Below are positions 1 to 64,000 of a DNA stretch of 64,000 bases, piece by piece (within the stretch, counting starts at the first letter, position 1; each line of letters opens with the position of its first letter). The notes below the pieces were generated by a model that was not told where the DNA came from, ran no database searches, and worked only from the letters and a program-made list of their open reading frames with translations. Source of the DNA: Geosiphon pyriformis uo1 (lineage: Eukaryota > Fungi > Glomeromycota); contig JAAOMT010000779.1 of NCBI GenBank assembly GCA_016748015.1, positions 356,220 to 420,219 of the forward strand, read 5' to 3'. The position numbers and the translations under genes were made by a program.

Positions 1-1722
1 AACTCCACCATAGTAGAAGAAACTAACTCGAACACCCTCATACCCAAATTCAAATCAATGTTTTCAAAGAAAACAGCAGCACCAGCTTTCATACCAAGAG
101 TACCCAGCCCATTTAGAGAACCATTTATAAACAAAGAAAGATGACCAGAATCAATCTCTAATAAACAATTGTACACAACTTTAAACTCATGAGACTTCAG
201 AATATTGGATGAACCAATGTATGGCAATAGAAAATTGCAAACAGCAGGTGGCCTAGAATTATTCAGATAGTGAACAGAAATATTAAACCAATGAAGAACT
301 GGGCCTTGAGGATTCAATTTTTTCCACTACTTAAAAGTCCTCTATTCAAAAACAGAACCAGTATGACTGCAAAGCTGCTCAACAAAGGCAATTCCATAAT
401 GCTGAAATGAAGAGACACATTTATAAAAAGTGGACTCACCAAAAATGACAGACATAGAGGTTCTATTTGGAAAACAAAAAACATTAGTCATGGGACCACC
501 GAGAGAAAAGTCGCATCCCAAAAAAATCTGAACAATACCAGCCAAAAAATTATTCAAAGGATTGATATTAATATGAAAAGAGAAAAACAGAGGATGGCAA
601 GGGCACCAGCTGAGGACCTGCAAGTTGTGATCTATGTGCAAACAAATGGCTCAAGATATCAACAGAATTGGCAAAATTAACAACAGAAGCTGACTTGTCT
701 TTAGCCTGAATCTGTTTAAAAGACTTCAAACTGTACAGAGAAGAATAGTAAATAGCATCATTGAGAAAGTCATGCGGCAAGCCAGATTTGGATTTTAAAC
801 CCTTGTGAATCATAGTGTCCCACTTCACACACACATTAATAGAAACAAAACTGATCTGAATCCTGTATACAACGATGGGGTGAAGAATTGCCAACACCAA
901 ATACAAGAACTGTTTGTCAAAAATAGTCTTTCTTAGCACAAGATTGGTGAAAAACCAGACATTCAGATGGGCCTTAGCCAAGCTAGGCTTTGACAAACCC
1001 TCAGTAAACAGAAAAATGCCTAAGTATTAATAAGACTCCCCTTTTTTGGCTATCAAAATAAGCAAACCACTGATCAGCAAACAAAGCTTAGAAACTCTGT
1101 AATTAATGGGAATGGCTACCATTTTGTTATTATTGATTGAAATGTCATTGATCTGAAAAAATTTGCTAGTGATTTTGAAAATATGTTGTGTAGTAGCCTG
1201 GCTGCTATCAATCCAAATAGTGTCATTGACAAAAGCACCTGCAGCAAGAAAAGAAGTCAAACCAGTCTGAGATTTAGAGCAACCAGTTCTGGTTACAAAA
1301 CAAAAGTCCAATCTGTATCTATACACACTTTTTTGTCTCTTGACTTCACACAAAAGAGGATCATAAAATATGCACCAAAGAAAAGAAGAAAACACCTCTC
1401 CTTGATTCAAACCATTATGTACTTGATATCTATCGGTCAACCCAAAATTCATCATAACTTTGCTGATTCAACCATTGTAAATGCTATTAAAAAACCAAAT
1501 AAACTTGTTACACATCTTTATCCTGACTAAACTCTCCCTAAGATGCTCCTAACCAATAGAATTATAAGTTTTTCACATGTCCTGCAATACTAGCCACAAC
1601 TTACAGTTCTTTTCTAAAGCATCTTTAATGACTAATCTAATAGTGAAGATAGGAAATTGTGTGGTCGTACCTTTTAGAACAGAAAAATTATCCTCTCTAA
1701 GAACATTAAACTTACTGTATGC
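1..1722 (-). pseudogene. LINE-A ORF2 3' part: reverse transcriptase and start of RNase H
   Basis: GLNQGEVFSS (QG..LSP), AFVNDTIW (F/YxDD), INNNK; RNase H motif near 60-140. Confidence 0.88.
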
Positions 1723-2807
1723 TGTTACGGGTAAACTTGGTGGGTATGGGAAATGGTAACGTTTGGTACTTTTAATTATTGATAATGTGTTTTCTGCATA
1801 ATTCTGTTGGCTTAGTTTTGATTATTAGTCTCTGAAGATCTATTCCTGGATGTAAATTTTACCTGTTGAGTTCTTTGGTTATAAGGCACAGAGTTTGTCT
1901 TTCGTCGATTGCAATGTTTTTCATAAATGTGAGCTTTTTTTTCTGAGCTAATGAGTGCAGTTGTTAGGGTTTGGCATTGTCTTTTTGCCCTTCTGGTAAG
2001 CTAACAAGATAATGTTAATATCCAAAACTTAGAGGGAGCTTCTTTCTTTTACCAGGCTATCACGAAGTCTATTCCCAGACAGTTGATTTTACTATGTTGC
2101 TGCTCCACAAAAAATTAAGACAGAAAAAAAAAGAAAAAGAAAAAGAAAAGAAAAGAAAAGATAAATTAGTATTGTCAATCACCATGATCAAGAGCGATTG
2201 GTCCAAATCATTAATAGGTTCGAGGTGGTTATGCTAAGAGCATCTATTTTAGAATGGAGGTATGAAACAAGAGTTAATTCACATAAATTTCATGAAGTTT
2301 GAGAACATGAATTCACGATTCTGATTTCTTTTAATAATTGATTTATTTCAGGAAATGAAATAGGGAAGATAATAAAAGATGAAAGAGTATGGATATTTTA
2401 ATTTCTGGTCTAGAAGTTCGTATCTATTTTTTTCTTTTCTTCTTTTCTCACTTCTACAACTACTTGCTTTTATACATTCTTTTGGTTTTACAGAATTGCT
2501 TTCAATTGTCTTGCTATCACTAGCTATTGTTTTGTTGTTTCTGTTATTGCTTTGTTTTTCTACATTATCACTAGTTATTCTATGTTATAACACATTATCT
2601 GACGTTATTACATGTTATTCTGTGTTATCTTGCGTTATAACATGTTATCCTATGTTATTGCATACTATTCTGTATTATCCTGCGTTATAACATGTTATCC
2701 AATGTTATAATGTGTTATCCAATATTATTGCATGTTATTCTGTGTTATGTCATGTTTTTGGTCACGTTTCTTCATAACTTTGGATCGGTTTTTTTACTTG
2801 GGTAACA
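1723..2807 (-). repeat. G1 3' LTR
   Basis: TGTTAC...GTAACA termini; direct repeat of 10846-11934. Confidence 0.97.
2570..2750 (+). repeat. ~10/20-bp tandem array (TGTTAT-core units) in G1 U3; also at ~11700-11880
   Basis: Repeated gttataacat/gttatcctgc/gttattctgt units. Confidence 0.85.
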
Positions 2808-2823
2808 TTATCCCTCTCTTTTT
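2808..2823 (-). promoter_or_regulatory. G1 polypurine tract
   Basis: AAAAAGAGAGGGATAA immediately before the 3' LTR. Confidence 0.9.
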
Positions 2824-3556
2824 AAAATTGAGCTTCTGTGAAACCATATGTATCTGTTATTGTGGCTTCGTTCGTGTAATGTTCGATTGTTGTCTCGAGT
2901 ATTGCCTTTTGTAGGTCTTCGAACTGTTGATTGGTTATTCGTCCTATGCTGTTAACCATTATGGTTTTCATAGATCCATTTAGTAGTATGTTTAGGCAAT
3001 GTTAGAAGGCAGTATATAGTCAGTATGCTGCTTTATAATATAGGGTCAGGTTGTTTTTCCCTACAAATTTTTCTACTTGTTGTATTGCTTCTTTGTTAAA
3101 CATTTTCTGGCTGAAGTCTTCATATAGTGTTTTCAAGTCAAGCTGTTCTCCAATTTTGTAGAACCAATAAGCTGGAGAAAGTCTTTCTTTCTATTTCTGG
3201 GCGTTGTCAGGTGTCCACTCCTCTGTCTTGGGGAGTTCGGTCCCATGAGCTAAAGCTTGTTTTATTTCTTCGAGCTCGGGGACCAAGTATCTTTTTTTGT
3301 AATCTTTTTCTCATTCTTTGTCTCCTTCTTTTTCACCTCCCACCTGAAGACAATTTTTTCTCCCACATTGCCTTTCGGGTGGTGGGTAGGGGAGAGAACA
3401 TTTAGTTCTAATTAAACTCTTGTCCTTCTCTCTTCTGCTCTTATTTTTGTATCATATCTCTTTTTTATCAATTGTTATTTCTATTTGAGATGTCGATTTT
3501 TGAATTGTTTCAAATAATTGTTTAGATAATTTTAAAATTTGATCTGAAAGGTCCAT
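2822..3556 (-). pseudogene. G1 ORF3, 245 codons, unknown function
   Basis: One frame from ATG 3556 to TAA 2822-2824 with five stops, each explicable by a single transition; homologous to the same position in G2, G3 and G4. Confidence 0.8.
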
Positions 3557-3636
3557 GTTGAAATTTTTATTGTTTCTTGCTGCTTTTCAGATGCTATATA
3601 TATTTGAATTCCCTAATTTAATTTGCTGCCCATTGT

Positions 3637-5004
3637 CTATGTTTCAATGACAATAATTGGTTTCAGATCTCGTGGTATATCTTCTGGTTTGATTAATGAA
3701 ATTTGTGTTTTTAGTTGAGGTACTGATGACAATGATTCCTGTTTTACATGATAAATTTTTAACTGATTTCCATGCACTACTTTCTTTAAAATCTTGTCTT
3801 CCAATCATAATTTGTAAGCTCTATTTCCTAATGCTTCGTATATGTGGAATGGACCATCCCACTTTGGGTCGAACTTTCCACTCCACTGTTTCTCAGCTTT
3901 TGTACGATGTAACAGTACTTGGTCTCCAATCTTGAATTCCATTGGTTGTTTTGGCAGGTGTTTATCATGTCTTTCTTTTTGTCATTCTTGAGCGTAACTA
4001 ATATTGTCAGCTGCTATTTTTCGATTGTTTTCCAATGTTTCCATTAGCTGGTATGTTTTTTGGTATAAGGTAGCCTCAAAATTCTCTTCATTGATTGTTT
4101 CTGTTGGGTATGATGGTATCACTTGTTCAATTAGTAACATAGCTTTTCTTCCATAGACTAGTTTGAACAGTGTGAACTGAGTCATATTTTGTTTTAATGT
4201 TCAGTATACAAAGAGTACAGAAGATATGAATAAGTCCCATTCTTGTCTGTTTTCATGACTTATTTTTGCTAGTGTTTCACACAGTGTTCTGTTAAACTGT
4301 TTTACCAGTCCGTTCATTTGTGGGTGGTATGGTAATGATAAGAGTTTCTTTATTCCAAACTGTTGGCTTAATTCAGTCAGCGTATTATTAACAAAATATG
4401 TTCCCTGATCAGATAATAATTCTTTCGAACATCTATGTCAGCAAATTAGGTCTTGATGCACAAATTTGGCGACTGTTTTGGCATTGGCCACTTGGATTGC
4501 TCTGGCTTCTGGCCATTTTGTAAGATAGTCTACGACTACAGTAATATAGCAATTTCCTTGGGATGTAATTGAAAGAGGTCCAATCAAATCAATCCTAATT
4601 TTATCAAATGAATTTCTAACTAGAATGGGTTGAAGTGGTTCTGTTGATCTTGCTCCTCCTCTTTGCTGGCATGCATTACAATTGAGCACATATTCGAAAA
4701 TGTCTTTGTGTATCGTTGGCCAATAGTATAAGTTTAGTGTTCTTTCGAGGGTAGTGTCTTTGTTAAAGTGTCCTGCAATCAGATCTGAGTGCACACTATA
4801 TAGTATAGTTTCTCTTTCACTGTCCGTGATTAGTTGTTGTGAGTTGGGGTGGTTTTGGCATTCTCATTGATATAGTTGGTTGTCTTGAATAAAATAATTT
4901 CAGGCTTGTTTTTGTATGATACTCTGTTCCTGTTAAGATAATATCTCCTTGAAATGTAATGTCGATAGGTACTGATGTAGTCATTAATAAGTGAGTGTGT
5001 CCAT
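3637..5004 (-). pseudogene. G1 integrase, separate ORF (HHCC, DDE, GPF/SH3-like C-terminus)
   Basis: Own ATG at 5004; HSDLIAGH..CNAC, IRIDL, SDQG, KWDGPF; ends PIIVIET*. Confidence 0.9.
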
Positions 5005-5014
5005 GAGTCTGGGA

Positions 5015-5431
5015 TTAGATTTGTGGCATCCTCAACAAACTGTTGACATTGGTGTTCTTGGATCCTTTCTTGTAATGGACTTTAAGTGGGAATTGTTGCA
5101 AATAAGTACTCCATCTCGCATATTTTCCTTCTAGTTGTGGATTGTTAAGTAACCAAATAAGTTTTTTGTGGTCAGTATATAGATCAAATGGTTGACTGAG
5201 GTAATGTTTCCAAGTCTGTATGGCCCAATAAATGGTAAGACATTCCAGATCTGTTGTGCTGTAATTTTTTTTTGCTGGGCTAGTGCTGCGACTAGCATAG
5301 ACAACTGGGTGTTCTCTATTGTCTGATCCTATCTGTGATAAGACTGCTTCTAGAGCATTTTTCGAGGTGTCCATAGCAACAATGAACTGTTTAGTGAAAT
5401 CTGGGTAAATCAGGATTGGGGATGTGATCAA
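5015..5431 (-). pseudogene. G1 RNase H (ends ORF1 with a TAA stop)
   Basis: AMDTS..AVLSQ..YASR..NYSTTDLE..YTDH..NVNSLLR, stop at 5015-5017. Confidence 0.93.
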
Positions 5432-5578
5432 TCACTGCTTGAGATAGTCGAATGCTTTCTGTTGATCTTCCTTCCACAAGTACGGTATGTATTTGGACAA
5501 CAATTGATGGAGTGGTTTTGTGATGTTCAAAAAACCTTTGACAAATCAATGATAATATCTTGCCAATTCTAAAAATCC

Positions 5579-6460
5579 TCATAATTCTCTGAGATTGATT
5601 GGGACTGAAAAATCCTTGACTTTTTGTACTTTATCTGGATCGGGTTTAACTCCGTCCTTGCCGATTACATGTCCTAGGAATTTTAACTCGGTTTTTCCAA
5701 AGAAACACTTCTTGGGATTGAGTTTCAATCTGACACTACAAAGGTGTTCGAAGACTTGTTGCAGGTGGAGCAGATGGTCTTCAAATGTTTTGGAGAATAC
5801 ATTTGTGTCGTCTAGGTAGACTACTACTAATTTCCAAAGGATTCCTTTGTATACTACATCCATCAGACATTGAAACATGGTAGGAGCATTACAAAGTCCA
5901 AAAGACATTACATTAAACTCAAAGTTTTCGTTTTGAGTGGTAAATACTGTTTTTCCTTTGTCTTTGGGGTCCATTTCAACTTGCCAGTAACCACTTGCTA
6001 AATTTAATGATGAAAACCATTTCTTTTTCCCTAGATTGTCCAGAATTTCCTGGATGAGGGGAGTGAGATAACTATCTCCTCATGTGATGCTATTTAGTTT
6101 TCAATAATCTATGCAGAATTGCACTTTTCCATTTTTCTTGGTAACCAAGACTACTGGCGAGGACCAAGGGCTTAACAATTCTTTGATTAGGCCATTATCA
6201 AGCATCCGTTGCACTTTTTGCTTAACTAGGTTATCACCAGATGGGGGTACACAGTAAGCTCGTTGCTTAATTGGTCGAGCGTCTCCTGTATCAATCTGAT
6301 ACTTCACAATGTTGGTGCGTCCGAACTCATTTTCGCTGGCAAAGACATCAGCATACTGATTCAGAAGGACTTTAAGTTGCATTTGTTGCAGGATACTTAA
6401 ATTTCCTAAATTCAATTTATTGATCTCTTCTGGTGTGAACAAGTAACTTTCTTTTGGCAA
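5579..6460 (-). pseudogene. G1 reverse transcriptase
   Basis: SPWSSPVVLV..FCIDY; MSFGLCNAP; VVYLDD; KFLGH. Confidence 0.95.
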
Positions 6461-6839
6461 ATTCCATACTTGTGAGGTAATGTCACAGAATAAGAATAAT
6501 TGTGTGAAATCTGGAATGGACTAGGGTTTTTCAGGATTCTGACTATCTGCAGATATAGAACCAATGAAGGTCCCTTCGAGGATTTCAATGACATCTTCTG
6601 TCGGATTGTAGATGGGGATTTTGAAATGTTTATGGGCTTTGGCCGGTAGGTATAGATTAGCAACATCAGCTAGAGAACAGATTTCGGGACTGGCTTTAAA
6701 TAATAAGGCTTGATCTTGGATCTTTTGATTCACCTTGAGGATATATTGTCGGTATGGAGGAATGGAAATGATGGTATTAGTGTGGATAAATTCTATCTGG
6801 TCACTGTCTTCCTCCATGAAATTAACTAGTACGTTTCCT

Positions 6840-7240
6840 CTTCCACTTGATCCAAACCCGTTGATTCTTTGGGCAGTGAGGCCTAACTCTTCTCGGGTTG
6901 TTACCAGAGTTAATTGGGGTATTTTGACTAGGGGTAGGAAGATAGCTTGGACAATCTTTTCTTGTAATTCTATTTTGTAGAGTCTGTCTGAATTGTTCTA
7001 TAGCATCATGATGATGTTTCCCGTGTAACTGGCATCAATGATTCCTTTTTTTATGTCGATTCCTTTCTTGGCTAGACTAGATCGAAAGACAACTTGTACC
7101 ATTGTACTAATAGGAATTTCTAACACTATCTTAAGATCTATTTTTATGAGGGAATGTGGAACTATAATGATGGGTAATTGTCTGGGATATCATAGGTCGA
7201 AACCAGTATCAGTGTCATGTGCTCTTTTGGAGCAGATTCC
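6840..7240 (-). pseudogene. dut: G1 dUTPase domain
   Basis: All five trimeric-dUTPase motifs: DTGFDL, FRSSLA, GIIDASYTGNI, KIVQAIF, QRINGFGSSG. Confidence 0.9.
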
Positions 7241-7419
7241 TTCCTCGTTGTCACTGTACCATTTTAGCTCTAGTTCTTTGGATAGGTTGGGATATGCAAA
7301 ATACTGTTCTGTTTCGGTATCCTTAGTTGGATCTTGAAATGACATGTTCTTGGTGATCAATACCTCTTCTTCGAGTTCAGGTAGTTCAGTGATTGGAAAC
7401 AGTATTCTTGGAGGCGGAT

Positions 7420-8050
7420 TGAACATAAGATCACATTCATCGCACTACTGGAAGTGACAGAGGATCAAACAGTGATCGCATAGTTTGGTATTCAAATTGG
7501 CCAATCTTTGCTCCTGTTCCTCGCAAGTCAGGGCCAATTTCTGATATTGGTTCTGAAATGTGTCTGGGTCATCTGTGAAGAAATCATCCTCGGGGTAGTC
7601 GGGTCCAATATATTTGAGTGTTCAAGGGTTGTTCTTAATTTCTCGTATTTTTTCAGGCGTGGCACCTTCGGCCTTGGTGCTTGCCATTCTTCAAATTTTA
7701 TGGTCATCGTGTGGATAACCATTTAGTCTGTTGAGTGCTCATTTCCAAGCGTCCTCAATGGGGGTTCCCTTTCATACCCAATCATTGATTAATATGGTGT
7801 ATTGACAAGCCTCATCGCATGTTTCTCCTCTGCCAGGCACATCATTTCAGAGTCCTTCATCTGACAGAATTTTGCCACATGTGAGGCATGGCATGTGGTT
7901 CTACTTGTCTTGTTATTTTGGTCGTCCAAATCTTTCCAGTAAACAAGGCCTGCAATAGTATTTGGTGGCGGTGGACCATTCTTCGTTGTCCCCAATACAT
8001 GTGCCCATAGTGGATAGTTTTTTTTCACAATCGACACATATTAGTCTTGG
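7420..8050 (-). other. G1 Cys/Trp-rich putative Zn-binding module between PR and dUTPase
   Basis: In the pol frame: CVDC..YYCRPC..PCLTC..DVPGRGETCDEACQYTILINDW..; homologous to G2 29010-29410. Confidence 0.7.
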
Positions 8051-8293
8051 GAGTTGGTAAAATAAGTTTCTTTGGTCCAAGGTTATGTATCCTAGTGATG
8101 ATGATTGGGGTTTTTCTTTGGCTCTGCCTTTTCCTTTTTCTTCTCAGGTTGGTGGTGGGGGTAGTTCAGTTCGATAATTATCTGCCCATAAAACCTGATA
8201 GGTCTTGATGATTGGTGGCATTGATGTTTCTTTGAATTCAATAAGGGGTTTCTTGGTACGTTGGTTTTTAAAGTGTCCGCATGTAGCTGAGAC

Positions 8294-8701
8294 TCAGGTA
8301 TGCTGTCCGTTGAATGTGAGTTGAAGTTCTTGGGTGTTCCAGTTAAGAGTAGCGTTGGCTTTTGACAACCAGTTATTTCCTATTAGAGCTTGATATTGTG
8401 TAGCTTCCATAATAAGTACTTTGATAGGGATTTGGATTCCATTAATCTTGAAGGGGAAGTTGTCAATTTCTTCTATTGGGGTTTTTGTGTTCTCATCTGC
8501 TGTAATGATCTGGGCAGTAGCAACACAGTCTACTTGGTGACCTAGTTGGTCCATGAACTGCTTCGTGATTATGCTACCGGCTGATCCACTATCCAAAATT
8601 AATTTAATGTCTATTCTTCTGACTTTGGCATCAGTGTATAGGGCCATTATTGGTTTATCCTGATTGATGGCTGCTCCACTAAAAAGGCTATGTGTGTTCA
8701 A
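8294..8701 (-). pseudogene. G1 aspartic protease
   Basis: LILDSGSAGSII; ALIGNNWL. Confidence 0.92.
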
Positions 8702-8899
8702 ATTATTGATGTCAAAAGGAAATATGGTGGCTAGGGTGGTGTCTTTGGTAATAGTGACTGGTGGGATATTGCTTTTTGTTTGCTTGGAAGATTGGAAGAT
8801 TCATTCTATATCTCCCCCTTCCACAGGTGTAGATTTATCAAAACCCTGGTCTTCCATAAAACCGAAATAGAAAGCTTGATTTGGGTATCCAGTTGGTGT

Positions 8900-10800
8900 T
8901 GGTCAAGATTGGGCAGAACCATGAGGGATTGGTCAAAACAGTCCACTGTTGGTTTGTACCTGATTGTTATTGGGATTCCTCCATCTCTGATTATAGTCTA
9001 TAGCTTGAGGTCTGGACAGGCTGTAAGGGGAAGTTTGATGGTGAGGGATTGCTTGTGTCATTGGTGGTGGTTGATAATAATTCTGGGGCAGTGGTTGAGT
9101 GTACGGAACTTGTTGTGCATATAGGGGTGGTTGATTCTGAGGTATGAAATATTGGAGTATCATGTTTTGCTGATATCTGGATTGCTGGTATGGATTTCCT
9201 TGATTTTAGTCCATGATCTTCCTTCTGCAGTCATGGGCGATGTGTTCAGGTTTCTGGCAGTAGTAGTAGTTGTGAGGATCGGATCTCCAAGATTGTTGCT
9301 GTGGATATCTGCTGTTGTTGTTATTTTCTCTTTGTTGGGGTGGTTGGTAAGTTCCTGTAGTTCCGGTTAAGAATCCCTCAATTTTCTGAGTTAGTTTCTT
9401 ACTCAATTGGGTTATTTTTGCATTGATATCAAAGGTTCCGTTAATGGCTAAATTAACAGCTTGAGTATGATTCGCTTCTTGTTCTGCAGACTCAAAATCG
9501 CAAGCGAGAGTGATGGCGTGTTGTAAACTGGTCAGATGGCGGGGTCTTACAGATCTTAGAATACTACTCCACAATCCTTTAATGAATTGATTAAGAACTT
9601 GTGCCATGGTGTAGTAGTTCCTTTCGATAGCTAATATTTAACGCAGAATTTGATTGAATCGTCCGAGATAAGTAGTTACAGCTTCATGATCTTTTTGTTT
9701 AATTATGTTAAATTGATTTTGCAATTGGATTAACGTATTGGGGTCACAGAAGTATTGCAGAAATGTGAGTTTAAACTTGGTAAAGAAGGTAAGCTTCTTT
9801 GCCAGGCTCTGGTACCACGAATCAGCAGTTCCGGTCAGAAAAAACAGCAGTGCCTAAACTGTGCAGTTGTTGTTTCAACCATTAGCGGTAATTGCTTTTT
9901 CGGCATCCACGATTCAAGAATATGTGTTATCTTCTTCACCAGAGAATTTTTCCAATTTAGCGATATTCCGGTAAGCCATGATCCGATTAATGGGTGGGAT
10001 GTTACTGGTTATGTTTAAAGGGATTGGTGTCTGCGTATTTGAGTGTTCTTCAGGTGCTAATGCTGGTTGCTTTCCTTTGTCACTTGAATCAATAGGTTGT
10101 AAGATAGCTGTTTCTTCCGTCAGAGGAGATGCTGATTCTGCTAGGTTTTGTGCTGGTGGCTGTTCCCAAGTTGACGGGTTTCCTTCTGTTTGACTGGCTG
10201 CTGGGTTAAGATTTCCAAACAGTGATCCATATTCTCCTAGTGATTTGGTCCAACTGTATTGATTCTAAGGGTGTGGATTTTTAGAAGTTTGTGATGTTTC
10301 CAACTGGGTTTCCGGGGGTGGGTTGAATACAATTCTACTTTGGGGTGTCTGATGGTATAATAGAGTTGTTGGAGAGAGGACCCTTGGTTTTTTGTTGACT
10401 GTAAACTTGGCTTGGGCAGTTATGAGGTTGTTGGATTCGTTTTTGTATTCCTCAGGGTCAGATTTCACTGGTTGTTGTACTTGAAGAAATTGTTGTTCCA
10501 CATAATATTTAATGTCTGTATCGATTATGTGCAGAGTTTCAGCGATTGCTCGGGTAGTTGTGGCTGTTGAGTACCCTAGTAAGCTTTGATGAATTTGTTT
10601 TTCAAGTTTTCCTGTATCAGTTGTGCGGCCTAACAAGCAGTCAATTTTTGCATTGATATAGTTACAAAAATCACTTTCTGCATAAGCGGTTCTTACTGGT
10701 ATTCTTAGGTCTTTTCAAAAGTATTGAAATAGTGCTTTTCTGTACGAAGAATGGTCCTTTCTTATTGTTCCAATAGTCGCCACTTTTATGTATTTTTGGG
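8900..10800 (-). pseudogene. gag: G1 gag (capsid domain with MHR-like QxxxEAVxxYxxRF; CCHC knuckle; Gln/Pro-rich tail)
   Basis: ORF pieces 10265-10636, 9206-9607 (YYCQKPEHIAHDC) and 8933-9163, all in one frame. Confidence 0.88.
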
Positions 10801-10826
10801 AATGCTTTGTTTCTGTAGATTTATAA

Positions 10827-10843
10827 CCTCACAGGGAGCACCA
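10827..10843 (-). promoter_or_regulatory. G1 primer-binding site (TGGTGCTCCCTGTGAGG)
   Basis: Starts with TGG, 2 nt inside the 5' LTR; complementary to a tRNA 3' end ...CCTCACAGGGAGCACCA (elongator Met or Ile by resemblance, identity not confirmed). Confidence 0.9.
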
Positions 10844-10845
10844 AA

Positions 10846-11934
10846 TGTTACAGGTAAACTTGGTGGGTATGCAAAATGGTAATGTTTGGTGTTCTTAATT
10901 ATTGATGATGTGTTTTCTGTATAATTTTGTTGGCTTAGTTTTGATTATCAGTCTCTGAAGGTCTATTCCTGGATGTGAATTTTATCTGTTGAGTTCTTTG
11001 GTTATAAGGCACAGAGTTTGTCTTTCGTCGATTACAACGTTTTTCGTAAATGTGAGCTTTCTTCTCCGAGCTAATGAGCACAGTTATTAGGGTCTGGCAT
11101 TGTCTTTTTGCCCTTCTGGTAAGTTAACAAGATAATGTTAATATCCAAAACTTAGGGGGAGCTTCTTTCTTTTACCAGGCTATCATGAAGTCTATTCCCA
11201 AACAGTCAATTTTACTATGTTGTTGCTCCATAAAAAATTAAGACAAAAAAAGAAAAAAAAAGAAAAAGAAAAGAAAAGAAAGAAAAGATAAATTAGTATC
11301 GTCAATTGCCATGATCAAAAGTGATTGGTTCAAATCATTAATAGGTTCAAAGTGGTTATGTTAAGAGCATCTGTTCTAGAATGGAGGTACGAAACAAGGG
11401 TTAATTCATGTAAATTTCACGAAGTTCGAGAACATGAATTCACGATTCTGATTTCTTTTAATAATTGATTTATTTCAGGAGATGAAATAGGGAAGATAAT
11501 AAAGAATGAAAGGGTATGGATATTTTAATTTCTGGTCTAGAGATTCATATCTATTTTTTTCTTTTTTTCTTTTCTCACTTCTACAACTACTTGCTTTTAT
11601 ACATTCTTTTGGTTTTACAGGATTGCTTTCAATTGTCTCACTATCACTAGCTATTGCTTTGTTGTTTCTATTATTGCTTCGTTTTTCTACATTATCACTA
11701 GTTATCCTATGTTATAACACATTATTTGATGTTATTACATGTTATTCTGTGTTATCCTGCGTTATAACATGTTATCCTACGTTATTGTGTGCTATTCTGT
11801 GTTATCCTGCGTTATAACACGTTATCCAACATTATAACATGTTATCCAACATTATTGCATGTTATTCTGTGTTATGTCATGTTTTTGGTCACATTTCTTC
11901 ATAACTTTGGATCGGTTTTTTTACTCAGATAACA
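10846..11934 (-). repeat. G1 5' LTR
   Basis: TGTTAC...ATAACA termini; adjacent to the PBS. Confidence 0.97.
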
Positions 11935-11938
11935 ATGC

Positions 11939-13753
11939 AAAAAAAATCCTGTTCAAAAGAATCTTGGAAAAAATTTTACAAGTTGTCTCAATCAAAGCAA
12001 TAGGATAAGTGTTCGTAAGAACACCCTTTCACTCATATGGTTTGGAGATCATTGACACCCAAGTCTTCTTTTAAGGCCCAGGAATAAATTCACAATCCAA
12101 GCAAAAGTTCAAAAGCACCAAAAGCATATCCAAAACTGATTTGTCACAATGTTTTCATAACTCATTTGAGATACTAAAAAGACCAGCCACTTTCCCATCA
12201 GGCAGATTTGAGATAACACCAGACATCTTATTGAAGTTAATTAAACACATCACATCAGAGAAGACATCATTAAAAACATACTCCAAAGACTAGTATTAGC
12301 AATGCCATACACCAGAGACAATAGAAACCACATTGCGCTTTCTAGTTCATTCTTCTATGATCACATTCACTTTGGTTCTAACCAGATCAGATTCCAAAAC
12401 TAATTCATCATTCATAACCAGATAATCTAAAGTCACTTTGCAAAAGAAATGTTCTAACACACTCCTAATAGTATAATTTTTGTTTAATTCGAAACTTTTC
12501 ATTTTCTTATCTATTGCTGACCTGATTTTAGATTCCCTAACATGTTCCACTTCCAACATTTTGGAAGAGTAATATGACTTTCTAACTTTGGACAAAACTG
12601 ACCAAATGGCATCAAAGAAGGAACCTGACAGAAAAAAAAACTTCATTACAGAAGCATTAATTGAATTCAAACTTTCCTACTTGTCAAGCAAGAATGTAAA
12701 TTCTTCAAAAGAATTCAAACAAAACGTCTTAACCAACTTTGACACTAAGAGCTCCAGCTTGTGAAATTTGAATGACTTCTTAACAAAAACGTGATCATAA
12801 TTTTTAAACTATTTCTTCTTAAAAACTGCCTCAGCAAATAAACATAATACTTTACAGAGAACAACTTACATCGCATCCAAGTCTGAGTGCATTCTGGTCA
12901 CAAGAAAGTTGTCATACAACATAGCAGCATTTGCCACCGTATCATCCTTAAATTTGGCCCATTTAATATTATCCGCCCCTTTGCAATTGTACTTCCAACA
13001 ATTTTTATTTGCTTGTTTGCGAATAGAATTTAGTCAGACATCAAGCAAACCATCTATATTTACCAACACTAAAACAGTCTGATGATCAGTATCAAAGTAT
13101 TCCTTAACACCAAACACACCATGACCCACCACTGCATTGACCAAGTTCAAAGAAATGAGCACATAATCTATCATCTTGACAATGCCTTGAGAATTGGACT
13201 AAGTTGGTGCTTTTTCACAAGAGCTCTCACCTAAGGCATTAACTAAACCAAAATCTAAACATTTCTTGAAACTTGTACACTTACTGAAACCATCTTCATT
13301 AAAATTACCTCCAAGAATAATGAAAGAAGATTTATTGACAGTCTTAGCAATAAGAGAATTGATATCACCAGTCTGAGAAAACTGGGCTACTGAAAAGACT
13401 TCAGCATAAAGCCCTAAAATTGACACTGAAAGTTTGTTTTTGAAAAGCAACTTGATAGACAGAAGCTGACCAGGCACTTCTGAAATTTTGCATATATGTC
13501 TTGTCAAAAAAGAGTTCATAACAACCACAACACCAGCACCCAGATAACCAGATTTTAAACCAGAGGTAAACACTTGCACATCATCAAATTTGTTGACAAT
13601 TCAGAGGTGAATCTTCCCTCTTAACTTTGATTCTGTGAAAATAGAAACTAAATTGTTCTTTTCCTTGTGCCAATGAATGATATCATCCTGCTTAGCAGGA
13701 TTGTTTATTCCTCTAACATTACAAATTACAACTTTCCAGATCATATCACTCAT
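11939..13753 (-). pseudogene. LINE-A ORF2 5' part: APE endonuclease, linker and start of RT
   Basis: ICNVRGIN, GVVVV and ILGGNFN (GDFN) motifs; ORF pieces 13199-13579 and 12347-12670. Confidence 0.88.
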
Positions 13754-15543
13754 TGAGAAGAAAGAGGGGTAGAAGCCGAACCAGTATTGTCTATTTTAGC
13801 TGAAAGGCTTATAACTGTGATCAAAAAATTGTTTAATGTTTCCTTCATTTTCAAGATAACTACAGAATTGAAAACCACCACTCCTGCAACAGTTTCACTA
13901 CTAGTGACCACACCCAAACTCTCACTCATTACTATATCTGCCTCTTGATTCTATAATAAAGAGATCATCAACAGCTGACATTTAGGGCTAAGCTAAGAAA
14001 CCATTGGCTCAGGTGTGTCCAACCTCTTAGCCAGCATGTCAATATGCTCTGTGAGGCTGGTAAAATTGCACTCAAGAGTGGCAAACCTATCACTCAATTC
14101 TGAAGATACCAGTGGGATAGGCTTCATCTCCAAAGAGAAGCCAGCTTTCAACAAAACATTCCAAGCAGAAAGAGAAGGAAAAGAAGACTCACCAGCAATT
14201 TATGTCCATGAGACACCACCAAAAGAAACAGAATAGGTAATTGGAGCTAAACATTTGGTGTATATGGCAGCCAGCCTACTTTTATCCAAGTCCAAGAGAG
14301 TCTTCCATAATGAAGCACCAGAAGAGACATTCTTTTTCCCACCAACAGGACAGGTCAATAACATATGGCCCAATTTCTTACACTCAGCACACTTGGCTGA
14401 AACAAAATAAGACCAGTGCAGATTGGCCTCCTTTAGTACAGACATGGTTTCTATAACAGCATCCAATAATTCAGCAGGATCAAAACAAACAGTAGCACAC
14501 CTGGCCTGAGCATAAGAAACCAGGTAATGGTCAATTACACAAGTTTTCCCACCCACTGAGACAACATAATCTCAAATATCATGTGCATTGGTTTCTATTG
14601 ATAGAGTATACAAAAGGGCTTTGTAAATATCTTGTGCATTCCATGATTCTTTGTTTATGTCAGATCTAGCAATGCACACAGCATTTTTCCCAATCAGGAT
14701 AGATCAATATGCTGCGACCAAATCAGTATGCTCAACCTTTCCAAATTCAACCACTGTTTTCTGCCACAGCCCCACCAATTGCATATTAATCGACTTAATA
14801 ATGCCAAACTTAGATAGTGCAGTATGCACAGTCTTAGTTAATATACCAATTGGAATCTTCTTTAACACCACAGTCCAATCTGAATGTCCAGATGATTTTT
14901 TGAGATCGAAGTTTACCATAATCTTTGCTTTTTCAGCCTTTTTGGAAGCCTGCACCAGACTTAATTTAGAAGTAAACATTGCTCTGATGATCTCAACAAA
15001 TTTTGAGGAAGTAAAGGCCCTCCCAAAACCATTGACTTTTGAAAACAACTTCTTGACTACTTGAAGCTTTTCTTAAGAAGATTTTCTAACCATCTTGTCC
15101 AAACCAATATCCAAAATAAAGAACTTATGAACAGAAATGTTAACCAGATTCTTTAAAGGTGGGGGGAGTTCTAATGAAGCATCTAAAAGAATACTATTCT
15201 CATTGTTGCTTATAGAGAAATCAATTTTTCCTAAAGGTTTGCCCAATGCCTTCTTGGTTTTAACTTTTGAACTAATAGATGTTTAATTAGGATCACCAGC
15301 AATAGCACTACCTTCACCATAATCAAAACTGGTCTCTTTCACCAGACATTCCTCTTTCATATCAATGCTATCAGATTCAGTAGTGTCACTAGTCTTTGAA
15401 CTTCATGAGCAACTAATTTGGACCTTAAAACCAACAATATTACCACCAGAACCATTCTCTAAAACACCATCTCTCCTTTTTTTTCTTGGAAGAACAGATT
15501 TGAAGCCATCACCAGAACCAGAGACCTTAGCAGCCTTTTTCAT
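13750..15543 (-). pseudogene. LINE-A ORF1 (RRM-like domains + CCHC zinc knuckle), with premature stops
   Basis: ATG at 15543 (MKKAAKVSGSG). ORF pieces 14704-15048 and 14200-14556, the latter containing CAECKKLGHMLLTC. Ends ...PLSSQ* at 13750-13752. Confidence 0.85.
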
Positions 15544-15894
15544 GACAGCAATACTACAGCTAATGGTGGCCTCATAATCAAGAATAAAAGGTTTGGATTT
15601 ATTGTACTAAATTGTAAAAAACTTTTTTCAAAAAAACTGACTCTTTTTTGGGAATTTGGGATGAATGAGAGAAAAAAGTTTTTCAATTTGGTTTATTTAT
15701 ATTATAAAATATTAAATTTATATATATTTAATATATTTTTTTGTTATAATTTTCTTTAATTATTTTTTATTATTTTTAATAATTTTTATTATTATTATTT
15801 ATTAACTTATTATTTAACTTATAATATAATAATATTTTTTGTAAAATTATTTTGTTTTTTATTATATAAATAATTAAAAAAATACTTTGTAATA

Positions 15895-16713
15895 TTTTTT
15901 TTAATTTTAATGAGTGAAATTCAACTGTTATTTAATATATAGAACCAAACTAAGTAGCTTAAACTAAATATAATTCATATATTTTTTATATATGATTAAC
16001 TATTTAAGCCAGATAAAGCAATATTATATATTTATATGAATTTTTATATTATTATTCAAGTTAGAAAAAACAAATACAGTTTGCATTTACCAAAACTAAT
16101 AGCAAAAAATTTAATTATTTCTAAAAAATAAATTATATTATCTGATAAACCAGTTATTAAGCCAGTAGTTAAATCAGATATTATACTATTATTATTTATT
16201 AAATTTGCTCTCTCAATATCTGTTTTAAACTTAATCATAATAAACTATACTCTTAAATAATAAATTTTTACTAATTATCTCATATATACAATTACAGTAT
16301 TCAAAGTTTTTTTCTTGTTATTAAACATTATTATAGCTTTTAAATATTATTTTTTTAGCACAAATTTCTTGTAAATTGTAACATACAAACTTATATTAAC
16401 CAAATATTTAGAAAAAGTTTTTAGTATGACAGAAAAAAAGAAAGTACAAACACCAATTAAAAAAAATCAGATGTTAAAAAGCTTAATCAGAATTTTTTTA
16501 TAAACAAAAACATATTTAGAGTAAATAAAAACATGATCTAAAAATTTTATTTTCTTATACAATAAACATAATATTCTAAAGTATTTCTTATCATACAATT
16601 TTTTTTTAATAGTTACAAGCAAATATTTATGTACAGCTTTTATTAAATATATATACAGATTGGCAAATTTATTGTTTATAAAACCAGAAAACATGTGTAA
16701 ATTAGGATGTTAT
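15895..16713 (-). mobile_element. LINE 3' fragment (ORF2 zinc-knuckle C-terminus, 3' tail, poly-A); continues at 37645-37800 across G3
   Basis: LCLLYKKIKFLDHVF (degenerate CxxC..HxxxC); C-terminus similar to LINE-C 45050-45272; reads ..MKV*|HPNLHM across the G3 TSD. Confidence 0.8.
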
Positions 16714-17617
16714 TGTTACAGATAATTATTTAGAGTGTTGGTACAAATAACAAACTTATAACTTAGTGTTTAATAGCTTGATAATATTAGTAATATCTAA
16801 AGATTTTAGTTGAATCTTTTATATAATAAACAAAGATTCAATAGATAGTTTCTTCTATGAATTTTTTTTTAGTATAATAGCTGGTTTAATCTGGCAATTA
16901 TGCTTTTTTAATAAACTATCCTTAAATTTTTACTTTTATCTTTGAGTTTTTTACCAGATTATTTTTAATATCAAATATTTAGCACTTAATTTTTTTTAAT
17001 TAATTAGTAAACAACAAAAAAAACAAAACAAAAAAATAATGAAAATAAAAGAAAATAAAAAATTAGTATTTTATCAATAGTTATAATCAAAAGCTATTGA
17101 TCCAATGTAATTAAATATTGAATTCTATTAATATAGAGTATTAATAGAATAAAAATGATTAATATTTCTTAATTAAGCAATAATAATATGGATTTAGGTG
17201 ATAATAAATATTTTATTAATATGTAATTTGATTTTGTTTCAAATTGTAAAAAACCATCTTTTAAAGAAAAAAGTATTAGATAATTAATTAATTGTTGGTA
17301 TTGATTCTGTCTTTTATGTTTTTAATATTTTTACTATATATATATAATTTTTGTTATATAAAATCTTATATTTTCTTAAGCAATATGTCCTATTTTTTCT
17401 AATAATGCTTTTATTACTAAGCAATATATCATAATTTTCTGATAATATGTTCATTGCTAAGCAGTGTGTCATAATTCACTAACAATATACACATTGTTAA
17501 GCAATATGTCATAATTTTTTGACATTATGCTTACTTGCTAAGTATTATTTTCCTATTGGTCTATTTTTCTATTTGTTTTTTCTACTTTCTTTTTTTGTAT
17601 TTTTTCTATAAATAATA
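16714..17617 (-). repeat. G3 3' LTR (contains a ~40-bp tandem array at ~17375-17545)
   Basis: TGTTACA start; repeat unit ttgctaagcaatatgtcataattttctgacaat... Confidence 0.88.
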
Positions 17618-17634
17618 TTATTTTCTTTTTTAAT

Positions 17635-18240
17635 ATTAAGCTCTGTTAAAATTTTTATTTTGAATTAAGTTTATTATTTTTTTTAATATTGTTTATTCAA
17701 TTTTGTTCCTTATTTTTTTATATTAAAAGTTGTTTATTCTTCTTTATTGATTAACAGTTATTGTTTCTATTTTTTAGTATAGCAGTATTTTTGGATAACT
17801 TTAAAATATGGTATGTAGTTAGTAAATTGTTTTGATGTATAGTTTGGATTTTGTCTTTTTTTTCATAAAATCTTCAATTTATTGTACTATTTCTTGATTG
17901 AATATTCTTTTGAATTTATTAATATATAATTTCTGGATATTTAGCTTTTGTTTCAATTGATAATAATAGTATAATACTGGAAGTTGTTCTATTTATAGCT
18001 TTCAGTTTTCTTTAATTAGCTCTTTTGTTAAGATTATTAATAGTATTTTCCCAAAAGTGTTTATTACTTTTTCTATAACTTTATTTAACTAGTGTTTTGT
18101 TTGATTCTGTGGTTACTGATATGTAGTGCTTTTTGCTTTTTTTGCTTTTTGGTGTTTTGATAACAAATAATTTGGTAATTAATAACAATTTCTATGTTTA
18201 ATTATTGTTAATTTATGATCTAAAATAATTGTTGTACTAT
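17635..18240 (-). pseudogene. G3 ORF3 remnant
   Basis: PVLYYYQLKQKLNIQKLY..IFNQEIVQ..LYIKTIY..ITVN aligns with ORF3 of G1 and G2. Confidence 0.72.
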
Positions 18241-18489
18241 TGTGTATATTGAAATTTTGATGTGTTTGTTGTTTTTGGCTGGTATATAAAGATTAATAAT
18301 GGCAATTTTTCTTAATTTACAAATGTTTGTTTCTGTTTCAAAAATTTGGGATTGGTCTTTTACTTTTTTTTTTATAACTATCATATATTAGTTATATGAT
18401 AAAATAAAAATTGATTAATGAATAGAAATAATTTCTCTTTTATTAATTGTTTCTTCTTCTGTTATATTAACTGGTATATTTATTCTACT

Positions 18490-18880
18490 CATTAATTTGA
18501 ATTTTTTTATCTTTTTTACTGTAATTCCTAACTCTTTCCTTATTTTTACTAATATTAACTAAGCTATTTTAATTAGAGACAAAAATATTGTCTGTAGTAT
18601 CTTTTTATTTGGTTCAATTATATATATCTTTTCCAAGTTGTTTTGTAGTATTGTAATAATATTTCTTATATATCTTGTATTAATTATTTTTCTTTTGATA
18701 TTAATCTTTTTTTTCACTAAACTAAATCTAAAGACTAGTTGAATTATTGTTATTACTGAAATTTTCAGTGCTATTTTCAGATCTATACTAATATGTAAAT
18801 GAAATTCCAATCTGATAGCAGTTTTCCTTAAATACTTAAAATCAAACTCTGTATTGGTATTATATGCATGTTCTGACATA
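18490..18880 (-). pseudogene. dut: G3 dUTPase domain
   Basis: NTEFDF, FRFSL, IINTRYIRNI, KILQTIF (degenerate dUTPase motifs). Confidence 0.8.
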
Positions 18881-19979
18881 ATATTTTTATTATTATTGCT
18901 AAACCATTTTAGTTCTTATTCCATTAACAAATCTGGAAGTGCAATATACTGTTTGGAGTGGTAATTGGAATTTGAATTGTCATTGTTATTGTTATAATAA
19001 ATAGAATTAGAATCATTGTTGTCATTATTGTCAAAGTCTGAATTGTAATTGATTTTCAATTCTGATTCTGATATGTATTCGCTAATTGGTTCTTTTTTTT
19101 TGGAAATTGAATAAATTATGCATAATAGTAGATTTTAAATAAGATCACAATTATTACAATATTCAAAATCACTGAAAATTAGGCAATATTTACAAAGTCT
19201 TGTATTTAACTGTTTCAAATACTGTTTTTTTTTTTTTAATAGGTGCTAAGTCTTAATAGTATTTATAAAATTGTTCTGAATCATTTAGAATATTAATAAA
19301 TACATCTGAATTAAAAATGAAAACAGTTTTGATTGGTTTTGGTAGATTATTCTTGATTGTTAATATTTTATTAAGTAAAATGTCTTTAACTTTGGCACTT
19401 ATCATTTGCCAAATTTTGTCTTCATTATATAAGTAGTCATTCAAGTATAAAAGTGCTCAATTTTATGTAACATTAAAAAATATTTCTTAGCTTACCCAAT
19501 CACTTATTAGGATCATGTATTAATACAATATGTTATATGTTTAATCAAGAATATTATTCTATATTTTTTTATTAAGTAATGTTTTTCTACAAGTGAGATA
19601 TGGTTTGTTGTTCTATTTTTTTTGTCATTTAGGGTGATTAAAGTATTCTTAATAACATAACTTGTAGTGATAATAAGCACATATTTAGTAGTTTTTGTTT
19701 AGTAAAATCCAAGCTCTCATAAATAAAAGCTTTTCTTTATAATTAATATACTTAAATAGAATATATAACAGTTTTTTTTTTGTGTTCATAAAATAAGATT
19801 AGTTTTAATTACTAGTTATTTTTTTGGTGGCTGTGATGACTTTTGGTTTATTTTCTTTCTTTTTTTTTTTGTCATTTTAAAAAAGTATTAGTGGTAATTT
19901 GTTGTGTTTATCTTTAGCCCATAAAACTTAATAAACTTCTCAGATAGGTTTTGTTTTCTTTTTTCAAATTTGATTAGTA

Positions 19980-22640
19980 ATAATTAAGTAGTAGTGTTTG
20001 ATTTGAAGTAGCTATAAGTAGCAAATATCTGAGTTTGCTAACTATTTTAATTAAGCTATAGCTCCTAAATATTTCAGTTGAGCATAGTATTGGTTTTGGA
20101 CAGCCAGTTATTATCAATAAAAGTCTGGTACTGTATGGTTTCTATTACAAAAACCTTGATAAATGCCATAATACTATTAATTTCAAATGAGAAGTTGTCA
20201 ATTTTACCAATAAAAATTTTTATTATTTCATTGATTGTAATTATTCTGGCACTAGCAGCACAATCAACTTAATAACTTAATTAGTTCATAAGTTGTCATG
20301 TGATAATGTTGTCTGCTAAACTACTATTAAAGATTAGTTTAATAAGGTGGCTATTAACTTTAATATTAATATACATAGTGGTAATTGGTTTGGTATTGAG
20401 AACAGCTTTATTAAACAAGAGTGTTTCTAATTGGATTTCTAATTCGAAGAAAAATATAGCTACAAATAATTCATCTTTTATAATAGTTGCTAGTAGAATA
20501 TTGTTGGTAAGTGTTTGGTTAATTTCCAAATTGTTAGATGCATTGTCTTCTGGAATAACCAGAAGACTTAAATAGTTTTGAAAATTTGAGTTTTAAGTAT
20601 ATTCACTTTTTAAACTCTGCTGGCATAATTCTGATAGTTAATTTGATAAACTGAAAATTGGTTGGTACTTTATTATTGCTGATCTCCAATTCTGTTCTGT
20701 GTAAGTAATTTTTAATCTTTGGTTACTAGTTAATATTTAACTTAGATTTTGTAGTAATGCTTAAATTGATAATAGTTAATAGATAATTTGTGATTATGGC
20801 TGATAAATGATTTGTAACTGTAACTAATAGATGATTAATGCTAAAGTTTAATATATTAGAGATGAATATATTGGGTATTGTGTTATTAAGATATAATAAG
20901 ATTAATATTGTTTCTAATTTTGAGTGTAATTTAAAGTTTAAAACTGGTGATTAGGGTTTTAATATTGATTTTTTAATTATTAGTTATTTAACTTTACATG
21001 GCAGTTTAATTTTAAGTGTTTTTGTTTATTACAATAGTGGCAGATATGTGTTTCTTGCTGTCACAATTGGTTAGTTGATAAAGATGATAGATGTAATTGA
21101 CTTTAGAAATAATTGGAGTTTCTTTAATTGTTACAATATTGTGAAAATTGATAGATTGTCTAATTGTTAACTAAGTATTCCTTAATTTTTTGATTAATGG
21201 CTTTATCAAATTGTTTCAATTTAATATTCAATTCAAATGATTTGTTTATTACTAAGTTGACAGCATGGGCATAGTTGGCTTCAAATTCAGCTAATTCAAA
21301 ATTTTAGGTGTGTGTAATTGTATTTTGAAGTGTATTTGGGTCTATTGGACATATTTTTTGTAAAAAACTGCTGTATAATCTGCAAATAAACTGGTTCAAA
21401 ATTTGTGTTTTGGTAAAATAATCAGCTTGTATTGTCTGTATTTGATGCAAATTTCTGTAGAAATGTTCTAAATAAGTAGTAACTGCTTCAATTTCACCTT
21501 GTTTAAGTATGGTAAAACTAGTTAATAACCAATTAATACTGTTATAATCACTAAAATATTATAGAAACATGGTTTTAAATATGTTAAAAGTTTGTGATTT
21601 GTTGATAAAGTTCTAATATCACAAGTTGGCAGTATTTTATAAGAAGTAGAAAATGGCTTGAAAGACTTTAACATTGTTCTAGTTATTGGCTATAATTGTC
21701 TTGGTAATGTTGTTCAACTATGTTTGAATATTGTTTTCTTTACTGGTAAATTTTTTAAGTTTAACAATAAGTGTATATGTCATAGATGTTTGCTGTTACT
21801 GTTGTGGTTGTTATTGAAGTTGTTATTATGGTGAGATAATTAGTACAACTAGTAGATTGATTATAATTACTAAAGGTAAGTCTTGCTGAATAATTGGAAT
21901 AGAATTTAAATTGTTTAAATTTTACAAAGTTTAAATAATCAAAGTTTGTATTTTCAAGTTATTTAGAATTAGATTTTGGTTATTATTTTCTTGATTACTG
22001 TTTTCTTTTTCTTTTGGATCAGTATTTTTTTAACAACTAGTGGATCCGAAATCTGGTTAAAATAATGGTAATCAAAGTCTTGATAAGTTGTTGATTATAA
22101 TTTAAATTCTTTAAAATAATTGTCATATGTTTTTAATAATTTGGCTTTTTCTTAATTATTTTGGAATAATACTTTGGGTAATAGTGTTTTTATGGTATAT
22201 AATAGTATAATAGATAAATAAGTAAAATGACTCTTAATTTCTTCCAATTAAACAGTTGTATTTTTTTGGTGTTTCTATTAGTGTTTGTAATTTTTTTTTG
22301 TTTGCAAAAGTAAAAAAAAATTTCTGTTGGATGTAATTTTCAATTTTTTGTTTATTTTTATAATTATTGATACAAACAGATAATTTGGTAAAAGTGTAGT
22401 GTCTTAGAATAATTTATTATAGAAATTGTTGAGAATAGCTTTTGGATTCTTTTGGTCTTCTAAGTAGAATTTAATTTTTTTATTAATGTAATAATTGAAA
22501 GCTGATTTAATTGGCTAATTGTTTTTTGTTAATTTCAAATAATTTTGATAATGTTGAAATAAAAATTTTGCAAATTCTAAATAATTTTTTTCTATAATTT
22601 TTTGGTCTGTTATTTTTTTAGATGATTGATGTTAGTGTTA
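19980..22640 (-). pseudogene. G3 gag and protease, heavily decayed
   Basis: KLIFNSSLADNIIT (degenerate LILDSG) at ~20300; gag remnants at 21000-21760. Confidence 0.75.
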
Positions 22641-22677
22641 GTTTTTTGTTGGATTATACCTCACAGAGAGCACCAAA

Positions 22678-23395
22678 TATTATAAGTAATTATGTGGAAT
22701 GTTGATACAAATAAACCTGTAACTTGGTGCTTAATAGCTTGGTAATATTAGTAATATTTGAAGGTTTTGAAGTCTAAAGGTTTTGGTTAAGTTCTTTGTA
22801 TTATGAACAAAAATTCAATAAATAGTTTCTTCTGTGAATTTCTTTCTTTAGCATAATGACCAGTTTAATCTGACAGTTATGTTTTTTTGGTAAGCTATCT
22901 TTAAATTTCTACCCTTATTTCTGGATATTTTACTAAACTATTTTTGATGTCAAATACTTAGCACTTAATTTTTTAATCATTTAGTAAACAACAAAGAAAA
23001 CAAAACAAAAAAAATAAAAATAAAATAAGAAATTAGTATCTTATCAATAGTTGTGATCAAAAATTATTGGTTTAGTATGGTTAAGTATTAATAGAATGGA
23101 AGTAATTAATATTTCTTAATCAAGTAATAATAACATAAATTCAAATAATAATAGATATTTTATTAATGTGTAATTTGATTTTGCTTCAAGTTATAGAAAA
23201 CTACTTTTTGAAAGAAAAGATATTAAATTATTAATTGATTATTGATATTAATTCTGTCTTTTTTGCTTTTAATATTTTTATTATATATACATAATTTTTG
23301 TTATATAAGATCTCATATTTTCTTATATAATATGTACTATTTTCTTTAATAATACTCTTATTGCTAAGCAATATACTATAATTTTCTGACAATGT
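22678..23395 (-). repeat. G3 5' LTR, first segment (remainder at 33063-33091 and 37500-37644)
   Basis: Colinear with 16714-17445; preceded by PBS cctcacagagagcacca. Confidence 0.88.
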
Positions 23396-24246
23396 TGTTA
23401 TAGGATGGTTTTCTTGGTATATATTTAATTGCTGATATCCTGTCCTAATTACAATTAGTCTTTTGTGAATTCCTTAATTCTAATTGTATGATAATATTGG
23501 TATTTAAGCTGCTGGTTTCCTTTTGATGTCCTGATATAAGCTATTTTTCAATCTCTGATTATTGTATGTGTTTATGTACTCCTTTCCAGAGGCTGAACTG
23601 AAATCTACCTGCTGTCTGGGGTCTTTTCTGAGGCTATCTTTGCAATTGCCTAATGTGTTTCTCTAATCTAGAAACATGGAATGTTAATAGCCTTTAGTGC
23701 TTTTCTTAATTCTTACAATAAAGCTTTTATCAATTAGTAACAACGTGAATAATCTTGATCAAGGATTATTTTTCCAAAAAATTTAGCTAATGAATAATAG
23801 TTTCATTCAATAAATAATACAAGTAAGTTTTTTAACACTTTGGATTGTGATAATTTAGTTTTAAATATTCTTTTTCATTTCTTTTTAATTTAAAGGTTTC
23901 TTGAGATATTTTATTTAAAAGTACGATTTAAAGTGGAGTTTGTTGGATAAATTGAATCTATTACTTGATAAGTTATGATTTTTATTACTTCATTGCTTTT
24001 CTCAATATTAAAGCTACTGTATATATACATATTTGTAGTTCTATAAGAAAACATATTTTAATACTTTCTTTTTGATATTTCAATCTGGTGTTTGCTGCTA
24101 TTGTAAACTAGTGCTTATTACTATCATGAAATAGTGTTTGCTATTATGTTAATCATTACTTTTCTAAGATTATTACTGCACTATATTATAATTGAATAGT
24201 TTATATTATTTTTATGATTCTTTTTCTAAATTCTTAAACCATAACA
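23396..24246 (-). repeat. G2 3' LTR
   Basis: TGTTAT...ATAACA termini; direct repeat of 32208-33058. Confidence 0.96.
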
Positions 24247-24259
24247 TTATCCTCTCCTT

Positions 24260-24930
24260 TCAAGATTGAGCTTCATCGAAATCAAAGTTAATTTCTTCAT
24301 TAAATTCTAAGTTACTATAGTGGTCCAATACTGTGTTATTAATTTGTTGTTGTAATTCTTGAAATTACAAGTTGGTAAATTGTCCAATACTGTTAGTTGT
24401 TATTATGTTCATGGTTGAGTCCAATAATAGTTTGTGACAGTTTTCAAATGCTTTAAAAATTCTGTAAACTGTTTTTAAATAGAATGTAGTATTGGTTTTT
24501 CCAATAAAAGGTTCTAATAGTTGGATTGTTGTTTTGTCAAACACTCTAGTTGAGTCTTTTAAGTATAATGTTTGTATGTTCAAGTGCTTTCCTAGTTGAT
24601 AATAACAGTAGTTAATTGGAAATTTTGTTTTCAAGTTGCTAAATGTGTCTGGTGTTAATTCACTTATTTTTATTTCTTCTATTATTAATGTATTGCCTAA
24701 TATTATTTCTAATTTTTCAATAACTTTGCTGATAAATTTGTTGTTATGTTTGATAATATTATATGATTCAAAATTATGTTCTTTTCTTGTTTTTGGATTT
24801 TCTATTGTTCTTTTTATGTATGTTATTTTGGAGCTATTAACTGTAATTTTCAGATTGAATTTAATTATTGTAAGCTTTTAACTAATTGTTGAATTATATT
24901 GTTGATGTTTTCTGGAATAAGTATCATTGT
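24260..24930 (-). pseudogene. G2 ORF3, unknown function
   Basis: PINYCYYQLGKHLNIQTLY..FYLKTVYRIFKAF..NSIGQF..DFDEAQS*, ending at the PPT. Confidence 0.8.
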
Positions 24931-25009
24931 TTTAATTTTAACTGCTATTTTGGAATCTTTTGCATGCATTTTTATGGTTGTTAAATCATTTTTGCTGTGA
25001 TCTAAGATT

Positions 25010-26391
25010 AATTATTTTTTTGAATAATGTTCAATTAAAACTATTGGTTTTAAATCTCGTGGAATTTGTTTTGGTAGAATTAAAGATAATTGTGTTCCAA
25101 TTCTGGGTGTTTTTGTTGTTATTACTGGTTTACTGTAATAGAATTTCAGCCAGTTACCATGTGCTGCTTTTCTTAATATTTTATCATCTAGTCTTAGCTT
25201 GTATGCTCTATTTCCAAGTATTTTATAAATATAAAATGGTCTATCTCACTTGTGATCAAATTTTCCATTCCATTGTTTTTTCATTTTTGTATGATGCAAC
25301 AATACTTTATCTCTAATTTTGTAGTTAATTATATTATCTGGTAACTGGTTATCATGTCTTATTTTTTGTTGTTTTTGTAATTGTTTAATATTTTGTGTTG
25401 CTTTTCTTCTTTTGTTTTCTAAAGTTTCCATTAATTCATATGTTCTTCTAAGTAGTGTTTCCTGAAATGTTGTTTCAGTGATAGTGTCACTTGGATAAGT
25501 TGGGATAGTAAGTTCAACTGGTAATGTGGCTTTTCTTCCATAAACTAGTTCAAATGGTGTGAATTGTGTAGTATCTTGTTTTACTGTTCTATATGCTAGT
25601 AGTACTGCTAGTATGAACAAATCCCATTCTTTTTCATGTTCGTTACTAATTTTTGCCAGTGATTTGCATAATGTGCGATTAAATCTTTCAACTAATCCAT
25701 TTGTTTGACAGTGGTATGGTGATGACAATGGTTGTTTGATTCCAAATTTTTGGCTAAGTTCTTTTAAGATGCTGTTTACAAAGTGTGTGTCTTGATCTAA
25801 TAGCAATTCTTGTGAACATCTATGCTGGCAAATTAAGTTTTCATGTACAAATTGAGCTATGGAAATAGTATTAGCTGTTTTAATAGCTCTAGCTTCTGGC
25901 CATTTGGTAAAATAGTCCACAGCTACTGCAATATAATGGTTGTTTCTTGTTGTTATTGGTAAGAGTCCAACTAAATCAATTCCAATTCTGTCAAATGACT
26001 GTTCAACTTTTATTGGTCTTAATAATTCCATTGTTTTTGCTTCTCCTCTTTATTGGTATAAGTCATAATTTTTTATGTATTGGATTATGTTTGAACTCAT
26101 TTTTGGCCAATAGTAATGGCTAGTTGCATGTTGGATGGTTGCTGTTTTTTCAAAGTGGCCTGAATGAATATCTGAGTGCATGTTAAATAAGATAGTTTCT
26201 TTTTCATCTAAAGTTATAACTCTTAATAGATTATTTGGATTTTGTTGATTCTGGTAATAAAGTATGTGATTTTGGATGAAATAGTGTTTTGCTAATTTTT
26301 GGAACTTAATTAGCTTTTTTACTGGGATTTTTTCGTCTATTTGTAGTGTTTCTAAGTATTGGCTGAGGTTTTTGTAAAGGTAGTTGTTCAT
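25010..26391 (-). pseudogene. G2 integrase, separate ORF
   Basis: Own ATG at 26391; HSDIHSGH; IGIDL; LDQD; NGLVERFN. Confidence 0.92.
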
Positions 26392-26420
26392 TGTTGTTAT
26401 GGTAGATGGGTTGGTAATTT

Positions 26421-27800
26421 TTATGTGTGTTTCATTCTTGACAAACAGTCAGCATTAGCATTTTTGGTACCTTCTTTGTATTTGATAATATAATCATATG
26501 GTGCTAACATTTGTAACCATTTGGTGTATTTTTTTTTTAGCACTTTTTTGTTATTTAACCAGACCAGACCTCTATGATCTGTGGTAATCTCAAAGAGTTG
26601 GTACCATAAATATGTGTCAAAATGAACACAACTCCAGACTACTACTAAGTATTTAAGTTCATGTGCTGCGTAGTTTTGCTCTGTCATACTGAGATTTCTG
26701 CTGGCATAAACAATTACACATTCTCTTCCATTATCATTTTTTTGTGACAGAATGGCTCCAAGTCCAATTCCAGAGGCATCTGTGGCCAAAATGAATTTTT
26801 TGTTGAAATTTGGATAGATTATTATTGGTGATTTAATAAGCTTTTGTCTAAGGTACTCAAAAGTTTTTTGTTGTGCTTCAGTCTATTTAAATTTCACATT
26901 TTTGAATAGTAGGTAATTAAGGGGTTTGGCGATGTTTGAAAAGTTTTCTACAAAGCAGTGGTAGTAAGATGCAAGTCCTAAAAAGCTTCTAACTTCTGAA
27001 ATGTTTCGAGGTACTGGAAAATTTTTCACTTTGTCTATTTTTGATGGATTTGGTTTTATTCCATTTTTTTCAACTACATGTCCTAAAAATGCTAGCTCAT
27101 TTTTCCCAAAGAAATATTTTTTTAGATTTAGTTTAAGTTCAGCATGTCTTAATCTCTCAAAAACTTGTTGCAAATGTTGGAAATAATCCATGAATTTTAA
27201 TGAGAAAACATTTGTATTATCCAAGTAGACAATAATAGATTGCCACAGGATTTCAGAGTAAATTACATCCATTAGTCTTTGGAATGTTGTGGAAGCATTT
27301 GTCAATCCAAATGGCATTACATTGAACTCATAATTGCTATTTTATGTTGTGAATGCTGTTTTATGTCTGTCTTTTGGGTTCATTTCCACTTGCTAGTATC
27401 CACTGGTCAAGTCCAGTATAGAAAACCATTTTGCTCCTCCAAAAATGTCAAAAATTTCATCAATTAATGATATTGGGTATAAGTCTTTGGTTGTTTTGCT
27501 GTTTAGTTTGTGATAGTTGACACAAAATCTAATTTTTTTATTCTTTTTTCTTACTAAAACAACTAGTAAGAATCATGGGCTCATTGATAATTGGATTATT
27601 CCTTTTTTTAACATGCTTTGGACTTCTTCTCTGATAAAATTATGCTCCATTGGTGGGACACAGTAAGCGCATTGTTTTTCAGGTCTGGCATTTCTAATGG
27701 AGATTTGGTGTTGAACCAAGTTGGTTCTTCCAAATTTGTCATTTTGTAAAAATATATCAGAGTATTTTAAAATTAATGCTTTTAATTGTCACTGTTGGTC
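26421..27800 (-). pseudogene. G2 RT and RNase H (ends with a stop at 26421-26423)
   Basis: MPFGLTNA, IVYLDN, AFLGH; ATDASGIGLGAILSQ..TDH..NADCLSR. Confidence 0.94.
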
Positions 27801-28244
27801 AGAATTCATTGTTCCAATATTTAATTTGGCCAATTCTTCTGGCATAAATTGATAGTATTTCAACAGTTGTTGCCAATTTATTGAAGTAAGTTTACAGTAG
27901 AGAGCAATTTCTGGGAAATTTAGAATTTTTTGTAATGTTGACATGTTTTCTGTTCTGAGGTATCCAATAATGGTATCTTCCAGAATGTAGACAGGTTCTT
28001 CTGTGGTGTTTGCAATAGGAATTTTTATTCATTGAGCTTTATCAGCTGGAATAAAAAGGTTAGTAAGTCCTATGAAAAACTGTTGGCAAGTTTCTGAATA
28101 GAGCTTAAATATTAGGTCTTTTTCTTTAATTGTCTTTTTTATTCTTATTTCTGATTTTTCATATGGTAGAAGTATGATAGACTGCTTAGTTTTAATTACT
28201 TTGCCTTTTTCTTCTATTGTTTCAGTAAAATTTGCTTTAATTTC

Positions 28245-28640
28245 TTTTTCTGTCAATTCGAAACCAAAAGTTCCTCTCGTTGTTTGTAATAATTCCTCAC
28301 AATTTTCCACTGGCACAAATTTCCCAATTTTTACCAATAGTAAGAAAATTGCTTGTGCAATCTTTTCCTTAGATTCAATGGTATAAGGCTTTTCTGAATT
28401 GTTTTGTAGCAAAACCATCAAATTTTCAGTGTATTCAGAGTCAATTACTCCTCCTTGAATGCTTATTTCTTTTTTTGCAAGGCTTGATTACAATGCTATT
28501 TGAATCATTGTTCCTGGCAGAATTTCAACCGCTATTTTTAGGTTAATTTTGGTAATGCTCCTGGATGGTAATGTTGTGGATTTTTTTTCTGGATAATGTA
28601 GATTGAATCCGACATCAGTTGGATAAGCTTTTTTAGGTAT
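28245..28640 (-). pseudogene. dut: G2 dUTPase domain
   Basis: DVGFNL, xSSLAK, GGVIDSEYTENL, KIAQAIF, TRGTFGF. Confidence 0.9.
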
Positions 28641-28819
28641 TATTTCTAAGTGTCTATTGTCAAAGTATCAGATGTCAATCACCTGTTCTAGGTTAGTATA
28701 GGCTACAAATTTTTCTGACCTAGGACCGTCAGGTAAGTCTTGTTGATTTATTGATTGATTTTGAGACTGCTGATTCTCAATTTCCATTTTTTTTTCTAAG
28801 TCTCTTTTATCTTAACACT

Positions 28820-29410
28820 TTTCACAGCACTGATTTTGGCATGGGATAAAACAGTTTTCACAGAGGTAAGTGTTAATTTGGGTGAAGTATTGTTCTTGCT
28901 CTTATTGAGTAGAGCATAGTTGTTAGTAGTAGTCCTGAAATTTGTCCACTGGGTTGAACATGTTGTAGCTGGCAACTTCATCAGCTACTTCAGCTGACTC
29001 TTTTCAATGTCATATTTCTTTAGCAGTTCCTTTTCTGACTTTGGCCTGTGTAGTGTTGTACAACTTGTCCTCATCATATGGGTAGTGCTGTAGTCTTTTT
29101 AACACTCTGTTGAATACTGCTTTGAACAGCATTTCTCTTCTTACCCAGTTACAGATGAGGATCGTGTATTGGCAAGTTGTGTCACATGTTTCTCCTCTGC
29201 CTAGTATGTCATTCCAGTCATACTCTCTTGGTAATGGTTTTCCATAAGCGACACATGATTCCTCATCCCATTTTCCATGTCTTTCTAAATAACTGTATTT
29301 TTCTTTGTTACAATGGTTACAATAGTAGTGAGTGGAGTTTCTTGGGTCTTCATCTGGTGCATTGCATGCAGTCATAGATGAGAGTTTTTTCTTGCAAACT
29401 GAGCATTCTA
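28820..29410 (-). other. G2 Cys/Trp-rich module
   Basis: CSVC..YYCNHC..GKWDEESC..WNDILGRGETCDTTCQYTILICNW. Confidence 0.72.
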
Positions 29411-29619
29411 GCTTTGGTTTGTGTTACTGGTGGTTTTTTCATGAACTTACCTGGTTCTATTTGGATCTTTCTTTGCTGATCCATGTTGATATGGCTGGTA
29501 GTCCTGTTCTTTGGTTATCAGCCCAAGAGAGCTAATAGGTTTTGATGGCTAGTAGTACTGGATTTTCCTCAAATTCGAAGATAGGTCTTTGATTGGTGCT
29601 GGGTTTTTGGAAGTGGTCA

Positions 29620-32150
29620 CAGGTGGCTGGAATTCTGGCCTGATGGCCATTATAATTGATCAAAAACTCTTGAATGGTCCAGTTTAAGGTAGCATTGGCT
29701 TTTGTTAGCCAGTCATTTCCTACTAATGCTTAATATTGTATAGCATTTATTACTAATACTTTTGTAGATATTACTATGCTATTAATTTTGAAAGGAAATG
29801 AGTCAATTTCACCATAAGGCAGCTTTGTACTTCCATCAGCTGTTATGATTTGGGACATCACAGCACAATCAACTTTAAAACTCACTTGGTTTACTAGTTA
29901 AAGCATTACAATGCTTTCAGCAAATCTACTATCTAAGATAAGTTTGATTGGAGTATTGTTTACAGTGGTTTTTATATACATAGTAGTGATTGGGTGTTTT
30001 TTATTCAATGCTGCTCCACTGAACATAGCTTCGTTTTCCTTTAATTCAAAAGAAAAAATAGCTGCGAAGCTGCTATCTTTGGTGGCAACTACTGGTGATA
30101 TTGTTTGGCTCAATTTGTTGGAGGAATTTTCGGTTTTGTTTATGTTTCTACCATCATTGTTTCCAATAATCAGATTTTTCAGTATATTGAGATAAGTTTG
30201 TTGATAATTTTGGTAGTTTGGATTGGTTTGCTGACTGGTTCTGATGTGGTTTGGATTCCTCTGGACCAACGCATTTTGGTTTTACATGAGCTGATTTCAG
30301 GGCTTGGAACACCAATTTGGGTTGGTTATCATGGACTGTTGCTAGTAAGTTCTTTGATTTTAATATGTGGTGAGATATTGGCATGATATTGGTATGTACT
30401 GGTTTCTGGACATTTGGAGTAACATATAATAATTATTTTCACATGCTTTCTGCATCATTCACATTTGATATTGACTAATCAAATGTTCTATGCATTTGCA
30501 AAAATGGCAGGCATGCATTTCTGTTCTGAATTTCTAGCATAACGAGTGATTATTTTGATTGTCACTGACTTTTTGACTGTGTCTTTGGAGTGGTTGGTAT
30601 GTATTTCTTTTTGGATCTGGGATGAGATAACTTTCTATTTTCTTAGAAAGTTTCTCCCCTAATTGTGTTACTCTTTTCTCTAATGTTTCTGTCTTATTTT
30701 CCTTCATTACTATGTTAACTATTTGACTATGATTAGCTTCTTTCTTAGCTGATTCAAAGGCTCTGGTGAGCATAACAGCTTTTGATAAGGAATTAGGGTG
30801 GGCAGGGCATACTCTTCCTAAAATACTGCTTTTTAATCCTCTAATAAACTGATTTAAAACCTGAAGATCAGTATAGTATCCTTGTTCAATTGTTTCAATC
30901 TGACAGTAAATTCGATTGAATTGAGCAAGGTATTGGGTGACAGTTTTACTGGTACTTTGCTTGATAGTATTAAATTCGTTCTGTAATTGGATTATGGTAT
31001 TTGGGTTGCTAAAATACTCCAGGAGTACATTTTTAAATTTGGTAAAACTCATGGGTTTTGTTTCCAGGCTTTGATACCACAAGTCAGCTGTGTCTTTCAG
31101 GAAGAAAAGTAATGTTTGAATTGCTCTTTGGTCATTCTAGTTATTTGCCTGGATGGCTTTTTGTGCTTCTTTGAGCCATGTATACATATCCGTTTCTTCT
31201 TCCTCTTCTAAAAAATCTGTTAGTCTTGTGATGTATGATGTGGCTATTTTGTTGCTGTTTTCTGCTGGTGAACTTATTGGTCTAAAAGGAGATGGGATGA
31301 TATTCTCTTAAGCATTCCTAAAAGTGGCTTCCCTTATATCTGGTTCTTCCTCTTGATCATAAGTTTCTTGGTTTCTGGACTGGCTGCTTGTTTCAGTAAC
31401 CAGTCTTGTGATTGTTTTTTCACTGGTCTTTTTTTCGGATTCCAATTCAAACTTTTCTTCATGGTTTTCAAACCCTGTTCCAAATTTTGGCTGAAAAAAA
31501 GGGTTTTGGAATAGCGATAAATATTCTTCTGTAATTGGTATGTTTCCCTAGTTACATTGTTTAATTTTATCAGTATAACTAAGAGTTCTTGGCATTTGTA
31601 AAGTTGATATTGATGATGATGCAGCTCCTAATGAAATTTGTATCTTATTTTCTGGTAAAAAATGGTATGATTTATTTTCTGGTAAATAAATATGTTGTTT
31701 CTTTATTGATTGAGTGACAGTTTTCTTTGGTGTTTAAGCAGGTGTTCCTAGTTTTTGCTGGTTACTTTCCTGATTAGTTTCTAAATTTTTTTGGTTTTGT
31801 TAATACATTCCCTAATGTTTCCTGTAGATATTAGAAAATTTTTGTTGGCATATTACTCAATTTCTCAATGAATTTTGACAATAGTTGCAGCTATTACTGT
31901 TACTTCCTTTGTAGTGTATTGTGATAATTTTCTATACAATTCAAGTTTTGCATCATGTGGTTTTTCTTCTTTTCCTATATGATAATTTATTTTGGCATTA
32001 ATATAATAAGTGAGAGCAGATTCTACTAGACAACACCCTTCTGGTAATCCAAGATTACTTTGATTTTGTGTGTAAATAGCACGGCAGAATTCAAGAACAG
32101 TAAGATTAGGGGTTTTTGTCACCACTTTTGTCTCTTCTTTTTTAACAATG
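29620..32150 (-). pseudogene. gag: G2 gag and protease
   Basis: WYQSL..QSTSKTVTQYLAQFN (30534-31082); knuckle near 30470-30520; LILDSRFAESI at ~29910-29945. Confidence 0.87.
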
Positions 32151-32207
32151 AATTATTGCTAATTATTATTTCTTTTTTGATTTTCTTTCCTCATAGGATT
32201 CACTAAA

Positions 32208-33058
32208 TGTTATAAGATGGTTTTCTTAATATATATTTAATTGCTAATATCCTGTTCTAATTGCAATCAGTCTCTTGTAAGTTTCTTAATTCTAATTATA
32301 TGATAATATTGGTATTTAAGCTGCTGGTTTTCTCTTGATGTCCTAATATAAGCTATTTTTCAATCTCTGATTGTTGTATGTGTTTATGTACTCCTTCCCA
32401 GAGGCTGAACTAAAATCTACCTGCTGTTTGGAGTCTTTTCTGAGACTATCTTTGCAATTGTCTGATGTGTTTCTCTAATCTAGAAACACAGAATGTTAAT
32501 AGTTTTTAGCACTTTTCTTAATTCTTACAATAAAGCTTTTATCAATTAGTAATAATGTGAATAATCTTGATCAAGGATTATTCTTCTAAGAGATTCAGCT
32601 AATGAATGATAGTTTTATTCAATAAATAATACAAATAAGTTTCTTAATACTTTGGGTTGTGATAATTCAGTTTTAAATATTTTTTTTTATTTCTTTTTGA
32701 TTTAAAGGTTTCTTGGAATATTTTATTTAAAAGTATGATTTAAAGTGGAGTTTGTTGGATAAATTGAATTTATTGCTTGATAAGTTATGATTTTTATTAC
32801 TTCATTGTTTTTCTTAATATTAAAACTACTGTATATATACATGTTTGTCATTCTATAAGAAAACATATTATAATACTTTCTTTTTAATATTTCAATCTGG
32901 TGTTTGCTACTATTGTAAACTGGTGCTTACCACTATTGTGAGATGGTGTTTGCTACTATGTTAATCATTATCTTTCTAAGGTTATTACTGTACTATATTA
33001 TGATTGAATAGTTTATATTATTTTTATAATTCTTTTTCTAAATTCTTAAACCATAACA
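32208..33058 (-). repeat. G2 5' LTR
   Basis: TGTTAT...ATAACA termini; adjacent to the PBS. Confidence 0.96.
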
Positions 33059-33439
33059 ATGTCCTCATTATTAAGTAGTATGCTATAATTTCAGTCAGGG
33101 AGATTTCCTGATTTGTTAATAGAAATCATTCTTTTTATGGTAATAAAAAAAACTAAAGAAGTTTTTAAAAATAATTATAAAACACTAAACAAAATTTTTA
33201 AAATATTACAATATTTAATTACTCTTCTTCTTTATAAGCCACTACCACTATTAAAAGACAATGATAGAACTATTATATCTGGCTTGTTGTTTGCAGGTAT
33301 TATAAAAGTTTTAATAATAATTAACATATGGTACAATACTGCTGCTTTTGGTACTTTGAAAACTGGTAGTGCTTCAAAAGCTAATAGTGCTTTGAAGACT
33401 ATTGCTGTGAGTATTAATAAAGTTATTCTGAATCAAACT

Positions 33440-34450
33440 TTGGCTAACAAGATTACTTTTTTTCTATATTAGGAAAAAAAATTAACAGACTTATAAGTGA
33501 GAATAATGGCCCAATAGGATTTTCTGAGAACAAGTTTGTTAATAGAATATTGCTTAAACAAATCAATTGGGAACAAAGTTTAAATTTATCTTTTCTTAGG
33601 AAAAAAAATATGACTAGTAATAAAACTCAGAACATAAGAATTCTAATATATACCCAATAAATATGTTTTTATACTAACTTTGACATCCATGATTAAAAAA
33701 AGGCTTTATACTAGCAATTATATTCATTATTCAACTAATATTTAGTATTAGCAAATAAAAGTTTAACTAATAATTTTAAAGATATATTAAAAATCAACTT
33801 TTTTGAGGCAAATAAATCTATGTTAAATGCTTTTCATAATCCAAACATAATCATACAAAATGAAAATTCGAATCTAGATTCAACATATTATGTTTTAAAA
33901 ATAGGTATATATAATACAATAGTAATATTAGCACTAAGCTCAATTTTGATGGCCAATAAAATTTTTATATGTGATCCGAATTTTTTAGTTTGTAAAAAAT
34001 ATTGCAAATAAGAGTTAATAAAAAGGAATAACAAAGGACCATGTATTAAAAATTATTATTATCAAACAATTAACAATAGTGGTTATCAAAACTTTATAAA
34101 ATTTATCTAGTGGTTTTCTTTTTAGCAACTAATAAATACCTCAACCATGTGTTTAAATAATGGAACTGGATAGAATTTAGAATTTCACAAAACATGTATT
34201 AGCAAAAAAGCCTGACCCATAATTTTTATATTACAATTCTGGACAAAAATTTTGCCAAATATTATATTAAACAATATGAGTATTAGTGCCATAATGACTG
34301 TGATTTATATTTTATGCAACTTTCAGGCTGCATATATCAAAATCATCATCCACCATAGAAAAAATCATATTATGAATATTGGGTTTATAGTTAACATCTT
34401 CAAAAATACAAATATTGTGTATTAACTGATCATAATTCCAATTATAAATG
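33440..34450 (+). pseudogene. Second, convergent decayed ORF in the DNA transposon; unknown product
   Basis: Long reading frame with scattered stops, including ORF 33820-34011 (ICDPNFLVCKKYC). Confidence 0.4.
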
Positions 34451-34559
34451 ATAATATATTTAATATAAACAAAACTGTACATAATACAATATATTTCTAA
34501 TTTCTTAAAGAATATTTATTAGGCTGTTATATGATTAACTTGATAAGCTTTAAAAACAT

Positions 34560-37330
34560 GATTACTTAAAAGAAGTATTAGAGAGTTAATAATAGATAAT
34601 AGTTGTAATTTTATTAACAGATTTACATTTTTTAATGATCTGTTTTTTTACTTGTTACTATAATTGGTTTCCAAATACTTAACAATGTTTTTTTAATTTA
34701 TTTTGCTTTAAAAAAGTCTATTCTTTTTATCTGTGCAATTTTATTGAATTTTTTTATTTCTTTACTTAATATCTATTCATGACTAATATTATAAAAAACA
34801 TGATTAGAAACATTTAGATTTACAAACTGTGTCTTTCTTATCTGAATTTGAAATTGATTTAATTCAGCAATAAAGCTAAAATGTGTATAAGATTTGTATA
34901 TTTTACTTTTAAAATATCCAATAATATTAAAAAAATTAGTATACAATCTTTTAAATTTGATATAATTATATGTTGCAATTTCCTAATACTGTTGTAAAGA
35001 TGTAGAAAAAATTAACAATTTGAGTATTTTGTTAATTTTTTCAAGTATTATATCATGGTCTTAATGTTGATTTAAAAGTTTAAATCAAGAAATTACAATT
35101 TTTTCTTGAATTAGCTTGCAAACTTTAGACTTCAATTATAATCATTGTTTTTTATTAATTTTAATTAATTGGTAAATAAGATGTTACTAAGCAAACCAAA
35201 TTAGTGTAAATATTTGTTTAACTATAAATCTTAATGAAGACTTATTAAAACAAACTTCAATGCAAAAGTTAATAATTGCTTGTAAATAAAAAAAACTTGT
35301 TTATATTTTAACTTAAATTTAGAATCTGTTTTATTTTGGGCCTATTCTAAATAACTTTCAACAAATGGATTTTTTTTAGAAACAACATATGATCATATTA
35401 ATTCAGAAGCCATTGCATATCTATATATATTATATATTAAATCTTACAACTTATAATAATTAGAACATTTTTTAACATTCTAATATCTTTAATATTATGC
35501 AAAGTATTTTATATTGATATTCTAATTCAGTTTAACAAATGCTTTTAATATATTTATTTCTTTACAAAAAGCACTTGGAACTAATATAAACTAAGAAAAG
35601 TCTTTTTTGATTATTTATACATAATAATAAGATATTTTATCACATATTACTACAACCCATCTATAACTACTATTTTTAATATTAAATATTTCTTTAATAT
35701 GCTCAAAAACCTTTTAAATATTGGCAATTGAGTTTGAATTTATGGCTATTGGATCAGAAACATATAATTACAACATATAAACTTCAATTTCTAAATACAA
35801 TTATGTATTTTCAAATATGTAAGAATGAGGAATAAGTTTTTTGGTAATGTTAACTGATTTATTTAATTAATTTATCTCAGTAATTGTTAATAATTTATCA
35901 CAGTATGCAGAACAAACTCGTTTTTTATTATCAATATTAGACAATTGACAAGCTAGACATTTTTTTAAAGAACCAATTTGGCTTTGATATTGTATCAATT
36001 CATCAATTATATTTGTTTTTTGACTTTCTCTGCACAAAGCTCTTTTAAAATAATGATAAGATAATTAGTAAGTTCTTTATGAATTTCATTTATCATATCT
36101 GAAATTAAAAAAAATAATTTCTTATATTCTTTTTTAAGAAGTTCAAAATACAACCAGGATCTATATTTTGAATATCATTAATTTGATTATAATTAAAAAC
36201 AACAAAACTCATAATAATATTGAATATGACTGTATTATATCCACAATTTAAGTAATTTTTTTGACTTTTTTGTTTATTATCAAAGGCTAAAAATAAAAAT
36301 TCTTTGAGAAGCTTTGACTGTTCTATAGCCAAACTTTTTAATTAGTTAGTAAACTTTTTATAGCAATCAGAACTTATAATATAATTATCAATATTAATGA
36401 TCATTTTCGATCTTATTACTGAATATTTGATTGCTAAAATGGCTAAATTAATAACAAAAACATATTTTAAATACTTTGATTTATATATAAACATCAACTG
36501 TTATAGCATACTTAAAAAGCTTTTTCTCTTCATTTTAATATTTATCTTTATTATAAGTAAGAGTTTCAATAAATTTTACAATAACTAGATTTTGTTTTAC
36601 AAGCCATATTAAAGAACAATATTCTAAAAAACTATTTAAATTAAAACATTCAGGATTTTTTTTCAAACTCATTATATTATTATACAAATTACTTTGTTTC
36701 TTTTTGGCAATTTCTTTTATAAATTTAATATAATCTTGTTGATTATTAAATGCTTCATTTAATTGTTTTTTTAATGTTATATTCTTAAATAATAATTGCT
36801 GATTGATATTTTTTAGCTCTTGTATCCATTTTATATAAATTTTATATATTGAATTTGACAAGAATACTTAGACTCTAAAATCAGAAAAAGTTTTTTCTAA
36901 TTCTAACAACTTGTTATTATTAGAAAGTTTTGGTCTTTTTCTTTTTGTTTTTTCTAAATCTAAAAAAGTTGAATCATTTAATTTAATAATTTGTTTAATA
37001 AAAGACTTTTTAACAATAATTTGATTATAATGTTTTTTACATAAAGAGTAATTGTTTAGAGAGTTAAGTAATATAGTTAATCTAAAAAAATACTTAGTTA
37101 TTTCTATTATTTTTTTTGCTACAATATTAGTTAATGTATGTCACCATCTTTGACTTTTTTTGGTTTCACATTTTACTAATTAACTTTTGTTATATTTATT
37201 GATAAAAGATTCAAATAAACAGAGTAAGTCTTTGGTATTTATTATAAAGCAAGATGTAATTTTAAATCCAATTTAATAAAAAACTACTATGTAAAATTGT
37301 GTAAATTCTTATAAATTTTGAAACTTTGTG
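34560..37330 (-). pseudogene. Decayed DDE-type transposase (Academ/DUF6589-like motifs)
   Basis: FLAFDN; CLAC..CSAYC; WVVVICD; ILVPSAFCKEINILK (resembles PGxFH..MN). Family assignment is by motif resemblance only. Confidence 0.55.
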
Positions 37331-37799
37331 TTTATAAAAATATGTTTTTACTATTAGTTTCGATTTTTATATAAAGTATTTAATCAATAAAATATTATCA
37401 AATTCTCTATACTAATAATGCTAAATACCAATTAGATTACAAGAATTTTTTGTGGATTATTTCAGAATTGATCTACGAAATTTAAAATCTTTCTAACTGA
37501 ATTTACTGACAATATACACATTGTTAAGTAATATATCATAATTTTTTAACATTGTGTTTACTTATTAAGTACTATTTTTTTATTGGTTTATTTTTTTATT
37601 TGTTTTTTTTACTTTTTTTTTTTGTATTTTTTCTATAAATAACATCATACTTTCATAATAGACAGCCAATTTACTTTCTAAATTAATTTACTTAATATCA
37701 TGTTTTGGTCAAAACTATTTTTTTATTGAGCACAATATATAGATCTATACATATTGTAAATAAAATAATGAGTATTGTTAAAAATAACCATGTTTTCGA

Positions 37800-38830
37800 T
37801 TATAATAAAATATTTATAAACCCAATTTGGCAGAAATAAAAAGAGCCAAAAACCACTACAAAAAACTTTATAACTTTAAAAATAGTTAAAAAAAGAAAAC
37901 TATTAATAAAAACTTTAATAACAACAACTATAAAAGTTTTAGAAGCAAAATTTATATAGAACAACTTAATATTGTCTTTAAAAACCAATCTAAATTTAAT
38001 AAAATTAAGCAATAAATGAAACAAAAAATTAATTAAAATTAATTTGATTTTAAAAATAAAATCAAATACTAGAATAAAAGTTATTTACAAAAAAAATTTT
38101 ATGACTAAAAATTATTTTTTAAGCATTATTAAAAGCAGTATCAGAAAACAAAAAAGGAGAGATTAATTCAATTTTTATTTAATTAGCTTAATTTTTAAAA
38201 ATAAATAATTTAATAAATTGTTTTATTTTTAAGACTAATAATAATTTATCAAAAAATATTACATTTAATAATATAGCTAATAGTTAATTTTGGTTTATCT
38301 TAAAAAATATATTATTATTATTATTGTTTATATTAAAAAAAAAACTAGTTACTACTGAAAAAATTTAATTATAATCCTATTTAAAACCATAAAAAGTTTT
38401 AGTATAACAATAGCAAATACAAGTAACTATTATTATTTTTTTAATTTTTTAATTTTTTTGGTTATTTGCAAAAAAAAAATAATAGTATTAGTAGTAAAAA
38501 CAAAAAAAACCAGCTTGTTAATTAGTCTGTTGTTAAAAATTTTAAGACTTTTAGAAAAAATAAAAACAATATTAAAACTAATCTAAGTATATTTCTTAGA
38601 AAAAACTTTAACTAAAAAAGAATTATTAGCTAAAAGTAAAAAAAATGTTTTAAAAACTACCAAAGACAGTTTTTTATTATTAATATTTAAAAAAAACATT
38701 ATCAAAATATTTTGTTTAACTGCTTTGACAATAAAAAAATTTATTAATTATTATAGAAAAAATAATATTTGAAACTTTTTTATTCTTTGCTTTAATCATA
38801 ATTATAAAATAAAAAAAGAAAAAGAATTTT
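37800..38830 (-). mobile_element. 5' part of an ORF1 family-B LINE-like element, decayed
   Basis: Reverse-complement similarity to 40040-40970 and direct similarity to 63030-63550. Confidence 0.72.
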
Positions 38831-39041
38831 AAATGTTTTTTTTACAAAATAACAAAACAATTAAAAATATTATTATTTAAAAAAATATTTTAACAATATT
38901 AAATTCTATTTTAATTTTAAAATTAACAAAAATTTTAAACAAATTAGCCAAAAGCTTAATATAAATTATAATAGTATTTATTATAATAACTAAATTTTTT
39001 TTATCTTAAAATTTTACATGTATTTTTAACTAAAAAAACAG

Positions 39042-39969
39042 TATTATAGGCGATTATTTAAGATATTAAAATAAATAATAAATCTGTAACTTGGTATTCA
39101 ATAGTTAATATTATTGGTAATTTTTAAAAAAATTTTAATTTAAATATTTTGATTAAGTTTTTTGTATAATGAACAAAGAGTTAAATAATAATTTTTTTCT
39201 GAATTTTTGTCTTTAGCATAAAAGCCAGTTTAATTTGACAGTTGTGTTTTTTTGATAAGCTATTCTTAAGTTTTCACTTTTGTTTTACAGATTTTTTACC
39301 AGACTATTCTTAATATTAATATCTTAGTATTTAATTTTTTAATCAATTAATAAACAACAAAAGAAAAGAAAAAAAAAATAAAAAAAAATAAAAAGAATAA
39401 AAAAAAGAATTAAGAAATTAATATCTCATTAATAGCTATAATTAAGAGCTATTGTTTTAATATAGTTAGGTATTAAGTATTATTAGCATAAATTGTTAAT
39501 AAATAAAACAATAAATACATTTAATTTAATTTATAAATAATATGAATTGGATAGTATAATTGAATATATTTATTGAAATAGATATAATTTTGCTTTAAGA
39601 TATAGAAAACTATCTTTTAAAGAAAAGAGTATATTATAAATATTTATTATTAACTAACTACTTTTTTGTTTATTTTTTTTACTTTTAATACTACTATTAT
39701 ATATATAATTTTTATTATCCAAAAATTTCTTTTTTTCTTGCTAATATTTTTGAAAAATTTTTAATTTCTTAAAATATCTTGGATTTTTTGAAAAATTTTT
39801 GATTTTTTAAAATATTTTAAATTTTTCGAAAAATTTTGAATTTTCTAAAAGATTCAAAATTTTTTGAAATGTTCTTTTTTATTTTTTTTTATTTTAATTA
39901 GTTATTTAATATTATGTGTTTTTTTTATTATTGTTTATTTATTATTATTATTATTTTTTATATATAACA
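39042..39969 (-). repeat. Solo LTR related to the G3 LTR
   Basis: Colinear with the G3 LTR for ~670 bp; TATTAT..ATAACA ends; TSD ACAG/ATAG. Confidence 0.8.
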
Positions 39970-40039
39970 ATAGTAATTAAAATAATTAATAAATTTAATA
40001 ATAAACTTAATTAAACACAAAATCAATAATAAAAATAAT

Positions 40040-42305
40040 AAAAATTTATTGTTTTCTTAATTTTATCACTACAACTAAAACAAAAAGTTGTAACTAGTAC
40101 TTTTTTTTGATATTTTACAAAATTTTAACCAAAAAAGTTTTTTTTATTGTAAAAATAACTAAGCAAAACATCTTTAAAGCTTTTTTTTTAACTAATAATA
40201 AAAAAAAGCTGTTTTTAATAGTTATTAAAGCATTTTTTTTATTTTTAACTGGTTTTTTACCAATCAAAATTTTCTTAAAAAGACATACTTGGATTAGTTT
40301 TAATATTGTTTTCACTTTTATTAAGAACTTAAAAGTTTTTAATAATAAGCCAGTTAACAAATTGGTTTTTTCAACTATTGCTATTATATTTAATACTATT
40401 AGTACTACTTCTTTAAAAATAACCAGAAAAGCCAAAAATTCCAAAAAGTGAGAATAGTTGTTTGCTTTTATTATTGTTATATTAAACTTTTTTGTAGTTT
40501 TAAATAAGATTTCTATTATATTATTTAATATATTATTTAAGATAAGCCAAAATTAACTACTAGCTGTATTGTCAAATATGATTTCTTTTAACAGATTATT
40601 GCCAATTTTAAAAGCAAAACAACAGTCTTTTATTAAATTATCTGTTCTTAGAAACTAGATTAATCAAATAAAAATTAATTTATTTTCTTTATTGGTTTTT
40701 GTACTGCTATTAGTAATACTAAAAAATTATTTTTAATTATTAAAAATTTGCTAAATGAGTAATCTTTATTTTAATATTTAATGCTATTTTTAAGATTAAA
40801 TTGGCTTATATTAAGATTGTTTTTTAGTTTATACATGGTTTTTTGAATATAAAATTAGTATTAAAAAACAATATAAAATTTTTTTGCATAAAGTTTACTT
40901 CTTAAAAGTTTTTAAAAACTGTATTTCTAGTTAAGCTTACAAATTTTGTTTATTTGATCATTTTTAAAATTACTAAATCTTAAATAGTTTCTGAATTTGG
41001 TTTTTTTTCTGCTGTTATTGTACTATATAATGTGTTTTTGAATATATTTGTTGTTAATATTAAAATAATACTTTATATATTTAGTGAAGTTGTCTGTATT
41101 ATGTTGAAATCTATTAGTGTTTGGCAATATATAATTGTTTATTTTAAAAAATTAAATACTATTATATCTACTCTAAATTATTGATTAGTTCTAATAGACA
41201 AAGATAGTATTAAAAATTTTTTCTTAATTAATTAAAATAAGGCTATTTTGTTTTAAGATAAGTTTAAAACTAAGTTAATTAATTTTTTTTTTGGCTGTAT
41301 TGTCTTTAAAATTAGTAATATGATTTTGCAAATTAGTAGTTAATTCTATTTTATTTTTTGTTTTCCTAATTCTGATTATTATTTACAATTTATATTAATT
41401 ATATTTGGTTTTTAAGTGAATTTAGATATTATAATATTCAAAACTTATATACTAAGAAAATGCTATATTTAGTAAGAAATCTCTGGCTGTTAGTGCTGTT
41501 TTTAATATTAAAAATAAGTTATTTAGTTGTGGATTATAAAATGTTTTTACTTTTTTTTCAAGATTCTCAAGATATTTATATTCTATTTTATGAACTTTAA
41601 GTTTTATGTTAAGATTTTTGTTTTTGTTTGTTCTTTTAAATTTTTTTCTTTAATTGTTTTTGCTTTTTTTTTGGTAATCATTGATAACTCTTTGATTTTC
41701 TTTTAATTGGCTTCTTTAAAATCTGATTTAGCCAAATTAATTATTTTGGTTGAATTTATTGTTAAGTCTGTTAGTTTTTTGATAATTATATTTAAACAAT
41801 TTATTAAGAATAATTTTGTTTTAAACAATGTTTTTAGTCTTAAAATTAACAAATTTATAATATATCTAAATATTTTTAGCAAAATTATTGGTAAGTTAAA
41901 AAAAGAAATAGTTTTATTAAAGAAAAAATATTGCATAAAGAATATTAAAATAACTGATAATTTTGTATATTAAGCTATTATAAATAATAATATGTTTTTA
42001 ATATAATATTACTTTGGGTTTATAAATCTGTTGATGTTAAAACTCATCCCTTAAAAACAATTGAATAACTAGTTAAATTGGTTTTTTATAATGTTATTTT
42101 GTTTAATATAATTTAAAAAATGTTTTCTTTGAATAAATTTTCTTCTATAGTATTAATATAGTATAGCCTAAATTGGTTTAAGTAGCTAATTATATATAAA
42201 AAATATGTGAACTATATTTAACACAAAAATACTTAGTTTGTTTTTAACTTCTAGATAATAGTTGAGTCTTATTTGTTAAACATCAAATAAAAAAATAAAA
42301 AAAAA
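40040..42305 (+). mobile_element. ORF1-only non-LTR element (ORF1 family B followed directly by a LINE 3' tail and poly-A)
   Basis: RRM-like NIKIILYIFSEVVCIMLKSISVWQYIIVYF; degenerate CCHC at ~41490-41540; stop at ~42160; tail matches 45283-45404 and 15900-16020. Confidence 0.72.
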
Positions 42306-42979
42306 CAATTAAAAATATAATAACAAAAAAAAAATAATTTTAACATAAAACTTTATATTAATAAAAAATAATTTAAAAATATTAGAATTACTAATAAACT
42401 TAAAACAAACTTAAAAAAATTGAAAAAATTTTATAATTTATAATCAAATAATTTAAATTTTAATATTTATAGTAACAATTATATTTAAAAATTTTTTATT
42501 AAATATTATACTTATATAAAATATTAGTCTTAAAAATAACAAGATTTATGGTTTTTAAAGATTCAAAAATTACAACAGTAAAACATTAATAAAAATTAGA
42601 AAAGTAAAAGATAAAACAAGTATGATTATTAATTTAAAAAATTAATTTGCTAATTTTAAAAGCAATATAATTAATAAAAAGATTAACTAATTTAGTTTTA
42701 AAAATAGTTTTTAAAGTAATAATTTTTTTTAATTAAATAAAAAAAATTTTAATACAAGTTTTTTTATTAATAAATAAAAATAATAACAACAAAAAAAGTT
42801 TTAAATTAAACAATAGTATATTACTGTAAATTTTAACTTAATTGAAATAATTATATTAAAACCATTAAAAATAATTATATTAAAAACATTAAAAATAATA
42901 TTATTACAAAAATTAAAAAAAAAACCAGAAATTATTATAAAAAACTTTGTAATCTTAAATATAATTAAGCAAAAAAAAC

Positions 42980-45404
42980 TATTTGGGTTTTGATGATTTC
43001 CAAGCCATATGAATGAAAGGGTGTTCTTATAAATACTAAATCTATTGCTTTGATTGAAACTGTTCGTAAAATTCTCTTTAAGATTCTTTTGAACAGAATT
43101 TTTTTAGTATACAATACTTATGATGTTTTACAAAAGAACAATTTTTTGGTTTTAAAGAATACAATAACACAGTCTCCTATTTTTGCCATTGATTTGATAA
43201 TAGAAAACACTTTAAAAAAGAACCGTAAGCTTTGGCTGGTCTTGCAGAATATGTGAAAGGCCTATAATTCTATTGAATAGGAACATCTTAGGAAGAACTT
43301 GGTTAGAATAAAAATGTGTAATAAGTTCATTAGATTTTTTGGTGAAATTCACAATGGTTATGTTAATAGGATTATGACTGATTTTGGTTTAATGAATAGA
43401 TATTAGGTACATGATAGTTTGAATTAAAGAGAGGTGTTTTCACCTCTTTTTTGGTACATATTTTATGATTTTTTTTTATGCGAAGTTAAGAGACAAGAGA
43501 ATATATGTAGATATAGGTTAAATTCCCACTTTATTATCAAAACTGGTCATGTTGAATCTCAAACTGGGTTGATGTTTTTTTTGCTGTTAGTGCTTTTGTT
43601 AATAATACAATCTGAGTTGATAGTAGTTAAGTGGCAACACAACACATTCTCAATATTGCTAGTGAATTTTTCAGAATCAATGACATTTTTATTAATAATA
43701 ATAAAACAGTGGCTATTCTTATTAATAGCAGAGTTAAATGCCCTTCTTTGTCGATAAGTGATTTATCTATTTTCATTGCCAAAAAAGGGAAATCTCATCA
43801 TTATCTGGGTATTTTTTTGTCTACAGAGAGTTTGTTGAAACCTAGTTTAACTAAAGCACATTTGAATATCAGGTTTTTTGCCAATCTTGTACTAAGAAAG
43901 ACCATTTTGGATAAACAGTTTTTGTATCTGGTGTTAGCTGTTCTATTTTTTATTGTTAGCTATAGGACACAGTTCAGCTTCATTCTTATTGGGGTGTGTG
44001 AAAAATGAGATGTTTTAATTTGCAAAGGCTTGAAGTTAAAATCCAGTCTACCTCTTGACTTTCTCAGTAATATGCTTTATTATTCTTCTTTGTATGTTTT
44101 GAAAACTTTCGAGCAAGTACAAGCTAAAAGCAAGGTGGCTTCCTTAGTGTGTTTTGCCAACTCTGTTGAGATATTGGGTCATTTATTTTCACACAGGTCT
44201 CTTGACTTGTAGGCTTTAAGTTGGGATTTGCTTTATCTATTGAGCTTTTCAGTTTATGTTAGGATCAGTCTGTCTAATAACTTTTTGACAAATGTGGTTC
44301 ATATTTTTCTTGGGTACAAGTTGTTCTTAAATGGTCCAATAATCAGTTTTTTTCATTTTCAAAATAGAATATCTATATCATCTTTTCTTAGTGAGTTTGA
44401 GTTTCTTAGGTTTCTCCCTTTATTTTGGTGTTATAGTATAGCTTTTGTGGAGCAGCTTTATAGTCATAAAGATGTAGTCTTTGATTGAAAAACCTTTAAG
44501 CACTGGAAAATTTTGGATCTGCATGGTCTTGTTTCTAATTGGTTCAAGCTTTCTGTTGATTTTCTTAATAATGTAGCTTTTTCTCTTACTGGTCCTTTCT
44601 CTTTAAATGGTATTGAACTTTCAAGTGTTTTGGAGTTTAATAAATTTAAGCATGTTGGTAGTAGTTTGTTAGGTGTTGTAGCTGACAGTCTTTCTGTTTA
44701 TATGGATGGGTCTCTAGTGAACTTGAAAAATACTAATATAAAGACTGGTGCAGTGGTTTTTTTTGAGGATATTGAGTTGGGTTTGGGAGTTAAGATCTCT
44801 GGTCTATTGTTTTTTACTTTGGTAAAACTATATGCTATTTCATTGGCTCTTAAGTGTATTTCTTTTCATAGTTCAGTTATTGTTCTTTTGTGCTTCAAAT
44901 GTTGTGATATGTACAGCTCTTTATAAAGACTTTATCTTTAAAAATTGGTTTTGTAAAATTACATCTGTTTTCAAGGGTGCCAAAGTTGCGAATCAGAAAG
45001 TTGTGGACTTTGTATGTATCTTCTGTTTTGCTTTTAGGAAGGAGATATGGTTGGTTTATACTAAACACCAATTTTTTATGGAAAAAAATGGGCTGATACC
45101 ATGTAATGATTTGATTTTAAAATTGGTTTCTGAGCTGTTCTCATCATTCTCTGCTGATATAGTTAGATTGTTAGATATTAATGAAGTGTTTAGTGTTGTT
45201 TTTGGGTTTCATAAGTCATGTTTATTTCTTCTGAGTATTGAGGACCTTGTCTTTGTTTATATAGGTGTTTAGTGTTGTTTTAATCAGCTTGAGTGGCTGG
45301 TCATGTATAGAAAATACATGATTTATACCTAGTTTAGATTGATTATTTAATGTATTATACTAGACAGTATTTGGATCTTACTCATTAATTAATTAAAAAA
45401 AAAA
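42980..45404 (+). mobile_element. LINE-C, 5'-truncated (RT, partial RNase H, C-terminus, 3' tail, poly-A), with an internal deletion near 44880
   Basis: IALIETVRKI, WLVLQNM, YLGIFL, SVYMDGS; stop at 45272; A-tract 45395-45404. Confidence 0.92.
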
Positions 45405-48400
45405 CTATTAATAAGAATTTTAATAGTAATAATAAAATATTTTAAAAATAAAATCTATATAAAATAATTTAATATTGTTTTTTAAAATTAACTTAAGTTT
45501 AACAAAACCAAATAGTAATTTGAACAAAAAAATTAAGATTAATTTAATCTTAAATATATTATTAAACACAAAGATAAAAACTATTTATTTAAAAAATTTT
45601 TTAATAATTAAAGATTATTTTTCAAATATTATTAAAAATAACATTAAAATACAAAAAAAACCAATTTTATTTCTAATTAATTAACCTAATTTTTATTATT
45701 ATTATTATTCAGTTTAATAAGTATAATTTAATTACTATTTAGAAATATACAATATATATGTATTATAAATTAAACATGATTTATATACTTATTATATATG
45801 ATCAGTTATTTAAGTCAGTTAAAGCTACATTACAAATTAGCTATTACTACTATGTTACTTCTTATACCTAAAAAAAATAAGCTTTAGAACATATACCAAA
45901 TACACTTTTTTATTTTTTTTTACACTAAACAATATAATTAATTTGTTATTTAATTTGCTTATATTACAGATATTATAAAAAACCATATTATTATCAACAA
46001 TGATTATATCTTTTTTTTCTATATTAGCTTTGTGTTCAGATTTGTAATATTATATTTTAGACTTGTGGATTGATATTAAGTTTTTCATAAATGTCACTAT
46101 CTATAAATTTATCAGTTCAAAATTGCCAAATACAATTAGAGTTTTATTGTATTAATTTTTTAGCACAAAACTCTTTATTAAAGCAGAATATAAATCAATA
46201 TTATGTATATAAAAAGACAGATTTTTGAGAATCACAAAAGAAAAAACAATTATATTTAGTAATAATACTTAATATATCTCAAACTTACACAAAATTTTAC
46301 TGTGAGCACTATTGTTTTAAAAACATCTAAACATATAATTAGAAATCTTAATCTCATTATAAAACAAGTATTTTACACTTAGATATAATATGCTGTACAG
46401 ATGTTTATAATAATTATCAACAAATATCTATGTAAAGCTTTTATAAAATAGGTTTACAAAAAAATTAATAAATGACTTATAAAACCAAAAATTATATATC
46501 TATTAGAATACCAAACTTCCAAAGTTTTTCTTCAATTTATTATACTAATATTACAAACATTTTTTATTTCAGATTCAGATCCATTTTTTTACTTAACATA
46601 ACACAAAGTTTTGTAAAAATTTCTAATATAATAATAAATATTACAAGACAAAACCATACTATTTGTTCATATAAAAAGCTTTTAAATTATAATAAAAAAG
46701 ACAAAATTAAAGAAACAGATATTAAAAGCAAGCATATTAGTATATTTATTTTCTGTGATACTAATATGGCCTTTAATCTTAATTTAAGATACTAAAAGTA
46801 ATCTATTTTTGATAATATTTATTATCTAATACTGTTTTATTTATAAGTACTTCCTAAAATTAGATTGAATCATTTTCAATTTATTACTACAAACACTAAT
46901 AGCAGTCTGGCTATCTGAATTAATAATCATATTATTCTTTATAAAAACATAATTAAGTACAAAAAAAATAATCTTAAGTTTTATTAAAGTTAATAATATA
47001 ATACTTTAAATTTTAATTCAATACTAAAGTCAACATTAAAGAAAAAGACAGCAGTCTTTTTAACAACCAAAATTAAATCAAAATATTTTATAAAATTATC
47101 TATATAAATATTAAATATACTTAAACCAGACTTTAATAGTTTGTTTTTAGCAAGACTAATTAGATTATTTATATTAAAATTAAGAGAGTACTTATTAGAA
47201 AAATGTAACAAATTACTAATTACAATTAGCTTATTACCCAAAAATTAAATAGTTAAGCTAAACTATATAAGAACAGAATTTCAGAAATTCAAATACTTTT
47301 AACATCTAAAACATTTCTAGTTAAAACAATATTTTTTTTTGTTTAGTAACTGTTTTACAAAAACAATATTATAGTATTTTAAAGAATAAGTTATCTTAAA
47401 AAAATTTTTGCTTTCAAAAATCTTAAACATTAATATTCTGCCAAAGAATTAAAAAATACTTGATAGAACATTAAAAAAAAAATAAGCCACAAAATAAAAA
47501 AAATTTCCCAATTTTAACCAAAAAGTTGTTTATAAGACTAATATGTAATCTAACAAAATAATATAAAAAATGCATTAATAACTAGTTAGCAACCTATAAA
47601 TTCATATACCAATAAATAAAAAGTTATTCTAAGATATCAAAAGCATTTGCAAATCTCAGAACAAAAGATAATTTATTTTTAGTTTGTATTTGACCAAAAA
47701 TTTTTACACTGTAGAAAAATAGATACAGTAATATATTTGTTAAAAAAGTATGTGAAAAATCTGTTTTGAGCTTTAAGTTTTTTCTAACTATAATATTATA
47801 TTTAGTACAGATATCTTTAGGAACATAATTAAATTGTGTTCTATAATTAATAATAAGTTGTAAAACTAAGAATACTAAATAACAAAATTGCTTATTAGAA
47901 ATAGCTTTATATAAGACCATATTTGAAAAAAATTGAATATCTGATTGTGTTTTGGCCAAGTTAACCTTAGTTAGCTTTTTAGTTGATAAGAATATACTTA
48001 AGTACTAGTAAATTTTACCTTTTTTTAGCTATTATAATCAGTAAATTATTAATAAACAAAAAAGCTTCTCTAACTTTTTGGTTGATAAGTATAGCAACTG
48101 TTTTTTCATTATTTATAAAAATATCATTAATTGTAAAAAACTCATTAATTCTGTTCAAAATATACTGTATAATTGCTTGACTATTATTAATCTAAATTGT
48201 ATTATTTATAAATGCCTTAACAATAAGATAAATAATCATATTAACTTGAGTTTTTAATTTGTTAGATTTTGTTACAAACTTTAAATTAATTCTGTATTCA
48301 CACAAATAACCATGTTTTTTGATTTTATAAAGAAGAAAATCATAAAAAATTCTTTAAAGAAGCAGAAAAAAAACTTTATTTTGATTAAATATATTTTGTA

Positions 48401-49486
48401 TCTTATAACTAATCAAAAAGCCAAAGTTTATTATTACTTTGTTTGTTTTGTTCAAATAAATATTTTCAAAAAATTCAATGAACCTATTGCATATTTTAAT
48501 ATATTTTAGATTAAGTTTCAAATAATATTATTCAACTAAATTATATGCCTTATATATATTTTGAAAAAGTAGTCAAAATTTATAGTTTTTTTTCAAACTA
48601 TTTTCTATTATTGAACTGATAACAAAAATAAAAAATTAAGTTATAGTACTTTTTAAAACTGAAAAATTGTTATTTTAAAGAACATTAAATTTACTATAAG
48701 CTGATAAAATGTAATTGATAAAATTTTTAATAAAATTTTTCTTGTTGTTTTAATTAGTGCAATAAACTATATATTTGTAAAAATCCTATTTTATTTATAA
48801 AACTTGAAAATTATTGAGATCCAAGTATTTTTTCAAAGCATTAAAATATTACTACAAACCAAACAGAAATTCAACAGATCCAAAAAACATCCTAATATTA
48901 AATTATTACAATGTTTCTAAAGTTTATTTAAAATTCTTGAAAGATTAACAGCTTTGCTATTGAACAAATTCTTGATTACTAAAGCCAAATCTTTTATATT
49001 AATTATATTCATTATATTATAAAAAAAATTTTCTTTTATATAGCTTAAAGATATATATTAATAAAATCATAACTCTAATATAACCTTATGTATTTTTTAC
49101 TTCTTTATTTAATTTATCATAATTTTGTTTATCTTAAACTTTATATTATCTGGTTCTAAAATTAAGTCTTTTTTTATAACTAAATAATCTAGCACTATCT
49201 TACAAAAAAGTCAATTCAAAAGACTTTTTATCATACTTTTTTTATCTAAACTGAAATTTTTTATATGTTTTTTAATAAATTTACTCTTAACCAATTCTGT
49301 TTTACTATACTAGAACTTATGATAATATTTCTTAATTATTAATAAGTATTTGATAATTTTCATAAAGCTAGTACCTTTATTAATCAAATTGGTAATCTCA
49401 AAAGCTTGTATATTATTAATAATTAACCAAGTTTTGATAAAGCAATTGAATTCTGAATTATTATTTAAGTTTAAAGTCTTAATTAT

Positions 49487-50042
49487 TATTACTAAAAATT
49501 TTTGGTCTCTTTTTTAAAATGTTATTAATATTTGTTTACTGTGAATTTATATTTATTAGAAGTTATTGAATCTCTAATAACTGAATTTATCTTCAAATTA
49601 TAAGAGATAATTTAAACTGTTAAGCTTATAAGTAAAATAACCAATTTTATATTAGTTATTATATATAGTTACTTTATAGTAAAAAATCAATTCTTTTTCA
49701 GGAATTTTTTTCTTTGTTATAATTTTGACAAATTAAAGATACATTGTAATAAACTATAAGTTATATTGATAAACTATTAACTATTTTGGTAAATTTATCT
49801 ATTATTTTTACAAATTTTTACAAATTTTGGTGAATTCTTAAATGTTATATAGTTTTGAATATTGTGTAATTTAATCATTCTAATTTCTATTATATAAATT
49901 GAATTATTAATTAAATAATAATATTTAATAATTTGATTAAATAATAAGTAATAATTTAAAATGATATTAATATATACTAATTAATAATAAGAATTATAAA
50001 GATAATTTTATGCTAGTTAATAACTAAATTCTGCTGGTAACA
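49487..50042 (-). repeat. G4 3' LTR (lacks ~400 bp)
   Basis: Matches 58877-59100 and 59500-59836. Confidence 0.85.
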
Positions 50043-50054
50043 TAATTTCTTCCT

Positions 50055-50700
50055 TAAAACTAAGCTTTGTTGAAGTTCAAATACTATCTGTAATATTAAT
50101 ATAGTGATCCAAAATAGTTATAGTAATTTGGTTTGAAAATTGTTGAAATTTCAGTTCTGTAAATTTGTCAATATATTGTATCTTTATTGGTTAAAGTATT
50201 GGATTTTGTAGAATATTTTTGCAAGTATTAAATAAATCATAAAGTCTAAATACTGCTCTAAATTTATAGTGAGTATTTGTTGATCCAGTTATTGTCTTGA
50301 ATTCATTGTAAATTTGTTTTTGTATAGTTTCAAAAGTAAAATTTGTTATTACAAGTTTTAATTTTTATTCATAAAATGTTCTTTCAATATGAAAATATTT
50401 GTATATAAAAGTATATTCATTATTTTTTTTATTAAGATACTGTAAAAGTTTTTGTTGAGTTGTGGTATTTGGTAAAATGTCAATAAAAGTGAATACAAAA
50501 TTTTTTTTAAAGCTTGTTTCAAAAGTTCCAGTAATTAACTTCCAGAATAACTTTTTGTGTTTCTTCTATAAGAGTGATAATTTTGATTATTATTTATTAT
50601 TAATGTTATAGTTTCTTTTTGGGTGTAATTAATTTGACTTTTATTAATCATTATGAATAAGTTAAAAAGTGTTTTCAAAGTTAACATTAATTTCTGGAAT
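50055..50700 (-). pseudogene. G4 ORF3 remnant
   Basis: QIYNEFKTITGSTNTHYKFRAVFRLYDLFNTCKNIL..IDKFTELKFQQF..ILDHY..FNKA*F*. Confidence 0.7.
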
Positions 50701-50979
50701 ATTTGTTAAATATTTTATAGAATAATTATAATAAAATAAGTATAGTTGCAAATAAAATTTGAAAAGATTTGAAAAAGAAAATAAATTTTAAAAATATTTA
50801 AAAAGAGAAAAATATGAAAAATATTTTAAATATTGGATTTTTATCTATTTTTGGTTTTGAGTTTTTTTGTAATTATTTACTATTTTTGTTTTATGTTTGT
50901 GTATTTTAATGTTAAATTAAATATTTAAGTTTGGTTATTGTTTTATTATAACTATTAATTTTGTGTCTTGGAGAATATT

Positions 50980-52285
50980 TTTGGAATTAATTAAAGAGGA
51001 ATGTTTACTAATTTGTGGAATTAATGATTTAAAATTGTTTCTGAAATGATAATACTTTAATTAATCTTCATGTATAATTTTTGTTAGAATTTTGTTATCA
51101 AGTCTTAATTTGTATGATTTATTGCCTAGAATTTCATGAATATAAAATGGTCCATCTTATTTATGTTCAAATTTTCCACTTCATTGTTTTTTAGCTTTAG
51201 TTCTATATAAGAGAACTTTGTTTCCAATTTTAAATTTATTGGTAATTTGTGATAATTTGTTGTTATGTCATTCTTTTTATTAAGCTTAAAAGTATTTAAT
51301 ATATGTGGCTGCTATTTATTGTTTTTTTTTCAAAGTACTAAGAAAGATGTAGACTTTTTGTTAAAGTGTTTCCTAAAAGTTTTTTCATTAATTAGTTGTA
51401 CAGAATATGTTTTCACAGTAAAATTAACTGGTAATATTGCTGTTTTTCTATAGATTAGATCAAAAAATATGTGTTTTATAATATTTTGTTTTAGTATTTT
51501 GTATATTAGTAACACTAATAGAATAAAAATATCCCATTTTTGCTCAAAATTAATTGAAACTTTGGCTAATAATTTACATAAAGTTTAGTTAAAACATTTT
51601 ATTAATCTGTTTATTTGTAGATAATATAATAATAATAGGGATTATTTAACATTGAATTGTCACAAATTTTTTGTATTAAGTTGTTCACAAAATATGTTTC
51701 TTGATTAGATAAAGTTTAATTGAATATTTATGTTTACAAATAATGTTTTTATAAATGAAATTTGCTATTGATTTTGTGTCTGTTTTTTGAATAGCTCTAG
51801 TTTCAAATTATTTGATAAGATAATTTACTGCAACTATAATATAATGGCTTTTTTTAGTAATAATAGGTAACAATCCAACTAAATTAATTTTTACTTTATT
51901 AAAAGATTGTCTAACTTTAAAAATTTAATAAGACAAGTTTCTTTTTTTTTAACAATTATTATATAATTTTATATACTGTTGAATATCTTGTATATATAAA
52001 GCCAAAAATAATATTCTAGTGTTCTTTGCATTGTGTTGTCTCTTTTTAAATATCCTAATAAAAAGTTTATATGTATGTTATATAAGATTGTTTTTTTTTA
52101 TTTTATTAGACTAATCTGAATAGATTTGTTAAGTTTTGGTGATTTTGATAATAAATTTTGTTATAATGCAAAAAGTATTATTTAGATTGGTATTGTAATT
52201 AGTGTTTTTTGACTGAAGACCAATTTTTTGGTATTTTAAGAGTCTCCAAATAGTTTTTGATATTGTTGTAGTTTTTAGAATTTAT
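50980..52285 (-). pseudogene. G4 integrase, separate ORF
   Basis: Starts ATA (inferred ATG) NSKNYNNIKNYLETL; GPF motif at ~51145-51155. Confidence 0.8.
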
Positions 52286-52329
52286 TGTTTTATTTGTTAA
52301 TTATTGTTAAGTTGATGGTTTGTTTAATT

Positions 52330-53720
52330 CTAATCTTGTTTTATTCTGGAAAAATTATTTATATTTGTATATAATTTGTCTAGTTTGTAGTAAACAATAT
52401 ATTTGTAGTCTGTTAAAAAATCAGACTATTGAGATTATTTGGTATTAAGTTCAGAGTTTTTCTTGTTGAACTATTTAAGATCAATATTATTCATAATAAT
52501 AATAAATTAAAATCTATTTTAAAGATATTATTGGAAGTGTTTTAAAGCTTAAATAATAACTGCTGTTTTTAATTCAATAGAACTATATTTGAGTTTAGTT
52601 GGTTTGAAAGTTCTGTTAACATAAGCAATTACTCATTTATTGCTGTTATTATTCAATTATAATAGGATAATATTAAAAGTTATGTGTAAAGCATCAGTAA
52701 CTAACAAAATTTTTTATTAAAATCTAAATATATGAGAATTGGAGCTGTAATAAGTTTTTCTTTAAAGGTGTTAAATGCTTATTATTGAACTTATATTTAT
52801 TAATATTTTATATTCTTATTGGTTAAATAGTTGAATAGTTCAGCAATTTTAAAGAATTTTTTGATGAATTTTCAATAATAAAAGGTTAATTTTATAAATT
52901 TTCTTAGTTCTATAGTATTTTAAAGAACTTTGAAATTCTTAATAGCACTAATTGTTTCTAAATTAGATTAAACTCTATCTTTGTTAACAATATGCTTAAG
53001 AAAAATCAAACTTGTTTTTCCAAAGTGACATTTTTCAATGTTTAACTTTAATTTTGCTTTTTGTAATTATTAAAAAACTTTTTACAAATAAATTAGATAG
53101 GCTTCAAAACTTGAAGAGTATATATTAGTATTATCTAAGTAAATAATTACTAATTGCCATAAGAGTTTTTTATAAACAATATTCATAAGTTTTTGGAATG
53201 TTGTTGGTATATTACAGAATTTAAAAAGCATTATATTAAACTCATAATTTTCTTTTTAGATAGTAAATGCTGTTTTAAAACAGTTTTTGAAATCTATTTC
53301 AACTTGCTAATATCTACTTTTCAAGTTTAAAGTTGAAAAAAACTTGGTTTTTTCCAGAGCATCTAATATATTGTTAATTCTTAATAATAAGTAGACATTT
53401 CTAATTATAACACTCTTCAATTGTTAATAGTTTACACAAAATCTAATTTTGTTATTTTTTTTATGAAAACTATTGGTAAGACTCAAAAGTTTCTTGATAG
53501 TTGAATAAGACTATTATTAAACATTTGTTGAACTTTTTCTCTAATTAATTGATGGTTAGTAAGTAGAACTTTATAAACTTGTTGATATTTTAATGAAGTA
53601 TTTCCTATATGAATTTAATGTTATATGATATTAGTTTTTCTAAGATCATTATTATTTTTGATAAATATATTGACATATTCAGCAATTAATTGTTTTAATT
53701 ATCTTTGTTGTTGAAGTTTT
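52330..53720 (-). pseudogene. G4 RT and RNase H
   Basis: RFCVNY, IYLDN, VTDA, NFSRIKQD* (stop at 52330-52332). Confidence 0.82.
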
Positions 53721-54164
53721 AAGGAATTTATGTTGATTTAAGAGAGTTTCTCTTTTATAACATAGTAGTTTTTAGTAGTAAAAGTAATATTTGGGTTAAA
53801 AAGTAGTGTATATTTCATGATTTTAATAAAATTAGCAACCATTTGGGGGGTTTTATCTTGGAAAATATGATTCTAATTTCTATTTTATTTAATAAAACAA
53901 TAGAGTAGTTGTTGAAATTGTAGAATATAACTCAAAATTTTTTTATTTCTTTTAAAATATAAATATTTAGAATTGAAATTTCATGCTTTAAACAGATTTG
54001 TTTATTTGACTTGAAGATTTATTGAGTAGTAGTAGGTTTTAAACAAGTATAGATTTCGTAATATTCTCTAAAAAAAAATAGTAATTGGTTGAAAAAGTCT
54101 AAGAATTTGGTAAAATTTATTTTGTATATTAAGAGCTATATTTACTAGAACTGTAAATTATTTT

Positions 54165-54560
54165 ATTAAACCAAAATCTTGAATTTTTTTTCACTTTTTT
54201 TTAATTGTTCTCTGCTATTAACTAATTATAAATCTGAAATATTAATTAAAAGTAAGTAGATTGCTTAAGCAATTTTTTCAATTTTAAATAATTTATTAGT
54301 TTTGTTTTATAACAAAATTGTAATGTTTCTAGTGTATCTTGTATCTATAATTCTTTCTTTAATGTTGATTTTTTTGCTTGCCAATAATGATTAAAAAATA
54401 ATTTGAATCATTGCTCTTAGTGAAATTTCGAATGCAATTTTTAGGTTAATTTTTATTAAAAATTTTGGTTAAAAGACTAAAATATCTTTTCTTGGATATT
54501 ATAAATTGTATTTAGTATCTATTTTATGAACTTTTTTTGGTTTTATTTTTTGTTTATTGT
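54165..54560 (-). pseudogene. dut: G4 dUTPase domain
   Basis: NLKIAFEISL..IIDTRYTRNI..KIA*AIY..QDFGL. Confidence 0.75.
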
Positions 54561-54612
54561 TGTCAAAGTATTAGAGTTGTATGATAAACTGATTTTCAAT
54601 AAGATAAATTAA

Positions 54613-55587
54613 TGTTACCAATAGAATTTTAGTTATTAATTGGCATGAAATTATTTTTATAATTCTTATTATTAATTGGCACATATTAATATTACTTCAA
54701 ATTATCACTTATTATTTAACCAAATTATTGAATATTATAATTTAATTAATAATTCAATTTGTACTCTAAAAATTAAGATGATTAAATTACATAATATCTT
54801 AAACTACTTAATATTTAAGAATTCATTAAAATTTATAAAAATTTGCCAAATTAATAGATAATTTCCAGAAATAGTTAATAGTTTATTAAAATAACTTGTA
54901 GTTTACTGAAATGTATTTTTAGTCTATTGAAATCATAACAAAAAAAAAAGTTCAAGTTTATAAACTAGTATTATAACAAGTTAAATAAAAGAAAAACTTC
55001 TCTTTTCGAGAAAATATATCTTATTTTAAATATCTTAATTAGAACAAATTATTTCTTATAATTTCTTACAAAATTAAATAAAAATTAAATATTTGAAAAC
55101 CCAAATCTTTAATTATTATACTGAAATTTTCCAAAACCCAATTAATGTTTTGAAATTGATTAGCTACTAATTTTAATAATTTGTTAGTAACTCCAGACCT
55201 GAATAGAAAATGTTTCCTTTAATAAAATTCTATTTTTTTTATATTTTCTTTACTTTTTTTTATTTTTTTTATTATAATTATTAGAGTAACCTATAGACAA
55301 AATTTTTGTAGAAGATTTAACTTTCACAATAAAGTAACCATACATTTTTAGTAAGCTTTCAGATGAGCAATTCCTAGAAAAGAGTTGATGTTTACTATAA
55401 TATAACTACATAAAGTAATTGGTACAAAATTAACCATTCTATTTATAAGTTCAGCAATTCAAATTATAGGAAATAATTTAAAAATAAATTCAGTTATTGA
55501 AGATTTATTAACTTTTAGAAAACATAAATTTACAACAAGCAAACATTAATAATATTCAAGAAAAAAGACCAAAAACTTTTAATAACA
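54613..55587 (+). repeat. Solo LTR of the G4 family, inverted, inside G4
   Basis: Reverse complement of 58877-59836 end to end; TGTTAC..ATAACA; flanks TTAA/TCAG. Confidence 0.87.
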
Positions 55588-58500
55588 TCAGATTGTTGTA
55601 ATTTTTTTTTGGTTCAAATTTTCTAAATTTGATTTTATATTTATTATTTTTACTGGACAACAAAATGCTAATTATATAGCATTTTAGACATTATTAGTTA
55701 TCACAAAGCATAATATATTTTTTATACAGTTAGATATTTATTTGTTTTAATTATTAAATTTAAGTTTTTTTGGTTAAATAAACATAATTTGTAATTTGAT
55801 AATAAGTTTCTATTTCATCTTTATAATTAAATCCAGCTAGTTCTATTGTATACTTAATATATTTTGCTTTTTTTATTTAGTGTACATTTTTTTGGGTTCT
55901 TTTATTAATTAAAACTATAATCAGTTCATAAATTATTTCAATATTATGTGAATAATAGTAGAGTTTATTAAAAGCACTATTATATATTGCATCAAAAAAA
56001 GTTTTTTTTTTCACTTTTTTGCAATTTAAAGTGCATATTAACAGGTTTGATTACAGATCTCTTCTTATTATAATATTAATTCAATTATATTCTTCTGATA
56101 GCATTTCTTCACATATAAAACAAGGGATGTTATACTATTTTCCACTTTATTTGGAATATTCAAATCATTTTCTATAGCATGTTTTGCAAAAATAGTAAAT
56201 GTATATTTCATATTTTTTTTCTGAAAATATGCATGCTTTTATTAACAAAAGCTTTTTGTTACAATCTTTATATTTAAGTAAAATATAAAATAGTTGTTTT
56301 TATGGTTTTAGTATAGAATACTAAACAACATTCTATTTTCTGATTTATTTAAAGATTTTTTGTTCTGTTTTTTTAGCCTAATTAGATATTAATCCAAAAG
56401 TTATATATGTTTTAGTAATTGGCATTTTTTTTTCTTCTTTAAATTCGAATACCAGAACTTTTTCAGATTATTTATTAAATATATTATATATAACAAATAC
56501 TTAAGTATATTGTTCTTGGTATAAAATTTTTAATTTTTGTGTTTCTCAGTTTAAGTTTATATTGGCTTTAAGAAGCCAATTATTTCTGACAAAAACTTTA
56601 ATTAAAATAATAATTCTGTTAATTGTAAAAAAAAATTGTTAATTTCTTTTACTGAAGTTTTTTTATATTATCAGCTGTAATAATAACTGTTTAAGCTGGT
56701 CTGTTAATGTTTTATTTGAGCTATTACATCAACTGATAAGTGATAATGCTTCTAATAAATTCATTGTCTAATATTAACCAAATTGGTTTTTTTATAATTT
56801 TGTCTTTTGTATACATTGCTGTAATTGCTTTTTGCCTATTAACTACTGCATTATTAAGTAAAGATAATAATTAATTAGCTTTGAATTTGAATAAAAATAT
56901 ATCTAAAAGATTGGTATTTTGGGTAATTTGGGCTGATAAGATGGTATTATTAAAAAAGTTTAATCTTGATATTATAGTTTTACTTTTTAAAAATGTAATT
57001 TGTTGAAAACTTAATTCTTTTAGTATTGTAAAATAACTAAATTAAGTATGGTAATGTATGAGCTTTTGCTGAACTAGATTTTAGGAAACTAATTAATTGT
57101 TGAGATTGAATTAATTATTGTTAAAAAACCAATTTTATGATGCAAATTGGTTTTATTAGATTAATTTTTAAGCAGATATTTGATATTGCTGATCAAATAG
57201 TTGTTAATACTATTGCTAAATAAATTGTGAAGCAAATTAATAGTAATTATTCTAGTATTAGAGTCTTAATGAATAATAAGCTGATAATAAAGATTGATAA
57301 TAAAATTGTTAAAATTGAGAATAATATTGATTATTCTTTTATTGTTAATCTTATTGCATTTTTTGGCAATCTTATTTCTAATATCTGAAAATTCCACAAT
57401 AGTAACAGCTTTAAAATTAGTTGTTTGATAATAATATATAGTTGTTTTAATTGTATTATTGGAGTAATTAATATCTTTGCTGTTATTATTGTTGTTAATT
57501 AATAAAATAATTCTCGACTTTTTTGGTCAATTAATCAATTTTTTTTTTAGCTGCTAAGCTGGTTTCTCCAATTGCAAGATTTTCAAGTTTGGTGCAGTTA
57601 GCTTTTTCTATTATTATTTTATAAGCTTTAGTATATTAAATAATAGCAATTAGATTTTCTAAAGCATGTGGTCAAACTTTTTTAATGAGTTTGTCCTTTA
57701 ATCCTACAATAAACTAATTCAAAATCTGGGCATTAAAGTAATAGTTATTGGTTTCCAATTGTTAAATTTGTTAGAAAAGTTTGTTGAATCTTTCAAAATA
57801 GGTCATAACAGTTTTAAATAATTCTTATTTAATATTGTAAAAATAATTTTAGAGAGTAATAAAGGTGTTGTTATTGATAAATTGTTTTAGAAAAACATCT
57901 TTAAATATTTTCTGGTTTTTAAAAAGTTTAGTCAAATTTTCAAACCATTTTTTTGTTATTTCTTAAAAAAAATATGAAATTGCTTTTAGTATTCTTGCTG
58001 TATTCTATCTATTTACATCTTCTGCTTTCTGGATTTTGTCAAGCTATTTTTGTGGACTAATGTTAATATCTTCTTTAGTAAATTCAGTAATTTTTGTGAT
58101 ATAAGTGATTATTATGTCTTTTGTATTTTCATTTTTAATAGTTTTTTTCTTTGTAGATTTAGAAATGTCTTCATTATTATTAGAGTAATTGCTTTGGTTT
58201 TTTGTTAGAAAATTAAGAAGATTGATATTAATAAAGATTTATTAAAACTATTGTGTTAAACTTTTAGTAATGTGAAATTTTCTGGTTTTAAAAACCAAAT
58301 TAATAGTAAATTAAGTATTTATGGTTAAATAAATAAAATTAAGAATAATATGATTAAAAGTAGTAATTTGATGCTGGTTTCTTGTTTAAGTATTTATAAG
58401 TGTTTAGCAGTTACTTTTAATATATTATGTGTTGTATAACTAGTTTATAGTGTTTTTTTTTTCTGTTTTTCTTTATTGTTATTTTCAAGTTCTAATTCAA

Positions 58501-58876
58501 AGTTAAGAGAGTATTTAGACTGTACTGAATATTTTTTCTTATAATATTGAATAATGTTAAAGTTAAGTTCTTTAAAGTAAGTATTAAATATTTTATTGTT
58601 AAAGTCTGTAGTTCCTAAGTAAAAGTAGTATATTAAATTTTTGTAAAGACTTTTTCTGACTTCTAAAATATTATAATTTCCAAAAAGATAATTATTAATA
58701 CAATTTTTAATATATTAGTATAGTAATTTCTTAAAAATTTCAATTCTATCTGAAATATTAAATCTTTGTTTGCAGTGAGTATAGATTGACTGATAATACT
58801 CTAGAGTTATTGTGTTTAATATGGTTGTTACTTTGAAGTTGTTATTGCTGTATTATTTTTGTAAAAGAGTACTAAA

Positions 58877-59836
58877 TATTATTAAAGATTTTTGGTTTCT
58901 TTTCTAAAATATTGTTAATGTCTGTTTGCTATAAATTCACATTTATTAGAAGTTATTAACCTCTAATAACTGAATTTATCTTCAAATTATCTTTTATAAT
59001 TTGAACTGCTAGGCTTATAAGTAAAATAGCCAATTTTGTATTAGTTATTATATATAGTTATTTTGTAGTAAAAAGTTAATTCTTTCTTGGAAATTTTTTG
59101 TCTAAAAGCTCACTAAAATATGTAGTTATTTTGCTGTAAAAATTAACTTTTCTATAGGAATCTTGTTTGTAAACAATCTTAATAATTATAATAAGAATAT
59201 GAAAAAATAAAAGAAATAGAATTTTGTTAAGAAAATTGTTTTCTGATCCAGGCTTAAAGTTATTAACAGATTATTGAAATTAATAGTTAATTAATTTCAA
59301 AACATTAGTTGAATTTTTAGAAAATTTTAAATATAAATAGTAAGGAAATTTGGTTTTTAAGTATTTGATGTTTTTATTACTTTTTGTAAAGCTAATTAAT
59401 GTAAATTAAAATAATTCTAAGTAAAATAGATATATTTTTTTAAAAAGAAAAGCTTTTTTTTATACAATTTGTTATAATATTAGTCTATAAATTTAAACTT
59501 TTTTCTTTGCTATAATTTCAATAAATTAAAGATATATTTTGATAAATTACAAATTATATCAATAAATTATTAACTATTTCAGTGAATTTATTTATTATTT
59601 TGGCAAATTTCTACAAATTTTAATAAATTTTTGAATATTATATAGTTTAGGATATTGTTTAATTTAATTATTCTAATTTCTATTATATAAATCAGATTAT
59701 TAATTAAATAGTAATATTTAATAATTTAATTAAATAATAAGTAATAATTTGAAATAATATTAATATATATTAATTAATGATAGGAATTATAAGAGTAATT
59801 TCATGCTAGTTAATAGCTAAAATTTTACTGATAACA
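58877..59836 (-). repeat. G4 5' LTR
   Basis: TATTAT..ATAACA termini; next to the PBS remnant. Confidence 0.87.
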
Positions 59837-62800
59837 CTATTTTAGCAATTAATAATTTAAGTTTATAAAACTTAGAAGTTTGTTTATTTTTTAAACAATT
59901 AAATACACTAAACCAATGTTTAAAAAAAATCAAATCTGCTAAGTTAGTTATTACTAATCTCAATATTTCCCATATAAAATTCAAATTACCTAGTATCTTT
60001 ACATTTATAAACCTATTTAACAATATTTATATTTTGGCAGAAGAGTATTTTTTAAAGTAAATTTACTTGATAATATCCGAATTTTTGATTTTAAACTTTC
60101 AATAATCTTTGTTAGCTTGCTTTTAGATCATATTTAAGCATTTATTCAAAAGATTATTTAAGTTAAAAAAACAGAAACAGCCATATAGTTAGTATTAAAA
60201 AGTTAAATATATTATTAATACTTTAATTTACTATAGCTATTAAGAAATGTTTACTAATAAAAATAAAATCAATAGTTTTTTTTACTTCTTTTAAATTATT
60301 TTATATTAAAACTTAAAGAAAAAACTATTTAAAAAAGAGTTATACAGACCCAAATTCAAATATTTCTTGAAATTTGCACTATGTTTTACTTTATCTTTAT
60401 TAAAATTATTATTTAGAATTACATGAAAACTTGAATTAACAGTCTTGAAAATATATGTATTTATTTTATATATCTGGTTAAATCTAATATCAGCCAAAAC
60501 ATTAACATACAAACCCAAAATTGTTATTAAAACTTTATTGGTAAAAAAAAATTAAATAGAAATAAAATAACCAGAAATCTTAAAAACTTTATATATATAT
60601 CAAACAAAATTATCATTCATTATTATTGTTACTTCTAAACCTAAATAACTAATATTTAATTTAGAAATAAAAACTTTCAAATTTGAAAATCAATTATTAA
60701 TCTTAGATTTAATTCACTTTTTTAGTTTTGTCTTAGTAATAAAAAAAACCAAATTGCTTAAATTTCTATACTATTTAATAACATTTTTCTGTTTAGTTAA
60801 ATTGTTTAATTCTCTGATATTACAAATTACAAACTTCTAAACAAAACTGGTTATTGATGTAAAAAGAATATTTAAGAACTTGAACTAATATACAACTAAT
60901 CCAATTTATTAAATATAAAATTAACAGATATCTTAAAAGCAATTATTTTAGATTCCAGACCTTTAATTTTGGTTGTTAAGATCTTAAAGTTACTTGAATT
61001 CAGAATTAAGATTTTAGCCAATGCTAATAAAAAAAAAGTAAAACCCAGAAAATATCCAAAATTATGTTTGTTTTTATATAAAAAACAATGATAAAAAATA
61101 TTCAAAACCAAGTTTAAAGCCAAACTTAAACTCAAAACTGAAAAATCTGTTAAAATAAAAGAAAAAGAAATAGATATAAGAAGTACCAAATTTATATCAT
61201 CTAATTTATATATAATTATCAACATTTGGTTTGTTAATAGCTCCAAAGAATATTTTAAAGAAGCTAGTTAATCATTAAAAAAAAACATGTCTTATAAACA
61301 GAAAGAATATTACTAAGATAAAAATTACTAGATAGAAAAGATTTGGAAAGAAAACTAAAATAAATATCAATAAAACTAACTATTAAAGAAATTATTTGTG
61401 CTTAAGATTTGCCACTAAAAACAATAGAATAGACAATAGAAGTATTTTTTTTTGTGTATAGATGAACTAACTAAAAGCAATTTTTATCAAAGATAAATTT
61501 CTTATAAAATTTTTTTAAAATAGGGACAAACAAACCTAAAGAGTTATATTTGAAAAAAAAGTGCTTAAAATACTTATATTTCTTATAATAAACTATATTA
61601 AATCTTGTTTAAGAGAATTTAATATCACTAAATATTAGTTTTATGTAAAAGACAGATTCTAGTTTTTTATAAGACTTAAAATTAATTGCAACATAATGAA
61701 TCTTATTATTAGTTTTAAATGACTAATTAATAACACAAGTTTTTTTACCAGCTCTTTTTAATAGAACACCAAAATCATAAACAGTAGTTCTTACAAATAA
61801 AATAAATAAGAGTACCCTAAATTAATCTTTTAATATCTATATATTATAATCTTTTATAACTTTAGTTATTTGTACTGAATTTTTTCTAATTAAAAATGAT
61901 TATTTAACTACTAACAGATTTGCTTAATTCAATTTGGCAAATTTTATTACAGTCTTTTATTATAGCCTAATTAACTATAATTAAATTGATATAATTTAAT
62001 TAAACTCAAATACTGTAATGATAATTATTTTTTTAAGTATATTTATGAAAATTTTTTTAATTACTACAGTTTAATCTAACTTAATTTTTTGTCTTTTAAT
62101 ATTGTTGTTTATAATAATCTCTTTTTTTTTGGCTAATAATACAGTCTTTTCTATGTTTTTTTCAAATATAAATATTAATTTGATGATTTCTTTAAATTTT
62201 AAAAGAGTAGTAATTCTCTTAAAACTATTAATTACTAAAAAAAATTTCTGATAACTTGAGTTTTGACCAATTACTAATTTTCTATTTACAATTAAAAATT
62301 AATGTCCAATATAAAAATTACTTTTACTTGAGTTTTGGTAATTTTAAAATTAATTTATTTCTTGTCTAAAGACATTAAAAGGTAAAAAAAAAGCAAGATT
62401 TTATTATTATTTGAACTGTATTTTAATGTTTTATTAAAAGAATCAATTATTCTACTAGTATTAATTTTTTTGGCTTTAGAAATATTTATATTTGAATTAA
62501 AGTAACCTTTATTTTTATTGCTAACTTCATATTTAATATTATTATTAATAGTAAAAAAAACTATTGGTACCTATTTATTAGTATTTATTTTATTAAACTG
62601 TCTAATTACTTGTTTAATCTTTTGTCTGTCTTATTTTTTAAATATTTTACATTTCTTAAAGATGTTTTTTGTTATTGAACAAGACTTTTACTAATTGAAT
62701 CTGATGTCAAAACTCTTGTTAATTTTTTTTTAGGCATAAAATTATTTATAATGACAGTCAACTTAATAATAAAAAGATTTGTTTCTTAAAAAATAGTAAA

Positions 62801-63029
62801 AAATATTGCAGTAAAAATAAAAAAAACTTTTTTTAAAAAATGTTGACTTTTTTTTGGGAATTTAGAACAAAAAAAAAAAAAAAATTTTTTTTATTTTTAA
62901 AATTAAATAACTTAATCAATTAATTAATTAAAAATATATTCATAAATATGTTTTGTTTTGCTTTTAAAATTAATAATAATTTACAAAAAAAAATTATATT
63001 TAATAGTATAACCAATAATTAATCCTGAT

Positions 63030-63550
63030 TTATTTTAAAAGATATAATGATAATATTATTATTAATATTAAAAAAAAGTTGAATGTTATTAAAAAAATAT
63101 TATTTAAAATATTATTTAAAATTACAAAAAAATTTAATATAATAATAATAAATACAAATAACTACTGCTGTTTTTTGAAGCTTTTGACTTTTTTAGTTAT
63201 TTGCAAAATAATAATAATAATAGTAATAAAAAAAACTAGCTTATTATTAAAAACTTTAAAACTTTTAAATAAAATAGAAATAATATTAAAATTAACTTTA
63301 ATATATCTTTTAAAAAAAAATTTATTTAAGAAAAAACCATTAATTAAAAGTAAAAAGATGGTTTAAAAGTTATTTAAAATAACTATTTACTATTAATATT
63401 TGAAAAAAATGTTGTCAAAATATTTTGTTTAACTGTTTTAATAACAAAAAAACTTTTTTTTATTAAAATTTTATTAATTATTATAAAAAAAGTAATATTT
63501 AAAACTTTTTACTCTAATTGTAATTATAAAATTAGAAAAAAAAGAATTTT
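63030..63550 (-). mobile_element. 5' fragment of an ORF1 family-B element
   Basis: Direct similarity to 38400-38830. Confidence 0.65.
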
Positions 63551-63819
63551 TTTATTTTAGTTTAAATTAAAAATTAATTAAAAATTAATTAAATAATAAA
63601 TAGTTTATTAAAAATTATATTTATTTTAAGAGTTTTTTTTTAAAAATATATTTTATAACATAATAATATCTTTTATACTTAAAATAAAAATTTTATTTAA
63701 TAAATATATCATTATTGTAATTATTTAAATTAGAAATATTATTGTTTATAATTAGATTAAAATTCATTGCTATTATTGTAATAAGTAAAACAAAATTAAA
63801 AAAAAAACTGATTTTAAGT

Positions 63820-64000
63820 TAAACGCAGGAAATTGAGCAAATTGGTCAGAGACTAAGGAGTTATCATCAATCACGTGAATGTGATATAAACCACGATGGT
63901 GATATGTTGATGATACCATTTTACGATATGTGGTGGCCAGTTTGCGTTGTGTAGCAAATATAGGGTATTAAGCTAATAGTTGGTATTTACAATAACAAAC
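63820..64000. other. Compositionally distinct, CpG-containing non-repeat sequence (edge of the TE island)
   Basis: Abrupt rise in GC with several CpGs and a CACGTG after an extremely AT-rich tract. Confidence 0.55.

What the first reader, a model, noticed from the sequence alone, without database searches (positions are those of the whole stretch)
2822..3556. Conserved ORF3 of unknown function in the env position, present in all four LTR families
Seen: the ORF track misses it, but G1 holds a single 245-codon frame between IN and the PPT with only transition-type stops. Its C-terminal ~120 aa align across elements with very different LTRs. G1: PAYWFYKIGEQLDLKTLY..MFNKEAIQQVEKFVGK..LYYKAAY*LYTAF..VNSIGRI..F..L..EHY..GFTEAQF*. 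G2 (24260-24930): PINYCYYQLGKHLNIQTLY..VFDKTTIQLLEPFIGK..FYLKTVYRIFKAF..TNSIGQF..DHY..DFDEAQS*. G3 (17635-18240): PVLYYYQLKQKLNIQKLY..IFNQEIVQ. G4 (50055-50700): FRAVFRLYDLF..DHY. There is no signal peptide or TM segment, so it is not a classical env. It is retained even in non-autonomous G3. Inference: a lineage-specific helical accessory protein, for example a nucleic-acid binder, anti-silencing factor or IN cofactor.
Basis: partly seen in the sequence, partly recalled or inferred. Interest (0 to 1): 0.85.

Follow-up and report, generated by a model that had tools for sequence, protein, structure and literature searches.

The report
Fungal retrotransposons' hidden nuclear regulator gene
Four decayed Gypsy-type jumping genes in this fungal DNA each carry a real, selection-maintained third gene just before their end repeat, and it likely encodes a nucleus-targeted regulator that would switch on the element's own transcription, much as the extra genes of complex retroviruses do.

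Summary
Four Ty3/Gypsy elements with unrelated LTRs carry homologous ~240-codon ORFs ending at the PPT. G1–G2 are 39% identical over 135 aa, with dN/dS about 0.20, like integrase (0.18). Stop-free copies exist in Geosiphon pyriformis gene models. Two unnamed metagenomic lineages also have it; one sits in the same RT–IN–ORF3–PPT–LTR layout (L001). No copy has a membrane segment, so it is not env. New anatomy: a conserved N-terminal helix-hairpin, a basic linker with an R/K/H-x2-5-PY motif in 8 of 9 lineages (candidate PY nuclear import signal), and a confidently predicted helical core with a conserved basic turn-helix. Two corrections. The terminal AQF/AQS match is a DNA motif read in different frames. 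G3's copy has lost its start and is fused to pol by a deletion, so its retention proves little. Best guess: a nuclear regulator acting on its own LTR (0.35). Rivals are RNA export (0.2) and an adaptor for the stand-alone integrase (0.2). No function is shown. Extra env-position ORFs are known, and this scan noted similar third genes on other genomes (homology to this family not established).

The parts
2822..3556 (-). G1 ORF3, 244 codons plus stop, 5 internal stops; 79% identical to the stop-free 244-aa protein P0006
3437..3556 (-). N-terminal module of G1 ORF3 (predicted helix plus two-strand hairpin), conserved across lineages
3386..3466 (-). Basic linker ending in PY (residues 31-57): candidate basic PY nuclear localisation signal; matches the strict yeast pattern of PMC2408616
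2867..3229 (-). Conserved helical core of G1 ORF3 (residues ~110-230) with the G-K-T/N-N turn and a following helix bearing conserved basic residues
2808..2836 (-). Conserved DNA motif (GAGCTCAAT-like) overlapping the ORF3 end, then the PPT (2821-2808)
1723..2807 (-). G1 3' LTR (91.8% identical to the 5' LTR); 4-bp target duplication GCAT
3557..3636 (-). 80-nt A-rich spacer between the IN stop and the ORF3 ATG; holds one TATATA 46 nt before the ATG (not shown to be a promoter)
3637..5004 (-). G1 integrase (H2C2, rve, SH3), a separate ORF whose ATG lies 10 nt after the RT-RNase H stop
5015..6520 (-). G1 RT-RNase H; closest solved relatives are Ty3 RT chains (E 1e-73)
6842..7231 (-). G1 dUTPase domain between protease and RT
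8297..8800 (-). G1 aspartic protease region
9209..10714 (-). G1 gag (Retrotrans_gag, Ty3 capsid-like, zinc knuckle)
10846..11934 (-). G1 5' LTR, followed by the PBS
17630..18261 (-). G3 ORF3 remnant: start lost, joined in frame to post-dUTPase pol by the deletion of RT-IN, one frameshift, 11 stops in the 159 codons read
24260..24927 (-). G2 ORF3: ATG at 24927, frameshift near codon 20, one internal stop in the 205-codon main frame
50017..50729 (-). G4 ORF3 remnant (approximate ends): decayed start, one frameshift; this type reads through the PPT into the 3' LTR

Best explanation
ORF3 is a conserved third gene of a dUTPase-bearing fungal Ty3/Gypsy lineage, and its protein is likely a nuclear, DNA-binding regulator that would bind the element's own LTR and keep it transcribed. 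SHOWN: position between integrase and PPT, homology across nine lineages, purifying selection, stop-free copies elsewhere, no membrane segment, a conserved basic PY motif. PREDICTED: helical core, flexible linker. INFERRED, in order: (1) ORF3 is made from its own short mRNA (internal promoter or splice), since it lies behind two stop codons; (2) the basic PY linker is bound by Kap104/transportin and brings the protein into the nucleus; (3) the turn-helix with conserved K/R/N residues contacts LTR DNA; (4) the acidic tail or the N-terminal module recruits host factors, raising LTR transcription or countering CpG-methylation silencing. It would work like foamy-virus Tas without being shown to be related to it. 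All four copies in this window are dead.
For: Coding and selected: pN<pS and highest identity at codon position 2 in 10 of 10 ORF3 pairs; G1-G2 dN/dS 0.20 versus 0.18 for IN. Stop-free copies: P0006 (244 aa); 29 G4-type proteins of 230-250 aa among the 235 held; P0188 in L001. Same layout in a distant element: RT-RH stop, IN with its own ATG, 316-nt spacer, ORF3, PPT, LTR. Soluble: highest 19-residue hydropathy 0.44-1.33 in 9 of 9 proteins tested. R/K/H-x2-5-PY in the linker of 8 of 9 lineages (58 of 100 proteins that hold the N-terminal hairpin), against 3.2% of 3,324 background windows from the same elements' gag and pol. The segment is basic (+4 to +7 in the 10 of 11 representatives with a PY) and has pLDDT <50 in the model. 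That fits the PY-NLS rules of PMC2408616 (abstract and passages). Conserved polar positions cluster in one turn-helix: G145, K146, N148, K/R154, R158, plus N181, G184, K/R185 (P0179 numbering). The last 35 residues are net acidic in 8 of 9 proteins. Precedent: Tas proteins are 209-308 aa, lie 3' in the genome and have DNA-binding and acidic activation domains (PMC3798896, passages). TEs are CpG-methylated in the related fungus R. irregularis (10.1101/2021.03.30.436303, passages), and CpG is depleted in this window.
Against: No step of the mechanism is shown. A PY-NLS says nucleus, not DNA: the two yeast cargoes studied in PMC2408616, Hrp1p and Nab2p, are mRNA-binding proteins (titles in its reference list; own knowledge). 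The G5 lineage lacks the motif (0 of 5), the strict yeast pattern fits only 3 of 11 representatives, and the lineages are kin, so 8 of 9 is conservation, not nine independent tests. In the window only G1 keeps PY. The structural leads to DNA-binding domains are weak and tied with unrelated folds: CHD1 C-terminal domain Z 4.6 (rmsd 3.7, 79 aligned), sigma-F Z 4.4 (2.4, 56), ParB Z 4.0 (3.0, 59). The acidic tail is partly dictated by the purine-rich PPT and the DNA motif before it. Stop-free metagenomic proteins are acidic overall (pI 5.2-5.9). The four LTR families share no detectable sequence, so binding specificity would have to have diverged with them. A TATA-like hexamer is present in only 2 of 4 spacers, in A+T-rich DNA. 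dS is near or at saturation in most pairs, so the ratios are rough (range 0.02-0.59; undefined in 3 of 10).
Confidence: 0.35

Rival explanations
1. ORF3 is a CERV/Rev-like RNA regulator. It would enter the nucleus, bind the element's unspliced genomic RNA and license its export or processing, which an element with separately translated IN and ORF3 may need if those come from spliced messages.
For: Direct precedent in a Gypsy element: the env-position ORF of C. elegans Cer1 forms part of nuclear CERV, needed for gRNA export (PMC10309623, abstract and passages). PY-NLS candidate. IN and ORF3 both lie behind stop codons in G1, G2 and L001.
Against: ORF3 has its own conserved ATG and N-terminal module, whereas CERV is spliced to gag-frame exons. 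No splice acceptor pattern is shared by the four spacers.
Confidence: 0.2
2. ORF3 is an adaptor for the stand-alone integrase. Because IN is not part of Pol here, ORF3 would bind IN or the cDNA ends and carry the pre-integration complex into the particle or the nucleus, or steer target choice.
For: IN is a separate ORF directly upstream of ORF3 in G1, G2, G4 and L001. 25 Geosiphon gene models join an IN SH3 tail to ORF3 sequence, showing linkage elsewhere in that genome. A nuclear import signal would suit this role.
Against: Linkage follows from position alone. Four-taxon IN and ORF3 trees were unresolved, so co-evolution is not shown. Earlier notes call the stand-alone-IN lineage widespread (unchecked), while ORF3 homologues were found only in Geosiphon and two unnamed lineages.
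Confidence: 0.2
3. ORF3 acts on host defence or on sibling elements without binding its own LTR, for example as a suppressor of small-RNA silencing or as a copy-number control factor.
For: Gypsy elements produce small RNAs and TEs are methylated in R. irregularis. TE-encoded anti-silencing proteins exist (VANC; PMC5735166 and PMC10398659, search listing and start of abstract only). ORF3 diverges faster than IN (27-40% versus 54-57% identity between the same elements), as arms-race genes do.
Against: Faster change is equally usual for small regulators. No catalytic or RNA-binding family was recognised.
Confidence: 0.13
4. ORF3 is an env-like or structural particle protein that helps the element move between nuclei or cells.
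For: Env position and sense orientation. Weak leads to filamentous-virus coat proteins: Atlas score 0.91 to Closter_coat with only 138 of 256 shared features and recognition 2116, below the tool's 2300 mark; VIA Z 4.8 (rmsd 2.8, 66 aligned) to the PFV2 capsid protein.
Against: No hydrophobic segment long enough to span a membrane in 9 of 9 proteins. Gag already supplies the capsid. Both leads are in the range the tools describe as chance.
Confidence: 0.05
5. The similarity reflects conserved cis-acting DNA or RNA near the PPT, not a protein.
For: True for the last ~5 codons, where one DNA motif is read in two frames.
Against: Codon-position pattern and pN<pS in 10 of 10 pairs; other frames score 53-116 against 265; stop-free ~235-aa ORFs in several lineages.
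Confidence: 0.02

Closest known systems
Ty3/Gypsy (Metaviridae) LTR retrotransposons of fungi with dUTPase, e.g. PosPlaTy3-5, and fungal elements drawn with an 'add. ORF' (Novikova et al. 2010, PMC2864245; passages read)
   Same: LTR-gag-PR-dUTPase-RT-RH-IN-PPT-LTR order; dUTPase between PR and RT; an extra ORF of unknown function is drawn for some fungal elements.
   Different: Here IN is a separate ORF and the extra ORF is a defined family conserved over nine lineages. Whether any 'add. ORF' of that paper is homologous was not tested; its figure and supplement were not seen.
CERV of C. elegans Cer1 (PMC10309623; abstract and passages read)
   Same: Non-env ORF in the env position of a Gypsy element; candidate nuclear signal; lineage-restricted.
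   Different: CERV is 517 aa, spliced to gag-frame exons, with a possible C4 zinc finger. ORF3 is ~240 aa with its own ATG and no conserved cysteine cluster. Homology was not tested directly.
Foamy-virus Tas/Bel1 transactivator (PMC3798896; passages read)
   Same: 3'-proximal accessory gene of similar size; proposed nuclear DNA-binding plus acidic-tail layout.
   Different: Tas belongs to vertebrate retroviruses, follows env and has a proven internal promoter and response elements. None of these is shown here and no homology is claimed.
[quoted passage not shown]
   Same: Conserved extra ORF in the same place and orientation.
   Different: Those often have transmembrane segments or known enzyme domains (GDSL, DEDDy). 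This ORF3 has neither.

Membership tests
Ty3/Gypsy LTR retrotransposon (host element) | Paired LTRs with TG...CA ends, target-site duplication, PBS and PPT | tested here: met
   G1 LTRs 91.8% identical, TSD GCAT; G2 91.2%, TSD ACAT; PBS and PPT seen
Ty3/Gypsy LTR retrotransposon (host element) | Order PR-RT-RH-IN and RT closest to Ty3 | tested here: met
   Pfam domains in order; best solved-structure hits are Ty3 RT, E 1e-73
env / env-like ORF | Sense ORF between pol and 3' LTR | tested here: met
env / env-like ORF | Signal peptide and transmembrane segment | tested here: not met
   Highest 19-residue Kyte-Doolittle mean 0.44-1.33 in 9 of 9 proteins, below the usual 1.6 mark (own knowledge). 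No dedicated signal-peptide predictor was run.
env / env-like ORF | Spliced subgenomic mRNA | not testable with these tools
   No RNA reads were available to lay on the element
Basic PY-NLS (Kap104/transportin cargo) | R/K/H-x2-5-PY in a basic segment | tested here: met
   8 of 9 lineages, 58 of 100 proteins; net charge +4 to +7; absent in G5
Basic PY-NLS (Kap104/transportin cargo) | Structural disorder over 30 residues or more | tested here: inconclusive
   pLDDT <50 only at residues 45-55 of the P0179 model and 51-62 over residues 21-60; low confidence is not proof of disorder
Basic PY-NLS (Kap104/transportin cargo) | RanGTP-sensitive binding to Kap104/transportin | not testable with these tools
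   Needs a binding assay
Foamy-virus Tas (works-like candidate) | Sequence or fold homology to Tas | tested here: inconclusive
   Family and fold searches gave no verdict on Tas; no direct comparison with a Tas sequence was made
Foamy-virus Tas (works-like candidate) | Acidic activation domain | tested here: inconclusive
   Last 35 residues net -4 to -9 in 8 of 9 proteins, partly forced by the PPT
Foamy-virus Tas (works-like candidate) | Internal promoter and sequence-specific binding to LTR response elements | not testable with these tools
   TATA-like hexamer in 2 of 4 spacers only
Cer1 CERV (works-like candidate) | Homology to CERV H, M or G domains | not tested
   No CERV sequence or model was in hand
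Cer1 CERV (works-like candidate) | Required for nuclear export of genomic RNA | not testable with these tools
   Needs genetics
Helix-turn-helix DNA-binding domains | Structural superposition on a known HTH domain | tested here: inconclusive
   ParB Z 4.0 (rmsd 3.0, 59 aligned), KorB Z 3.5 (5.2, 95), tied with unrelated helical folds

The most novel reading that the evidence does not exclude
This fungal Gypsy lineage is organised like a complex retrovirus: Pol, a stand-alone integrase and a third gene are translated separately, and the third gene encodes a PY-NLS-imported transactivator or anti-silencing protein of an undescribed helical family that recognises its own LTR. It would be a self-regulating LTR retrotransposon in a fungus, and could help explain why LTR elements fill about 41% of the Geosiphon genome (figure from PMC11952901, passages).
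Probability: 0.25. Interest if true: 0.75.

Novelty: new variant of a known kind. Interest (0 to 1): 0.5.

Why it matters
Most non-env ORFs in the env position of LTR retrotransposons have no known function (stated in PMC10309623). This one gives a testable case: stop-free natural proteins from several lineages, a confident model of the core, invariant residues to mutate and a candidate import signal that can be assayed in yeast. A nuclear regulator would show that fungal Gypsy elements can control their own expression or resist methylation silencing as complex retroviruses and plant VANDAL transposons do. A practical point: hundreds of Geosiphon 'hypothetical proteins' (258 hits; the 120 listed are all Geosiphon gene models) are this transposon gene, often mis-spliced to integrase or host sequence, not host genes.

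Tried and rejected
No whole genome is held for this window, so copy number and linkage could not be counted on DNA. Family libraries: no Pfam family reached a cut-off for P0002 or P0003 or recurred among the 21 members of A3 (19 families, one member each); PHROGs best E 0.001 and NCBIfam best E 5e-4, far below cut-off, for 7 proteins each. PDB sequence search with the profile: best E 0.21, importin-5, rejected. Fold searches: Foldseek found 0 matches at E<=0.001 in PDB and BFVD for the P0179 model and in BFVD for the P0011 model. VIA-align found 0 of 48,161 chains at Z>=5 for either model; the second list was filled by an N-terminal helix of P0011 that is partly out-of-frame gene-model sequence, so it barely tested the core. 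This does not show a new fold. ESM Atlas: no usable hit for P0006 110-244; for P0179 only weak leads, including an unnamed 98-member eukaryotic cluster, commonest Mucoromycota, at 0.90. I recall a large unnamed Glomeromycotina protein family with a similar helix pattern; this is recalled, untested, and the profile search did not list such proteins by name. No RNA holder was listed for 2400-4900; this is no evidence on expression. Locus scans with no confirmed relative: P0006 in metagenome contigs, P0179 in viral contigs, L001 integrase in viral and prokaryote contigs. A two-copy complex prediction was never run because the queue was full. Four-taxon IN and ORF3 trees were unresolved, and the RT tree was discarded because I sliced G2 out of frame. 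A TATAAAA seen near the G4 start proved to lie inside the coding region. Look-ups of earlier findings by sequence gave nothing for P0006 or P0053. Paper searches that found no description of this family: (open-access library only; the Geosiphon genome papers were not among the hits, and the supplement of PMC2864245 listing fungal elements was not read).

Full report
Setting. The window is A+T-rich, CpG-depleted DNA packed with nested transposons. No genome is held for it. All 38 proteins found with G1 ORF3 are named Geosiphon pyriformis gene models (38 of 163 candidates), the best at 79% over the full length, so the host is inferred to be that fungus or a close relative. LTR elements are reported to cover 41.2% of its genome (PMC11952901, passages).

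The elements. Four Ty3/Gypsy elements lie on the minus strand. G1 (1723-11934) has LTRs 91.8% identical and a GCAT target duplication. G2 (23396-33066) has LTRs 91.2% identical, an ACAT duplication, and sits inside the 5' LTR of G3. G4 spans about 49459-59844. G1, G2 and G4 carry gag, protease, dUTPase, RT-RNase H and integrase; G3 has gag, protease and dUTPase only. G1's RT is closest to Ty3 RT among solved structures. The four LTR pairs share no blastn similarity.

The observation. G1 3556-2822 is one frame of 244 codons with 5 internal stops; shuffles give 17.2 on average and 0 of 2000 give as few. All five are one transition from a sense codon. tblastn links G1-G2 (39% over 135 aa, E 1e-21), G2-G3 (33%, E 4e-13), G2-G4 (37% over 65 aa, E 2e-9) and G1-G4 (28%, E 0.003). 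Five of six window pairs stand far above shuffles (z 13-45); G3-G4 does not (z 3.7). A family profile finds only these four places in the window.

Selection. In 10 of 10 pairs among G1-G4 and L001, pN is below pS and codon position 2 is the most conserved. G1-G2 dN/dS is 0.20, against 0.18 for integrase of the same pair. dS is close to or at saturation, so values (0.02-0.59, undefined in 3 pairs) are rough. Other frames score 53-116 against 265.

The family. An alignment search gave 258 proteins among 2,776 candidates; the 120 listed are all Geosiphon. A word-free profile search of 1.84 billion representatives gave 77 hits: 17 already named Geosiphon and 60 new, of which 18 were looked up (16 Geosiphon, 2 unnamed), 5 more were named Geosiphon, and 37 were not looked up. 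A third search gave 63 of 3,944 candidates: 61 Geosiphon, 2 unnamed. The unnamed proteins form two lineages, P0179/P0212 and P0188/P0211, stop-free, 230-234 aa, about 30% identical to the Geosiphon G4 type and 37% to each other. L001, the contig of P0188, reads RT-RNase H, stop, integrase with its own ATG (one internal stop), a 316-nt spacer, intact ORF3, PPT and LTR-like DNA. An ORF3 tree of 16 rows splits into G1/G2/G3/G5 and G4a/G4b/metagenomic groups (100/99), with a long-branch warning. 29 of 235 proteins held are near-full-length G4-type copies, and 25 gene models join an IN tail to ORF3.

Anatomy. No protein of 9 tested has a membrane-length hydrophobic stretch. AlphaFold2 on P0179 (21 sequences) gives mean pLDDT 75, with 88-96 over residues 81-160: an N-terminal helix and two-strand hairpin at lower confidence, a flexible linker, a helical core and a long final helix. 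A G1-family model (P0011, 36 sequences, pLDDT 76) shows the same run of core helices. Across eight lineages the conserved polar positions gather at a G-K-T-N turn and the helix after it (K/R154, R158) and at N181, G184, K/R185. The linker, otherwise poorly alignable, holds R/K/H-x2-5-PY in 8 of 9 lineages (G1 10 of 17, G1b 2 of 2, G2 4 of 7, G3 1 of 1, G4a 26 of 40, G4b 11 of 24, M1 2 of 2, M2 2 of 2, G5 0 of 5; 100 proteins kept by a hairpin pattern and a score filter from the 225 then held). Background in the elements' own gag and pol is 3.2% of windows. The lineages are kin, so this is conservation rather than independent recurrence. The motif, basic charge and flexibility match the PY-NLS rules in PMC2408616; the strict yeast pattern fits 3 of 11 representatives, including window G1.

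Two corrections. First, a DNA motif just before the PPT is shared by G1-G4 and L001 but read in different frames, so the terminal AQF/AQS likeness is cis-acting DNA. Second, the deletion in G3 joins post-dUTPase pol in frame to about codon 4 of ORF3 and removes its start. With 11 stops in 159 codons and a place beside the PPT, this copy is no evidence that non-autonomous elements need ORF3.

Mechanism. ORF3 lies behind two stops, so it likely needs its own mRNA or re-initiation (inference). A nuclear signal, a conserved basic turn-helix and an acidic end best fit a regulator of the element's own LTR, working like foamy-virus Tas (PMC3798896, passages) or an anti-silencing protein in a host clade that methylates TEs. 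I give this 0.35. Structural leads to DNA-binding domains are weak (Z 3.5-4.6) and tied with unrelated folds. A CERV-like RNA-export role (PMC10309623) and an adaptor role for the stand-alone integrase get 0.2 each; other anti-host roles 0.13; env or structural 0.05. Together the three nuclear readings make about 0.75. Whether the protein dimerises or binds IN is left open.

Comparison and novelty. Extra ORFs in this position are well known in plants (PMC7264820, first third read), rotifers (PMC5408684, passages), nematodes and some fungi (PMC2864245, passages; dUTPase between PR and RT is also described there). Six paper searches of the open-access library found no account of this family; the Geosiphon genome papers and the supplement of PMC2864245 were not seen and may bear on this. 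Earlier notes of this scan report similar third genes on other genomes and the stand-alone integrase in this genome; sequence look-ups did not link the former to this family. Verdict: real, undescribed as far as I could search, a new variant of a known kind; interest 0.5.

Noticed in passing
window 5004-5017 (G1), 26389-26425 (G2), ~52290-52335 (G4); L001 772-801: RT-RNase H ends at a stop and integrase starts at its own ATG a few to ~30 nt later (ATG not recognisable in decayed G4): integrase is a stand-alone ORF. Earlier notes on this genome report the same.
   Followed up: partly
window 2808-2836, 24245-24275, 17620-17645, 50045-50070; L001 3090-3120: A GAGCTCAAT-like DNA motif directly before the PPT is kept in all five elements although the LTRs are unrelated, and is read in two frames; likely a cis signal for plus-strand priming or RNA handling.
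   Followed up: partly
window 50017-50055; L001 3110-3148: In the G4 and metagenomic type, ORF3 reads through the PPT into the 3' LTR, so its last codons are encoded by U3.
   Followed up: partly
   Followed up: partly
window 10829-10845 and ~22660-22678: G1 and G3 share a nearly identical PBS despite unrelated LTRs; G2 has a variant. It resembles the 3' end of an isoleucine tRNA (recalled, not tested).
   Followed up: no
window ~7400-8050 (-): Cysteine-rich, zinc-finger-like stretch between protease and dUTPase in G1 pol, with no Pfam match in the part scanned (6521-7600).
   Followed up: no
window 54605-55588: An inverted copy of the G4 LTR (76% identical to 58876-59844) lies inside G4's own pol, between protease and dUTPase.
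   Followed up: no
window 258-1723 and 11940-12062 versus 42983-44572: G1 is inserted into another repeat that has a 70%-identical inverted relative at 43-44.6 kb; its type was not determined.
   Followed up: no
protein P0014: One Geosiphon gene model joins a G4-type ORF3 to a G1-type ORF3, likely a prediction artefact across nested elements.
   Followed up: no
window ~2540-2790 and ~11690-11920: The U3 start of the G1 LTR is an array of short imperfect repeats (ATAAC-rich), a candidate binding array for a regulator (seen by eye; no repeat tool run).
   Followed up: no
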